From Stegostoma tigrinum (lineage: Eukaryota), in contig NC_081387.1 in NCBI RefSeq assembly GCF_030684315.1, positions 11,200,867-11,264,866 on the forward strand: a stretch of 64,000 nt of DNA, given 5' to 3'. The translations under genes were made by a program, and so were the position numbers. Positions 1 through 64,000 of the stretch are shown here, in pieces (positions within the stretch are counted from its first letter, which is position 1; the number at the start of each line of letters is the position of its first letter). A model generated the notes under the pieces. It was not told the origin of the DNA. It ran no database searches and saw only the letters and a program-made list of their open reading frames with translations.

Positions 1-123
1 AGGCAGCGTTCAAGTCGAGGACCGCTCCTGTGTAAGCACAGACCGACTTGGTGGTGGATACTGGCCTCTGCGGAGTTATTTGAGATGTATCTCTGTTCCC
101 TCCGAGTCCCTCCACATTCTCAC

Positions 124-270
124 CCGCTCGAGCACCTCCGCCAGATGCCTGTTGAGTCTCTGCTCCCGTTTGCGAATCTTGTCAGTGTCCCATTGCAGGT
201 CCTCGATTGTGGTCTGCATGTCTGACAGGCGACTCTCTGCCTCCTCAAGCTTCCCCTGGAGCTCCGAGAA
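124..270 (-). CDS. RNF20: RNF20-like coding exon 6 (147 nt); gene continues beyond the left edge
   Basis: [49 protein letters not shown] matches BRE1A [34 protein letters not shown] boundaries. Confidence 0.95.
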
Positions 271-764
271 CTGACGGGCAGGGATGGTAAGACAGAAAGG
301 GCGGGAGTGAGAGCGAAAGCGCGCGCGCATGGGAGAGAGCGCGCGCATGTATGGAAGACCAAGGGAGGAGCAGCAAAGTGTGGATAGACGGGATAGGGTC
401 ACAGAAAGAGTTAGTGTGAGGGAAAGACACACAAGAAAACGGGGAGAAAGGGGGCAACGGAAAGAGGCAGTGAGAGAGAAAGGGGGCAACAGAAAGGGAA
501 AGGGAGAGATAAGTGTGTGAGGATAAGAAAAGAGAGAGAGAATGATTATATATTTACTCATTGGTGCAAAATAGAGATGTTGGGGATACAAAATAAGATT
601 TGAGAAAGGATTTCATCAGCACACAGGGGGCAAAATTGTGACTAATGGACCAATGCTGGCCCCTCATTTAATGTAGCTGGTCCCACGCCAAGCCCCTCCC
701 CAAAACCAGATTCCACCCCCTGCTCGCCCACGCCCCTCTCCAGGGACAACCCGCTGGGTCTTGC

Positions 765-883
765 CTCTTGTGACATCTTGCGATGTTTCTCCCGCAGGCA
801 GTCTGTCAGCTCCAGGAGCCTCTGATTCTCCTTCAAGAGGAGCGCGTTCAGCTCCCTCAGAGTATCCTCCAGCCGGGGCGAAC
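765..883 (-). CDS. RNF20: RNF20-like coding exon 5 (119 nt), followed by a GC-AG intron
   Basis: SPRLEDTLRELNALLLKENQRLLELTDCLREKHRKMSQE. The donor is GAG|GCAAGA. Confidence 0.88.
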
Positions 884-2739
884 CTGGGACAGTCAGCAGT
901 CACACAGTTAAACACAGCGGTTAGGGGCAGCATGGAAGATAGCGAACGCGAGTTCCTCAAAACTGGAGGTTGACACAAAATAAACTAAAAGAGACAAAAC
1001 AGGAAACCAGAGGCCAGTCAGTCTAACACAGTCTATCATGGGGGTAGCACTGGGGTCAATGATCAAGGGAGCCACAGAAAATTCCCAACACAATCAAGCA
1101 GCATCAACATTTCTTTTTTCCCGCCCATTCATCCACAGGGGATGAGGGCATTGCTGGCCAGGCAGCATTTATTGCCCATCCCTAATTGCCAAGGGGGCGG
1201 CTGAGAGACAACCACGTTGCTGTGGGTCAGGAGTCACATGTAGGCCAGACAGAGTCAGGATGGCAGTTTCCTTCCTGAAGGACATTAGTGAACCAGATGG
1301 GCTTTTCCCAACAATCGACTCACGGTCATCACTAGACTCCTTGATCCCAGATTTGTGAAGGGAAAAGTCACGTTTTGTAGATTTACTGGAATATTTGAGG
1401 TGGTGATAAGGTGAAAGGCCAATCTGATGGATGCACTGTACTTTGAATCCCAGAATGCATTTGACAAGGTGGCACAGCAAAGGTTATTGAGGCAAGTATT
1501 ACCACACAGTGGGAAGTGAGGGTGGGTGAAGGGGGGCATGGGCAACGTATTGTCTGGGGCATGAGACTGTGGCCGGTTAATAGAAAGCACAGCAAGCACA
1601 AGTGATCATGTTTAGATCGGCAACTCGTGAGAGATTTTTTTTTATTCATTCACACGATGTAGGCAGTGCTGTCTGGGTCCGACCGGGTTGCTGAGGGGCT
1701 GGAGTCACGTGTAAGGATGGCAGTTTACTTGCCGAGGGGACATGAGTGAACAAGATGGGTTTTTACAACAATTCACAATGTATTCACGGTCATCGTTAGA
1801 CTCTGAATTCTAGATTCCAGCGCCCAGGCCTCAATGATTTAACACTTATCGTGGTGACCTGGTTGAAAGTCTGGGGTCACCAAATGGGGACATGGTGCAA
1901 GGGTAGACAGGAGAGTTAGTTGTGAACGAGGTTTAAGGAGGCTACAAATACATATATAAAATATAGAGCACTTTGTTCACGCAGAATCGCTCAACTGTTA
2001 CAGTGTAGAATGAGGCTGTTTGGCCCATTGTGTCTACGCTGTCTCGTTAAATGAGCACCATTCCCTTGCACCAATCTCCTACCCTTACACACCACTTCCA
2101 TCCAAATAACCAGCCAATGCCTCTCTCGAATGCCTCAATTGCACCAGCCTCCACCATTCTCCCAGGCAGTGTATTCCAGACCCAAACCCTCTGCTGACTG
2201 AAATGCCTTGCTCTCACTTCTTTAGCAAAGCGCTTGAAATCTACGCGCTCTCGTTCTTTTACGAGTGGGAACAAGCTTCACCCTATCTACCTGAAACAGC
2301 CCGCTCATGATTTTGAAAACTTCCTCCTGACCTGCACTCCGGCTCCTTCCCTCCAAAGGAGAGCATTCCCAACCTCTTCAATCAATCCTCATCACTGCAG
2401 CGGGACCAATCTCAAACTGCTTCTGCACTCTCGCTCTTTCTAGTGCGTTCACAACCTTCCTCTACTGTGGGATGGCCAGACTGCACCGGAGCTGAGAGTC
2501 CCTGGTGCGGGAATAATAAAAACGGCAGTGTGCAGGTGCAGCAAGTGATCAGAAACGGGAAATGAATGTTTGTGCCATGGAGGGGCATCACATACTGAAG
2601 TGAGGATATACTGCCTCAAGTCATTACTCAATCCACATCTGTCCAGTTTTGGTCTCCTTACCTCTGAAAGGGTACGTTACACTAGAGGCTTGTTTGTTTG
2701 TAGATGATGATGCCATTCACTCCCTCCACCACTGAGTAA

Positions 2740-3085
2740 AATCTACAAGATGCACGGCACAAATTCAAAGATCCACTTTCCAAACCTACAGCTACTTCCA
2801 TCCGGAAGGGCAAGGGCAGCAGATACATGGGAACGTCACCATCTTCAAGTTCCCCTCCAAGACACTCACCACTTTGACTTGGAAATATATCACTGTTCCT
2901 TCAAGGTTGCTGGGTCAAAATCCTGGAATTCCTTCCCTTGGGGCACTGTGGGTCAACCCACTGCAGGGGGGCTGCAGAGGTTCAAGGAGGCAGCTCCCCA
3001 CCACCTTCTCGGGGTGGGGGGGGTGGGGCAAGAAGGGATGGGCAATAAATGCTGGGTCCAGCCAGAGACGCTCATATCCTGCAAA
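2740..3085 (+). mobile_element. LINE (L2-like) 3' end
   Basis: Shared with 23090-23380 and 44080-44290 (AGGGCAGCAGATACATGGGAAC...GACTTGGAAATATATC...CACCACCTTCTC). Confidence 0.6.
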
Positions 3086-4100
3086 AGCAAAAGCCGGGGG
3101 TTTTGCTCAACCCTATCCTAGACTGCAGGGTACGGAAGGAAGGCACAGTTATCCCAGGAAGGCTAACCCTGTATCCACTGGGGTTTAGAAGAAAGAGAGT
3201 CGATCTTACTGAAATATAAAAATCTTCCAGGAGGGGGTACAAGCAAGGGTAGGCCGCTTAAACGGATCGAAACTCTTACCCTGAGGACACAGATGAGGGG
3301 AGATTTGTTCTCTCACAGGGTTGTGAGTTCTAGATATCACTTCCGTGGAGAATGGTAGATGTGAGGAGATTGAATATTTTAAGGCAGAAGTAGTGGAAGA
3401 CTCTTCCCCTCAGACACATCAAAACTACAATGCAAGAAACAGAGTTGGAAAAGGGCATTCCAAATCACACAGAATGAGAAGACGGTCTTTTTTAATTAAT
3501 CCATGAGCCAATAGGGGTCATTGGCTGCACCAGCATTCACTGCCCATTCTTAATTACCCAGAGGGCAAGTGAGAATCAACCACATCGGCTGTAGGTTTGG
3601 AATCACACATATAGAACCAGGTGAGAATAGTAGTTTCCTTTCCTAGAGGATATTAGTGAACGAAATGGGATTTTCCAACAAGCTGCAATGGATTCATCAC
3701 CATTGCTACCCTCTTAATTCCAGATTTTTATTGAACTCAAATTCCATCATCTGCTGTGGCGGGATTCAAACCCAGGTCCCCAGAATCTTATCCGGGTCTC
3801 TGGGTTAACAGCGCAGCGATAGGCCCTCACCTCCCCTTATCATTGCTTGCCACAAAGGAGCTGAAAGAGCAGTTGACTGTCGGTCTTTGGTCTCCAGCCA
3901 CACCACTATACTCTGATTGACCCGTGCGGTACTAAAGGAATGTGACCAATCGGGGAGTCCACTCGCCTAGCCAGGCTGCAAAGATTGACAGTTAACTGCT
4001 CCCCCCTTCCGCCGACCCTGCATCGCCGTGGTCATGACGGCTCAACCAATCAGCAGACCTTCTCAAGCCGTATGAAACTTTTTCCACTCACGCCCCTCAC

Positions 4101-4292
4101 CCTTGTTGCTGACCCACTCGGCCAGTTGGTCGATCCTGAGCCGCAGCTTTTCGAAGACATCGGCGGTGCCACACATGGCCTGGCGGGAAGACGTCACGCG
4201 CTCCTGGAGCTGGAGCTCCATCTCCTCGCTGGTGCTGCTGGCCAGCATGGCCAGGAACGGCAGCGCACTCTCACTCTGGCCCTCCCTGCACG
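4101..4292 (-). CDS. RNF20: RNF20-like coding exon 4 (192 nt)
   Basis: EGQSESALPFLAMLASSTSEEMELQLQERVTSSRQ... matches FLATLASSSSEEMESQLQERV. Phase 1-1 with TACAG| acceptor and G|GTGAGG donor. Confidence 0.88.
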
Positions 4293-4544
4293 CTGTAGGG
4301 GGTGGGGAAAAAAAACACCAAGGCAGCAGTCACCATCGCACAGGAGTTTCACAGACCGCCCCCCCTCAACAACAACAACAACATGCAGTGACAGCGAACG
4401 GGGCATGGAGTAAAAGATCCCCAGGTCTTTCACATCAGCGCAAGCCGCACAGGGAGGTGAGCTGGAGACAAATAAGGAGACCTAATCAGGAGCAAAGAGG
4501 CTTACTTTTAAGCAGCATCTTAAAAGAACAGAGAAAACAAGGCA

Positions 4545-4707
4545 AAACAAGAAGTTTCTGGAAAAACTCATCAGGTCTGGCAACATCTGTGAAGCAAAAG
4601 TCCAAGTTAACATTTCGGATTCGGCGACCCTTCCTCAGGCCTGGGGCTCAGAGGAAGGGCCACCTCCAAGGAAGGGCCGAAACATTAACTCTGATTTTTC
4701 TTCACAT
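4545..4707. mobile_element. Fold-back PLE-derived hammerhead element in an RNF20-like intron
   Basis: Minus strand CTGAGGAAGGGTCGCCGAATCCGAAATGTTAAC, back-to-back with plus strand CAGAGGAAGGGCC...CCGAAACATTAACT. Confidence 0.7.
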
Positions 4708-4879
4708 GTATTGTCCTGTGTTCTATGCTGCGAGGGTGGGGGGTGAGGGCGAGAGAGAGACTGGAGGAATGGATATCGTGGGGGTGATTTCACGGTTGCA
4801 GGAAAGTGAGCACACAGATGAGGGTTGACTTGCTGCGCCAAGGACAGGTCAGGATCCCCGGCCCACCGGGGCGGGTTAC

Positions 4880-5039
4880 CTTTCTCTCTCTCCTCGCGGC
4901 GGTCCCGCTCCTGGTTACTGTCGGAATCAGGCTCTGGGTCAGACACCACTAACATCTTCTTCTCAGACAACATATCGCGACTTTCCTGCTCCTGCTCCAG
5001 ATCCCAACGCTGCAGGATAATCCGCACGTTCTCATCAAA
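4880..5039 (-). CDS. RNF20: RNF20-like coding exon 3 (160 nt)
   Basis: FDENVRIILQRWDLEQ...LVVSDPEPDSDSNQER. The PEPDSDSNQER motif is RNF20-type rather than RNF40-type. Donor G|GTAACC. Confidence 0.93.
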
Positions 5040-5574
5040 CTGTGGGAGCAAGATCCAGGCTCAGTAACACTGGCTGACCCGTCACCATCCCCAGGTCACA
5101 CCCAGATCGACCCTCAGTGCTTACCTAACCCTGTGTTGTCCCTGTGCTGGTGCGTTTGATTTCCATTGTGGTTAACAGAGAATATGTTTTGTGGTTTTTT
5201 TAAAAATATTTTCGTATGAGCCTGTTCAGAAATAGAACATAGAACAACACAGCACAGTATAGGCCCTACAGCCCACGATGTTGTGTCGAACTTTTAACTT
5301 AAACCTTAGGTCTATTGAATGTCCACCCCTACCTTATACTATCATTGATTTGCCTATCTAGCAGCTGCTTAAAATATTATTACACATCGCTGGAACAGAT
5401 GGGATTTGAACCTGGGCCTCCTGAATCAGAGGTTGCGACATTACCACTGCACTGTAAGAGCTGCTGGGAGTGTTGGAAGGGGAACAGCATAACAGGAAGC
5501 TTAATGCTGTGCTGTTTCAGTGCTCTGAGTGTGTGAATGGGGACAGAGCAGAAGTAGCTTTACTCCACATCTAT

Positions 5575-5874
5575 CGCTGTGCTGACCCTGTCCTGCGAAT
5601 TTGCGATGGGAACGGTGTGGACGCAGCTTTCTGCCATATCTAACGCTGTGCTGTCCCTGTCCTGCGAATTTGCGATGGGAACGGTGTGGACGCAGCTTTC
5701 TGCCATATCTAACGCTGTGCTGTCCCTGTCCTGCGAATTTGCGATGGGAACGGTGTGGACGCAGCTTTCTGCCATATCTAACGCTGTGCTGTCCCTGTCC
5801 TGCGAATTTGCGATGGGAACGGTGTGGACGCAGCTTTCTGCCATATCTAACGCTGTGCTGTCCCTGTCCTGCGA
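5575..5874. repeat. 69-bp minisatellite, ~4.3 near-identical copies, in an RNF20-like intron
   Basis: The unit CGCTGTGCTGTCCCTGTCCTGCGAATTTGCGATGGGAACGGTGTGGACGCAGCTTTCTGCCATATCTAA starts at 5575, 5644, 5713, 5782 and 5851. Degenerate relatives lie at ~5125 and ~5440-5570. Confidence 0.95.
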
Positions 5875-5967
5875 GCAAGGAATAGGGAAAATGCAGTTGG
5901 AGCTTTGTGTCTAGCCCTGGGAAGTCGGTGTTGAGACAGTGGAGGGCGGGCAGTGCCTGGGTTGTAC

Positions 5968-6135
5968 CTGGCACCAGTAACGGTTCAGGATGAGAAGGGT
6001 GGCATCATCTGTTGCTTGCCGTTTCACCAGCTTCTCAATCTGCTCCCGCAGCTCATCCTCGATGGTCTGTCGCTGATCGATCACCTCGGCAAGCTTCCGG
6101 TTTTTGTTCTGGAGAGTCCGGATGTCGAGCTCCTC
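5968..6135 (-). CDS. RNF20: RNF20-like coding exon 2 (168 nt)
   Basis: [56 protein letters not shown] is a strong BRE1A match. AG/GT boundaries, phase 0-0. Confidence 0.95.
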
Positions 6136-7065
6136 CTGGGGGTGGGCAAGAGGGAAATGGGGTCAGGTATGGTCCATAAGCTTGACCGGCAGTACAGCAG
6201 AGTGATGTGGGCGCTCCTGCTTTGAGCATGACAGACACACGTATGTATACGTGCGCACAGGTATGTGCACACACACATGTAGATATACACACACGCGTGC
6301 ACATGCACAGACACACACAGGCATTTTTCAGAGGCTGACCAAACGCTCCAAGAATAAATGAAAAGTGAACTCTATGCAGTGGCGAGACAGCCAGTAAATG
6401 GAAGAAAGAAATCAAAGGCTAACAGGCAGGAAGCAGAAGGGAAAACGGGGGGTGGGGATTTATCTCAGGAAGGTGAGACTGCCATTTGGGGACAGTCCAG
6501 AGAAGCTTCACTGCTTTGATTTCAGATTTTCTTATGAGGAGAGCTCAAGTTGGTTGGGCTCATACTCACCAGAGTTTAGAAGAACGAGAGGCAACCTCAC
6601 TGAAAATGTTTCTGAGGGCTCTGGACACAGTAGATGCAGGGAAGTTGTTTCCCTTTGGGGGAACAGTCCGGGAGCAGTGGACGTAATCTCAGGGTAAAGG
6701 GTCAACTTGATTAAGACAGCGAAGCTTTTCTCCGAGAGGACGATCAGATCAGCCACAATCATGTTGAATGGCGGGGCAGACTTGACGGGCCGAATGGCCT
6801 GCTTTTGCTCCTGTGTTTTACTCCAGTCACACGAGGAACAGCTTTTTGTGGTAAGTGCGGGAGTTGGGTGTGATCTGGAAGACTCTGCCTGAGCGGGTCA
6901 TTGTAGCAGCTCCAATGCAATAATTTTCAAAGGTTGGGTGGGGGGGGGCACGGGCACACCGCTGGGCAAACGTTCGAGGTGGGGGAAAGAGCAGCAAGAT
7001 GGGGATAAATGGGTAACTCAAGTTATTCAGTAATTTTAAAGATGCGGGAGTCGACAACAAAGCCG

Positions 7066-7367
7066 CTACATAGAAACATACAATCCCTGCAGTGTGGGAG
7101 CAGCCCGTTCAGCCCATGCTAACCTTCCGAAGAGATTCTCACCCAGACCTACCTTATGTCCTGTAACCCCGCATTTCCCACCGATAACCCACCCAGCCTG
7201 CAAATCCCGAGACAATTTAGCACAGCCAATCCAACTAACCCGCACATCTTTGGGAGGAAACCGGAGTACCCGGAGGAAACGCACGCAGACACGGGGAGAG
7301 CTCGGGGCTGGAATCGAGCCGGTGTCCCTGGTGCTGTGATGTAGCAGTGCTAACCACTGGGCCGCCC
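7066..7367 (-). mobile_element. V-SINE-like element
   Basis: Same head and core as 60905-61223. Confidence 0.8.
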
Positions 7368-9203
7368 CAATTGCCTGTGTGACGGAGATGGTGAGCCACC
7401 CTCAGAGTCATACAGCACAGAAACAGACCATCCAGTCCAAGCTGACCAAGTTTCCCCAAACCAAACAAGTCCCATGGGCCAAATGCAGGCGAATATCTCT
7501 CTAAACCTTTCAAGTTCATGGATCTATCCAAATGTCTCTGAAATGTCGCATCTGTACCTGCATCGAACACTTCCAAGCAGATCATCTCACACATGAGCAA
7601 CCCTCCCTGTGGAAAATATGGCCCTCTAAATATTTCTCCCCAACGCAAAAATGTGACCGCCATCCACACCAGTTCTGAACTCCCTCAAACTACCACAAAG
7701 ACCTTTGCTGGTGACTACCTTAGCTATGGCCCTCATGATTTTATAAATCTCTGCAAAGATCACTTGTTAATGCTCTAGTGAAAACAAAATTCTATCCAGC
7801 CTCTGACTAACACACATAACCCCCAGGCCTGGCAACATCCTGGTAAATCTTCTCTTCAGCCCTCTCAAATTTAATTACCTCCTTCCTGTAACAGGGCGAC
7901 CAGAACTGAGGAAGCTCTGAGGGTCGCTGGACCCGAAATGTTCACTGATTTTTTTCCTCCACAGATGCTGCCCGGCCAGCTGAGCTTTTCCAGCAACATC
8001 TGTTTTTGTTCCAGAATTGAGGAAGATTTACTTTCAGGTTGAAAGTGCAGACGGAGCTATACTCCATCTCTAACATCATGCTGTACTTGGCCTGGGAGCA
8101 AATGACTTTTGAGGCCATTTCAGAAGGCAGGAATAATTTAATCATCTAACTGAGAAATGGGGCTCCCGCGTAAAGAGGACTGACCAGATAAAGAGGGGCA
8201 GGATTTACCTCTTCAGGGTCAGTAACGAACCAGAAGAGATTAATACAATAATCCAGTTCCAGTAAGATAAAACTTTTATTCGTAAATTACTGAATTGAAT
8301 TTCAAATCCTCCAGGAGCCCAGGTGGGGACCAAAACTCTGCCATAGGGATCACCAGCCTGAGCCTCTGGGTCACCATATCTCATCCCACATCCAGTATAA
8401 ATGTCTGGCAGGCAGAATAGGCTTTTGAGCTTTAGTGACAGAAATAGCAAAACTCAGAGATGCAGAAGGATCTTGGTGAGCTATTGCATTTTCACAAAAA
8501 GGGTTAAATCTCAGATACGCAATTAGGAAAGAGAATACCTTATCATCATTTATCTCAAGGGGAAGTGAATACAAAGCTGGTTATGCTTCAGATTATACAG
8601 GGCACTGGTGAGACCAGATCGGGAGTTATGTCGCTTTAGTTCTGCCAGACGATAGGACTGGTTTTTCACTCAAAAGAGGCAACTGGTGGTGGTTTAATCT
8701 GAGGGTCACCAAGCCTCAGGAGAGGGGAGACGTTGAGGAGGACAGTTCTCCTTGTGGAGGATCAGACCCTTTATTTAGGAAAGGATGTGTTGCAGGCAGT
8801 TCAGAGAATACTTATTACATTAGCAGGTGGATTGTCTTGTGAGGCAAGTTCAAATTGGCTAGGCATGTATCTGGACTTTAGAAGTGTCAAGTAGCTTGAA
8901 ATATAAAAAACACTGGAGGTTTCTTCACAGAGCAGGTGTAGAGAAAAATGTGAGAATTTGGAATCAGGGGTGACCCAGAGATTAAGATGAATTTCTTTTC
9001 TCTCAAAAGATGGCAGGTCTGCCTGAAAAGGAGGTGGAAGGATAAAAGCACACGAGAGGCCGAATGGTAATCAGGGTTAGGCAGGAACGTAGATTTGAGA
9101 TCACAGTCAGATCAGCGAGGGACTCATTTACAGGCAGAGGGGCCGAATAGTCTACTGCTGCCACTTGTCGATTGAATCGATGACAAGCAGGGGCATCACT
9201 CAC

Positions 9204-9356
9204 CGTAGATGTGTCGCTCCCTAGTTTGATGGTCTCCACCTTGGCTCCCGAGCTCCCCGCTGACTCCTCCAGATTGGCCGATTTCTCGGGAGGCCCCAGC
9301 GGAGGGTCCACCGCGGCACGTTTTGAGCCTGTGCCTGGCATCTCCCTCTCCTTCAT
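9204..9356 (-). CDS. RNF20: RNF20/BRE1A-like E3 ubiquitin ligase, first coding exon (ATG at 9356, or 9341)
   Basis: MKEREMPGTGSKRAAVDPPLGPPEKSANLEESAGSSGAKVETIKLGSDTST resembles the recalled RNF20 N-terminus MSGIGNKRAAGEP...PPEKK...VETIKLGGVSST. The acceptor AG puts the exon start at 9402, and the donor is ACG|GTGAGT. Confidence 0.88.
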
Positions 9357-10449
9357 GACAGTCAAGGCAAGACTGAGCTCCCCGGGACTGCCGTGCCCGT
9401 CACTGGAAGGCAGGGAAGAAAAGCACATTGTCACGGGTCATTTTCATGCTATGCCAGCCAGCAACACAAGCCTTAACCCTGCAGGTCATCCCTTGTAACT
9501 TACACCCTCCATGAACCTTCCCTCTTTGCAGGATAACCTAGAACTAAGGGGCTACAGTTTTCAAAATAAAGGGACTCAACCTGAGATGGAGACGAGGAAG
9601 AACATCTTCACTCAGTGAATTGTTACACTTTGGAACGGTGCCCCACAGGCTACATCATCGCATTTACTGAGGGCTGAATATTTCATAGATGTCGGGGGTG
9701 GAGGCAGGCAGGGCAGGACCAAGGGCCACAAACAAATCAGCCGTGATCACATTCAACGTGGAGCAGCTACCAGGTCTCAAACAGTTGTCAAACGGGGCTT
9801 GCCCTTGTTTGAACAGACCTTATGGCTCCATTATTGCCTGGGAGAGGACAGTTTTCCTCAATTCTGATTTGCCTTGGTTGGGCGGGGGGGGGGGGGGGGG
9901 GGGGGAGTAGTACGATGCTGTTGGCGATGATCAGCCGTTAACACCTTCGCCCGTTCTACCCAACTACAGGGGCATTGCAGCCAGGGTGAGGGTGCAAGAG
10001 GATGGGGCTCAGGCTGAGACGCCTCCCATCCACCCACTCACCCTCCTCAAAAACGTTTGGGGCTCCCAGCTGCAGGAATAACACCCCTCCAGCCTCCCAG
10101 CCCCAGATCAGCACTGCAGGCTCTCCTTCCCACCCTCCCAGCACATCACACCACCAATCAATAAAAAAATAAAATCCAGTCGGCACTTGAGGGAAATTCA
10201 GCTGTGTTAGCCATCACTGTGTGACCGCAGGTTTGGGGACTCAGGGGAGCGGGGGTGGGTGGGTAAATGAGAGGTGGTCGCAGGAAGTTGTGGTGGGGGG
10301 GGGGGGGAACTAGCGAACAGCAGAGGGGAGGGATGGAAGCCCTTCACTCCATCCAGCCCCTGCTGACTCTTGGAAGGAGTCACCAGCAGGAATAGCCCCA
10401 CAGGCTGGGACCACATGATATTCCCGGGCAGTGTAACGTTCCCAACCCC

Positions 10450-11110
10450 CACCCCGAATTATGGGGGGGGGGACACAGAGGACAGTGAGAGCCCAGCTCC
10501 AGCCTCCCTCCCGCTTCCCCCACCTCCCCAGCCAGCAGCATCCTCCTTCTCGTCCACTTCGGGCTCCGGCCTGAAACCCGGAAGTGAGGCAGCGCCCCAC
10601 CCACTCCCTACCCGGAAGGGGGCGGGACAGGCTCCGAACAAAGAGCAGCGGCCGGATCAAGAGGGTCCGCTCGGAGGACCGAGCCGGACGAGGGCACCCA
10701 AACCCCGATGGCGAGGAGACGGGGCAAAGCAGGGCTCGGGGCCGCCGAGGCAGGGCGCATCGGTGACGTCAACGCGGCGGACCAAGCGAGGCCCAGAGGC
10801 GAGTGGAGAAGGGACTGGCCGGCAGAGCGGGCGGTGCGGTGTCAGAGCGCGCACTGCAGGACGGGAGGTGACAGCGCGCACTCTGCAGGACGGGAGGTGA
10901 CAGCGCCCACTGCAGGACGGGAGGTGACAGCGCCCACTGCAGGACGGGAGGTGACAGCGCGCACACTGCAGGACGGGAGGGAGGAGCCGGATGCCCTCCA
11001 ATCAGCGAGGGAGGGGGTGGAGCCGCAGCCCTCCCTGCTGGGCGGGAGGACTGGGAGTGCCGCACTGTCGGAGGGTCAGCGCTGAGGGAGTGCCGCACTG
11101 TCGGAGTGTC
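10450..11110. promoter_or_regulatory. CpG island / probable bidirectional promoter between head-to-head RNF20-like and TRIM genes
   Basis: GC- and CpG-rich. Contains ETS/GABP-type CCGGAAGT (10578-10585), GC box GGGGCGGG (~10618), palindromic CRE TGACGTCA (10764-10771) and CCAAT (10998-11002). The divergent start codons are at 9356 (-) and 11509 (+). Confidence 0.8.
10846..10980. repeat. 27/29-bp GC-rich minisatellite (5 cores) inside the CpG island
   Basis: The core CTGCAGGACGGGAGG occurs at 10854, 10883, 10910, 10937 and 10966. Confidence 0.92.
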
Positions 11111-11508
11111 TCCTCATCCAGGGGTAGGGACACTAGCTCTGGGTCACAAGAGGGCCATCGCATCACAACAGAGTATCTTTCACACTGATTTATCAAGTGC
11201 AACATCAGGGAGAGCGGGAGCATTCCTTTCTTCCAAAAGGCTTCCAGTCAATAGATTACAGATAGACTTTCTGAATCTGTCAGTCATCGTTACAGCTGAG
11301 TTTCTGCTCCCCCCCCCCTTTCCCAAATTAATCTCGTTTGCTGCTTTGGAAAGTGAATTAACCTCAATGAGGTGGAAACGGCATTGTTAATCACATTCAG
11401 GTGGAGGTAATGCGCCTGATTCATTTGAGCCTTACAAATGTTGTTTTAAAAGTAAAGAGTTGGTTGGGTATCAGGACTGTGCATCTTATGTAAATTGTGG
11501 ATTGCCTC

Positions 11509-11928
11509 ATGTCTTGTGATATGGAGAATGGGAATTATGGGGAAGCCCTGGTCTGTTCTCTCTGCCTTGAGTTATTTGTGGAGCCTGTTCTGGTGGGCTG
11601 TGACCGTAATTACTGCCGCACTTGTATTGAGTCCTACAGGGAGGCCCAGGGTGGCAGTATCTGCTGCCCACAGTGCGGTGTGAGTACTGAGCAGCTGGTG
11701 CTGCAGCCCAACCGGGTACTGAGGAACGTGGTGGATAAGATTCGCCGGCTGACCACCCCCCAGCAGGACCTGGCTGAGGATGAGCGGCTCCTGTGCCCGG
11801 AGCACCAGGAGAGGCTGACCCTGGTCTGTGAGACGGATGGTATGATCGTCTGCCTGGTGTGCAGGGACTCGAAACTTCACAAGCAGCACCGATTCAGGGA
11901 GCGGGCTGAATTCCTGGCATCCTGCAAG
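11509..11928 (+). CDS. TRIM-B30.2 gene (TRIM69/XNF7/A33-like), exon encoding RING + B-box2
   Basis: RING CSLC...EPVLVGCDRNYCRTC...CPQC, the PNRVLRNVV linker, and B-box CPEHQERLTLVCETDGMIVCLVCRDSKLHKQH. Donor AAG|GTATGG. An alternative ATG lies at 11521. Confidence 0.93.
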
Positions 11929-12130
11929 GTATGGCCTCCTGCAGGGAGGGGTAAAGGAGGAGAGTCTGCATTTCCTTTCATGTAGCAAACAAATGTGGGT
12001 TGTGTTAACTTTTAATAACTAGCTCTATTGTCATGTTCAGTCATGTGGATGAAGTGATAAGTTTACAGTTGTCACTTATGGCGCTGATTTGGGTGCCAAG
12101 GTACTTGTGTACACAACCCTTAAGTACAAG

Positions 12131-12713
12131 GGGCACAGTGGCTCAGTGGTTAGCACTGCTACCTCAGTGCTAGGGACCTGGCTTCAAGTCAACCTATAGG
12201 TGACTGTGTCAGTGTGGAGTTTGCACGTTCTCCCTGTGCCAGCGTGGGTTTCCTCTGGGTGCTTTGGTTTCCTCCCACAATCCGAAGGTGTGCAGGCTAG
12301 GTGAATCGGCCATTCTAAATTGCTCCTTTTAATGTTCAGGGAGGTGTAGGTTAGGTGGGTCTGGGTGGAATGCTCTCAGATCGGGTGTGGGCTTGTTGGG
12401 CTGAAGGGCTTGTTTCCACACTGCGTGGATTCTATGATACAAATTCTCAGGAGAAAAACACTGTCGATGTGGAGTTTCCATGTTCTCCCTGTGCCTGTGT
12501 GGGTTTCCTCTGGGTGCTTGAGTTTCCTCTCTCAGTCCAAGAACGTGCAGATTAGGTGAGGTGAATTGACCATGCTAAATGTCGCTAAAGTGCCCAGGCT
12601 ACTGCAGGTTGGGAGGGTTAGCCATGGGCAATGTGGATAGGGTGAAATCTTGATCAGCGGATTGGTGCAGACTTGTTGGGTTGAATGGCCTTTATCTGCA
12701 CTGCAGAGATTCT
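12131..12713 (+). mobile_element. Two tandem V-SINE-like elements (second one 5'-truncated)
   Basis: GGGCACAGTGGCTCAGTGGTTAGCACTGCT head at 12131. The core TGTGGAGTTT..TGTTCTCCCTGTG recurs at ~12468. Confidence 0.8.
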
Positions 12714-12924
12714 GAAAGGATTCTGTTTTATCAGTGGGATTTTGATTGTTCCTCAACTTAACGTATCTAGCCTAGCATCCAGTTATAACCTTTCTGGAGA
12801 AGGGTCCAGAGCTGAACTGTCAGCTTTCGTGCTCCCCTGATGCTGCATGGCTTGCTGTTTTCCGTCCCGCTCTACACCTTGTTTTTCCAGTTATAACCTG
12901 TTTCCTTCCTGCCTTCCCCTGCAG

Positions 12925-13020
12925 GATAAAGGAGCGGTGCTCTTAAACTCTCTCAACCAGAAGGTGGTCTCTTTAAAAGATGTGGTGCAAAAACAAGGGC
13001 TAGAGATTGCACAGCTGAAG
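12925..13020 (+). CDS. TRIM coiled-coil exon (96 nt)
   Basis: DKGAVLLNSLNQKVVSLKDVVQKQGLEIAQLK. Canonical 96-nt TRIM exon with CAG|...|GTAAGT. Confidence 0.92.
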
Positions 13021-13069
13021 GTAAGTCAGTCTGATCAGACCATTCTCAAAGGTTAACACTCTCTTCAGT

Positions 13070-13555
13070 CCAATCCTGGTTGCCATCCTACAGGAAGGAG
13101 ATTAAACCGGAGAGGGTTCAGAACAGATTTATGAAGATGTGTCTGGGTTTGAGTAATAAGGATAGGGTGTGATGTTTTCCACTGGAGTGTATGGGGGTAA
13201 AGTGAGTTTCATGGCCTGTAAAATCATGACGGATATGGATTAGTTAATGCCAAGTGTCTTTTCATTAGCGTGGGCGATTTCAATATGGGGGTGTCTTTTT
13301 AAGGTGAGAGGAGAAAGATTAAGATATTGGGGTTGGGCAAACTTTTTTTCTTGTTCCAATGTGGAAGGAACTTCCAGAGGAAATGGTGGATGTGGGTACG
13401 GTTTCAATGTTTAAAGACATTTTGGAAAGGTACATAAATTGGAAAATTTGGAGGGATATGGGCCAAATGCAGGCAGGTTTAGTTTTGGTTTGGAGTTGTG
13501 TTCAGAATAGACTGGTTAGACTGAAGGGTTTGTAAACATGCTGTATGACTCTATG
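13070..13555 (+). mobile_element. Old CR1 LINE 3' fragment
   Basis: Degenerate RT C-terminus (GAGAGGGTTCAGAACAGATTT) and a 3' UTR ending in GCTGTATGACTCTATG. Confidence 0.7.
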
Positions 13556-14049
13556 TAGTTAATTTTGTTTTGATTTTTAAAATGGTTTTTAATTGGATCA
13601 CAGGTTGTCACTTGTCCCTAACGCTCTTGAACCAACTGTTTTGCTCGGCCCTCTTGTGGATAGCTAAGCATCTATCATGTTGCTTTGGGTTGAGAGTCAC
13701 ATAGACCAGAATAGGTGTAGACAGGTTTCCATCCTGAGAAGACACTTGTGGACAAAGTAGGTTTTTTACAGCTGTCATTAATCTTGTGGTCAATGCATTA
13801 CATTCTGAATTTATTTTAACTTGGTTTGAGCTCCTATCCAGGGTTGGCCTAGGCCTGTGGTGTGTTAGTACAGCAATATGTGTTTTTACTTTGGTAAAAT
13901 GACAGTGGCTACCTATTGAAAGTCTGGGCAGAGGGGGCAGGGCTGACTTGTTTAGTAAGGAATGACATTAAATCACCAGCAAAGTGGTCTCTGGTTGGGA
14001 GGCATAAACCTGTTGTAGAGTTGTGCAACGGGGGAACATCTTCCTCATG

Positions 14050-15470
14050 GGAGTTGCGTACAGGTCTCCTAGCAGCCATCAAAATGTGGGTCAGAAATAA
14101 ATCGGGAGATATAAAGGGCGTATCAGAAAAACATGATTACAATAGCCATGGGGCATTTCAATGTGCTAGGGAACCTGGAAAATCAGGTTGTTAATGGATC
14201 CCGAGGAAAAGGATTTGTAGAAAATGTCTGAAATATTGTGTTTGCAGCTGCTTGTGATAGAGCCCACGATGGAATAGGGAATTCTGGATTGCCAATGTCT
14301 AATCGGGGAGCTTTAAAATAAAGGAACCTCCTGGAATAGTGACCATGATATGATAGCCTCTCCCCACTGAAACTGCAGGGTGCATACTGGAGTCAGATGT
14401 AGTGGTATTACAATTGAGTAAAGGTATCTAAAAGACACGAGGGAGGAGCTTGCCAGCGTTGATTGGAAGGGAAGCCTAGCAGGTATGAGAGTGGAGCAGC
14501 AATGGCAGGAGTTTCTGGGGGTAAATTGGGGTCTTTTTCATGATGGCAGCCTCATGGAGTTCTGCAGGGGTCAGTGGGACCACACATGTTGTTATACATT
14601 GCAATCTGGATGCAATGTTTGCAGGTGACATTGGTCATGGGTAGAGTGGAGTTGGAGAGGCTACAGAAGGACTGGGAGCAGCTAGCAGAGAGAAAAGAAG
14701 CAAATGCAATACAGTCTTCAAAAGTGTGAGGTTAAGCACTTCAGTAGGAAGAATAGAGGCATTGACTAGTCTGTAATGGGGAAAGACTTTTGGAAATCTG
14801 AAGCACAAAGGTTCAAGATTCTCTTGGCTAACACACAGGTTCAGTTGGTGGTTAGTGAGACATGTGCGATGTTAGCATTCGTTTCAAGAGGGCTAGAATG
14901 CATGTGCAAGGATGTACTGCTGGTGCTGTATATCTGGCTCTGGTCAGACTGCATTTGGACGATTGAGTAGCTTTGGACCCAGCATCTAAAGATGGATGTG
15001 CAGGTGTTGGAAGGTGCCAGAGGAGGTTTACACGAATGATTCTAGGGCTGAAGGATTTGTCATGAGTGGTTGGTGTCTGAGTCTGTATTCTATGGCATTT
15101 AGAAGGATGAAGAGGTAGCTGACTGAAACGTGAGGAATACTGCGAGACCAAGATAGTGTGGATGTGGAGATGTTGTTCCCACTATTGGGAGAGGCTAGGA
15201 GACAAGGGCATGGTGTCAGAGTGAAGGGCTGACCTTTTTAGAACTGAAATGAGGAGAAATTTCTTCCACCACTGGATCTTTGGAACTCGCTACTTCAGAA
15301 GACTCTGGAGGCCAGTCATTTAAGTACATTGTCAGACAGAGGCCCTTGATTAGTCAGGGGATCAAAGGTTACAGGGAGAAGGCAAGAAACTGGGGTAAAG
15401 AACCCTTCACCATGATTGAGAATGTTCTGTCATTCAGTGGGCCAAATGGCATAAGCTTATTCCCATGTGG
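14050..15470 (+). mobile_element. Old CR1 LINE fragments (APE and RT C-terminal parts)
   Basis: Degenerate matches to the 38-42 kb element: AGTGACCATGATATGATAG, GAGCAGCAATGGCAGGAGTTTCTGGG, ATGTTAGCATTCGTTTCAAGAGGGCTAGAAT. Confidence 0.75.
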
Positions 15471-15856
15471 TCTTGTACATTTCATGCTGAGATGTTGCAG
15501 AATTGTAAGAGATGGATAAATGTAGTTTTTTCTGCAGTGGGGCTGGCACACTGCATGTGGTAGTGGACTGAATGGATGACAATTGTTTGCTGTGCTGTCT
15601 TGATGAAGGACTGTTGCTGAGAGTATTAGGGCAATTACATGCTCTTCAATATTGCTGATGCATTTTTTAACATCCAGAAAGGGCCTCAATTCAATAACTT
15701 ATCCATAATTGAGTTAGCTTCATTGTCATGTACTCAAATGAGTACGGTGAAAAGATTACAAATTGTCATTTACATCACTCAGGTACACGTACTCAGGTTC
15801 AAATTTTTCAGTACCAGTTCTTTGGAGGGGAAAGGACCAGCATTACAGGTCTTAGT

Positions 15857-16590
15857 ACAGTAGAAGTACAAAGGGATCTGGGAGTGTTGGTCCAGGATTC
15901 TCTAAAAGTTAACTTGCAGGTAGAGTCCGTGATTAAGAAAGCAAATGTAATGTTGTCGTTTATCTCAAGAGGGTTGGAATATAAAAGCAGCGATGTGCTT
16001 CTGAGGCTTTATAAAGCTCTAGTTAGGCCCCATTTAGAATACTGTGTCAAATTTTGGGCGCCACACCTCAGGAAGGACATACTAGCCCTGGAGCGTGTCC
16101 AGCAGAGATTCACACGGATGATCCCTGGAATGGTAGGTTTAACATATGATGAATGGCTAAGGATCCTGGGATTGTATTCATTGGCGTTTAGAAGGTTGAG
16201 GGGAGATCTAATAGAAACTTACAAGATAATGTATGGTTTAGAAGGGGTGGACGCTAGGCAGTTGTTGCCATTAGGCAGGGAGACTAGGACACATGGGCAC
16301 AGCCTTAAAATTAGAGGGGGTAAATTTAAAACTGAAATGAGCGACATTTCTTCAGCCAGAGAGTGGTGGGCCTGTGGAATTCATTGCCACGGAGTGCAGT
16401 GGAGGTTGGGACGTTAGGTGCCTTCAAGGCAGAGATCGACAAATTCTTGATCTCAAGAGGAATCAAGGGCTACGGGGAGAGTGCAGGGAAGTGGTGTTGA
16501 AATGCCCATCAGCCATGATTTAAATGGCGGAGTGGACTTGATGGGCCGAAAGGCCTTATTTCCACTCCTATGTCTTATGGCCTTATGGTC
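15857..16590 (+). mobile_element. 5'-truncated CR1 LINE of the same subfamily as the 38-42 kb copy, in a TRIM intron
   Basis: QRDLGVLV...LYKALVRPHLEYCV.FWAPH...LERVQQRFTRMIPG. Very similar to the reverse complement of ~37950-38660. Tail TCTTATGGCCTTATGG. Confidence 0.93.
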
Positions 16591-16937
16591 ATAGGAAAAA
16601 ATGAGAAAATAGAGGAAGAAAAGATCAGAACAAGTCCTTCCAACGCAGTTATGAAGTGGTCCCTCTGACATTGTCATCCCCCTCGAATACACTGCTGGTG
16701 CTGATTTTGGTCTGAAGTTTGTGGAATGAGCCTTGAACTGACTTGAACGATTGGGCCCAAGGTGTGCATTTTCCGATTTGCCACCTCGGACAATATTGAG
16801 CTTTCTTTTTTCAAAAAAAAAACTTTTAATGCCTAGTTTGCTTGAACACAAACAGTTGATTCTCCTAACAATCCTGTCTGAAATCCAAAGCAATCCACGT
16901 GTGTTTTTTTTTGAAAATTTCCCCTCTTCACCTCCAG

Positions 16938-17168
16938 GATATGGGCTGCAGTCTGATCTGCCACATTGCTCAGCAGTTTGCTGACCTGCACAGATTCCTC
17001 AATGAGCACGAACAACAGCTCCTGGAGAAGCTGGAGGCTCATGTGGAAGGCCACCTGGTGGGAATGGAAGGAAACCTTATAAAGCTACGGGCGATACTCT
17101 TCTCCACTGAGCAGGACATTTTAAGCATTGAGGCCAAATTGGATCAAGGCGACTTGGCATCTCTTAAG
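16938..17168 (+). CDS. TRIM coiled-coil exon (231 nt)
   Basis: DMGCSLICHIAQQFADLHRFLNEHEQQLLEKLE...GDLASLK. Canonical 231-nt TRIM exon with AG/GT. Confidence 0.93.
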
Positions 17169-17466
17169 GTATGTTCCTGATCTTTACTACCTTCCCCTCT
17201 CCACCCCCATTGATTCTGGTTTCAGGTGATCTGTTTCCCCCCTCCAGTATCCCCAATAGCACAGGGATTGTGAACATCTGTCACTTAGCTTCTGGGTGGC
17301 CCACCAAAAAACATTCTGTAGGCATGTTTTTTGTTTTTAAACCTGTTGCTGATGTCTGAGGGGTTTCAATGAGTTTTTTTATATCCTCTTATCTCAGTCA
17401 CCACCTTCTCATTTTTTGCCCCTATTTCTCCCTGCTCAATTTCATCTTGACTGCAGTATCTGCATC

Positions 17467-17777
17467 ATAGAATCACAGCTTCCCTCGAGTGTGGAAGCAG
17501 GCCACTCAGCCCACCGAGTCCATACTGACCCTCTGAAGAGGGTCTCACCCAGACCAATTCCCTGCCATGTAGCAATCTACATGCCCCTAGACCCTGTGGC
17601 CATGCTAAATTGCCCAGTCTACTCAACCTGCACATATTTGGGCTGTGGGAGGAAACTGGAGCACCCAGAGGAAACCCATGCTGACGTGGGGAGAACGTAC
17701 CAACTGAACACAGTTGCCTGAAGATGGAATCAAACCCAGGTCCCTGTGAGGCAGCAGTACTAATCACTGAGCCACCC
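17467..17777 (-). mobile_element. V-SINE-like element
   Basis: GGAGCACCCAGAGGAAACCCATGC core and CACTGAGCCACC head (reverse complement). Confidence 0.8.
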
Positions 17778-18852
17778 AAGAAGTTGCTTCTGGGCTCTGC
17801 CTCACCATTTTGATTTGACTTGTTAGTGAAGGGTATGACTTCTTCCCTGGCCCCCACCCCTCAATCTCAACAATGTCTTAATTTTTTTTTTAAGAAATGA
17901 CAGCAAGTGTGGAAACTGGTCACTGACATACTTACCAGTTCTGACCAGCAGCAAGGTGTGACTTGTGTTAATCTTTTTGAGAATCAGGATAGTCTGGCAC
18001 ACTTAGAGGATATTCAGCCCACTGAGCCTGTGCTGCATTGTGTCCCCATCCCAAACCTGTTTCTTTACCCAGTGTGACATTAAACTGCATGTGCTGAAGA
18101 CTAGTGGATTGTGCTAAACAGCTTTGATTATTCACAATGAGGAAAGTATGGACCACCTCCGACATGCCCAACCACTTTGTAGTTGCAAAATCTGCACCAG
18201 TGTCCAATGTTGGATGTGATTCTACATTTGAGACAACACTTGCTAAATAATACCAGCTGTCAGTGTAATTCTTTATGCAAATAGCTTGGGATTGTAGTTG
18301 ATTTTCCATGCAGTGCACTTGCATGTACCGTAAGCTACATATAAAGGCCTGCTTTTTGCATTTGTTTTAACTCGGTAAAATAGGTGCCGTCCACTTTTCT
18401 GGCTCATCTCTTGAGGTATTGCTGTGAACAATCTGTCAACCTGCCAAATTAGCATTGAAACAAAACCTGGCATGGCTAAGTGTTAACTGCTACATTCGCT
18501 ACTGCCATACTCTCCCAATTAATCCACTAGCTACCCAATGAATGGCCCTGATATGCACAGATGCAAGACTTGAAGCTTTGTATCATTAAACCACGGTTTG
18601 AGTAGTCAAATGGAATGACCAGAGCCTTTGTGGCCTAATCTCAATACTTCAAAAACTAATCAAAAAGATGATATAACATAGAACAATATTTTGCCAAACT
18701 CGGGAAGCAAAGTGTTGATCTGTTGTGTCTGGTACAGAATGTGGAATTGTTAAAAGTGCACTGTTTCAAGATAATTTTTTCTTGCAGATGTTTTTGTTCT
18801 GTGGAAATACACTGACAAACTAACCTCTTTCGTTTTTGTTCCTCTCTTCAAG

Positions 18853-18875
18853 GAAGTTAGCTCTTGGAGGGACAG
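18853..18875 (+). CDS. TRIM 23-nt micro-exon
   Basis: Polypyrimidine tract + AAG|GAAGTTAGCTCTTGGAGGGACAG|GTACGC. The canonical 23-nt size supplies the phase required by the next exon. Confidence 0.85.
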
Positions 18876-20362
18876 GTACGCATTCTTAATTCACATTGCT
18901 TGGGTAAACATTCCAGGATCTAGATCCTGTTGTACTAACTCCCACTTGCTACAGCGTTGGCTTTTATTGCAGAGAATCGAATTTAGACATGAGGAAATCT
19001 TACAATTGTATGCGGCTTTTGGTGTGACCACACGTAGAATATTATGCAAAGCTTTAGCTTCCTACCAGTGTCCATTTACTTAAGCACAGTGCAGCAAAAG
19101 TTCACTTCACTTCCTGACTTGCATTCTCATTTGAAGCGACTATGTTAGACATATTTTGAATTTAGTAAAGCAAGCTATTCTCCACCTTCAGTTAGGATCT
19201 ATGACCAGTGTAGATGCTTAAAAGACTGTTAATTGGATGCAGTGTCAAGAACTAGGCTTCATTACTCAAGGCTAAGTGGATGAGTTTTTGGACTAGGATG
19301 AGAAATATCTGGACTTAAAAAGCGTTGCTTGCATAGAGTTCTGATACTCGGCCGTTCTGCATGTTTGCAGATGGGGAAGGAGTACAAAATTTGGTGAAGT
19401 AGAGGATCAGCTGTGGTTTAATTCACTCTTTTTGGATGTTGTTGACTGGGTTGGTTAGAGGTTAACTTTTTTGATAAGGGAGGTGATATTTCCAATTGAG
19501 ACTTGATGTGGTTCAGTCTTTAGAAATAAATCAAAACATGATTGCAATATGTCAATCAAACCTCATTCAAGAAAGTTATAAAGCTCATTAACTGCTTCCA
19601 AATGGATATAAATAAACTTCCAGAGAACTTTTCTTCTGGTCCAATAATGTTTCAGTTTTTGTTTCAATTAACTGTTTGCTGAAAGTGGTGAGCTGCCTTC
19701 TTGAATCAGTTTTCCAGTAGGTGTGTATATATACCCACTGTACTTTTACAGAGTGATTGTTAGCTTTAAAGGTACTCTTGTTAAATTAACAGCTAACCAG
19801 GGCATTGGTGAAATCTATCTCTGGCCAGATTGAGCTTGCTGATAAGCTCTTGGCAGTGGGATTTTCTATTGGGATCAAATGCGACTGGCTGCATTTCTTT
19901 GACAACAAGAGTAGATTCCAGGTGCTCCCAAAGGATTCTGTGGGTGTAACGATATTTCTCCTGTTTAGACGTCCTCCTTTTGTAGTGATGGTGTCTTCCA
20001 GGTGTTTATCCAATTCCAAAACTCACCATTTTGAGAGAAACTGAGAAAAGCTGCTGCTCCAGGCAGGTTTGACTGTTCCAATTCCTCAGTTTTTATTACA
20101 CTTAAATTAATCCTGAGATCTAAGTTTTGTAGACTAATGATGCTAGCCACACGGCTTGTTCTCAGCAACATTCCTGCTGTGGCCAATATTCTTTGTCTTT
20201 GGAAGATGTTCACTTTTTTTGTTTTTGTTTGTTAGCTGGAGCAATTTAGAATAATAAACTATTGTTATAACATTTGGTTAGGCTGAAACGGGTGTATAGC
20301 CTAAAACTCCTAGTCTTTGTTCTTCTGCCCTTGTATTTTCTAACACGTTGTCCTGTTAGCAG

Positions 20363-20472
20363 GCTTTCTGAAGAGACGCCCACTGTTCTGCCAGGGAATG
20401 TGTGCCTGGGAACATATAAAGGTCCATTACAGTACAAACTATGGAAGGAAATGAAGAATGTCATCCATCCAG
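20363..20472 (+). CDS. TRIM linker exon (110 nt)
   Basis: LSEETPTVLPGNVCLGTYKGPLQYKLWKEMKNVIHP contains the GxYKGPLQYxxWKEM motif typical of TRIM69/XNF7/A33-type TRIMs. Confidence 0.92.
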
Positions 20473-21854
20473 GTAAATGAATGTATTGTCTCCACCTGTA
20501 ATTCTGTATCTAGGTTAATGGGAGTAATTAACTGTGTGCCCTAGTTTTTGAGTAACGAACAAATTGTTGGAAAAGCTCAATAGGTCTGGCAGTATTTTTG
20601 GAGTGAAATCAGCTAATGTTGCAGGTCAGGTGATCCTTCCTCAAAATAATGAGTTCTGAGGAAGAGTCACTGGGCCTCAAACTGATTTCTATACAGATGC
20701 TGCCAGACCTGCTGAGCTTTTCCAACGAGATAACAAGGTGTACAGCAGGCCGAGCAGGAAGGCTGACGTTTTGGGCCTGGACCCTTCCTCGGGGGAAAGA
20801 AATCTCTCTTATTTTTTCGTTTGACTTCCAGCGTTTGCAGTTGTTCCAGTGTTTACTGGAACCACAAGTGATTCTTTCACTGTTATCTTCTCTGTTAGGG
20901 ACAGTACCACTGTGCCTCATCTCTGGACTTGAGTTCTGGGTTCTAGACCCACCCATGCCACTCTGAGAGAGGGGTTTTTCAAAACATAAAATCTTTGTAT
21001 CCGTGGAATTCATTTGACACAGTCAGTCATTTGGCACAAACTGTTTGGTATTTTGCACTTAGCTTGGTGATGTGGATCAGGGCATATGATTGGGAATATT
21101 TTCTCATTGGAATCAAATACTAACATGAGCTAGCTAAGCTGACGGTGCCTTCTACATGGAGAGTGGCAGCAACTTTATGAAACTTTAAATGTTGTTTAAC
21201 TTTTTTTGTGTAGTCCTCACACTTTCAATTTGTGCAGATGCAGTTTGCTGACACTGGTTTGTCATTTAGTTGTAACTATAACAAATTACAATGGACATAC
21301 TTTTGTTTCTTCCTTGAGGGAACCAGTGTGTAGAACCATTCCAATATTGAATAGGAAAGGAATGCTGACTTTTCTTTTGTTTAAACTGTTATCACTTTAT
21401 CCCAAGCCTGTCCTACTTGAGGGCAAAAGGACCATTTTGCTGTTATTTCAAATTAACTCATTTGCGTATTTGGCAGTGTTTACCAGACCAGCATGGCATC
21501 CGTTTTAGTTGCATCCAGTGGAATGATCTGAGATGCTCTTGACAGATTCACTGCCACCAATCTTCCCTGATGGTATTGATCTAAAGTTATTGATAACTAG
21601 CAGTAAAGGATGCCCACGTGGTCTCTAGCAGGTGAGAGAACAGGTTTTGGTGAGATTAGGTTTATTACCTGGACTCTTGTAACTCCAGTAATGGCTATTG
21701 ACTGAAGTACGATCCAAGGATACAGCTGAGTAAGCGTTAGTTCTGCTGAAAGTCTGGTACACCGGATGTTGGCTCTTTCCCACGAACAGCCCTTCGTTGT
21801 TGAAAGGCTGGGGGTGGGGGGGAGATAATGCTGTCAGACAACCCTCTTCCATAC

Positions 21855-22320
21855 CAAAGTGTGGAGCTGGATGAACACAGTAGGCCAAGCGGCATCTCAG
21901 GAGCACAAAAGCTGACGTTTCGGGCCTAGACCCTTCTTCAGAGAGGGGGATGGGGAGAGGGTTCTGGAATAAATAGGGAGAGGGGGGAGGCGGACCGAAG
22001 ATGGAGAGAAGAGTATGGTAGGTAGGGGATAGGTCAGTCCAGGGAAGACGGACAGGCCAAGGAGGTGGGATGAGGTTAGTAGGTAGGAAATGGAGGTGCG
22101 GCTTGGGGTGAGAGGAAGAACAGATTAGGGAAGCGGAGACAGGCTGGACTGGTTTTGGGATGCAGTGGGGGGAGGGGATGAGCTGGGCAGGTTGTGTGAT
22201 GCAGTGGGGGGAGGGGGGGAGGGGAGATTTGAAGCTGGTGAAGTCCCCATTGATACCATTGGGCCGCAGGGTTCCCAAGCAGAATGAGTTGCTGTTCCTG
22301 CAACCTTCGGGTGGTAGCCA
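21855..22320 (-). mobile_element. Penelope-like element 3' fragment (GIY-YIG C-terminus + pLTR with hammerhead core)
   Basis: Minus strand reads RRLQEQQLI / FCLGTLRPNGINGDF, the typical PLE endonuclease end LGTLxPxGxN, followed by CTGAAGAAGGGTCTAGGCCCGAAACGTC. Confidence 0.8.
21914..21941 (-). ncRNA. Minimal type-I hammerhead ribozyme core (intact core nucleotides, weak stem I)
   Basis: CUGAAGA-A-GGGUC(UA)GGCCC-GAAA-CG-UC on the minus strand. Confidence 0.65.
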
Positions 22321-23089
22321 AGGTGACATTTTTTTTTGGTTTGGGTGATCCAGCAAATTGAATTGGAGCTGCAATAATGAAATTGTTGTCATGTAGAACT
22401 TTAGCAGTGTAATTAACAATTGTAGCAACAGACTGTGATCAGTGGTCTCTTCACAGTCTGAGTGGGTATGGACTGTTAGCTGAAGCCAGGGGAGGTTTTG
22501 GAGTTTGAGATCTAGTCTTGTAGCATTGGTGGCATATAGCACAGAAACAGACCATTTGGTCTGGCACATGCCAGGCATTGTATTCTGGATCCAATTTGAT
22601 TGGTCAAGCTTGAAACAAACCCATTTTATTCATAGTTAAAATTCAGTAAATAGGTAAGAATTTGGAATGACGTAACTATTATTGGAAAAATGAACAGAAT
22701 AATAGATTATGTAACTACTAAACACTAGTAACGTAGTAACATTCCACAAATGCATCTCTGACAATGGCAAATTCAGTGAAATAGGTTGTCTCTCATGCAA
22801 TTCTGCAGACCAAGAGAAAAGATATCAAAAGCAAACAGTATGGGGAAGAGATATGCAGCTTCAAAACCACCACTACTACTGAAAAACTAAAACAAAAAAA
22901 TCTTGGATCTGTGGGAGGTTGCTTCTATTATTTCAACACTTGGATTTTTTTTTAAATAGCACTCTCAAGCTGTTCACTTTATCAGCTGAATGTACAGACT
23001 GGCACCTTTTTTTTTGTCTCAACTTTTTTCCAATTAAAACCAGACAAAATACACTTCCAAGCCATAGTATCGTACTTCCATAATCCCCT

Positions 23090-23380
23090 TCCAAATGCAT
23101 GACCACTTCCATCTAGAAGGACCAGGGCAGCAGATGTATGGGAACGTAACCACCTTCAAGATTTCCTCTGAGCCACTCACCATCCCGATTTGGTAATGGA
23201 TCGCTGTTCCTTCACTGTCGCTGGGTCAGAACCCTGTAATTCTCTCCTAATGGAATTGTGGGTCAACCCACAGCAGGTGAACTGCGGTGGCTCAAGAAGG
23301 GAGCTCACCACCTTCTCAAGGGCAACTAGGGACAAACAGTAAGTACTGGCCAGCCAGCAATGCCAGTGTCCCACAAATGA
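23090..23380 (+). mobile_element. LINE (L2-like) 3' end
   Basis: Same family as 2740-3085; ends in GGGACAAACAGTAAGTACTGGCCAGCCAGC...ATGAA. Confidence 0.6.
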
Positions 23381-23761
23381 ATTTTTTAAAAAAAACTGAA
23401 CCCATATCTACCACTCCTCTGGAAGTTCATTCCATAAGAAATGTTTGTTCTCTGATCATTGGGCACTCAGATTTGAGTAATGAGCTTTTTTTTGACTATA
23501 AACTTCTTTTTAAAAACATGCTCTTTACATTTTCCCCTCCAGGATCTTTGTATGGTTGAAATTATCCAGCTGCTAAATCAAACAGGTATGACCTCAGCCT
23601 GTCCAACTTCATACAGCCCTGACTCCCTTTCCAAACCACCTCCTTTACAGATATTAATCAAGCAAATCTTCTTTAACTTTCCTCAATACAATTAAATCCA
23701 TACTATTCAAGTGACAAATTTCCTTTGGGATGCCACATTGCCACCATGTCACCCAGTTGAC

Positions 23762-24030
23762 CAAAGTGGTTAGCACTGCTGCCACTGTGCCAAGCATATA
23801 GGTTCAATTCCAGCCTCGCGTGACTGTATGGAGTTTGTGCATTCTTCCCATGTATGCATAGGTTTCCTCCCAAGGGCTTCAGCTTCATCCCACAGCCCAA
23901 ATATGTGCCAGTGAGGTGGATTGGCCATGGGAAATGCAGGGTTACAGGGATAAGTGGGTCCAGGTTCTCTGTGGGATGCTGTTTTAGAAGGTTGGTACAG
24001 AATTAATGGGCCAGAATGGTCTCTTTCCGT
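23762..24030 (+). mobile_element. V-SINE-like element
   Basis: GTGGTTAGCACTGCTGCC, GGTTCAATTCC, TATGGAGTTTGTGCATTCT. Confidence 0.75.
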
Positions 24031-24571
24031 ACTTAGTTCTACGAAACTGCCTACAAAACACTGTTGTAATCCAGATTCCAACAACTTGCTGTTTTTTTTA
24101 AATATTATCATCTTCTTCTTCTTGAATTACCTTAAATCTGGATCCACTTGTTCTCTACCCTATCATGAGTGGCAATATTTTCTCTTTGAACTGTCCTGGC
24201 CGCTTGTCATCTTGAATACTTTAGTTATATTGACCTTCTAAAACCTTTCCAACATATCTGATCTGTCTTTATAACTGAAACTTCCCCATCCTGGAAACCA
24301 CCTTGATAATACCTTCATTCTCTCATGCCCTACTATCCTTGCTAAAGGAGAACACTCAATTCTCTAATATACTCCAGTTGTGGTCAAACTACTGTCTAAC
24401 TTTCAAATAACATCCTTGCTTTTGTGTACTGTTTATTAATAAAGTCAAAGGTACAGTGTGCTTCAATCTGCTGTGCACACTTTTAAACATGTGACCCTGC
24501 ACCCTGGTTCCTCTGACTTGTGCCTGGCTTGATGTGTTTTCCCTTGAACACTGGGAGACTGTACTTGTAGC

Positions 24572-24892
24572 ATCGTGGCTAAGTGGTTAGCACTGCTGCT
24601 TCTCGGGGTCCCACGTTCAATTCCATCCTTGGGTAACTGTCTGCGTGGAATTTGCAAATTCTCCCCCTGTCTCCTCCTGGGGGTTCTGGTTCCCTTCCAC
24701 AGTTCAAAGATGTGCAGGTTAGGGAGGTTGGCCATGCTAAATTAGTGTCCAGGGATATGTGGATTAGCAATGGGGAGGGAGGGGTTACAGGGTAGGGTAG
24801 GGGATGGATCAGGTTTGGGTGGGATGCTCTTTAGAGAGCTCGTGTGGACTTGTTTGGCTGAATGGTCTGTTTCCACACTGTAGGTATTCTAA
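24572..24892 (+). mobile_element. V-SINE-like element
   Basis: GTGGCTAAGTGGTTAGCACTGCTGC, GTTCAATTCC, GTGGAATTTGCAAATTCTCCC. Confidence 0.75.
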
Positions 24893-26948
24893 ATAAGACT
24901 GGAATTGGTTCTTAAGATCTACCCCCTTTCTCTTTACCACATTGAACTTTAATTTGCCTGCTCCACAGTCTTGTCGTCTGGATTTCATAATTTACACTGC
25001 TCCTGTGTTTTCTCTAGTCCCCAAAATTTGAAACTTTTGCTGTGTACAAGATCTAGATCACAAATGTATGTGAGGGAACTGAGGAGCTCCACGCTGAATC
25101 CTAGGCATCTTGCTATTAGCATTCCTGCAGTTTATAACATGTTCATTAACCATCATCATTTCTTATCTTGCTGCCAATCTTTGTAGCCATGTCATCACTA
25201 ACTGTTTTATTCCAGGATCTTTAAAATCATTCACAAGTCTATGTGGCCTTTCTCGGAATGCCTTCTGGAAGTCCATACATACTGCAGCAAGAGCATTGAT
25301 TTGATCAACATTGTAACTTCCATATTTATCTTAACTCTCTCTCTCTCTTTTGAATCTTTAAAATCCAGACTGGCTCACATTAACCCACATTTATACACTT
25401 AGCTCTGTTCAGAATTATTTTCGTCACTTCCCAACAATTGAAATTTGACTGGGCTGTAGTTTCTTCGCTTGTCCTTGCACGTAGTCTGTTTTGAACAAGG
25501 GCCTAATTTGTGATTCTCAAGTTCTGTACTCCTGTCCAGGGTCTAGCAAAACTGAAATAGCTAGTGGCTCTGCAGTCTCTGTTCTTGTTTCCCTACTGCC
25601 TTAAATGCGTTCCATCTGGTATAGTTCCTTTTTCAACTGGACAGATCCTTCTTCACTTTAAATACTCCTAGGAACCAAATTCTCCCTTTGACAATGGCCA
25701 GGGCAATGCCATCTTCAGTCACAGTGGATGCAAAGTTTTTTTTCTTCAATAAATCAGCTGTCCTCTCTACCACTATGTCCATCTGTTTGGTCACTGATCG
25801 TCCTCTTGCCCGCTTGCCTTTTTATTTGCATACAGTAACTTAGGGTTTTTTTTTAGCTGCCAGTATCTTCTCTCACTGGCTTTTGCTTTTTCACTACAAG
25901 CAGTCTGCTTCTGTAATCCATTTTGCTACCTGATCATTCAGAAGCCCACTTTTTTGGGTTTCCTTTTTTTTATACCCCTTAACGAACAGAACTATGTTTG
26001 ATTTCCCTTTTTTTTAAATGAAGGAATATATGCCTAGTACTTTTAAATTATGGCCTTTGTGACTCTTCACTTGCATGGTGTACAAGTTGTCTGACATTTT
26101 TAGTGCAGCATTACGCAGTGGAGTCTTCACAATAATGATTCCTCAGTGCCCTGTAGTAAAAGATGTGTGATTTTTTTTTTCAGCCAATGTTGATTTGTTG
26201 GGGGGAGGGGGAAAACCAGGAGCCAAATTTCAGAAAAGATCTGAACTATACCCAAAGCAAGAGTTCATTGCCTCCTTGCAAGCAAGAAGGCTGGTCTGTA
26301 GCATTCCATTTAAATGAAAGACCTATTTATCGATGCAAGCTGATTACAATTTTGAAGGCCATTTATTGTGGGTGACACAGGAGCAAATGAAGTCTGGCTT
26401 GTTTGCTACTGCATACAAGTTCAGACAGAGTTTTCTTTTTTAGTTGGGTGAGAAATATAGGCTGTAGTTTGAGGCAGCCTTGGTAACTGTACAATATTTC
26501 AGTTAGGCTGCTGCAGTGCAGTGTTTCAACTTCTACAGTCACTCTTCTGATCAAGAATGTCCACCGGAAACGTGTGCCTCACTTAAAATTGTTTTTTTTC
26601 CTGGGGGCATAACCACTATAAGTGAGGATTTACCATAATTTATCTCTGTTCTTAGCCCTTACTGCCCAGTTGACTTTCTCACTTCATGCTTTTCACTACA
26701 GATTTGTGTACTGTTCTTATTTTCACTAACATAATTCAGTGTGGACTCTTGTGGCACAGTGGTAGTGCTCCTATTCTCGGCAAGGAGGTCTGGGTTCAAG
26801 TCTCGAGTACGGAGGTGAATCATAACCATTGCTGAACTGATCACATTGGATATCTCTAATACAGTGATTTACTGTCCCTCCTAAGTGTTTCTCCCACTGA
26901 TGCTTAATCCATTTGGCACATCTCATTTTGCATTTGTTTGTTGTGCAG

Positions 26949-27493
26949 TTCCCCTCAGTCTGACCCTGGATCCTCAAACAGCAAACCCTTGGCTCCTGCT
27001 ATCGGAGGACCAGACCAGTGTGACTGTCATCAAAACCAAGCAGATTGTCCCTGATGGCCCGGCCAGATTTGACGTGTGTGTGTCCGTCCTGGCAATGGAG
27101 GGTTTCACATCTGGCGCACACTACTGGGAGGTGGAAGTGAGCAGCAAGTCCAAATGGGACCTGGGTGTAGCCAGAGAATCCATTAACAGGAAGGGAGACA
27201 TAGCTTTGAAGCCTGAGAATGGATACCTGGCAATTTCCCTGACCAATGGAGGGCAGTACTGTGCTCTGACATCCCCCACTGTCACTCCCCTGCAGCCGAG
27301 TGGGAGACCCAGTCGCATTGGTGTTTACGTGGACTACGAGGGAGGCCAAGTGTCCTTTTACGATGCTGCTGACTTTGCTCATCTCTACACATTTACTGAG
27401 ACATTTACAGAGAAAATATTCCCTTATTTTTGCCCCTGTCTGAATGACAGTGGAGACAATGGTGCCCCTCTTTCTGTGGTTTCCTTTCAGTAG
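26949..27493 (+). CDS. TRIM terminal PRY/SPRY (B30.2) exon
   Basis: LTLDPQTANPWLLLSED, RFD, GFTSGAHYWEVEV, WDLGVARES, IGVYVDYEGGQVSFY, FTEKIFPYFCP. The spliced CDS is 1425 nt (474 aa) with no internal stop. Confidence 0.96.
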
Positions 27494-27763
27494 ATAGTTT
27501 AAGATTTTTTAGTTTAATACTGGCGTCTCCCCAGGTTGGTGTAAAACTGGGGGGAAAACACTTCAGAGTGCAGTTATAGGTGAGAGACTGGGCATGATGA
27601 TAAACTAAATTCTTCTGATTACTTTTCTAACATTACTGACAATGCATCCAGAATGCACTGAGCTCTGCTGTCCATGTAATCAGCAATGTCTAACCCGGTG
27701 TTTCCAGTCTGTTTCAGACTACCTGTGTCTAATGAATTCAATATCATCGTAAAATGTAAGACT

Positions 27764-27769
27764 AATAAA
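27764..27769 (+). terminator. Candidate polyadenylation signal of the TRIM gene
   Basis: AATAAA ~270 nt after the stop codon, followed by T/GT-rich sequence. A second AATAAA is at 28261. Confidence 0.5.
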
Positions 27770-29636
27770 CGTAATCTTTGTGAAAAAGCAAAATTGGACT
27801 TTTTTGGCCCTGCACTCTGACCTACTGATTAACTGTGGTGCTGTAGTTAATCTGATTTATTGAGACATCTTGTGACCAAGAGTAATGCACAAACAGAAGG
27901 AAAAAGTCTCAGCACCTCAGGAAATTACATTTATGACATTTCAATTAGTTCCAGTTGTCCTGGCTTACTTTTTTTAAAAGATCCTGAAATGAGCTAGGCT
28001 TGTATTGTGTGATTTGGAAGATTGCTTCATATTAGTAATTATGTTAACACTAAAAGATGTTCTTCCAACTCCCAATGAGCAACATGGGAACAGAAAGTGG
28101 ACAGATTTCCTCAATTATGTATTAGAAATTGGAATTCTGCCCATGACAATTAATTCTAAATGAATGAGTAACTTTAGCACACAAACTTAAATTTTTTTTT
28201 CTTTGTTAACCAATAGAAGGGAAATGTGGTGAACATGGAGTTAGGCCCACTAAATCAGATAATAAAATTTAAGTGGACATTTAGACTTTAAGACTAGATG
28301 GCCCCTCTCCCCTTCTCAAAATGTACTTTCTGCCACAATGTGAAACAAAAACTGAAATGCTGGATAAGCTATGATCTGACGAGACAACGAAGTCCAGAGA
28401 ACCTGCAGTTCTACCTTTCTTCTGGTCACTACCTTCCAGTAACGACATCCTTCTCAGATCACTCCTCTCCACTGAAAAGGGAAGAAATGGTCACCTCTCC
28501 TGCTGAGCTCCGTTTATTTTAGTCACCAGGATGGATATAATTTAGACAGGTGCTACTTGTTTTTCCTTTTTTGTTTTTCAGGGGGTGTTGGGGGGGGGGG
28601 GGGGGGTAGGGAGGAGGGAAATAAAAGCACTTTTTTTTTGCACAGCTAAAATATTCCTTCACTCTGTTTTTGATATTGGTTCTTCCCAATAGGGTGGGAA
28701 TGGCCACTGTTGCGTTAACATGGAGCAAGAATTTGAAGAATGCCCTGGAGGGGCGAGGTGCAGGGTTTGGAGTTGGGTCAAAATGAGAATTTCTCCCGTC
28801 GATGTGAAATGCACCTCAATTTTCCATCAATCCATTGGGAATAAGTATCCAGTGCTTAACTTGCAACCCTTCAATTGGAGTCACTATTTTGAGGCTGTTA
28901 TTGCAAAATGATCCAAAAGATGGCCCCTTATGCAAAAGTCTAGAATAGTATTTTATTATCACTTGTATTTATAAAGTTGAGATATGTTTAAGAGTTGTCA
29001 CCATTTGGTGCCAATTTGATCCACCTTGCTGAGGCCACTGTATTAGCACCATAGCAAGGAGGGACTGACTGGACCCACCAGGTTAACATCACCACTGGAA
29101 GGGGTAATATTGCCACCACAGCTGTGAGGAACGAACCAGAGCCAGCGTGCTGCAGCCAGGCTAGCTGCTGCTGAAACAGCCACTAGGAGGGATGAATCAG
29201 ACCCACTGACTATGAAATCTTCGCTTAAAACTATGGCCACCAGGATGGACATCCAGATCCAACATATTGCTGGTGTTGTATTAGGATGTTGTTACCACCT
29301 TCCTCCACAGCAGCTGCAGAAAAGGTGAACTTTAATATGAAAGAGAAATGAAGAAACAAAACAAAAAAAGTGGCCACCCACAGGAGCGTACAGGCATAGA
29401 GCCCAAAACTTTGTGCCCTGATACTGCCCACATCTTGATACTATTGCAACATATTTAACTTGTGGGATTAAATTTCGATTTAATCTAACTTTGTTGGCAA
29501 ATATAGTTTTAAGGGAAACATTGTTCTTCACGTGCTTGAAGCACTTTGACAATAAACGGCCAATTTGAAGTGGACTTGAGCTGAGATGTTGAGGGAAAAC
29601 TGGCCCATCCTTCTTGTGGCTTGTTTCCCCACTGAG

Positions 29637-31512
29637 TTCGCTTACAAATGAGAGTAAAGGGATATTTGAGGGTGGGCAATAGCTCCTGTCTGAACATACT
29701 CTGGGCCACTGCATAATGGTACTGTTTGTGCAGCATCTCAAAAGCTGGAACATAATTCCTGTCTTTTCATAAATCTCAAAAGGGCTAAGTAGAATGAGAC
29801 AAGAAAGATGCGTGTAATTTAATGTAAGTTATACATGACTGTTGTTATCCAGAGCTTGATAAAGCAGCCGACACTGCGAAGAGTAAAGCAATAGACTTAC
29901 TACACACACAGAGGTTCTTTTGGGTGTGACTGGCTACTAAACTGTGTCTGGTCGTGAGGATGTTCAAAACGAAAATTGAGAAGAATGTGAGTTAAAAAGT
30001 ATTCAGTCTAAGAAAATGCCATTGTTGCACGTGGAAAATAAATTACTGGCACTATTATAGCCGCATGGTATATTGTTCGCTACAGCATTAGGAACATGCA
30101 AGAAGGCCCAGGGAATATTTTGCTTCAAACAGAAGAACAAGCTCATTTTAATGATCACCACAACAGCAGTTTTCACTATGCAATATTTTTGATTTCAGCT
30201 TCTGACAGCACGTGGCTACACAACGATCAAAGGTAGAGGTGACCATGAACCAGACAGAAATCTCTACAGCAGTCGACGGGACGAGCAGAGTAAATGTACA
30301 GACAAGAATGCAGAGCACCGTAGAGTTTCTGTAATAAATCGTAGCAATCACCATGAAATCTGCTGTCACTGTGGCCACCAACCTGTGAGTGATGTGTTTG
30401 GTGAGACTGCATTTCCCACAACTCAGGATCACGATTGCCACCAGGTTCACTGAGAATTAGAAAAGAAAACACTAGCATAACTGGTTGTAGGTACCAATTA
30501 TGTGTGATCTGGCATTGGCGTCAGCATTATATTTTCTGTTTGTGTTCTGCTCTGCTGTGCTGAAGATGCTAGTCATTCTGGTGGATTGAATTTGTTATGG
30601 TTCACTGAGATAGTGCTCAATTCAAGCCCCTTGTTCCTGAAGTCTTTGTTAATAGTTACAACTTTTTTTTAAGGTTCTCAACATTCCTCAATTTGCATGA
30701 CCCAGAAAGGACAGACTAGTTTTAATGACAATTGCTATTTATTAGAAAGAAATAGAACATTGTTACAAGTAAATAGTTACAAACTTTAGTGTTTTAGCTG
30801 GTAGCATTAAATGCCAAATACATCATAATTTCCCCTTGTGCAGAAACACACACACAAACACAGTTTGAGGAGCACAAAAGCTGATGTTTCGGGCCTAGAC
30901 CCTTCATGAGGAAGGATCTAGGCCTGAAACATCAACTATAGAAGGAGTTAGGAGAGCCAGATTAAAAGGTAGCAGAAAAAAACAAACAATGAATAAAATA
31001 AATAAAGTAAGAAGGAAGGCAACAACAACAATAAAAGAGAGAGTTGGAAAGGTGAGATGCTTCATATAATACAGTGTATTAGAGAAGAAATCAAGATTAG
31101 AGATTTCGTAAGAACCGATAAAACAAATCGTAAAACATTAGACAGCACCAGGAATTGAAGTGAGTAAAAAAGTCAACAATAACACGAGTATAATTGATCA
31201 AGAGATATGAAGTTACTGAGATTTAAAAGAAAATAGAAGAGGAGTAATGATAGGGGAATGCAACCTTCATTGATAGCATGAAAGATGTAATATGTTGAAC
31301 AGAAGACAACATCAATAAAAGAGAGAAGACAAAATTTTCTGAAAGTAAAAACAACTTCAACAGTGGAGATGCCTAAATGAGAGCAAAGCTCAAAGTCTTA
31401 GAGATCAATACAACACCTTTACTGAGAATAAAACTCAAAGGAATATAGTACATACCAGGCACTCCAACTCAGTGAGGATAGGATAGTATTGGAGGCATTT
31501 CTGGATAAATGT
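29637..31512 (-). pseudogene. GPR139-like class A GPCR pseudogene (exon 1 ~31456-31512, exon 2 from 30449)
   Basis: Fragments YYPILT.., VNLVAIVILSCGKCSLTKHITH, STFDRCVATCCQKLKSK and FRQELLPTLKYPFTLICK fall in different frames. Multiple indels relative to the intact paralogue at 46.6-49.9 kb. Confidence 0.9.
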
Positions 31513-31811
31513 TTTCAAGTTACTGTGAAATCCTGTTCTGGTAGGGTGATCGATGTAACTGTCAAAATAAAGAGAAAATATTGAGATTTTTTTCCACATA
31601 AAGTGAGTCCTGAATGTTACTGTGAAACTATATCCTGAAGTGAATGTGATCCAGATGGAACACACAGTGCTCTTATTGTACCTGGGTTTTCCCTGTAGAA
31701 GTCATTATGCAAAGATACATTTTCATCCACACCGTTGGGAACAAGAGCCAGATGTTGAAAAGAAAATGTGCTATATTCTGACTTGTAATCAAGTAAACAA
31801 AGTTTTTGTTT

Positions 31812-32170
31812 TATTCATTCGTGGGATGAAGGTGTCGCTGGCTAGGCCAGCATTTATTGCCCATCCCTAATTGCCCAGAGGCCAGTTTAGAGTCAACCAC
31901 ATTGCAGTTGGGTCTGGAGTCACATAAAGGCCCCAGACCAGGTGAGGATGGCAGATTCCCTTCAGCAAAGGATATTAGTGAACCAGATGGAATTTTTCCT
32001 GACAGTCGGCAATGGATTCACGGTCATCATTCTTCTCTTAATTCCAGATTATTACTGAATTCAAATTCTACCATCAGCCATGGCAGGTTTCGAACCCACG
32101 TCCCCAGAACGTTACCTAGGCTCTGGCTTAATAGTCTAGTGATAATATCACTAAGCATTCACCTACCCTG
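31812..32170 (-). mobile_element. Second SINE family, inverted relative to 32345-32690
   Basis: Reverse complement of the same core (GGGTCTGGAGTCACAT...CCAGACCAGGTGAGGATGGCAG). Confidence 0.8.
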
Positions 32171-32344
32171 TTTGTTGCTAATTATTGCTCATGTCAACAA
32201 TCAATTGTGACCGTTGTATTTAACATTTGCAAACATTTCCTCCGTGTGCATTACCTGTATCATATTTCACCTGTCTCCCACATATCCACTCCACATCGTC
32301 ATTGTAAGCTGTTCACCCCCAACTCTCTCATTCCAACAAATAGC

Positions 32345-32690
32345 GGGAGGAAATAGCCTAGTAGTATTATCCACCGTATGGTTAACCGAGATAATATTCT
32401 GGAGACCCAGGTTCAAATCCCACCAAGGCAGATGGTGAAATTTGAATTCAATAAATATTTGGAATTGGAGTCTAATGATGACCATGAATCCATTACCGAT
32501 TGTTGTGGGGAAAACTCATCTGGTCCACTAATGGCCTTTAGGGAAGGAAACTGCCATCCTTACCTGGTCTGGCCTACATGTGACTCCAGACCCATAGCAA
32601 TGTGGTTGACACTTAACCGCCTTCTGGATGAATAGAGATAGGCAATACATGCTACCTGGTCAGCAATGCCTCATCCTGTGAATGAATGAA
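32345..32690 (+). mobile_element. Second tRNA-headed SINE family (L2-like TGAA tail)
   Basis: B box GGTTCAAATCCC, core TTACCTGGTCTGGCCTACATGTGACTCCAGACCC, (TGAA)n end. Other copies lie at ~1125-1355, 1640-1815, 3490-3835, 13600-13870, 34105-34398 and 54735-55090. Confidence 0.8.
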
Positions 32691-35600
32691 GGAGCAATTG
32701 ATAGCTCTCAGTGGTTCCCATCCCTGTCCTGTGTGCTTCTGTGTCTCTTACTTTCTGATTGTATCCCTCACTCCGCAACGATCTTTCCTTCACATGACAT
32801 GAAACAGCAAAGGCTGGGACATAGTCAGTACATCATAAGAATATAAGAACTAGGAGCAGGAATAGGCCGACAGCGTGTGCTGTTACAGCAGCATCATGGC
32901 TGCCTTTATGCATCATCTCCACTTTCCCAGCCACTCCTCAGACCCTTTCATTACTTATGAGACAAAAAGAACTGTCTTCTCATTCTTAAGTGCATTCACT
33001 AAAAAGGTACCACATGCATTTGTGGAGGAGAATTCCAGAGATTCACAACCATTGGAGTAGACAAATCTCTCCTCATTTCAGTCCTAAATGACTGACTGCT
33101 TATTGTGGGCATTTGCTTCCACGTTCCTCAGTCAAGGGGCTCAACCTCTGGATGTTTTCAGGAAAGGCCTGAGTCTTTATTTATCAAATTGATGTGGGGT
33201 AACTTTGTTTGTCTCCACTGATGCTGCATATTGTGCTGAGCAGTTCCAGTAAGTACCATTATTCCTACCATCAGAATCGATTGAGACAGTGAGATCACTG
33301 AGCATTCTTATAAACCCCTGAGTTCAGGCACAAGTTAGCTAGCATCCCATTAAAAAAAAATGACCCAAGGATGAATGCACAGAACCTTTGATGTTTCAAC
33401 TAAATGGCAGGAATACCCTTCCTGGGATATGGGGACCAAAAATGAATGCAATACTTCACATGTGATTTCATCAAAGCCCTAGCAATTGCAGCAAGACTTC
33501 CTTATCCGAGTCTAAATATGACCTTCAAAGAAAGCCTACATGCCCCTAGGCTTCTGCACAGCTCACTGTCTCTGCAAACTAATCTTTTCTATTCAATGTA
33601 TGAGGACTCACAGGTTGCTCTAAACAGTTAAATTTTTGTCAAGTTTACGAAATATTCTTTTCTCTTTACTTTCAAAACTAAAGTAAATAATCATATGCCA
33701 CTTCCTTACCTTGCAGCCTGCTGTGATCTTGTTGCCTGCACTCTTAAACTGATCTATTTCCCTTGACTGCTTCTTCATTTCTTGCTTAATATCTTACATT
33801 CCTATGTAGCTTTATATCATCAACAAACTTGGAGACTTCAGCATCATCTAAGGCAAGAATGTATGTTCTTCATTACTGAGGCACCGGCACTGATTGTCTT
33901 GGTGGTCCACTAGGAACTAGGATCATGTTGAAAATGCATCAGTTCTGCCTACTGTCAGCTTCCTCTTTATCAAACACTCCTACAGACTGTGAGGAGTGTG
34001 TAGAACATAAGCATTACTTAGAGGTGTATTCAGTATGTTAGCATGGCTGTGAAGCAGCTTGGGAGGAGAATGAAGCAAGTCAGCATCACTGAAGTTTTTT
34101 TTTAGTTTACTCATAGGATAAGAGGATTGCTGGCTAGACAAGCATTTATTGCCCAGAGGGCAGTTGGGAGTTGACCACATTGCTGTGGTTCTGGAATCAC
34201 ATGTAGACTAGGAAACAGAAGGATGGCAAATTTCCTTCCCTAAAGGAAATCAGTGAACATGATGGGTTTTCCTGACCATTGACAATGATTTCATGGTCAT
34301 CATTCGACTCTTAATTCTAACATCTGCCACGGTGGGATTTGAACCCAGATCCCCAGTTGAGTTTCCAGAAATAATACCATTCGGCCATTGAGCTACCCTG
34401 GGAGTAGGCTAGGAGGAGTGTGCGACAATGCAGCATTGCCATGAAGCAGATTGGGAGGAGTCTGCAGCAGGTCAGCATCACTAAGATGCAGACTGACAGA
34501 CTGGACATACATCAGAAATGTAACAGAGATGGGAGACAATAATTAGAGACAGGGCATCCTTTACCCTTTTCTGGCCTGTCATAGACAGAGCATGATGTCA
34601 CAGGAAATAGGTAGATAAATAGTGTGTGTTTATTCCATGCTGATTTGATAGGCCATGCAGTTTATATTACGTGATGTCATTATGTCTGAAGGATGAGAAA
34701 TCCAGTTGGGAAGTTCAGATTTAAAATTGTCAACGTCTGAATTAGTACATTATATTGAATAGAGATTGCTGGATAGGTGTTGTGTTTCAGCCATAGTACA
34801 TTAGAGCTGGTGGATGCCAATGTGTTCCAAGGTGAACATCTGCAAGCAGTTCTGAGGAAGAGACACCGGACCCAAAACACTAACTCTGCCATTTCTCCAC
34901 AGATGTTGCCAGACTTGCTGAGTTTTTCCAGAAATTTCTGTTTATGTTTCTGATTTCCAGCATCCACAGTTCTTAGGATTTTTATCTGCAGAAAGTGTCC
35001 ACCATGTCGTAGAGGCCCATTGCTAAAGTTGACAATATGGCCACCTGGGGCTTTCTCAGCTAGCACAAGATTGCTGAAAGCGGTAGTCAGTTACATACAA
35101 CAGATGTTCACAGTCAGACTTGTGGTCTCCATACAGAGATACTGCACAAGGTAAGATTCTCCAGAGGAAGAAAAATTAGGTAATTTCATCACGTTTCTGT
35201 AAACAGGCAGTTCTAAATGTCAGCATTTTAGTGAGGCACATTTTTGAAATGCCTATTTTAGCCACTGCCCCTGTTTGATAATTCAGTAAAAAGAAGGAAA
35301 AGTCCAATCCTAGAGTATTCTGAACTTTTTAGATGATGGTAGAATTAGAAACATGAACAACAAATTTGTGAGAAAAGGTTCGATGCATTCCTTGAGCAAA
35401 TGTTTGTAAGCAATAAAAGAAGCTTGCTGCATCATTAGGGAAGATAAAACTATAAATGGTGTAAATAGACAATTCTAAGAGACCAAAAGAGTTGTAAAAC
35501 ATGGAGAACAAACAACTGTAGCTTAAGTGCAGATTCTTACATCCAAAAATCAAAGGAAAAGTGATGAGACAGATTACAAAATACAGAGTGAAGATGTGAT

Positions 35601-37948
35601 TATGTCCTCCTGGATATTTGTGAAATCTAAACAAGTTTCATTTAATAAGATGCAGATCTGGATGAACACAGCAGGTCAAGCAGGCTCCTCTGATGCAGCT
35701 TGGCCTGCTGTGTACACCCAGCTCTACACCTTGTTATCTCAGATTCTCCAGCATCTGCAGTTCCTACTATCTTTGTAACAAGTTTCATTTAATGGCTGGT
35801 AAAGTTGTAAAGTGATTGAATTTCACCATCATTAATGGAATTCAAGTGATTGCTTTTTAATTAAGAAAAATACTGGCAATGGAACATGTTTAGAAACAGG
35901 AAAAAAATATTTACAAATGAGACTTTTGCTTAAAATTTGCTTAAAGTTGTAGAGGTCGTGAACTGCAGCTGCAAGTCAGACTGTTTGATTGATTTCTCAG
36001 GTAGAAGGGAGAGAGGGGTTTTCCTCATTTCATCAGCTGTGTCATAGAATTGTAGTAACTTTATATTAGTGTTGATATTTAACGACTTTATAAGAATTGG
36101 GGGAAATGAATAACCTTTCTAATCTTCTGTCTGTATCAATGACATGATCCACAAACCATTACTCTGTTACCACCCCCTCCGCCCCGAAACCATGATAGGG
36201 CCAAGAGTAGCTGAATTCCTGCTATTATGTGAGATATTATCCTGATTCACTCGACACCCAGGAGTTCCCTTCCAGCCTCCCCCTGACTTCTACTACTTTC
36301 TAATCCGTGGAGGTTGTGTGAAGTGTATCAGTAAGAACTTCCATTTCTCTTCATTTGATGAGCATCACCCAAGCTTGGCACTTAGCAGCTGGTTTGTGGG
36401 GTGTGAAGCAAAAATTAGGAAATGGAATAGAACAACTTAAGCTGGCATATCTGTACGACGTATCGGTGGTAGATGTACAATGCTGTCCTCTTCCCCCATA
36501 TCCTGAACGAGTAAAATGCTCAGGGGCATGGGTGAATGGCAGCACACACCCTTCGGTGCAGTTAGATCCACCTTTACCTAGGTCTCCCCATTTGATTGGC
36601 TGGATACATATGATAATACTTACTCTATTTGCATCCCAAAAGAAAGACCCCACACAGTATTTAATTTTGACATATTTTCTTCAAGGTAGTACCAAAGAGA
36701 GTCATTTCCTTGGATAACACTGATCTTCTCTATCTGATAATGACGTTACAGCCCTGACCCTGGATTTATTATGGGAAATATCAGAACCACTCCTACATTT
36801 GTGAAGTTACCAGCCTTACACTGGGGACATCTGGATGGATCCTTCTTTGTTGTTTTAATGTACAATCATCCAACGTCCCCTTAAATCAAATTAGTTTTGC
36901 CAATTGAGCACTATTGACCCAATCAGCCACCTCAGGTCTTTGCATTCAATACAAGTGGTGCCTTACTGTGCCTAACACTTTATTCCACAGCTCCCCAATC
37001 AAATTCTTCCTCTGCTGTCATGGCCATCATTATAGGGTTAGTGGGCTAGCGAGTGGGCAAGTCTCCAGGATCCATGACTCAATCAAAAACACTACACTAA
37101 ACTCTTACACCTATACTGTGCTTACGGTGCACCCATATCACATATAGGGCCATACGCACGCATCAGATTAGCTGGTTCCTACCATATCAGTAGCCAAAGT
37201 AGAGGTTCTCCCAGCCCCTTTTGGAACACATGGTATTCCTCAGTGAACTCAGCCTGTCCCAGAGACAGCTCACGAAACAGGGCTCTGAGCAGCAACTATG
37301 CACCAATGTCAAAGAACATCAACATCAGTTTAAACACCCTTTGATTAACCTTGGTCCAGTCTGACTCTTCTACCCAAATCCTATCACAATGACCAGCCAA
37401 GAGATTCCTCCTTACATCACTGTAGTTTGATTGACTTGGCCCACCCCAGAGGGCTTAACCCACTGCATCTGCAGGTTATTATGACCAACCACAAGCTATA
37501 TCCCTCACTATCCTGGTAACCTGACTTTTTTGAGACTGAGTGAACCCATGGAATTGTAGCCAACATCTCCAAAAAAACCAGGTGGATGGATCATAATGAA
37601 TACAAAATACTCACATAACCTGACTCCTCACTGGCCAGTCTTCCTGCTTCCCATACTCTGCCCACACTGCCAAACCTTTTGGACTGGAATGACCCAAATG
37701 ATTCACTTGACACCCAAAAGTGCCCTTCCAGCATCAAAGAGTTTATTGAAATTACACCAGTAAGAAGAAACCCTCTGAAAATCCAGGGAGGTCTTCACTG
37801 AACAAAGGAGAGCATAGCATAGAGTTTTTATATATTTGTTTCCTCCTGCCCTTAACCTTTACCAACCAATCATATTCTTAATTAGTTACATACATTTCTA
37901 ATTAAGCTAATTGTATCACTGAATGGCTGAAGATAGACAGGCTTGTGG

Positions 37949-40900
37949 CCATAAGACCAGAAGACCGTAAGACATAGGAGTGGAAGTAAGGCCATTCGGC
38001 CCATCAAGTCCACTCCGCCATTTAAATCATGGCTGATGGGCATTTCAACACCACTTCCCTGCACTCTCCCCATAGACCTTGATTCCTTCTGAGATCAAGA
38101 ATTTGTCGATCTCTGCCTTGAAGGCATCCAACGTCCCGGCCTCTGCTGCAGTCCATGGCAATAAATTCCACAAGACCATCACTCTCTGGCTGAAGAAATG
38201 TCGTCTCGTTTCAGTTTTAGTGACCCTGCACTTCCAAGAATTTAGAAATCTAACGGAAACAACTTCCTAGCGTCCACCCCTTCTAAACCATACATTATCT
38301 TGTAAGTTTCTATTAGATCTCCCCTCAACCTTCTAAACTCTAATGAGTACAGTCCCAGGATCCTTAGCCATTCATCATACGTTAAAACTACCATCCCAGG
38401 GATCATCCGTGTGAATCTCCGCTGGACACGCTCTAGGGCTAGTATGTCCTTCGTGAGGTGTGGGGCCCAAAATTGGACACAGTATTCTAAATGGGGCCCA
38501 ACTAGAGCTTTATAAAACCTCAGAAGCACATCGTTGCTTTTATATTCCAACCCTCTTGAGATAAACGAAAACATTACATTCGCTTTCTTAATTACTGACT
38601 CTACCTGCACGTTAACCTTTCAAGAATCCTGGACCAACACTCCCAGATCCCTTTGTACTTCTGATTTGTGAATTTTCTCACCATTTACAAAATAGTCCAT
38701 GCCTGTATTCTTTTTTCCAAAGTGCAAAACCTCACATTTACTCACATTGAATTTCGTCAGCCATTTCCTGGACCACTATCCTAAACTGTCTAAATCTTTC
38801 TGCAGCTTCCCCACCTCCTCAGTACTACCTGCCTGTCCACTTATCTTTGTATCATCGGCAAACTTCACCAGAATGCCCCCAGTCCCTTCATCCAGATCAT
38901 TAATATATAAGGTGAACAGCTGCGGCCCAACGCTGAACCCTGTGGACACCACTCGTCACCAGTTGCCATTCCTAAAAAGAGCCTTTTATCCCAACTCTCT
39001 GCCTTCTGTCAGACAGCCAATCCTCAATCCAAGCCAGTAGCTCACCTCAAATACCATGGGCCCTCAACTTGCTCAGCAGCCTCCCGTGAGACACTGTATC
39101 AAAGGCCTTTTGGAAGTCTAGATAGATAACATCTACTCGGTTTCCCTGGTCAAACATACTTGTTACCTCTTCAAAAAATTCTAACAGGTTTGTCAGGCAC
39201 AATCCCCCCTTACTAAATCCATGCTGACTTGTTCTAATCTGACCCTGCACTTCCAGGAATTTAGAAATCTCATCCATGACAATGGATTCTAGAATTTTAC
39301 CAACTACCGAGGTTAAGCTAATCAGCCTATAATTTTCCATCTTTTGCCTTGATCCTTTCTTAAACAAGGGGGTTACAACAGCAATCTTCCAATCATCTGG
39401 GACTTTTCCAAACTCCAGTGACTTTTGAAAGATCACGACCAAAGCCTCTACTATTTCCTCAGCCACCTCCCTCAGAACTCTAGGATGCAGCCCATCGGGG
39501 CCAGGAGATTTATCAATTTTTAGACCTTTTAGTTTTTCTAGCACCTTCTCTTTTGTAATGCCTACCATACTCAACTCTGCCCCCTGACTCTCCCTAATTG
39601 TTGGCATACTACTCATGTCTTCCACTGTGAAGACTGACGCAAAGTACTTATTAAGTTCTTCAGCTATTTCCTTATCTCCCATCACTAGCCTTCCAGCATC
39701 AATTTGGAGGTTTTGCCTCTCGTTTGTTTCTTATGTATTGAAAGAAGCTTTTACTATCATTTCTAATATTACTAGCTAGCCTACCTTCATATTTGATCCT
39801 CTCCTTCATTATTGGTCTCTTTGTTATCCTCTGTTAGTTTTGTAGCCTTCCCAATCTTCTGATTTCCCAGTGCTCTTGGCCACTTTATAGGCTGTCTCTT
39901 TTTCTCTGATATATTTCCTGACTTCCTTTGTCAGCCATGGCTGTCTAATCCCACCCCGGATAATCTTTCTTTTCTTTGGGATGAACCTCTGTACTGTGTC
40001 CTCAATTAAACCCAGAAACTCCTGCCATTGTTGCTCTACTGTCTTCCCCGCTAGGCTCTGCATCCAGTCGATTTTCGTCAATTGCTCTCTCATGCCCCTG
40101 TAATTACCTTTATTTAACTGTAACACCATTACATCTGATTTTGCCTTCTCTCTTTCAAACTGCAGACTGAACTCTACCATGTTATGATCGCTGCCTCCTA
40201 AGCGTTCCCTTACTTTAAGGTCTTTTATGAAGTATGGCTCATTACATAGCACTAAGTCCAGAATAGCCTGCTCCCTTGTGGGCTCCATCACAAGCTGTTC
40301 TAAAAGGTCATCCTGTAAACATTCCATGAATTCCCTTTCTTTGGATCCACCGGCAACATTATTCACCCAATTCACCTGCATATTGAAGTCACCCATGATC
40401 ACCGTGACCTTGCCTTTCTGACAGGCCCTATCTATTTCTCAGTGCATCTTGCGCCGCTGGTCCTGATCACTGTTAGGAGGTCTGTACATAACTCCCATTA
40501 CAGTTTTTTTTGCCTTTGTGGTTCCTCATCTCCACCCACACAGACTCCACATCTTCTGACCCTACGTCATTCAGTGCCGTAGATTTAATTCCATTCTTAA
40601 CTAACAAGGCAACCTCACCCGCTCTGCCTACCTTCCTGTCTTTTCGATATGTTGTGAATCCTTGGATGTTTAGCTGCCAGTCCTGAACTCCCTGCAACCA
40701 TGTCTCTTGTGATGTATACCACATCATAATCATTCAAGAGGATTTGTCCTGTTAATTCATCCACTTTGTTGTGAATACTATGAGCATTTAGATAAAGTGC
40801 CTTAATGCTAACTTTCTTATCATTATTAGAGAGGTTAAGATGCCTTAAGCTATCCTCCCTTTTTGCTGTATTCCTAGTTTGCGTCGAGCTTAAACCCACC

Positions 40901-41866
40901 TGTACACATGCTATCCTGTTGCTTATCTTTCCATTTAACTCCATACTCCCTGCCTCTTTCACTTTCCCTTCCCCCGACTCAGAAGTTTAAAGTCCTACTG
41001 ACCACCCTATTTATCCTTTTCGTTGGAACACTGGTTCCAGATCGGTTCAGGTGAAGATCGTCCCAATGGTACAGATCCCCTGGTTCCAAAACTGATGCCA
41101 ATGCCCCATGAAATGGAATCCCTCTTTCCCACAACTACCCCTAAGCCACGTGTTTACTTCCCTAACTTTCTTTTCCCTATGCCAATTGGCATGTGGCTTG
41201 GGCAGTAATCCGGAGCTTATGACCCTTGAGGACCTGTATTTCAATTTCTTTCCTCGTGCTTCATAATCCCCGAACAGGCCCGCTACCCTAGCTTTGCCGA
41301 TGTCGTTAGTCCCAACATGGACCACAACAACTGGATCCTCCCCCTCCCGCTCCAATATCCTTTCAACCCGGTCGGAGATGTCCCGCACCCTGGCACCGGG
41401 CAGGCAACACACCATGCGGGACTCCCAATCCGGCTTGCATGGGATATTATCTGTCCCCCTAATAATAGTATCCCCTATAACAACTACCTGTCTTTTTGCT
41501 CCCCCCTCTTGAATGGCCTTCTGCAGCACGGTGCCATGGTCAGCTGGCTCATCCTGTCCACAGTCCTTTTCCTCATCTGTACAGAGAGCAAGAATCTCAT
41601 ACCTGTTGCTCAAGGTCAGGGGTTGAGGCTCCTGCACTCCTGAATTCTGAATCCCCTATGTGCCTCACTTACAGTCACACCTTGTCCCTAAACACTTTCT
41701 GAATTTGAGTTATTTAATCTACCGGGTGTGACTGCCTCCTGAAACCAAGTGTCCAGGTAACTCTCCCCCTCCCAGATGTGCCGCAGAGTTTGAAGCTCAG
41801 ATTCCAGATCATTTACTCTGATCCGGAGTTCTTCCAGCAACCAACACTTGCTGCAGATGTGGTCAA
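37949..41866 (-). mobile_element. Near-full-length, decayed CR1-clade LINE (ORF1 zinc-finger/coiled-coil + SGNH esterase; ORF2 APE + RT)
   Basis: ORF1 has CSKCWLLEEL, VVVIGDTIIRGTD, CCLPGARVRD and VVVHVGTNDI. APE has ALYLNAHS and IMGDFN. RT has KSPGPDGLHPRVL, YRLISLTS, QHGF, YLDFQKAFD and FADDTK. The 3' end is a TCTTATGG-like microsatellite tail. Stops and frameshifts are present. Confidence 0.95.
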
Positions 41867-42529
41867 CCCCTGATCGTCCATGATGTTTATCAAATTCTCT
41901 TACGTGCCTTCACAGAACTTTTCACAATAACATTGTATTCAAGCACATTCCTTCCCAAATATTTGCCAGCTGCACCATGACTTTTTTTAACTTAAGATCC
42001 CTATCCTTATAATCCTTGGGTGTCCTAAAATATATTAATTCATCTACATTCCAATATCTCCTAGTTTCTGTACCTCTGATTCAATTTACCTCGGAAATGA
42101 TATGGGGGCCATTTTGCTGTATGAGCCTAGCTTGCCCTCATAATTATATTTGAATCATTCCCGGTAATGGTTTCAATGATTTTATTTTGTTTATGCAAAA
42201 TCTACAACTACTTTCGAATTAATATGTATGATTATTTCAAGGATCCTAAATAAAACTTCCTTTAGTATTGTTACAGATTGATTAAACAATGTAAGAGAGA
42301 TTCACTAATTAAATGTAGTGTGAAATGTTCTCATGTATAAAACAACTGCAGCTGCATATTCTATCTCAGTTCTGTTACCTTGGGTCTGCAGAGCTATATT
42401 GTTCTATTTGTGAAGGCTACGTTAATCAAATGTTTTCCCAAAATTTCTAACTACTGTCAGCGATGTTCTGCTGCTAATGCCATGGGCAGTCATCAGCCAT
42501 TTTGTGCTGCTCACTCATGACGGGCCTAA

Positions 42530-42745
42530 ATACAATCCATCAAACTGATACACACACCCCTTAAACTAATACTGCCAATCAACCTGTTACACCCATCCCA
42601 AAAGCCAATACAGACCATCAAACTGATATGCCCACCCCCAAACAGACACAGATTATCAAACGAGTATCGGTCTCCCTAAACCCAGGCAGTTCATATAACA
42701 GACACATTCATCGCAAAACCGACACAGACCATCAAACTTTTACAG
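42530..42745. repeat. Degenerate minisatellite
   Basis: Recurring ACAGACCATCAAACTGATA...CACCCC motifs at ~42533, 42610, 42648 and 42724. Confidence 0.6.
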
Positions 42746-44929
42746 TGCCCCCAGATCGCTAAGCTCACACAGCTCCTCAGAATAAGGCGGAGGCTGTTTA
42801 GGACTGAGACGAGGAAGAATTCCCTCACTCAGAGAGTGGTCGCCGATTGAATTTCTGCCCCGCCCCCACCCCCTGCCCCCAAAGGGCTGTGGAAGCACTA
42901 CCATTGAGTGAGTTCAACACAGAGACGGATAGGCTTCTACATATGAAAACAGCAATGCTCATGGGGATAGTGTGCGGAGATACTGTTGAAGTAGAAGATT
43001 AGCTATGATCTCAGTCAATGGCAGAGCAAGCTCAAGGGGATGAAGGGCAATGCTCATGCTTCTCGCCTGGTGCAAGGTGACAGCACATTCCCTTGCTTTT
43101 GGAGAACCTCTTGGACACAATGGGTTGAATGGCCTCCTCTTGTGTTGATAGCATTGGTGTGTCTGGATTGGCACGGGAGGAGACAGGCAGAGTGAAAAGT
43201 GAGATGTGGAGAGCCATGAGGGAAGTTTATGTTTAAATTTTTATTTTAAACATTTGGACACAGAGCTTGTCTCCCATGTAGAGGCTCTCTGCACAGGCCA
43301 CTTGGGACGTGGCAGGCTCTTTGACTCTTCCCAGTGAGGAAGTGGACACAAACCCTATTCATCAGTCCAAGCCAGTTCCCCTTCTGTGGAAGAAAAAAAA
43401 AATACATTGCAAGGGTAGATGGGAATTTAGGCCAAGACAGAAATTACATCGCAAGGGTCAATGGGAATATGGGCCAAGACAGAAAAGGCAGCCATGGTAG
43501 AAACTGATGGTATAGAGAAAGAATTTTAATTAGTTTAGCATGTGGGATTTTAATGAGCTTAACAGAAGTCGGGAGGTAGTTACTCAGACTGTGTTATCAC
43601 TATGTGCATGTTATCCTAGCTCAAGTTAGAGAAGGATCTTTTGATATATTGTCACTATGCTAAGGTTTTAGGCTGAATTGAAGATGTCACATGTATCCTC
43701 CTGAAGTCTAGTTACTGGTAAGCTGGAGCTTTAATCAAACTGTGTATCACTCCTCACGCTAGCTGCATGCCGAAGGTCATTTGAAGAATAATTATTAAGG
43801 CATCTGTAAGACAGCATTCCTGTTACCTCGAGCAGCATCCGTTTTCTTTAAACTCACAATGAATTGACAAACACAAGATGCCACAGGAACACACTGCTCT
43901 GAAGTTAATAGTGTTAATGAGATTATTATACTCTGCATTAGCAGAGTTGGGTGCTGGTGGAGATCAACACTCACTCCCCTAATTACCAAGTAAGAAAATA
44001 AACTGCTTCTAACGGGAGCTGGAGTCAAGTCTCATTATTAGTTAAGCAGAAATAAAAATTTCTGCAACACCTCCAAACTACTCACCATCCTCAATTGGAA
44101 ATATATCACCGTATCTCCAGTGTCACTGGGTCATAATTCTGGAATTCCCTTCCTAACAGCATTCTGGGTCTTCCTATGCCACACTGACAGCAGCAGTACA
44201 AGAATGCAGCTCACCACCATCTTTGGAAGGGGCAAAAAGGGAAGATCAATAAATACTGACCCCGCCAGCAGCACCTATGTAACATGATCTGATAAAAAAA
44301 AAGTTTACATAGTTGTGAAGAATGTTAAGAAAATATCAGCAGAATATAGTAATTATTCTAAAAGTGATATCAGCTAAAGGAGTAAATGTGATGGTTATAA
44401 TTTTCACAATTTCCTACATTCTGATATTACGTTAGCTTCAAGACCAAAACGAACCACACGCCAATCGACTTGATGTTGCTTATCTGGAAAGTGCTGGATT
44501 CTGTTGTTAAGTAAATGTGACAATGTTCTGCTTTATAGTAGATCTTACCATCTTAAGAATAATTACATCAATTTTAGATAATTAATATAAATTATTTGAA
44601 AATCTGGAACTCTGAATATGTCTAACCGTCTAAAATATTTACACATCAAAAGTCATTCCAGGTGTATCTGCCAAGTCCAAGTTTCAGGGTGGGAGCAGTA
44701 AAATGCAAGCTGAGCCCTTCACCTGGAAAGCTGAAGACAGCAGGCCTGGGGATTGTCGGGGGGTGTAACGGCAGTGTCCCCCATCTGCAGATAAGAAAGC
44801 CGAGGTTCAAAAGTTCCACCTGACCGGACATATGACATTACACCTTTGACGAATCGCTTCAGGAAAATATTAAGACAATAAAGCCAAGGAAAATTACCCT
44901 GTCTTTTCATTGAAAAGCGTTACAGAAGG

Positions 44930-46130
44930 CAAAGTCAAATGAGATCCATGATGAGCAGATAAGATGGATATGAAACTGACTTGGTTGAAGGAGACAGGGA
45001 GTAGTGGTTGAATGGTGTGTTTTCTGACGAGAGTTCTGTGACCAGTGGTGCTCTGTGGGAATCAACGCTGACACGCCTGTTGTTTATAAAATATATTGAA
45101 TGATTAGGAGGGGAGAGTAGGTGGTCTGACTGCTAAGTTTGTGGATGACACAGAGATTGGGGGAGCTGCATATAATGAGGAGGATTGACAGAGTTTAGAG
45201 ATAGGCTGGACAATTATGCAGACAAATGCCAGATGGAATTTAACACGGGCAAATGCAAGGAGATGCATTTTGGAAGATCTTTTGCAGGACAGAACATATA
45301 ATTAGTGGCAGAAAGCTGAGAAGCATAAACACATTGAGAGATCCAGGCATATAGGTCACACCATAAGTGGACAAAGTGATCAAAAATGTATATGGTATGC
45401 TTGTCTTCATTGGTAAAGGTGTAGTGTATAAAACTGGCAAGTCATGTTGCAGCGGTGTAGACCTCTAATTAGGCCACGTTTGGAATATTGTGCACTGGTC
45501 ACCATATTATCAGAATAATGTATAAGTTTTGGAGACGGTAATAGTCCACGAGGATGTTGTCTGGCTTGGAGGTATTAAGCATGAGTTGAAATTGCACAGC
45601 ACAGTTTATTTTTACTTGAAGATCAGAGGCTGAGGATTGATCTGATACAAGTTTACAAACTTATGAGAGACGGGGATGAAATGGATAGTCAGACACTATA
45701 TGTGGTACAGATGGAAACAAAAAGGCAAAACCAAGGTGCTTTTTAAATAGTGAAGAGTTTGAAACAGTGGCGGTCTGAAGTACATGAAGTCCAGGCACAA
45801 AAATCATTAAAATTCACGAACAACTTTCAAGATAATCACAAAAAAAAACAAATGGAATGCTGGCCTGAACACACAGAGGATGACAATACAAAGAAGGCAG
45901 AGATATACTTTAGCTTCACAAAACGCTCACTTGATTGCACCTGCAATACTGTGAGAATTTCTGTACATGACACTTGAGTAAGGAGATAATGGTCTTGGAG
46001 TGAGTACAGATTCCATTTACAAGAAAGATAACTGAGTACTAAAAAGATAGCCTACTAAAAAGGAGGTGAAGCAAACTAGGGTTGTGTTCCTCGGAATTTG
46101 GAGGATTTGTGGTAATGTTATCAAAGATTT
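44930..46130 (+). mobile_element. Old CR1 LINE RT fragments
   Basis: AAGTTTGTGGATGACACAGAGATT (FADDTK-like), CAGATGGAATTTAA and AGGCCACGTTTGGAATATTGTG (RPHLEYC). Confidence 0.75.
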
Positions 46131-46284
46131 ATTAATATAAAGGTAAACAAGTAATGTGTAAATCAGGATTTGATAATGCTACAATGTGTTCCAAAGTGGG
46201 ATTAAATTTGAATAAGTTTGTTGATAAATAAACTTCAGAAAAAAATGTTTATGACATGTTTGATTGGCTTTGATAACAGTAGAT

Positions 46285-46500
46285 AAAGTCTGAAGTCACA
46301 TAAGACCAGGTAATAATCCAATGGGATTATTTGAAATCACAAGCTTTCATAGTGCTGTTCCTTCATCAAGTGAAATCTTCACCTGATAAAGGAGGAGTGC
46401 TCTGAAAGTTTATGATATCAAATAAACCTTTTGGACTATACCCTGGTGTTGTGTGACTTCTGAGTTCATACACACCGGTCCAGCACTGGCACCCCACATC
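46285..46500 (+). mobile_element. Fold-back PLE-derived element with a 12-bp TSD
   Basis: TSD ATAACAGTAGAT at 46273-46284 and 46501-46512. ~85-bp inverted arms centred at ~46376 carry degenerate CTGAT.AAGG...GAAAG hammerhead cores. Absent from paralogous unit A. Confidence 0.8.
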
Positions 46501-46591
46501 ATAACAGTAGATGGTGATTTCAGATTGGAGTCGAGTTAACACGTTGTGGACAGCAGGCCGATCCTCTTTGAAGCACTTTTCCTCATTGAGA

Positions 46592-47487
46592 TCACTTACA
46601 AATGAGAGTAAAGGGATATTTGAGGGCACACAGCAGCTCCTGCCTGAACTTACTCTGGGTCACTGCATAAATGGCCGTGTTAGTGCAGCAACTCAGGAGC
46701 TGAAGCATGATTCCTGTCTTTTCATAAGTTTCGTAAGGGCTAAATAGAGATGAGAGGATATAGATGCTTGTAATTCGATAATATAGGAAATATGTGACTG
46801 TTGTTATCCAGAGCAAGATAAAGCTGCCCGATATTGCAAAGAGCAAAACAATGGACCTTCTGCGATTTTTCATCTCATGGTCTTCACCATTTTCAGCATT
46901 ACTGTTGTGGACTCGGAGGTTCCTTCGTGCCTGGCTGGCCACTAAAATATGTCTTACAGTGAGGATGTTCAAACATAAAATCAAGACAAATGGAAGAGTG
47001 GGAGTTAACAGCTGTTCAATCCAAGAAAATGCCATTGCTTGAGATTGAAAATAAATCACTGGTGATACAAAACAACCCCTTGGTATGTCGTTCACTATCA
47101 CATAAGGAATGTACAAGAAGGCCCAAGGAATGTTTTTTAAACTGAAAACCAAGGTCAGTGTAATGGTCACAGCAGTAGCAGTTTTCACTGAGCAATACTT
47201 AGATTTCAGCTTCTGGCAGCAAATGGCTACAAAACGATCAAAGGTAAAAGCAACCGTGAACCAGACAGAAATGTCGATGGCAGTCGGAGACAGGAACAGA
47301 ATAAACCTACAAACTGGAGTGTACAGCAGCAGAGAATTCCACCAATAAATAGCAGCAATCTGATGCAATATCACATTGAAGACAATCACCATGAAATCTG
47401 CTGTTGCCATGGCCACCAGGTAGTGGGTGATGCACTTGGAGAGACCACATTCCCCTCGACACAGGATTACAATTGCCACCAAGTTGA
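46592..47487 (-). CDS. GPR139-like class A GPCR exon 2 (spliced protein 321 aa)
   Basis: Hydrophobic 7TM-type segments with YLVAMATAD (TM2), FTFDRFVAIC (DRY-like), LPF..IL..N, RRRSIVLLFAISGSFILLW and NTAIYAVTQSKFRQEL (NPxxY equivalent and helix 8), of GPR139/GPR142 type. Open frame with an AG acceptor at 47488-47489. Confidence 0.9.
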
Positions 47488-48290
47488 CTATGAGAAATAG
47501 GAAAAAAACACAGTAAGATAACAGGTTTTAGCCAACAATAATGTATTAACTAGAATAGCATTGACATCAAATTTTCTCTTTCTTTTCTGGTCTTCTCTAC
47601 TGAACGTGCTATCATCTTGGTTGAATAAATTTATAATGACTTATTGGGGTAGCACAAAACTCTAGACCCCTGTTCCTTGAGTCTGCGAGAATTCCCCAAA
47701 TTGCCTGATTTTTGATCCTGGTTGACAGAAAGCATGGACAGGGTTTCTGTCTTTATCAATATTTACTACTTACAAAAATCTAATGGAGCATATTTACGGG
47801 CACATTGTTATAAGCCATAGGAATAAAATACTACTATCTAAAACTCATACATTAGTCACATGCACACATCAGAAAAAGAAAGGTTTTGGATGAAAGAAAT
47901 ACTGGGAAGGCAGTTCAGCGGTTTCCCTTCACAAAATGATTATGATTCCTGTACTGGAAGAATGTTGTTTCTCAGTCACCCTTGCCTTCTGCTCCCAGTG
48001 TTATCTGAGAAGCATAGGGTTGCTGCTCCACTTTTGGATGTCCTAACTTATTAGAAGTCGTAACTTCTGTGTGAAAAATAAGCAGGTTTTCTTCAGGTTT
48101 AAAGTCGCTCGTAGCACAGATGGGGCGTGGTAGGTGGGGTGGTGGTTGGGAAGAGAGAGAGAGAGAGAGAGAGAGGCAGAGATATCCTAACTGATGGAGA
48201 TCCAATGGCTACCCTGTAATTCTTCCCATCCCAAGATGTTGAATGACTTGCAAACAAATCTTCAATTACCTGAGAACAAATCACATGACT

Positions 48291-48734
48291 AGCGAGTTTT
48301 GAGAAGATTTGTAGCTCAGGTTGAGGTTCTGGAAGTAGTTTACTCGCTGAGCTGGAAGGGTCGTTTTCAGACATTTTGTCACCAATCTAGGTAACATCAT
48401 CAGTGAGCCTCCGGTGAAGTGCTGGTGTTATGTCCCGCTTTCTACTTATGCCGGAACTATTTCTATTTATCCAACCAGAACTCCATCAACAAACACATTG
48501 ATTTGGAGCCCATCTACCACCCTCTGAGAAAAAGAACAGGAAATGACACCACTGACGCAGGAAATGATATCAACACAGGAAATGACATCACCTACCCAAG
48601 GAAACCTAAACACATAAATAGACAGCGGGACATAACACCAGCGCTTCACCGGAGGCTCACTGATGATGTTACCTAGGATGGTGACAAAATGTCTGAAAAC
48701 GAATCTTCCAGCTCAGCGAGCAAACTTACATCCA
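48291..48734 (+). mobile_element. Penelope-like element with inverted pLTR arms and a 13-bp TSD, in the GPCR intron
   Basis: Arms ~48327-48450 and ~48613-48734 are reverse complements. The interior encodes NSINKHIDLEPIYHPL (PLE ORF end). TSD AAATCACATGACT at 48278-48290 and 48735-48747. Degenerate hammerhead CTGATGATGTTACC..GGTGACAAAATGTC. Confidence 0.85.
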
Positions 48735-49800
48735 AAATCACATGACTGTTTGGAGGTGGAAAGTCTTTGTCCTTGGTAACGGGTCAATAGCAGTCCACAA
48801 TCAAATGTGCTACATTTACCAATCAAGGCTGCATTTGTACACAACCTGTTGGGTCCAGTTAATCTGCAAACACTGCTGTAACCCATAGCAGTGCAAATAT
48901 TGTTCATAATAAATATCAAATAGTATGCCTTCAATATATGGAACAATCCTTGGTTTTTAATACTCTAAGACAAAAGAAAAGCAGGCCATTTGGTCAGCTC
49001 TGCTGTGTCATTCAATGAGGTTTCAGATGATCTGATAATCTTCAACTCCACATTCCTGTCTTTTCCTCATGACCCCTGATAACTATATTATTTTCAATCT
49101 GAAGAGTCACTTTGGGAATTTGAACCTATTTGTTACTTGAACTTTTTAATTTAAACTTCTCTAAGCAACACCAATCCAGTAGGAAAGGTAAAATTTGATA
49201 GCACCAAGCATAAATCTTAGCAAGAGACAGGCAATAACTTCAGAAAGAGTTAGGAGAGTTTATTATTAGGCTTATGAGAGCCGGCTAAAACGAAGTAGAA
49301 GAAAACAAACACATCATATACAACAAAGAAATAAGAGGGCAGGCAATAACAAAGATAAAAAGGAATAAGAGAGGAGAGGTAAATTGTCTCAGATTTAAAG
49401 AAAGTGTATCAGATGAGAAATCAAGATGAGAAATATCAGAAGAACAAACAAAACTAAGAGTGGAAATAAATCAGTACTCTGAATAAAAGTACGTAAGGCA
49501 GTAGACAATAACAGGAGTGGAAGTGATCAAGAAAAGAGACATTATTAAACTAAAAAGCAAATAAAAGAAGAGTCATGACAAATGATAATGGAATCCAACC
49601 TTGTCAACAATATGAAGGATTTAATCTGTTCAAGAGAAGGCAACACCAGTCAAAAGAGAATGTTAAAGAGAGGACAACATGTTTTGAAAATGAAGGCAAC
49701 TTCAATAGTGGAGATGTCTAAATGAGAGCAAGGCTCACAAACTTACAAATCATTATAACACCTCTCCGGGGAATAAATTTCATTACAATATAGTACTTGC

Positions 49801-49870
49801 CAGGCATTCCAAATCCAGCAAGGATAGGATAGTATTTGGATGTAATTGGAGACATTGGTGTTCGAAACAT
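49801..49870 (-). CDS. GPR139-like GPCR exon 1 (70 nt), GC donor
   Basis: MFRTPMSPITSKYYPILAGFGMP + G|GCAAGT, phase-compatible with exon 2 (V-NLVAIV). The paralogue has G|GTATGT at the same position. Confidence 0.8.
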
Positions 49871-52149
49871 TCTCAATGTGCTGTGAAATCCTGCTGTCAT
49901 AGAGACGTTTGATGTAGCTTTAAGAATAAAGAAAAATGATTGAAGTTTATATACGCTAAAGGGAGTCCCTCCTGATACTGCGTCCCTCAGTGAATTTGGT
50001 CCAAGGTGTGGAACATACAAGATCCTCATTGCACCTGTGTTTTCCCTGTGGAAGGTATTAAGCAAAGACACAACTTCATCTACACCTTTGGGAACAACAG
50101 CAATACATTGAAATAATGACGCGATATATTCAGACTTTAAGCCAAGTAAATGACGAAGATTATATCTAAAGTTAAACAATTAATTGTGACTGTTGTATTC
50201 AAACTTTTCTTCCATGTTTTTTACCCTTGTTGCACTTCATCTGTCTCCCCTAAGTCCAGTCCCTGTTGCCTCAACTCTCTCATAGGTAGTTGTCACTGGT
50301 TCCTATCCTGATTCCACATGTTTCCATGAAATTTCTTCCTTTTCTTTATATCCTTTACACCAGAACGATTTCTCCCTCACATGACATGAAAAGGGAAAAG
50401 ATGGACTTACTCTGTAGGTCATAAGAATGTAAGAAACAGGTGCAGGAATAGGCCTCCAGCTTGCACTGCTAATCACCTAGGTCACGGCTGTTTTATTTTA
50501 TCTCAGCTCCATGCTCCTCATTCTCCACATCTGTCTTCATTCTTTCTGAGATTAACAAAAGCTGTTTTCTCAGTCTTAAATATATTCAATGGAAGATCAC
50601 CAAACATTTTTGTTGTAAAGAATTCCAAAGTTTCACAACCCTCAGAATAGACAAATCACTCCTCTTCACAGTTCCTCACCATTGACTGCATGTTGTGAGG
50701 ACGGGTCTTCATATTCCACAGCCAAAAGATTCAATCTCTGGCTGTTTGGCCTTTGAAGCATTTTCTGATGTTATGTAGGAGGGTCTGTGCCTTTGGTTAT
50801 TAAGTTGATGTGTTAACTCTGTTTGCCTGCACTGTTGCTGCATGACCTGCTGAGTATTTACGGTGATATTACATTTGTTATTACAATCAGAATCTTCTGT
50901 GTCAGTGAGATCACGTAGCATTCTTAGAAACTCCAGAGTCTAAGCACAAACGTCAAAGACCTCACAGTCGTGGCAAAGCTTCCTGTTCTATTATTATAAT
51001 CATATTCCATTACAGGACCACATGCCACTAGGCGTCCACATAGCTCACTGTATCTGCACACCAACATTTTCTATTCAATATCTGAGTATACACGGTTTCT
51101 CTAGATATTTACATTTTTGGAAAGTTTCATAAATGTTCTGATTTTTGTTTTGTTCTACAGGCTAAAGTCTCTTGCACCACCTCCTCACATTGCAGTCTGT
51201 TGTGATTCTGTTACCCACATGTCGAGATATTTTTACAGCTTCTTCTTTCCTACTTATATTATGTCCCCAACTGTCTTGGTGACTTTAATATCACCTAAGA
51301 TATGAATGTATGTTCCTAATAGCTGAGGCTTCAGCATTGATCTTCATGGCATTCTACTGGGAACAGCTGATCAAGTTGAAAGTGCATCAGTTATGCCAAC
51401 TCTCTGCTTCCTCTCTGTTAAATATTCCTACAGATTGGGAGGAGTAAGCAGCAAGTCAGCATTACTGTTAAAAAAAACCTAAATCATGCTTTTGGTATGT
51501 TAGAATTATAGTGAAGCAGACCAGGAGGAGCGTGCAGCAAGTCAGCATTGCTACAGGAATTCAGCATCACTTTAAAGCAGAATGGCAGAGTGGACATGTG
51601 TGAGGAGTGTTTCAGTGGAGGGACATAGTAATTGGAAACAGAGCCTCTTCAATCTGTTCTTACCTCTTGTTGCCAAAGTGTGTTGTCACAGGAAAACAAG
51701 GCAATTGGTGTGTGTTTATTCCATGTGGTTTTGATAGGCCATGTGGCTTATATTAGGAGATGTCAGTATATATGAAAGGTACAGTTAAGACTTTCAAACT
51801 TAACATGTTCAATATCTGAATGAATGCATTATAAGGAATAGAGTTTGCTGGACTTTTAATGTGTTGCAGCTGCAGTATAGTAGAGCTGGTAGATACTGCT
51901 GTGATCGAAGTTGACCAAATCTGCACAAAGTATTGACTGCAGCCAGATTTGATGGGCTAGGGACTCAGCGACTGACACCATGACACATCAGGGATGGGGG
52001 TGGGAGGGTGGTGGGTGCAGGGTGGTGGGTGTAGGGAAGAATGATCTGAACATTGTTTCAGAGTCAGGCACATCCCATAATTTAATTAGATAAAATTTGG
52101 ACAGTACACAGGCACAACGGATATGACTGTGAGTGTTGGACTCCAGAAC

Positions 52150-53095
52150 TTCCCATTTGAAGATGCTCAACCAATGCCTTTGTGACATAGATATGAGTTA
52201 TTGCTCCTTGTGTGAAGGCAGCTACAGACTGCAGGGAGATTGAGCAAACTGACTAAAGCAGCATGGTACAGACAACTTGGTGGAGAAAAGGGGAATGTAT
52301 TACTAATGTGGGATAGCATCCTTAGGGCAATACACACTGTTAATTGTAGGGAAGACAAAAATTGCAAAAGCTGTATTGCCTTTCTGGTGCCAAGATGAAG
52401 GATATCTCTTCTGAGCCAAAAACGATTTTTAAATGAGGGTGGAAAGATCCAGTTTTGTGTTTCCTGTGTATGTACCAATGACAAAGGTAGGACTTGGATA
52501 AAAGATCTACTGAGGGAATGCGCACAGCTTGAGGCTGCATTAAAAAAGCAGATCGACGAAGGTAATAAACACAGCATTATAAAATCTATAATATTATATA
52601 CCTTGTGCTAATTAACATGAGTTAAGTGAAAATTGACAGATGACAAATTTAGAGAAATAAATCCGCGGTTCAGTGGTTGGTATCAGAGAAATAGGTTATG
52701 ATTCATTGGGCGTGGGTCCCAGTACTGGAAATTACATTGGGTACACAGAAATGGGCTTCATTTGGATCATGCTTGGACCAGTATCCTTGCCAATTATATA
52801 ACAAGACTTCTTGCTAGAACATCAATTTAAGACAGATGAGAGTAAATTTATTCCCTTAGCATGTTGTGCGTCTTGGGAACTTGTTTCCAGAGAGGATGTG
52901 GGGTAGAACCCTTGTGTACATTTAAAGCTCAGATTGATTGATTCTTGACCAGGAGGGGTATCAATGGTTATAGACAAAGGGCGGGAAAGTGGATTTGAAG
53001 AGTGCCGTGTTAGCTGTTATCATATTCAATGTCAGAAAGACTTGAAGGGCTGAATGGTCTAATCCTGTTTCTCTTGCTTAATTGTCTTATGGCTT
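52150..53095 (+). mobile_element. Decayed CR1 ORF1 esterase fragment plus a LINE 3' end
   Basis: GTGGGATAGCATCCTTAGG (GDS.LR-like), TATTGCCTTTCTGGTGCCAAG (CLPGA), TACCAATGAC (TND). Ends in TCTTATGGCTTTATGG. Confidence 0.65.
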
Positions 53096-53839
53096 TATGG
53101 GAGGAATAACTTATCTCTGCTTCACAAAAGAGCTGAACTCCAGAAGTGAGGTGAGAGTAACTGCACTTGACATTTTTTTTGACGAATTGTGGAACCCATC
53201 AATGTTATTATTCGATTTCTCAATGTCCTCTGTCTGCGGCACTGATCTGTGCACAAGTACCCCAAGGCTCCTCTGCTCTCGTGCTCGCTTTAGGATTGCA
53301 CGTTTACTTTTTATGTGGCTTCCTCATTCCTTCTGCCTAAGTGAAGCAATTCACGTTCCTCTGCATTAATCCTATTTGAACCCTTGAATCCGCCACGAGT
53401 TCTTCTGTCCCACTCTCTACGTAAATGCCAAGTGTATCGCTCTCCCGCTCACTGTTCATAATCGTTCTGATAGATTGGCTGAAAGGAAATATTTGTGAAT
53501 TTTTTCAAATAATTGGCTGAGGAAGGGTCACCCGCCTGAAACATTAACTCTGATTTTTCTTCACAGATGCTGCCAAACCTGCTGAGCTTTCCCAGCAACT
53601 TCTGTCTTTGTTCCTGATTTAGAGCTTCCGCAGTTCTTTCGGTTTTTTTTATTGGCTTTGTCTAATTACGTTCTTTTCTTTCAGTATATGGTTAAATCTT
53701 GCTGAGTTAAGTTTTTAGCATTTGTCTAAGGACTGATGATTGCATTAGCTTGCCTCTAGTTCACAACCCCCCACTCCCTCTCTCCCTGTGTCTCCTTTCC
53801 TGGACAGCTGTTTCATTTGGTAACGTCCAATTCGACTGA

Positions 53840-54150
53840 GGCGGGTCCAAACGAATTTTGCAAATTGATCACCTGCCTCGCTCCACAATCCCTCCAGCTC
53901 AATCTGTCCGTTCGCGGGGATCGAGTCGTGGGGATTCGTGGGATTTCGTTTTTTTCCCCCCAGTTTCTCGGGAACATTTTCCTTGCTGATATCGCTAAGA
54001 GAGTGTCCCGTGCCCGAAGGAATGCAGCTTGCCCATGAAAACAGCGTTTGCACGTCAACCAGAGAGAGAGAGAGAGAGAGAGCGTGTTTCATTACCCGGC
54101 CTGAAATAGCACCTCGAGTGCGCACACATAGGAAAATCACCGAGCGTTGT
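53840..54150. promoter_or_regulatory. Small CpG-rich segment with a (GA)n tract, possible regulatory element
   Basis: Local CpG cluster, a (GA)n run at 54061-54082 and GCACGTCA, ~3.5 kb upstream of the NCR3-like leader. Confidence 0.35.
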
Positions 54151-56629
54151 TTTGCGATGTGGGAGCTCTCGTGCTTTTATATTTCATGCACTCTGCAGGG
54201 TATGTTGGAGGCTCAGGCTGGTGGGTTTCCATGCTTCAGCGTAAAAGCAGGCTATTCGGCCCATTTAGGTGCATACTGCCCCTGCAACAACAAGCACCTC
54301 GGGATTTTCTAAGAAACTCTGGATATGAGTACACTTCAAGGATATGTTGTAAACAAAATTATTTTCAAATTTTAAAGTCCCGTGCTTTCCGTGAGTGTTG
54401 CCGAACGTATCAGCACTCTGAGTGAAATAATATCTGATCGTTGTTTTCTCCGTTAATGAGCTCCCAGATCTCTGGCTGTCCCGTCACATGGAACCGATGT
54501 TCTGTGGTATCTGAGTCAGTTTTTGTTTTAGTTAGATCATCTTTATGGTCCCACCCTTCACCTTTCCTGGTCTACAGAGGACAAGCCCAGCATTTCCAAT
54601 CTCTCCCCACAATAGAACATTTCATTCTGGTAATATCATTCTGTTAAAGATCATGTGAATTGTCGTGGAGGCTGAGATGTGCTCCTGAAGTTTTCTTTCT
54701 CAGTTAGAAAGGACACCCTCACCAGGGCCCAAACAGTGCTGTGTAAATAGCTTGTAGTATTACCCCTGGACTGTCAATCCAGAAACCCGGGTGATGTTCT
54801 GGGGATCTGGGTTCTAATTCTGCCAGTCTAGATGATATAATTTGAATCCAATGGCGAAAGTGGAAACAAGAATCTAATGATGACCATGAATCTGTTGTCA
54901 ATTGTCAGAACAAACCCAACTGGTTCAGCAATGTCCTTTAGGGAACTAAGCTGCCATTTCAATCTGGTCTGGCTTACATGTGACTCCAGACCCGCAGCAA
55001 TGGGGTGAGCTTTGCGAATGTCCTCTGAGCAAAAAGGGATGGACAATCAATTCTGGCCGAGTCAGCGACGCCCTTATTCTGTGAATGAATAATTTTTTAA
55101 AAAATCAGAAATAGGATTCGGCCATTTAGCCCCTCCGTTCAGCTTTACCAATCTTGCAGATCATGGCTGATTCAACGCTCCTGGTGTCGACTTTCTTGCC
55201 CTTTCCCCGAAATCTTTCATTCCAAAACTGCCCAGGAACCTGTCTGTCCCAGCCTTAAATATACACACGGCAGGTGACACTTTTTCTGCAAAGCTTGGGC
55301 GCTTAGTAATAAAGAAAAACTACAATGTTACACACCTTCTCAACTGCCTGGTAAACTTGCCTTGCTGCTTCCAAAACAAATTGCAGTTTGCAACCCAAAG
55401 GAGCGGTGCCTCTTCTACAATCACGAAAAGGTCATTCAGATCAGAAGAACCGGTAACAGGCCATACAGCCTCTCCAGGACAAACAACCGTTCCACGTGAG
55501 CATGGCTGATTTCACGTGGGGCTCAACTTTACTTTCCTGCCCGCTCCTCGTAACCCCAGTGACATTACTCTCCACGTGGCCAACGCCCAAGCTCAGTACA
55601 GTCCCTGTCCAAGATTGCATCTACCCCGAGTCTGCCCATTTCTCCAGTTCTACCCTGTTTGTGCTGAAGTCAGTTACAGCGCCTTCTTGAGAGCGTGGAC
55701 GGTGGCGCAGAGACAATGTCACTGAACTGGTCAATCCAGAGGCCAATGGGGCAGGTTTCAAAAGGCATTAAAAAATCAAAATTCCAGCAAGTGCTGTAAT
55801 TTGAATGAGCAAACGTGGGGTATAAAACTCACGTCAGTGATGGTGACTGCGAAAACTATTGTTTACAATCGCCTCACGGGTGAGAGTCAGTCTTAGATGG
55901 GACGGCAGAGCCGCCCCTTTATGATTCATGCTCGACTGCCCGGTGAATGGTCTGAGAACACAGCCACGCTGCAGATCCATTAGATTTGCGACACAAATGC
56001 TGACCTTTTCGGCAGAGTGTCCATCCCACAAGGAAAAAAGTTGTTTGACCAGTCTGCAATGAGTTTTCCACAGATTCCGAAATTGCACTCTCCCTAGCCA
56101 AGTCCGGGTAATTTGTATGTAACAAGGAACCTGGTGGTTCTTCTACCAGCATCTGGGAGACATTACTGCGCTATTCTCACCAAGAGAAGGAGATAAATTA
56201 TCGAGGCATCTTAACGCTTCATCTTCTGTACCTTAACGATCCAGATGCCGGATAGTGATCTCTCCCAAGTGAGTGCATTCCTACCACGAAGCGTCCTTGT
56301 CAGAACATGTCCATTCATACAATCACATAGGGGATGTCTTTAAGAGCAGCTGGACACTGTGGTGTATGGAGTTCTTTATTACCCTGTCCAACTCTATTTT
56401 GATTCAATTCACACCGTTCCCTCTCACATTTGTCACGTAAACATTGGCCTTATCAGGCTTTGCTTGTTAATGGTTCCCTGACCATGTGGCTGTTTTTCCT
56501 GGTGGTGCAAGTGTAGTAAAGCGGTAACTGTTTACAGGGTCACTGCATCTACAAACACAACCACGGCGTGCAGGGGGAGCTTAGGGGTTAAAAATAAAAG
56601 TTGAATCGTACAGGACAGAAGTAACCGTT

Positions 56630-57400
56630 TGGAGTATGAAATCTATGAACATTAATGTACATTAATACCTGCATTCGCCCATTTTCCCGCACTAGGCCCA
56701 AAGCCTTTAATGTTATGACACTTCAGTTGCTGATCCAAGTACTTTTTAAGGGTTATAGGATGCCCGCCCTCAACTACCCTCCCAGGCAGAGCGCCCCTCA
56801 TCCCACACCACACTCTCAGTGAAACAACCTTTTCTCAAATCCAGCACCGCTCCCCCCAGCACACCCCTTACCCACCAACCCTCTCTCCTTTCATTTTAAA
56901 AGTGTACCTCTTGTGATAGACTCTTCAGCAAAAGGGTACAGCTGTTTTCTATTTACCCTGACCATACCCCTCACAATCTCATACACTTCTACCACGTACC
57001 CCACCACCCCACCCCCCCAACCCCCACTAACTGTCTCTGCTCTGAAGAAAACAACCTGAGTTTACGGAGTCTCTCTGCAGAACTGAAGTGTTCCAGCCAT
57101 CACAACATCTTGGCCGATTCCCTCTGCCCCCCCTTCCCGTGCAATCACCTCCCTCCTGCCGTGTGCTGACTAGATCTGCACGTACTACTCTCGCTGTGGT
57201 CAAGCCAAAGTGCTGTACAGCTCCAACATGACCTCGCTGCTGTTTTAGTCTGCGCCTTAACTGAAAAAGGCAAGTGCCCTGTGTGTCTTCTGAGCTCCCC
57301 AATGTCCCTCTCCTACCACCTCCACGGACATTTAGACAAGATCCGCAAGACCACTCTGTCTTTTTAGCTTCTTAGAGTCTTACTATTGATCGCATGCTCC
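56630..57400 (-). mobile_element. Old CR1 LINE 3' fragment
   Basis: CTGTACAGCTCCAACATGACCTC and CTACCCTCCCAGGCAG segments, typical of reverse-complemented CR1 3' regions. Confidence 0.6.
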
Positions 57401-57628
57401 CATCACTTGTTCCATGACCTTTGCTCGTGTTTGTGTGCGACACAAGTTGTGCGCTATTTGCGTGTGAGAGAAGAAGAAATTACCTAAACTGCTTCTGATG
57501 TTTTTTTCCTGTTTGTTTCCACTTCCCCCATGTCTGGAAACCGAACTCACGTTCATTGGTCCGTTGAATGACTCAAATATTCTAATCCTTACGCTACCTG
57601 CATTATCAAGCAACCAGCTGCAGGAAGA

Positions 57629-57671
57629 ATGCGCTGGATTGCAGTTACCTGGATCACCGCTGTACTCTCAG
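57629..57671 (+). pseudogene. NCR3/NKp30-like gene, leader exon
   Basis: ATG CGC TGG... encodes MRWIAVTWITAVLS + G|GTAAGC (phase 1). It joins AVAVG-NITVIQSP to give a plausible signal peptide. Confidence 0.8.
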
Positions 57672-58019
57672 GTAAGCAGGTTTAGGCATGAATTGACATC
57701 AGGCTCGCACTGGAATGTATGATGTATTCTCGAGGAGTTGTCTTTTCGCGTTAGGGCATCTCAGCACAGTGGCTGTACTGTCTGAGCAACACCGATCCAT
57801 CTCCAAACGGAAGCTCCCTGAGACAGTTGTCATGCAGAGGTTGATGCTTCACAGTCCCTTCTGGTGAATTTATGCATTTAGTTTAGGGGCTAACAATGTG
57901 AAGGAAAGTACAGTGTCGACATTGGGAATGGAAGGAGTACCAACCAGGGAAATCAAAAAACATTGGGTGGGATGAGGAGAGAATTTAGGATAGTACCAGC
58001 AAAAGTATTCAGAATACGA

Positions 58020-58400
58020 CTGAGACAAAGATAGATACCTAGATAGATAGGTAGACACATGCTAGACGTATGGACAAATGCATAAACAGACAAATGAATA
58101 TATTGATAGCTCGATCGATGGAAAGGTAGAAAAATGGGCAGACAGATAGTTGGATGTTTACATCAGTAGGTACGCACAAACAGAAAGATTGTTAGATAGG
58201 TAGATCAATAAACAGATTTATACGCACAGATAGGGAAAAAAGACACACGGAACGATAGTCCAACGGTCACATAAGCAAAATAAAGATATATAGATAGATA
58301 GTTAGGTGGATGGATAGGTAGGTAAATGGATAGAACGAGATAAATAGGCAGATCGAAATAATGAATGAGTCAGAAAGACACGACAGAAATGCATAGTAAT
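58020..58400. repeat. Degenerate (GATA/GACA)n microsatellite region
   Basis: Recurring TAGATAGATAG, GACAGATAG and AAACAGA motifs. Confidence 0.75.
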
Positions 58401-59420
58401 TAGGGGCAAATCAATAGAAATAGATCCTCTCTCACATGGTGTTTTGTTGCGATATGGGATGCATTTTGATTTCAGGGCACTTTGCAATTTGTCTCTGCCT
58501 CATGACGCGGCAGATACACGTTTAACAACAGCATTCAAAATGGAATCGGCAAAATCATTAGAAGATATATCGGTACTTCGATATAACGAAAGAGAGCAGC
58601 GTGTGAGCTAATCATTCTCTGAAAGAGATGGCGCAGTCTCCCTGGAATGAACAGCCTCTATGTCTGCCGTAGAATTCCAGAATTCTTCCCTTGCAACATT
58701 TTACAAGTATTCCTTATCCCTGAGAATGATTAGCAGTGCTGGCTGGATCGAGCCAAACAATTGTTTTCGAATCTTTTTTGTCGAAGCCCCGAATAATTGT
58801 AACCATTGAAGGGAATATAGAGAAACAGACATAATTTTAGCAGGAGTAGGCTTGCTTCACCGTTCATTGTGATGATGGCAGATTATACAACTCAGTAGCT
58901 TGCTCCCGCTATATCCCCGTGTGTTTCTCTTAGACCCAAGAGTGTGTCCAACTCCTCCTGGAAAACATCAATGTTTGGGCCTCGACTGCTTTCTGTGGCA
59001 GAGAATCCCACAGGTTCCCCACGCCCTTGGTGAAGGCATTTCCCCTCATCTCAATTCCAGATAGATTACCCCATATTCTTATAGTTAGACCCCTGGATCT
59101 GGCCTCCTCAGCAGTCGGGAATATCCTTTCTGCATTTGCCGTACCTATCTAGTCCCCTTTCTATGAGATCCCTCCACCACCTCTTCGTTCTAAGCTCTAG
59201 TGGAGATGACCCTAACGCAATCTTTCACTAGTTTTTAATTTGAGGTATTATCGGTGCAGCTGTCTCCTACGTATGAAACATTTCTTTCGTCAGTAGTTTA
59301 AGGAATTTGATAAGCAGCGCTTAAAGAGACATGGCCAGGCATTTAAACTTTTACACTATAGCTGTGTAAGAACAGATAGACCACAGCGTTTATGCAGGAA
59401 CACAGGAATAGGAGGAGGCC

Positions 59421-59648
59421 GCAAAAATAACGTTGGTGGAAGAGCTCAGCAGGTCTGGCAGCATCTGTGGAGGAGAAAACAGAGTTAACGTCTCTGGTCC
59501 GGTGACCCTTCCTCAGAATACCGGGCCCGAAACGTTATCTCTGGCTTCTCCTCCACAGATGCTGCCAGACCTTCTGAGCTTTTCCAGCAACTTCTGTTTT
59601 TGTTCCTGATTTACAGCATCCGCAGTTCTTTTGGCTTTTTTGTTTAAA
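59421..59648 (+). mobile_element. Fold-back PLE-derived element with a 14-bp TSD
   Basis: TSD AATAGGAG(G/T)AGGCC at 59407-59420 and 59649-59662. Inverted arms meet at hammerhead-like CTGAGGAAGGGTCACCGG / CCGAAACGTT. Confidence 0.8.
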
Positions 59649-60336
59649 AATAGGAGTAGGCCAATCAACTTGCTCGATCCTGTACCACTATTTAATGGCA
59701 TTACATCTAATCTCTCCGCTGGCAAACCGTTCACCGCCTGGTAATGTCATCACATGAAGGGGGAGGAAATTTGCCTAAATCCACACGCCTTCCAATTTAC
59801 TCCTTTCCTAGTCAGGAATATTTCGCAGCGAGACATTCGAAAGACTGCGCACAGATTCCAATGCGAAGAGACTAGCACCACGACAGTCTCAGCAGTAACA
59901 CTATGGTGGGGGCTGAAGGGATACTTTTCCAGAAGAAGTAAAATCCCGCATTGTTCATTTGACACTATCGATCTGAATAGAGATCGCACCCAAGGAAAAG
60001 GCACATGCATCAAACTGGTGAAAGCAGAGATGGCTTTCTTTTCTCTGTGAAATTAATTCACGCGTCATATTTGTATGAAAGAAAAACCCGACAATTTGTG
60101 TGAAACAACCTGAAACTTGGCTTAGTTTATGAGATTCGGATGAAATCAAGATGCAGCACAGAAAGGAGCTCCATTACCAGAACAATATAAGCGAAAGCAA
60201 AACACAGAGCAATTGCCAGAGCTTCAATATGCAGTGGCACTACAAGCATAATGTTGTATTAACACTGGAATTCTACAACGTGCTTGAAAAATAAAACGGA
60301 CTGCAGTTTTATGAAGTTAGTCTTACCCACTTACAG

Positions 60337-60677
60337 CAGTTGCTGTTGGAAATATCACAGTTATTCAGAGCCCGGACTCTCTCACCAAAACGCCGGGCCA
60401 GACAGCGCGCCTGGGCTGTACGTATTAGGGACCCAGCGGCATCGGCAGCTACACGGGGCACCGGGGAAACAAGGGGGGAATGAAGTCTCCACCAACACAG
60501 CGGAGTTCCGAGGCCGGGTGTTGGCGGCGGGCCAAGGGGATTTCAGGGACAGGAGAGACGCCTCGATCAGAATCGTTGATCTGAAACCGGAGGACACCGG
60601 GTTCTATATCTGCGAGGTGGCTTTCATGGGAATGCGGGAAGCCTATGGAGCAGGGACCACGCTGACAATGACGCGGG
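60337..60677 (+). pseudogene. NCR3: NCR3/NKp30-like germline-joined VJ-type Ig V exon, disrupted
   Basis: NITVIQSPDSLTKTPGQTARLGCTY*GPSGIGSYTGHRG / GNEVSTNTAEFRGRV...DASIRIVDLKPEDTGFYICEVAFMGMREAYGAGTTLTM resembles recalled NKp30 (IGSVTW, KEV.NGTPEFRGRL, YVCRVEVLGLG.GTGNGTRL). Lesions: TAG at 60426-60428, Trp-to-Gly at 60456, a -1 frameshift in the G run 60473-60478, and donor TTAAGT. Confidence 0.82.
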
Positions 60678-60769
60678 TTAAGTGCGGGGCAGCTGAGCTA
60701 TTCCTAACGAAACAATATGGACTTAATCATGGAAGTTCATTCCAGTAATGTATTTCTTTTCGGCTCTAG

Positions 60770-60829
60770 GCAAACTATCCACTCTGTTAACCCAAACTGC
60801 TATCTCTACAGTAACGACATCAACCTCAG
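60770..60829 (+). pseudogene. Candidate Ser/Thr-rich stalk exon of the NCR3-like gene
   Basis: Polypyrimidine + TAG| GKLSTLLTQTAISTVTTSTS G|GTACCC. 60 nt, phase 1-1. Confidence 0.55.
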
Positions 60830-60904
60830 GTACCCCTTCAATTAGCACACTATCCGGGCTTGGAATGATCAATATCTCGCAGTACCTGACTCAAAATCCT
60901 GTTA

Positions 60905-61223
60905 TGATTAGATTAGATTCCCTACAGTGTGGTAACAGGCCCTTCGGCCCAGCAAGTCCACACCGCCCCTTGAAGCATCCCACCCAGACCCATCCCCCTG
61001 TAACCCACAAACCCCTGTACACTACGGGCAATTCAGCATGGCCAATCCACCCTGGCCTGCACATCTTTGGACTGTGGGAGGAAACCGGAGAACCCGGAGG
61101 AAACCCACGCAGACACCGGGAGAATGTGCAAACTCCGCACTGAGAGTCGCCCGAGGCTGGAATCGAATCCGGGTCCCTGGTGCTGTGAGGCTGCAGTGCA
61201 AACCACTGAGCCACCGTGCCGCC
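60905..61223 (-). mobile_element. tRNA-derived V-SINE-like (HE1-type) element
   Basis: Reverse complement has A box GGCACGGTGGCTCAGTGGTT, B box GATTCGATTCC, core GTGCGGAGTTTGCACATTCTCCCGGTGTCTGCGTGGGTTTCCTCCGGG and a (TCTAA)n tail. Confidence 0.85.
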
Positions 61224-62062
61224 CCCTCCCTAATAAACACTGTAGGTGTGTAAGAACAGATAGACCACAGTGTTGAGGCGGAAACAAGGAGTTCGAAACT
61301 GTCCCACCGTGTAATGACATTATAGCTGATCTGTAAACTAACTTCATATATCTGTCTTTGGTATTTAACCTTTGCATAACAAAAAATACTCTCTCAGATT
61401 TAAATTAACAGCAGATTTAGCATCCACTACAGTTTTGTGTGGAGAGCTCCAAATATCTACCACCCTTTGTATGTAGAGGCGCTTCCTGATATCTCTCCTG
61501 AACGGTCTGGCCTCAGTCTCAGACTATGCCCCTTAATTCCAGAAAACTCGTTCAGTGGAAGTAGTTTTAATCAAATGGCTCGTCTTCTTCAGAAAGAAGC
61601 CGCTTTAGAGGTTCACAATGAATACTGAACTTCTCAGCGGTGGCTGAATTCCTCAGAAGTAATGATTGAGATTATTAAAATTGGATTTCAGACAGTTTTG
61701 GGCAATCGTTTAACAAGTAATCGGTCATTGGGTGCAAGTGGGGAATTGGAATGCTAACGAGGGCAATAGATGGGACTTGGGGTATTTCAGCGGGTGAAAT
61801 AACACCCGGTAACCAATGGCCCGAAACTGATAGCAGTGTCTTAAAGTTCCTGAATTAACGTCCCGATCGTGCCCCCTGAAGAATTGGAAACTCTCCTTTC
61901 GGCCGCTACGTCAGTTTGTGTTTTCATTCGATGACTAAGTATGATCAAGGCCATTGAAAAATATTAGTCAAGAGCTGCGCACCGCGCAGAGTTGAAAACT
62001 TGCGCACTATTCACTGACCATCATTCTAACCTTGCCTGTTCTTTGTATAGACTTTCGCACAG

Positions 62063-62191
62063 GTAATGAGGGGAACAGCACAGCCGAGTCCAAGTCAAAT
62101 ATCTCTCTTTTTGTGTTTGCAATGGCGGTGGAGTTGTCTCTCCTGTTCATCATGGTGGTTCTCGTCATTGTCATGCACTGCCAAAAGACTG
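62063..62191 (+). pseudogene. Transmembrane exon of the NCR3-like gene
   Basis: CAG| GNEGNSTAESKSNISLFVFAMAVELSLLFIMVVLVIVMHCQKT G|GTAACA, phase 1-1, with a hydrophobic stretch of ~23 aa. Confidence 0.8.
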
Positions 62192-62224
62192 GTAACAATC
62201 CGAATTTGTGTGCCTGTGAGTATC

Positions 62225-62815
62225 ATAGTCACATCATCGGACAGCACCGAAACAGGCTCCCAATTCCGCTCGCCCATGTCAGCCAGGTTTTCCACACTAA
62301 ACTAATCCTATTTGCCTCATTTTGGCCCATAGCCCTCGAAGCGTTTGCTGTTCATGTCCCTGTCCAAATGTCTTTCCAGTGTTGTAACTGCAGCACTTCC
62401 TGCTGGCATTTCATTCCGTATGCGCATCACCCTCTGTGTTTACAACGATGCCCCCTGCAGTCCCGCTCGATGGTTTTCTCCTCTCATTTTAAACCTATGC
62501 CGTCTAGTTGTGAGCTCCCTTTCTGTAGGGAAAGTACCTTTTTAGTATCCTTGCCCCAGTAGACGAGACGTATGCAGTTCTCCAAAAGTGTTCTGTACAG
62601 CCACAATATGACATCCCAACTCCTATACTCCACGCACTGACCAATGAAGTCAAGTATGCCAACTGACTTCTTCATCTCCCTAACTGCCTGCGATCCCACT
62701 TTCAAGGAAGTATATGCTTGAATCCTTTCTGGTCTCTGTTCCATAACACTCCCCAAGGCCCTACCATTCACTACGTATGTCCTGCCCTGGCTTGTCTTAA
62801 CAGGATACAACATCT
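62225..62815 (-). mobile_element. CR1 LINE 3' fragment in an NCR3-like intron
   Basis: The ORF-track peptide QGRTYVVNGRALGSV.EQR...FIGQCVEYRSWDVIL.LYRTL is a CR1 RT C-terminus. Confidence 0.75.
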
Positions 62816-63238
62816 CATTGTCGGGGTATGAACGGTGCTAACTTTGCAAGTTTTAACCTGTAAGTCGGCCAGGTTGAGTTGGAACGCTGGCTATAAACTC
62901 CCCGAGCCCGTTCACTGATTCGCTTTGAATTGGGAGTCGTGTTGTGGCCCTGGGTGGCTGAAAGCAGCACAGCCTCCCTCACATTGGGCTATTTCTCAAG
63001 AAGGGAGTTCAGTCAACTTGGACGACACATTATGTCAATAAGGAGTGAACTTAATTATGGGCTCAGAAATTTAATAATTCTGTTCCCACTTTCCTTTCTC
63101 CACAGCCACTCCTCAGCAACCCGAAAGGTAACCGGCTGGATAGAGTCAGTTATTTGATGCCCGATCTGGTATTTCGCTTGTTATCTGTGATTTCTTCAAC
63201 ATCTCACTTCCCTGCTGTACATTTTATTTTTGCTGCAG

Positions 63239-63273
63239 GCCAGTTCCCCTGTACGCAGAGATGTATAAAGGAG
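63239..63273 (+). pseudogene. Candidate cytoplasmic-tail micro-exon
   Basis: Strong acceptor TTTTATTTTTGCTGCAG| and donor GAG|GTGAGT. One frame reads PVPLYAEMYKG (Tyr motif), but that frame is not in phase with the TM exon. Confidence 0.5.
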
Positions 63274-64000
63274 GTGAGTAACACAGAGAAATATGCATAA
63301 TATCTCGGTTTATAGATTGAATTTGACTTCTCTTTGATGGGGTGGCTAATTGTATCTTTTGATAGTTCTAATCTGAAAATCTGTCAGAAACTAGAGATTA
63401 ACGATGACTTGGAGAATGCCAAGGGGTCATATAGATTTTCTCTCTTAACTCGGCGAATCACTGTTATCTGGAATACATTGACTGATGGGGAAACATGAAA
63501 TACGATAAGAGGAATTTTCGCCGAGAAATAGATGTTTCAAAGGAGGCGAGTTGCAGGATTCATTGGGAAAAAAGTAGCAAATTGGGCTTGATTGGCAGCA
63601 CTTTTATGTTGCATCCTATAATATTACGGTGTCGGGTACTGTATTTTAATGTATAACCTTAAGTGGAGTTTGTTGAATTATACGATATTAATCGCTTCTC
63701 TGTTGCCTAGAGACAGGGTGTCTAGTGTTCGCTCTGAAAGCAGAAGAACCGACCTGATACATAACTCCAATTATAACATCAGTGAACTTGGTAACTTGGT
63801 TGTCAATATTTCCAGCTAGTTTGTAGCCATTGTCATTGTGCAGATGGAGATAAAGAAGCGAAGACTCTTGTAGCACAGTCATAGAATACCCCTGGTTTAA
63901 CAGGTCTGGGATCTAGTCCCACCTGCTCCAGAGGTATGTTGTCGCCTCTCTGAGCAGATTGGTCCAAACACATCTGGATAAATACGCAAAGCTCGGGGTA

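What the first reader, a model, noticed from the sequence alone, without database searches (positions are those of the whole stretch)
46592..49870. Intact member of a tandemly duplicating GPR139-like orphan GPCR family embedded among immune genes
Seen: a two-exon, 321-aa class A GPCR with a very short N-terminus, a DRF motif, NTAIY in place of NPxxY and almost no C-tail. It has a dead sister copy 17 kb away and lies between a TRIM-B30.2 gene and an NKp30-like gene. Known: mammalian GPR139/GPR142 are single-copy receptors that respond to aromatic amino acids. Inference: birth-and-death duplication of divergent GPR139-like genes looks like an uncharacterised diversified receptor repertoire (amino-acid/peptide chemosensation or immune sensing), loosely analogous to the olfactory-receptor cluster beside the TRIM genes of the mammalian extended MHC.
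Basis: partly seen in the sequence, partly recalled or inferred. Interest (0 to 1): 0.78.

Follow-up and report, generated by a model that had tools for sequence, protein, structure and literature searches.

The report
Hidden thousand-gene shark receptor family
This gene is one of at least 1,500 related receptor-gene copies in a shark genome (an estimated 800-1,100 with an unbroken main exon), mislabelled in databases as the single-copy receptor GPR139, and the family likely serves as a large chemical-sensing repertoire in animals thought to have only a few dozen smell receptors.

Summary
In detail: a two-exon, 321-aa class A GPCR (49870-49801, 47487-46592, minus strand) with a broken sister copy 17 kb away. 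[quoted passage not shown] Two independent 30-33-base motifs match 1,497 and 1,398 places in the genome (controls 2 and 0), against 3 classical olfactory-receptor matches. Of 76 sampled motif-bearing copies, 50 have an unbroken main exon, giving roughly 800-1,100 distinct ones. It is not GPR139: the family is sister to an unnamed single-copy jawed-vertebrate paralogue, grouping with GPR139 is rejected, and the window gene keeps 1 of 4 GPR139 pocket residues. Cores are under purifying selection. In a young subfamily (750 motif matches) the outer loops diversify (dN/dS 1.4-1.5 pairwise, 2.6 by ML) and look shuffled between copies; the window gene's own subfamily shows only purifying selection. 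The immune neighbourhood is local, and the NKp30-like exon is broken. I obtained no expression or ligand data, so chemosensory versus immune function is open. I found no paper describing the expansion.

The parts
49801..49870 (-). Coding exon 1 (23 codons + 1 nt; short N-terminus and first half of TM1), from the start codon conserved in paralogues
49871..49900 (-). Copy-specific in-frame upstream ATG (49900) that would add 10 residues (331 aa, public model P0001)
49946..49953 (-). TATA-like box TATATAAA; similar AT-rich boxes lie upstream of the start codon in several paralogues (by eye, not tested against chance)
47488..49800 (-). Phase-1 intron, 2,313 nt, GC donor and AG acceptor, just before N1.50; the genome's GPR142 has its acceptor at the same position and phase. 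Alternative GT donor 54 nt inside (exon end 49747)
46592..47487 (-). Coding exon 2 (rest of TM1 to helix 8 and stop)
29641..30462 (-). Broken sister copy, main exon (78% identical, 9 frame-shifting indels, stops)
31442..31490 (-). Remnant of exon 1 of the broken sister copy (start codon lost); flanking DNA is collinear with the intact gene's flank up to 34844
11494..27490 (+). Neighbour, not part of the family: TRIM gene (RING, B-box ... PRY/SPRY)
60350..60680 (+).

Best explanation
The gene is one member of a family of at least 1,500 receptor-gene copies in this shark genome, descended from the sister branch of GPR139/GPR142, that likely works as a chemosensory repertoire detecting many different peptides or amino-acid-derived cues from outside the body. 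Shown: copy number, tandem and dispersed duplication with frequent gene death, a conserved core, conserved cytoplasmic face and activation motifs (D2.50, S3.39, DRF, W6.48, N7.49, Y7.53), and variable outer loops and pocket residues. Inferred: each copy binds a different ligand with its loops and upper pocket and signals through one shared G protein (Gq by analogy with GPR139). Old subfamilies, such as the window gene's, would be tuned to stable cues and kept by purifying selection. The young chromosome-end subfamily would make new specificities by substitution and by exchange of loop segments between copies. Untested: tissue, cell type, ligand and G protein.
For: Size: 1,497 and 1,398 motif matches against controls of 2 and 0. 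A protein search gave 4,385 first-look candidates, and all 132 scored had E below 1e-80. Olfactory-receptor Pfam 7tm_4 gave 3 matches at E<=1e-20 among 92 candidates, all scored. Intact main exon in 23 of 40, 14 of 19 further copies and 13 of 17 motif-bearing copies. Core dN/dS 0.16-0.34 in four sets. Young-subfamily loops: 1.51 (95% codon bootstrap 1.10-2.08, n=23), ML 2.57 against 0.50 for the core. Loop distances are nearly uncorrelated (rho 0.00, 0.05, 0.20), with clear mosaics. Compact two-exon build with short termini; exon 1 found for 16 of 17 intact genes in the walks. Present in sharks, rays and skates: 119 of the 120 best homologues are named elasmobranch proteins. Nearest unrelated-lineage look-alikes include a mollusc cluster named 'Chemosensory receptor A' and nematode Srw-type receptors (leads only). 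Cartilaginous fishes have only 43.8 (20-62) complete olfactory receptor genes (PMC10869828, passages) despite large olfactory organs (PMC10116579, passages).
Against: No expression evidence of any kind. Excess amino-acid change is confined to one subfamily: with 34 copies the interval includes 1 (1.39, 0.95-1.91), and the loops of the window gene's trio (0.35), the C12 cluster (0.26) and the C58 cluster (0.83) are not above 1. Recombination can inflate the ML value. Fast change in loops rather than in the deep pocket fits a host-pathogen arms race at least as well as smell. In catshark the known olfactory neurons are reported to be microvillous cells with V2R expression (PMC10116579), so the nose has a known receptor family already. 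In walked clusters only 17 of 46 loci were intact. This copy's GC donor and cryptic GT donor may impair it.
Confidence: 0.45

Rival explanations
1. The family is a host-defence repertoire on leukocytes or barrier epithelia that senses microbial or parasite peptides, like formyl-peptide receptors or MRGPRs in mammals (comparison recalled).
For: Loop-centred diversification with dN/dS above 1 and loop shuffling in the young subfamily. The window cluster lies among a TRIM-B30.2 gene and three V-set exons. Many clusters lie on small contigs or chromosome ends.
Against: No TRIM or V-set match in 600 kb of four other clusters. The 200-kb C10 block gave only zinc-finger, RasGEF and LINE matches among 135 open frames. 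The window's V exon is broken. The window gene's subfamily is under purifying selection.
Confidence: 0.3
2. Most copies are passengers of duplication-prone chromosome ends and small chromosomes; only a few old members have a function, and the loop diversity is a by-product of gene conversion and relaxed constraint.
For: Half of the motif-1 matches (750 of 1,497) belong to one young subfamily, 17 of 21 copies of one variant lie on high-numbered small contigs, 17 of 40 sampled copies are broken, and dS is also raised in the loops (0.23 against 0.11).
Against: Core dN/dS 0.32-0.50 is significantly below 1 even in the young subfamily. Loop dN is about nine times core dN. 18 of 21 copies are distinct below 99.6% identity, so they are not mainly assembly duplicates. 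Independent expansions exist in other sharks (clusters of 5-13 near-identical proteins in catshark, sevengill and horn shark).
Confidence: 0.12
3. The family is a reproductive or kin-recognition repertoire (sperm, oviduct, or pheromone peptides inside the body), in line with the relation of this clade to insect sex-peptide receptors.
For: GPR139/142 are reported to share an origin with sex-peptide/MIP and FMRFamide receptors (PMC8514136 and PMC12208981, passages). Rapid loop evolution is common in reproductive proteins (recalled).
Against: No direct evidence. Old subfamilies are conserved between sharks and skates, which is unusual for species-specific recognition.
Confidence: 0.1
4. The gene is the shark orthologue of GPR139, as the database name says, and senses tryptophan and phenylalanine.
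For: Human GPR139 is the best PDB sequence match, though weak (E 4.8e-5). No canonical GPR139 was detected in this assembly. Shared intron position.
Against: The family is sister to a different single-copy gene (UFBoot 100) and GPR139/142 form their own clade (100). Forcing family plus GPR139 costs 88 log-likelihood units, p-AU 2e-111. Only 1 of 4 pocket residues is kept.
Confidence: 0.01

Closest known systems
GPR139 / GPR142 (vertebrate aromatic-amino-acid receptors)
   Same: Same wider clade (UFBoot 99 against the invertebrate outgroups); same phase-1 intron before N1.50 in the genome's GPR142; W6.48, S3.39, no proline at 7.50.
   Different: About 27-31% identity. Separate clade. F3x33, H5x43 and N7x38 are replaced by P, E, I in the window gene, and none of 30 family rows keeps all four pocket residues. 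C3.25 is present in 29 of 30 family rows and 0 of 10 GPR139/142 rows; P6.50 is absent in 29 of 30. Hundreds of copies rather than one.
Unnamed single-copy paralogue at G000:C25:36065786 (public name also 'probable GPR139'; coelacanth XP_005988539)
   Same: Sister group of the family (UFBoot 100); shares C3.25, T6.50 and the helix-8 motif.
   Different: One match in this genome at 64% to coelacanth, next best 34%. Conserved in fishes, amphibians, turtles and squamates, with no bird or mammal among the named rows of the 120 listed. Pocket nearly invariant across species; lacks W6.48.
Vertebrate chemoreceptor repertoires (OR, TAAR, V1R, V2R, T2R)
   Same: Large birth-and-death family in clusters, many pseudogenes, short termini, conserved cytoplasmic face with variable ligand side.
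   Different: Unrelated GPCR branch (Pfam 7tm_1 only); a conserved coding intron; in the young subfamily variation is concentrated in the loops rather than in the outer helix turns; sensory expression not shown.
Invertebrate chemoreceptor expansions from the FMRFamide/sex-peptide-receptor-like clade (nematode Srw, Aplysia chemosensory receptors; their roles are recalled)
   Same: Atlas look-alikes at 0.96-0.97 include a mollusc cluster named 'Chemosensory receptor A' and a nematode Srw cluster.
   Different: Independent expansion: the shark family nests among chordate genes (amphioxus, lamprey, bichir, coelacanth). The Atlas hits are leads without alignment.
MRGPR and formyl-peptide receptor expansions of mammals (recalled)
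   Same: Lineage-specific class A GPCR expansions with fast-changing outer surfaces, used for sensing peptides.
   Different: No sequence relationship tested; family sizes recalled as tens, not hundreds to a thousand.

Membership tests
Class A (rhodopsin-like) GPCR | Seven helices plus helix 8; 7tm_1 profile; D2.50, D/E-R3.50, W6.48, N7.49, Y7.53 | tested here: met
GPR139 orthologue | Groups with vertebrate GPR139 in a tree | tested here: not met
   (p-AU 2e-111)
GPR139 orthologue | Trp/Phe pocket F3x33, H5x43, W6x48, N7x38 (PMC5430874, abstract) | tested here: not met
   window gene has P, E, W, I; positions read from a sequence alignment
GPR139 orthologue | Single copy | tested here: not met
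GPR142 orthologue | Groups with GPR142 | tested here: not met
   a true GPR142 lies at G000:C26:14893462, 92% identical to another shark's GPR142
Wider GPR139/142-like chordate clade | Clade with GPR139/142 and amphioxus relatives; shared phase-1 intron | tested here: met
   UFBoot 99 with 12 invertebrate outgroup rows; intron. Outgroups came from a GPR142-profile search, so sampling is one-sided
Chemosensory receptor repertoire (works like) | Large birth-and-death family with conserved core and variable ligand face | tested here: met
Chemosensory receptor repertoire (works like) | Sparse expression in sensory neurons or cells | not testable with these tools
   no RNA holder listed
Chemosensory receptor repertoire (works like) | Activation by external chemical cues | not testable with these tools
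   needs cell assays
Olfactory receptor (OR) family | 7tm_4 profile | tested here: not met
   only 7tm_1 matches; the 3 OR matches lie on other contigs
MHC-linked receptor cluster | Family members generally linked to TRIM, V-set or MHC genes | tested here: inconclusive
   true locally; no TRIM or V-set match in 600 kb of four other clusters; linkage to MHC genes was not searched

The most novel reading that the evidence does not exclude
Sharks and rays own a separate, overlooked family of smell receptors, of the order of a thousand genes in this species, built from the sister gene of GPR139/142 and diversified by swapping three outer loops between copies; the textbook view that sharks smell with only a few dozen receptors would be wrong by more than tenfold.
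Probability: 0.33. Interest if true: 0.96.

Novelty: new variant of a known kind. Interest (0 to 1): 0.85.

Why it matters
Published surveys count 20-62 olfactory receptor genes in cartilaginous fishes (PMC10869828) and speak of a relative paucity of GPCRs in the group (PMC8455134). A family of roughly a thousand intact-looking class A receptors in one shark rivals a mammalian odorant-receptor repertoire and has been hidden under the automatic name 'probable GPR139'. If expressed in the nose, it answers the long-standing puzzle of a large olfactory organ with few receptors. If expressed in leukocytes, it is a germline-diversified innate receptor system of unusual size in the oldest living lineage of jawed vertebrates with adaptive immunity. 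Either way one look at existing tissue RNA-seq makes the question testable. The tree also uncovers two unnamed conserved GPR139/142 paralogues and the apparent absence of true GPR139 from this assembly.

Tried and rejected
Expression: no RNA holder was listed. The four runs found cover intron and exons evenly and show no exon-exon joint among the joints displayed, so they behave as DNA; this says nothing on expression. The one Logan protein among the homologues starts inside exon 2, so it does not show splicing. Supplement of the catshark atlas PMC11979771 could not be read; it may hold tissue expression of these genes. Twelve of 24 supplementary files of PMC8455134 were searched, with no hit; the other 12 were not. 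bioRxiv supplements are closed. Literature: ten searches gave no paper on this expansion; some searches were too loose to count, and the spelling 'G protein-coupled receptor 139' was not tested together with a shark term as a required pair. I had a recollection that a shark genome paper lists tandem 'probable GPR139' genes; the preprint, the journal text and the one supplementary file of the paper I suspected (PMC10620051) do not contain it, and a second recalled identifier was not held. The recollection stays unverified. Earlier findings of the scan: none. Assembly duplicates as the cause of the count: rejected as the main cause (3 of 21 redundant at 99.6% or more). A repeated cassette or mobile element carrying the gene in the C10 block: not seen (longest shared blocks 2.6-4.1 kb). 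Foldseek could not single out a relative; peptide and opioid receptors and GPR139 score alike. A degenerate EBF/Olf1-like word before the TATA boxes was seen by eye and not pursued. First extraction scripts mis-called some copies; counts come from the corrected.
Full report
THE GENE. On the minus strand, exon 1 (49870-49801) and exon 2 (47487-46592) join to 966 nt, 321 codons and a stop, with DRF, NTAIY and a 24-residue tail after Y7.53. Pfam gives 7tm_1 only. AlphaFold2 on a 91-row alignment gives seven long helices and helix 8, mean pLDDT 87; Foldseek ranks peptide, opioid and GPR139 receptors alike. Exon 2 is 100% identical to a public zebra shark protein named 'probable G-protein coupled receptor 139', which starts at an upstream ATG (331 aa). 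The intron donor is GC, against GT in 15 of 16 first exons found in cluster walks. A second public model uses a GT donor 54 nt inside the intron and would break TM1. The frame is intact, but correct splicing is not shown. The sister copy at 29641-30462 is 78% identical with 9 frame-shifting indels. Including 100 kb downstream, five copies lie on one strand within 73 kb, three intact and two broken.

SIZE OF THE FAMILY. A protein search of the genome raised 4,385 candidates; the 132 scored all had E below 1e-80 and lie on more than 30 contigs. A 30-base TM7 motif matches 1,497 places (reversed control 2), and an independent 33-base TM3 motif matches 1,398 (control 0). These are lower bounds: in 564 kb of walked clusters the first motif caught 17 of 46 loci and 13 of 17 intact ones. 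The main exon was unbroken in 23 of 40 copies picked from the motif list on C9/C10 without regard to state, in 14 of 19 further copies of one motif variant (16 of 21 with two already counted; acceptor not checked) and in 13 of 17 motif-bearing loci in the walks, which were chosen around known intact hits: 50 of 76. Among the 21, three were redundant at 99.6% or more. 1,497 x 0.66 x 0.86 gives about 850, and allowing for intact genes without the motif gives about 1,100. This is an estimate for the main exon only. One young subfamily accounts for 750 matches, in multi-megabase blocks on C9, C10, C12 and C13 and, for 17 of 21 copies of one variant, on high-numbered small contigs. As a control, the olfactory-receptor profile gave 3 matches at E<=1e-20 among 92 candidates, all scored. 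In the protein database 2,459 clusters matched; of the 120 listed, 119 are named shark, ray or skate proteins, none a chimaera, and the unnamed one clusters with skate proteins. The rest of the list was not visible, so absence from other lineages is not shown.

ORIGIN. The genome holds a true GPR142 whose acceptor lies at the same position and phase. No canonical GPR139 was detected. A GPR142-profile search of 1.84 billion representatives and name look-ups for 10 of its 150 hits revealed two more single-copy paralogues, found in this genome on C25 and C4. In an ML tree of 67 selected proteins over 281 columns (LG+F+G4, 1,000 ultrafast bootstraps) the 30 family rows form one clade (92) on a long stem, sister to the C25 gene (100); then come the C4 gene (85) and amphioxus (99), while GPR139 and GPR142 form their own clade (100). 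On 34 of these rows, forcing the family together with GPR139 is rejected (88 log-likelihood units, p-AU 2e-111); long branches remain a caveat. The window gene sits in a subfamily that also has sevengill, sawshark, horn shark, catshark, stingray, skate and sawfish members (79), so it predates the shark-ray split.

POCKET AND SWITCHES. GPR139 needs F3x33, H5x43, W6x48 and N7x38 for Trp/Phe activation (PMC5430874, abstract). The window gene has P, E, W, I. Among 30 family rows W6.48 is in 30, F3x33 in 2, H5x43 in 5, N7x38 in 5, and all four in none. C3.25 is in 29 of 30, against 0 of 10 GPR139/142 rows; with the ECL2 cysteine this suggests the usual disulfide (inferred). P6.50 is missing in 29 of 30. 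DRF is in 73 and NTxxY in 68 of 77 distinct proteins from this genome. The cytoplasmic face is strongly conserved, which suggests one shared transducer (inferred).

SELECTION. Regions were fixed from the model's helix boundaries, after the loop variability had been seen by eye. In 23 intact young-subfamily copies, pairwise dN/dS was 0.34 (0.26-0.44) for inner helices and cytoplasmic parts, 0.34 for the outer helix turns and 1.51 (1.10-2.08) for the three loops. ML codon models gave 0.50 and 2.57; twice the log-likelihood gain over dN/dS = 1 was about 38 and 36, the latter with kappa at the edge of its grid. With 34 copies the loop value was 1.39 (0.95-1.91), which includes 1. Loop distances between copies are almost uncorrelated (rho 0.00, 0.05, 0.20); L101 has an ECL1 identical to L064 but an ECL2 close to L076. 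This points to exchange of loop segments, and it also weakens the tree-based value. Against a family-wide arms race: the window gene and its two intact neighbours give 0.20 overall and 0.35 in loops, the C12 cluster 0.25 and 0.26, the C58 cluster 0.34 and 0.83.

NEIGHBOURHOOD. The TRIM gene and V-set exon are there, and two more V exons follow downstream, but the window's V exon is broken. No TRIM or V-set match was found in 600 kb on C10, C58, C59 and C61; 135 open frames in the C10 block gave zinc fingers, RasGEF and LINEs besides the two receptors. The immune setting is local and weak evidence for function.

EXPRESSION. None obtained. Tissue, ligand and G protein are untested.

HOW IT LIKELY WORKS. 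Shown: a very large, old, still-turning-over receptor family with a conserved signalling side and a variable ligand side. Inferred: a repertoire in which copies recognise different ligands, probably peptides or amino-acid derivatives given the ancestry and the loop-centred change. I put external chemosensation at 0.45, host defence at 0.30, mostly passengers at 0.12, reproduction at 0.10. That it is a functional repertoire of some kind is about 0.85.

WHAT IS KNOWN. The genes are in public annotations under the name 'probable GPR139'. Ten library searches found no paper on the expansion; three were too loose to count and most subscription journals are not held. Papers seen: PMC8455134 (passages; speaks of relative paucity of GPCRs, no GPR139; 12 of 24 supplements searched); bioRxiv 2022.10.17.512540 and PMC10620051 (term searches of the text and of one supplement, no mention); PMC11979771 (passages, no word beginning 'GPR'; supplement unreadable and may bear on expression); PMC12208981 (passages, no shark or paralogue); PMC5430874 (abstract); PMC10869828 (passages); PMC13113109 (passages, nothing relevant); PMC10116579 (passages); PMC8514136 (passages); PMC6367278 (search listing, for Gq coupling). 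Residue numbering, the roles of Srw and Aplysia receptors, MRGPRs and formyl-peptide receptors are recalled.

VERDICT. A real gene and a real, very large family; not GPR139; a new variant of a known kind of system (an expanded sensory-type GPCR repertoire) from a branch not known to have expanded in vertebrates. Interest 0.85.

Noticed in passing
window 49799-49800 and 49747: This copy has a GC splice donor where its paralogues have GT, and a canonical GT donor 54 nt further in that would insert 18 residues into TM1; both forms are public gene models. Contigs of four DNA-like runs, which may include the source animal, show no other letter at the GC.
   Followed up: partly
G000 whole genome: No canonical GPR139 was detected: a bird GPR139 query found only GPR142 at 50%, and a GPR139 motif pattern found only GPR142. 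Loss or an assembly gap.
   Followed up: partly
L107 (G000:C25:36065786) and L108 (G000:C4:23732272): Two unnamed, conserved single-copy paralogues of GPR139/142. One is kept in fishes, amphibians and reptiles and is in some annotations merged with TMEM183A; the other has bichir and lamprey relatives.
   Followed up: partly
window 60350-60680; G000:C44 about 11314606-11314950 and L039:7742-8164: Three V-set exons interleaved with or following the GPCR cluster; the one in the window has a stop and a frameshift, the one in L039 is an open frame.
   Followed up: partly
window 11494-11982: The TRIM RING finger reads C-D-R-N-Y-C where the usual motif has a histidine (recalled), so the zinc site may be degenerate.
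   Followed up: no
L119-L138 (G000:C58:9.70-9.90 Mb): Dense array of 30 family loci in 200 kb, in a roughly 14-kb repeat with one intact and one or two broken copies per unit.
   Followed up: partly
window 47171, 47370, 47452: Public runs differ from the window at three coding positions: one silent, I63T and E36K.
   Followed up: no
window 39047-41655: Decayed LINE element (reverse transcriptase, endonuclease and esterase-like ORF1 matches) between the two receptor copies; another LINE interrupts the copy in L083.
   Followed up: no
L182:421-909 and L189-L191 (G000:C10:1.04-1.14 Mb): RasGEF-domain and C2H2 zinc-finger open frames lie between the young-subfamily copies.
   Followed up: no

Follow-up and report, generated by a model that had tools for sequence, protein, structure and literature searches.

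Does an immunoglobulin-domain receptor gene in the zebra shark (Stegostoma tigrinum) still encode a receptor, or is it the remnant of one? The gene lies in a 64 kb stretch of DNA (hereafter the window), and the earlier note described it as a recently inactivated, germline-joined NKp30/NCR3-like receptor from a multigene family. Our analysis makes it highly probable that the locus is a young zebra shark pseudogene descended from a single old NCR3/NKp30 subtype of sharks, and that no receptor is made from it.

Named NCR3 proteins are the closest sequence relatives of the gene. A six-exon reading at 57629-63273 shares 163/210 residues (77.6%) with nurse shark NCR3 (P0001), and a tblastn search with the nurse shark protein gave a summed E of 1.5e-54 over V and stalk, far beyond chance. 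The leader, V, stalk, transmembrane (TM) and tail exons that had been assembled by hand could all be placed against this protein (Table 1), giving the architecture leader - V - stalk - TM - short tail. Among solved structures, human NKp30 ranks top for the shark family (E 4e-18) and SIRP second (E 2e-11), and in a tree the locus groups with nurse, bamboo and horn shark proteins (SH-aLRT 97), with P0001 as its sister. The V exon (60337-60677) is of the joined VJ type: one exon runs from strand A to the GAGTT segment, G-strand GxG included. It keeps the two Cys and the two Gly that 62-63 of the 63 family domains share. Its 3′ half matches Pfam V-set (E 5.3e-7), and its 5′ half, searched alone, returned weak antibody matches only and is uninformative. 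Rfam gave 0 matches. The named shark proteins, the structures and the tree together back the NCR3 identity, and CD8, CD7 or TCR, which were looked for as competing best matches, did not emerge as such. Judged by its sequence, the gene is a member of a subtype that has been conserved between horn and nurse sharks.

Table 1. Exons and lesions of the zebra shark NCR3-like gene (positions in the window).
Feature	Position	Strand	Comparison or remark
Exon 1, leader	57629..57671	+	14 codons; phase-1 donor GTAAGC intact; 13/14 identical to P0001
Exon 2, leader end and whole VJ-type IgV with GxG G strand	60337..60677	+	97/112 identical to P0001; 341 nt instead of 342
Lesion, in-frame TAG	60426..60428	+	Glu in nurse and horn shark, Gln in bamboo sharks
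Lesion, GGG (Gly) at C-strand Trp	60456..60458	+	Trp in 62/63 family V domains
Lesion, one base missing, -1 frameshift at G6 run	60473..60478	+	Arg/Gln-Gly in homologues
Asn67 to Thr	60491..60493	+	N-x-T sequon lost; sequon invariant in five closest homologues
Lesion, V-exon donor TTAAGT after phase-1 G at 60677	60678..60683	+	direct reading
Exon 3, Thr/Ser-rich stalk	60770..60829	+	20 codons; both splice sites canonical; 15/20 identical to P0001
Exon 4, stalk end and TM helix	62063..62191	+	26/43 identical to P0001
Exon 5, first tail exon	63106..63127	+	homology to nurse shark NCR3
Exon 6, second tail exon, YAEM (YxxM) motif	63239..63273, donor 63274	+	alternative read-through to TAA 63279-63281
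Probable exon 7	63711..63756	+	46 nt vs 41 expected; AT in place of GT afterwards; boundaries inferred

Compared with intact orthologues, the gene carries a stop, a frameshift, a dead donor and the loss of the C-strand Trp, disabling lesions of the kind that define a pseudogene. The TAG (60426-60428), the GGG (60456) and the TTAAGT (60678) each stand where they had been reported, and the unmodified product ends after 44 aa at the TAG. The fourth lesion, described as a 1-nt deletion in a G6 run, is a true single-base loss with a -1 shift, but its description was imprecise. At the residue before the Gly, the five closest homologues have Arg (3/5) or Gln (2/5), and Gly occurs at this position in 5/63 family V domains. 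Because homologues have Arg or Gln there, the sequence suggests that the run more probably arose when this codon lost its first base, which was not a G; simple slippage in a homopolymer would demand an additional Arg-to-Gly change. Internal splice sites are canonical GT/AG in 9/10 cases, with the V donor as the sole exception. A GT one base upstream of it is weak and out of phase. Rescue by cryptic donors near the end of the V exon was considered and ruled out, since the stop lies upstream of them.

The 3′ end of the gene probably extends beyond the span first proposed (57629-63273), outside which the candidate seventh exon falls. In this candidate 7/9 residues match bamboo shark P0002, a score reached by 0/88 control tiles, and it is a probable exon with a frameshift and a dead donor. 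The last, ITIM-bearing exon of some relatives was sought in 63282-64000 and not found there (score reached by 79/88 control tiles). Read-through of exon 6 would give a GE-stop ending identical to that of nurse shark P0001, which, like the zebra shark window, ends without the ITIM-bearing exon.

The sequence agrees with the proposal that inactivation was recent. On the zebra shark branch there are 18 amino-acid changes vs 15 on the nurse shark branch, a nonsignificant difference (P = 0.73, relative-rate test), and 5/56 otherwise invariant columns are altered. Changes on this branch are most numerous in the TM exon (8 vs 3, P = 0.23), where the juxtamembrane Lys and Arg have been lost. Crude neutral divergence since inactivation is 0.02-0.03 (interval 0.003-0.11), capped at ~0.045 by amino-acid changes. 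That the protein searches listed no whale shark orthologue was set aside as a sign of shared loss, because the 120 matches listed for the neighbouring GPCR likewise include no close one from whale shark.

Intact relatives suggest what the gene once did. The TM arginine of activating mammalian-type NKp30 has no counterpart here: helix Arg and Lys are absent from the zebra shark gene and from P0001, P0002 and P0005, and in these three intact relatives the TM is uncharged. By its predicted helix, the gene is thereby excluded from the mammalian activating type but not from the NCR3 family, since a named nurse shark NCR3 also lacks the TM Arg. ITIM-like motifs are found in P0002, P0003, P0005 and P0006. 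Because intact relatives lack the TM Arg and have such motifs, the zebra shark gene, when intact, was probably inhibitory rather than activating. Its zebra shark helix holds a Glu (GAG) at 62131 that is missing from the intact relatives examined.

The genomic setting bears on the proposed multigene family and its location. Profile searches and blastn found no second NCR3-like exon within the 64 kb window, so the multigene family, which is documented in other elasmobranchs (2-5 NCR3 genes per genome), was not borne out for the zebra shark within this span. No intact Stegostoma protein of the subtype was among the matches of protein searches, in a database where Stegostoma proteins are present. 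A neighbouring GPCR is 100% identical to a Stegostoma protein, and a decayed GPCR copy is also among the neighbours. The window contains no MHC genes. On the catshark MHC chromosome NCR3 lies 0.8 Mb from rnf20, in a relative orientation that matches the zebra shark, and this pairing gives indirect support for linkage. On the best reading, the locus is a recently inactivated member of a birth-and-death family, probably with MHC linkage.

We propose that the ancestral product was a type I membrane receptor with a split leader, one germline-joined VJ IgV, a Thr/Ser stalk, an uncharged TM and a tyrosine-motif tail. By analogy with NKp30 its ligand was probably B7H6-like, and the motifs point to a probably inhibitory signal. 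A first null mutation would have released the gene from selection, and further lesions would have followed. A transcript containing the V exon would stop at codon 45, so far upstream of later junctions that nonsense-mediated decay is expected, and the dead V donor would lead to intron retention or V skipping. Other NCR3 subtypes, which exist in other sharks and presumably also in the zebra shark, probably made the loss tolerable.

Intact and null alleles segregate frequently among NK receptor genes. An intact allele could thus exist in other zebra sharks or on the other haplotype, with the lesions seen here real. The low overall divergence, data from one haplotype, and the quick shifts in NCR3 status illustrated by the mouse case in passages of PMC6514059 all fit such a null haplotype. 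We nevertheless consider it unlikely, as 4-6 independent lesions plus conserved-site changes demand a long-lived dead lineage (~0.02-0.03 substitutions per site), and the protein searches matched no intact Stegostoma copy. That the gene is intact and its lesions are assembly or consensus errors is extremely improbable. The indel does sit in a G run, and the donor can also be read as a G4 run minus one G before GTTAAG, but most lesions, including the stop and the Trp change, are substitutions, and a simple G-run slip poorly explains the indel. The window has zero N, and two published zebra shark assemblies rest on accurate reads (HiFi or 95.8x short reads). Neighbouring genes showed no frame break over 2,307 coding bases (for at least three in 345 nt, P = 0.011 at the upper bound), a control biased by its choice of intact ORFs and by leaving out the decayed GPCR copy.

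Two further readings would keep the gene as something other than a dead NCR3. If the V exon were skipped, leader, stalk, TM and tail would join into an in-frame 98-aa DAP10-like stub that could partner a basic-TM receptor; the resemblance to DAP10/DAP12 we take to be architectural. V skipping preserves the frame, all five non-V exons have open frames and canonical sites, the TM Glu is peculiar to this gene among the relatives examined, and the YxxM motif is retained. Within exons 1-6 the three hard lesions all lie in the V exon, which leaves room for such a form, but this clustering is not significant (chance 0.08-0.16). Moreover, the TM exon has changed as expected from decay, the TM Glu codon is only one base from Val, and the TM-exon ORF, scanned on its own, has no Pfam match at E 0.01, to the DAP10/DAP12 adaptors or otherwise. 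A V-less adaptor is therefore very unlikely. Membership in another VJ-type family (SIRP, the CD28 family, CD8, UrIg) or an orphan TCR/Ig V segment seems barely credible, and appears largely refuted already by structures and tree. In the structure searches SIRP V domains come second (E 1e-8 to 2e-11), NCBI labels the horn shark relative SIRP-alpha-like, and antibody chains outscore NKp30 for a 66-aa fragment through summed repeated domains. Against this, NKp30 leads by 5-7 orders of magnitude over a full-length alignment, the nearest protein carries the NCR3 name, and the relatives pass from V directly to stalk and TM. The FG (CDR3) loop of the translation lacks the PPP or EIP motif given as a CD28-family hallmark in passages of PMC11599192, and of RSS-like matches the 64 kb hold just two (21876 + and 31624 -), neither of them close to the V exon.

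As a pseudogene, the locus is of modest value: it adds a case in which an old NCR3 subtype was lost in one lineage, that of the zebra shark, which is an ordinary event in a fast-changing immune family, and it serves annotation and the counting of NCR3 turnover in sharks. The apparently inhibitory nature of the subtype contrasts with mammalian NKp30. The germline-joined VJ exon is present as described, but the suggested link to antigen-receptor origins is already published (PMC10751288; sections of PMC12227049) and true of every NCR3, and so adds nothing for a broken copy. With VJ exon and MHC link both published for intact NCR3 genes, the locus teaches nothing new about how antigen receptors arose. 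Specialists would be surprised by the V-less adaptor alone, which is unlikely: if true, loss of the exon that binds the ligand would have turned an inhibitory VJ receptor into a DAP10-like adaptor, and the gene would have been repurposed, not killed.

Among known systems, nurse shark (Ginglymostoma cirratum) NCR3 P0001 (213 aa) is closest, and its six exons correspond to those found here, the 20-aa stalk exon among them; unlike the zebra shark copy, its frame, Trp and Asn67 sequon are intact and its TM is uncharged. Bamboo shark LOC122541165 (P0002) and chiPu_0017018 (P0003) and horn shark P0005 belong to the same subtype clade (V domain 64-79% identical), but have longer tails with 1-2 additional ITIM-like motifs, on an exon outside the zebra shark window, and their models lack the stalk exon that the zebra shark gene has. 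In mouse Ncr3 is single-copy, so that its sole copy was lost, whereas sharks have several subtypes. Lineage-specific NCR3 inactivation is nonetheless common to both: most mouse strains have a dead NCR3 and Mus caroli an intact one, as portions of PMC6514059 describe. Human NKp30/NCR3 (PDB 3pv6, 3noi, 6yjp, 9fww), the best structural relative, likewise has a single VJ-type IgV and has shared segments near the C strand, the D strand and the G-strand GxG; it has a TM Arg and signals via CD3zeta/FcRgamma (same portions of PMC6514059), where the shark subtype instead has tyrosine motifs. UrIg and UrIg2 also carry a non-rearranging VJ exon discussed as an antigen-receptor precursor (PMC12227049, section 7), but they have C1 domains and stand nearer to Ig/TCR than NCR3 does, while the relatives of the zebra shark gene have no C1 domains.

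Six exons of an NCR3-like gene can be placed between 57629 and 63273 on the forward strand (leader, V, stalk, TM, tail-1 and tail-2), and nine of their ten internal splice sites are canonical, the V donor being the sole exception. The in-frame stop, the lost C-strand tryptophan codon and the abnormal V donor proposed in an earlier note were each found in the sequence at the positions it had given. The 1-nt deletion it placed in a G6 run holds as a −1 frameshift, but the lost base was probably not a G, because the closest homologues show Arg or Gln ahead of Gly at this point. Spliced as it stands, the gene meets a stop after 44 residues, and any V-containing mRNA made today should undergo degradation or mis-splicing. 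Among 56 columns invariant across five homologues, five are altered (W55G, N67T, S80G, I95V and V126M); the C-strand tryptophan is kept in 62/63 family V domains, and N67T abolishes a sequon aligned with that of human NKp30. The TM helix carries a Glu at 62131 where relatives have a hydrophobic residue. Farther downstream, 63727–63753 resembles the next tail exon of the bamboo shark relative P0002, scoring above all 88 control tiles. Measured from an acceptor at 63710, this stretch spans 46 nt against 41 expected and ends in AT where GT is expected, with boundaries inferred from protein only and an acceptor 2 bases later preserving the frame.

Lesions in the V exon of the NCR3-like gene
Feature	Position	Strand	Basis
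In-frame stop TAG	60426	+	read in sequence
GGG at C-strand Trp position	60456	+	read in sequence
−1 frameshift across G6 run	60473–60478	+	read in sequence
TTAAGT at V-exon donor	60678	+	read in sequence

These lesions are most likely real rather than artefactual. Two of them are substitutions, and the window contains no N characters. Across 2,307 coding bases of neighbouring genes no frame is broken; at the upper bound this gives P = 0.011 for three such events within 345 nt, from a control biased toward intact genes, with a decayed GPCR copy left out. One zebra shark assembly is built from HiFi reads (bioRxiv 10.1101/2025.02.26.637739) and the other from 95.8x short reads (PMC10620051).

Assignment to NCR3 and the earlier interpretation are supported, with refinements. 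Three of six candidates matched when the V exon's open 3′ half served as query, one a nurse shark protein annotated as NCR3 (P0001, 85%) and the others two proteins from bamboo sharks (77%). Querying with P0001 gave five matches among 257 candidates; new among these were a second gene of bamboo shark and a protein from horn shark. With its breaks read through by script, the window gene is identical to P0001 at 163/210 positions (97/112 in the V exon). Against solved structures, a profile built from these five proteins placed four human NKp30 structures on top (E 4e-18 to 1e-17), SIRP structures second (2e-11), and TCR and antibodies lower, a ranking unchanged with P0001 as single query. A broader profile search returned 571 proteins (E <= 0.001), from which we took 33, the five shark homologues and the 28 top-scoring of 146 new ones. 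A tree of 58 V domains, built by a quick method on few columns, pairs the window gene with P0001 as sisters inside an eight-member clade (SH-aLRT 97) to which the bamboo and horn shark proteins also belong. No RSS was found near the V exon, and its translation lacks the CD28-type FG-loop motif, the hallmark of that family (PMC11599192). Many unnamed NCR3-like relatives (P0007–P0012, P0014, P0016 and others) carry 2 to 5 tandem V domains per predicted protein, and could be either real multi-domain receptors or annotation fusions; a further relative, P0006, looks like two neighbouring NCR3 genes fused by gene prediction.

Judged from its sequence, the inactivation is young, as the earlier note had proposed. 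Polarised amino-acid changes number 18 on the window branch and 15 on the nurse shark branch (188 columns, p = 0.73), with 6 vs 8 in the V exon and 8 vs 3 in the TM exon (p = 0.23). Two hard lesions after the first correspond, under assumed indel rates, to ~0.02–0.03 neutral substitutions per site (interval 0.003–0.11), and amino-acid changes set a ceiling near 0.045. Because sharks have slow substitution rates, the event may nonetheless be millions of years old. The zebra and whale shark lineages had separated by 48.6 Myr ago at the latest (PMC10620051).

Of exons 1–6, only the V exon contains hard lesions, three in all (stop, frameshift and dead donor). Both boundaries of this exon are in phase 1, and leaving it out would fuse leader, stalk, TM and tail in frame over 98 aa. 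The resulting V-less protein would combine an acidic residue in the TM with a tail bearing YxxM, an arrangement seen in DAP10. Yet chance alone places all three lesions in V 8–16% of the time, and the TM exon is eroding too; we regard such a V-less form as very improbable and favor decay of the gene.

The left end of the window holds 5′ exons of RNF20/BRE1A (76–9437, −; 79–612 and 4638–5060 match human BRE1A), the first coding exon probably lying near 9003–9437 (−), recognised by eye only. A tandem repeat lies within RNF20 (5556–5874; 69 nt x 4.6, 98% identity), and a GC-rich tandem array (10838–10980; 27–29 nt x 5) lies between it and a TRIM gene (11494–27493, +) with RING, B-box and PRY-SPRY exons and open frames in the exons examined. 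An intact two-exon GPR139-like GPCR (46595–49900, −) matches the Stegostoma tigrinum GPR139-like protein P0152 at 100% over 298 aa in exon 46595–47488 (−), while the next closest among the matches listed, from distant sharks, are only 69–70% identical. A second copy (29641–30462, −) is an older pseudogene, heavily decayed with many stops and frameshifts. Translations of fragments at 15713–16417 (+) and 38242–41655 (−) presumably represent CR1-type LINE reverse transcriptase, endonuclease and ORF1.

RNF20 and the TRIM gene stand head-to-head, as catshark rnf20 does with an unnamed gene (PMC10751288 supplement). On the catshark MHC chromosome, rnf20 and NCR3 lie 0.8 Mb apart on opposite strands (PMC10751288 supplement), an orientation shared with the window, and NCR3 is described as a non-rearranging MHC-linked VJ gene more distant from Ig/TCR than UrIg (PMC12227049, which lists nurse shark accessions MT914154–914161). 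Indirectly, this layout and literature make MHC linkage of the window gene likely. White shark has five NCR3 copies in tandem, sawfish three and catshark two (PMC10751288 supplement). The multigene family suggested earlier is documented in other elasmobranchs, but no second NCR3-like exon was found within the 64-kb window. Kinlein et al. 2021 reportedly distinguished eight divergent MHC-linked subtypes of shark NCR3 genes.

The subtype to which the window gene belongs has a single VJ domain followed by a stalk. Exon 6 holds a YxxM motif, and P0002, P0003 (also bamboo shark), P0005 (horn shark) and P0006 carry one or two ITIM-like motifs farther along the tail. The working receptor probably bound a B7H6-type ligand and probably signalled inhibition via tyrosine phosphatases. 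The nurse shark tail stops directly past YxxM by reading into the intron, unlike the bamboo and horn shark models, in which exon 6 is spliced onward to ITIM exons. Since P0001 ends after YxxM and the window gene could too, its last working state may have been a short-tailed form without ITIMs, which counts against the inhibitory reading; a subtype with alternative short- and long-tail isoforms is possible. At the exon-6 donor region (63274–63281) the window can alternatively be read as Gly-Glu-stop (TAA 63279–63281), the same ending as in P0001.

No intact Stegostoma member appeared among matches to the V-half or P0001 queries (word-based, length-limited searches showing one protein per 90% cluster, in a database that does contain Stegostoma proteins), which suggests that the subtype itself was lost and that the decayed gene is not a spare copy from a recent duplication. 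A literature search outside Kinlein et al. 2021, mainly at title level and extending to the papers cited here, PMC12272517 and PMC10450919, turned up no account of an NCR3 pseudogene in the zebra shark. The window gene is best read as an ordinary pseudogene belonging to an immune receptor family that evolves by birth and death. Human NKp30 carries a TM arginine and pairs with CD3zeta/FcRgamma (PMC6514059), whereas the TM of P0001, P0002 and P0005 is uncharged; pseudogenisation of NCR3 itself has a precedent in mice (PMC6514059).
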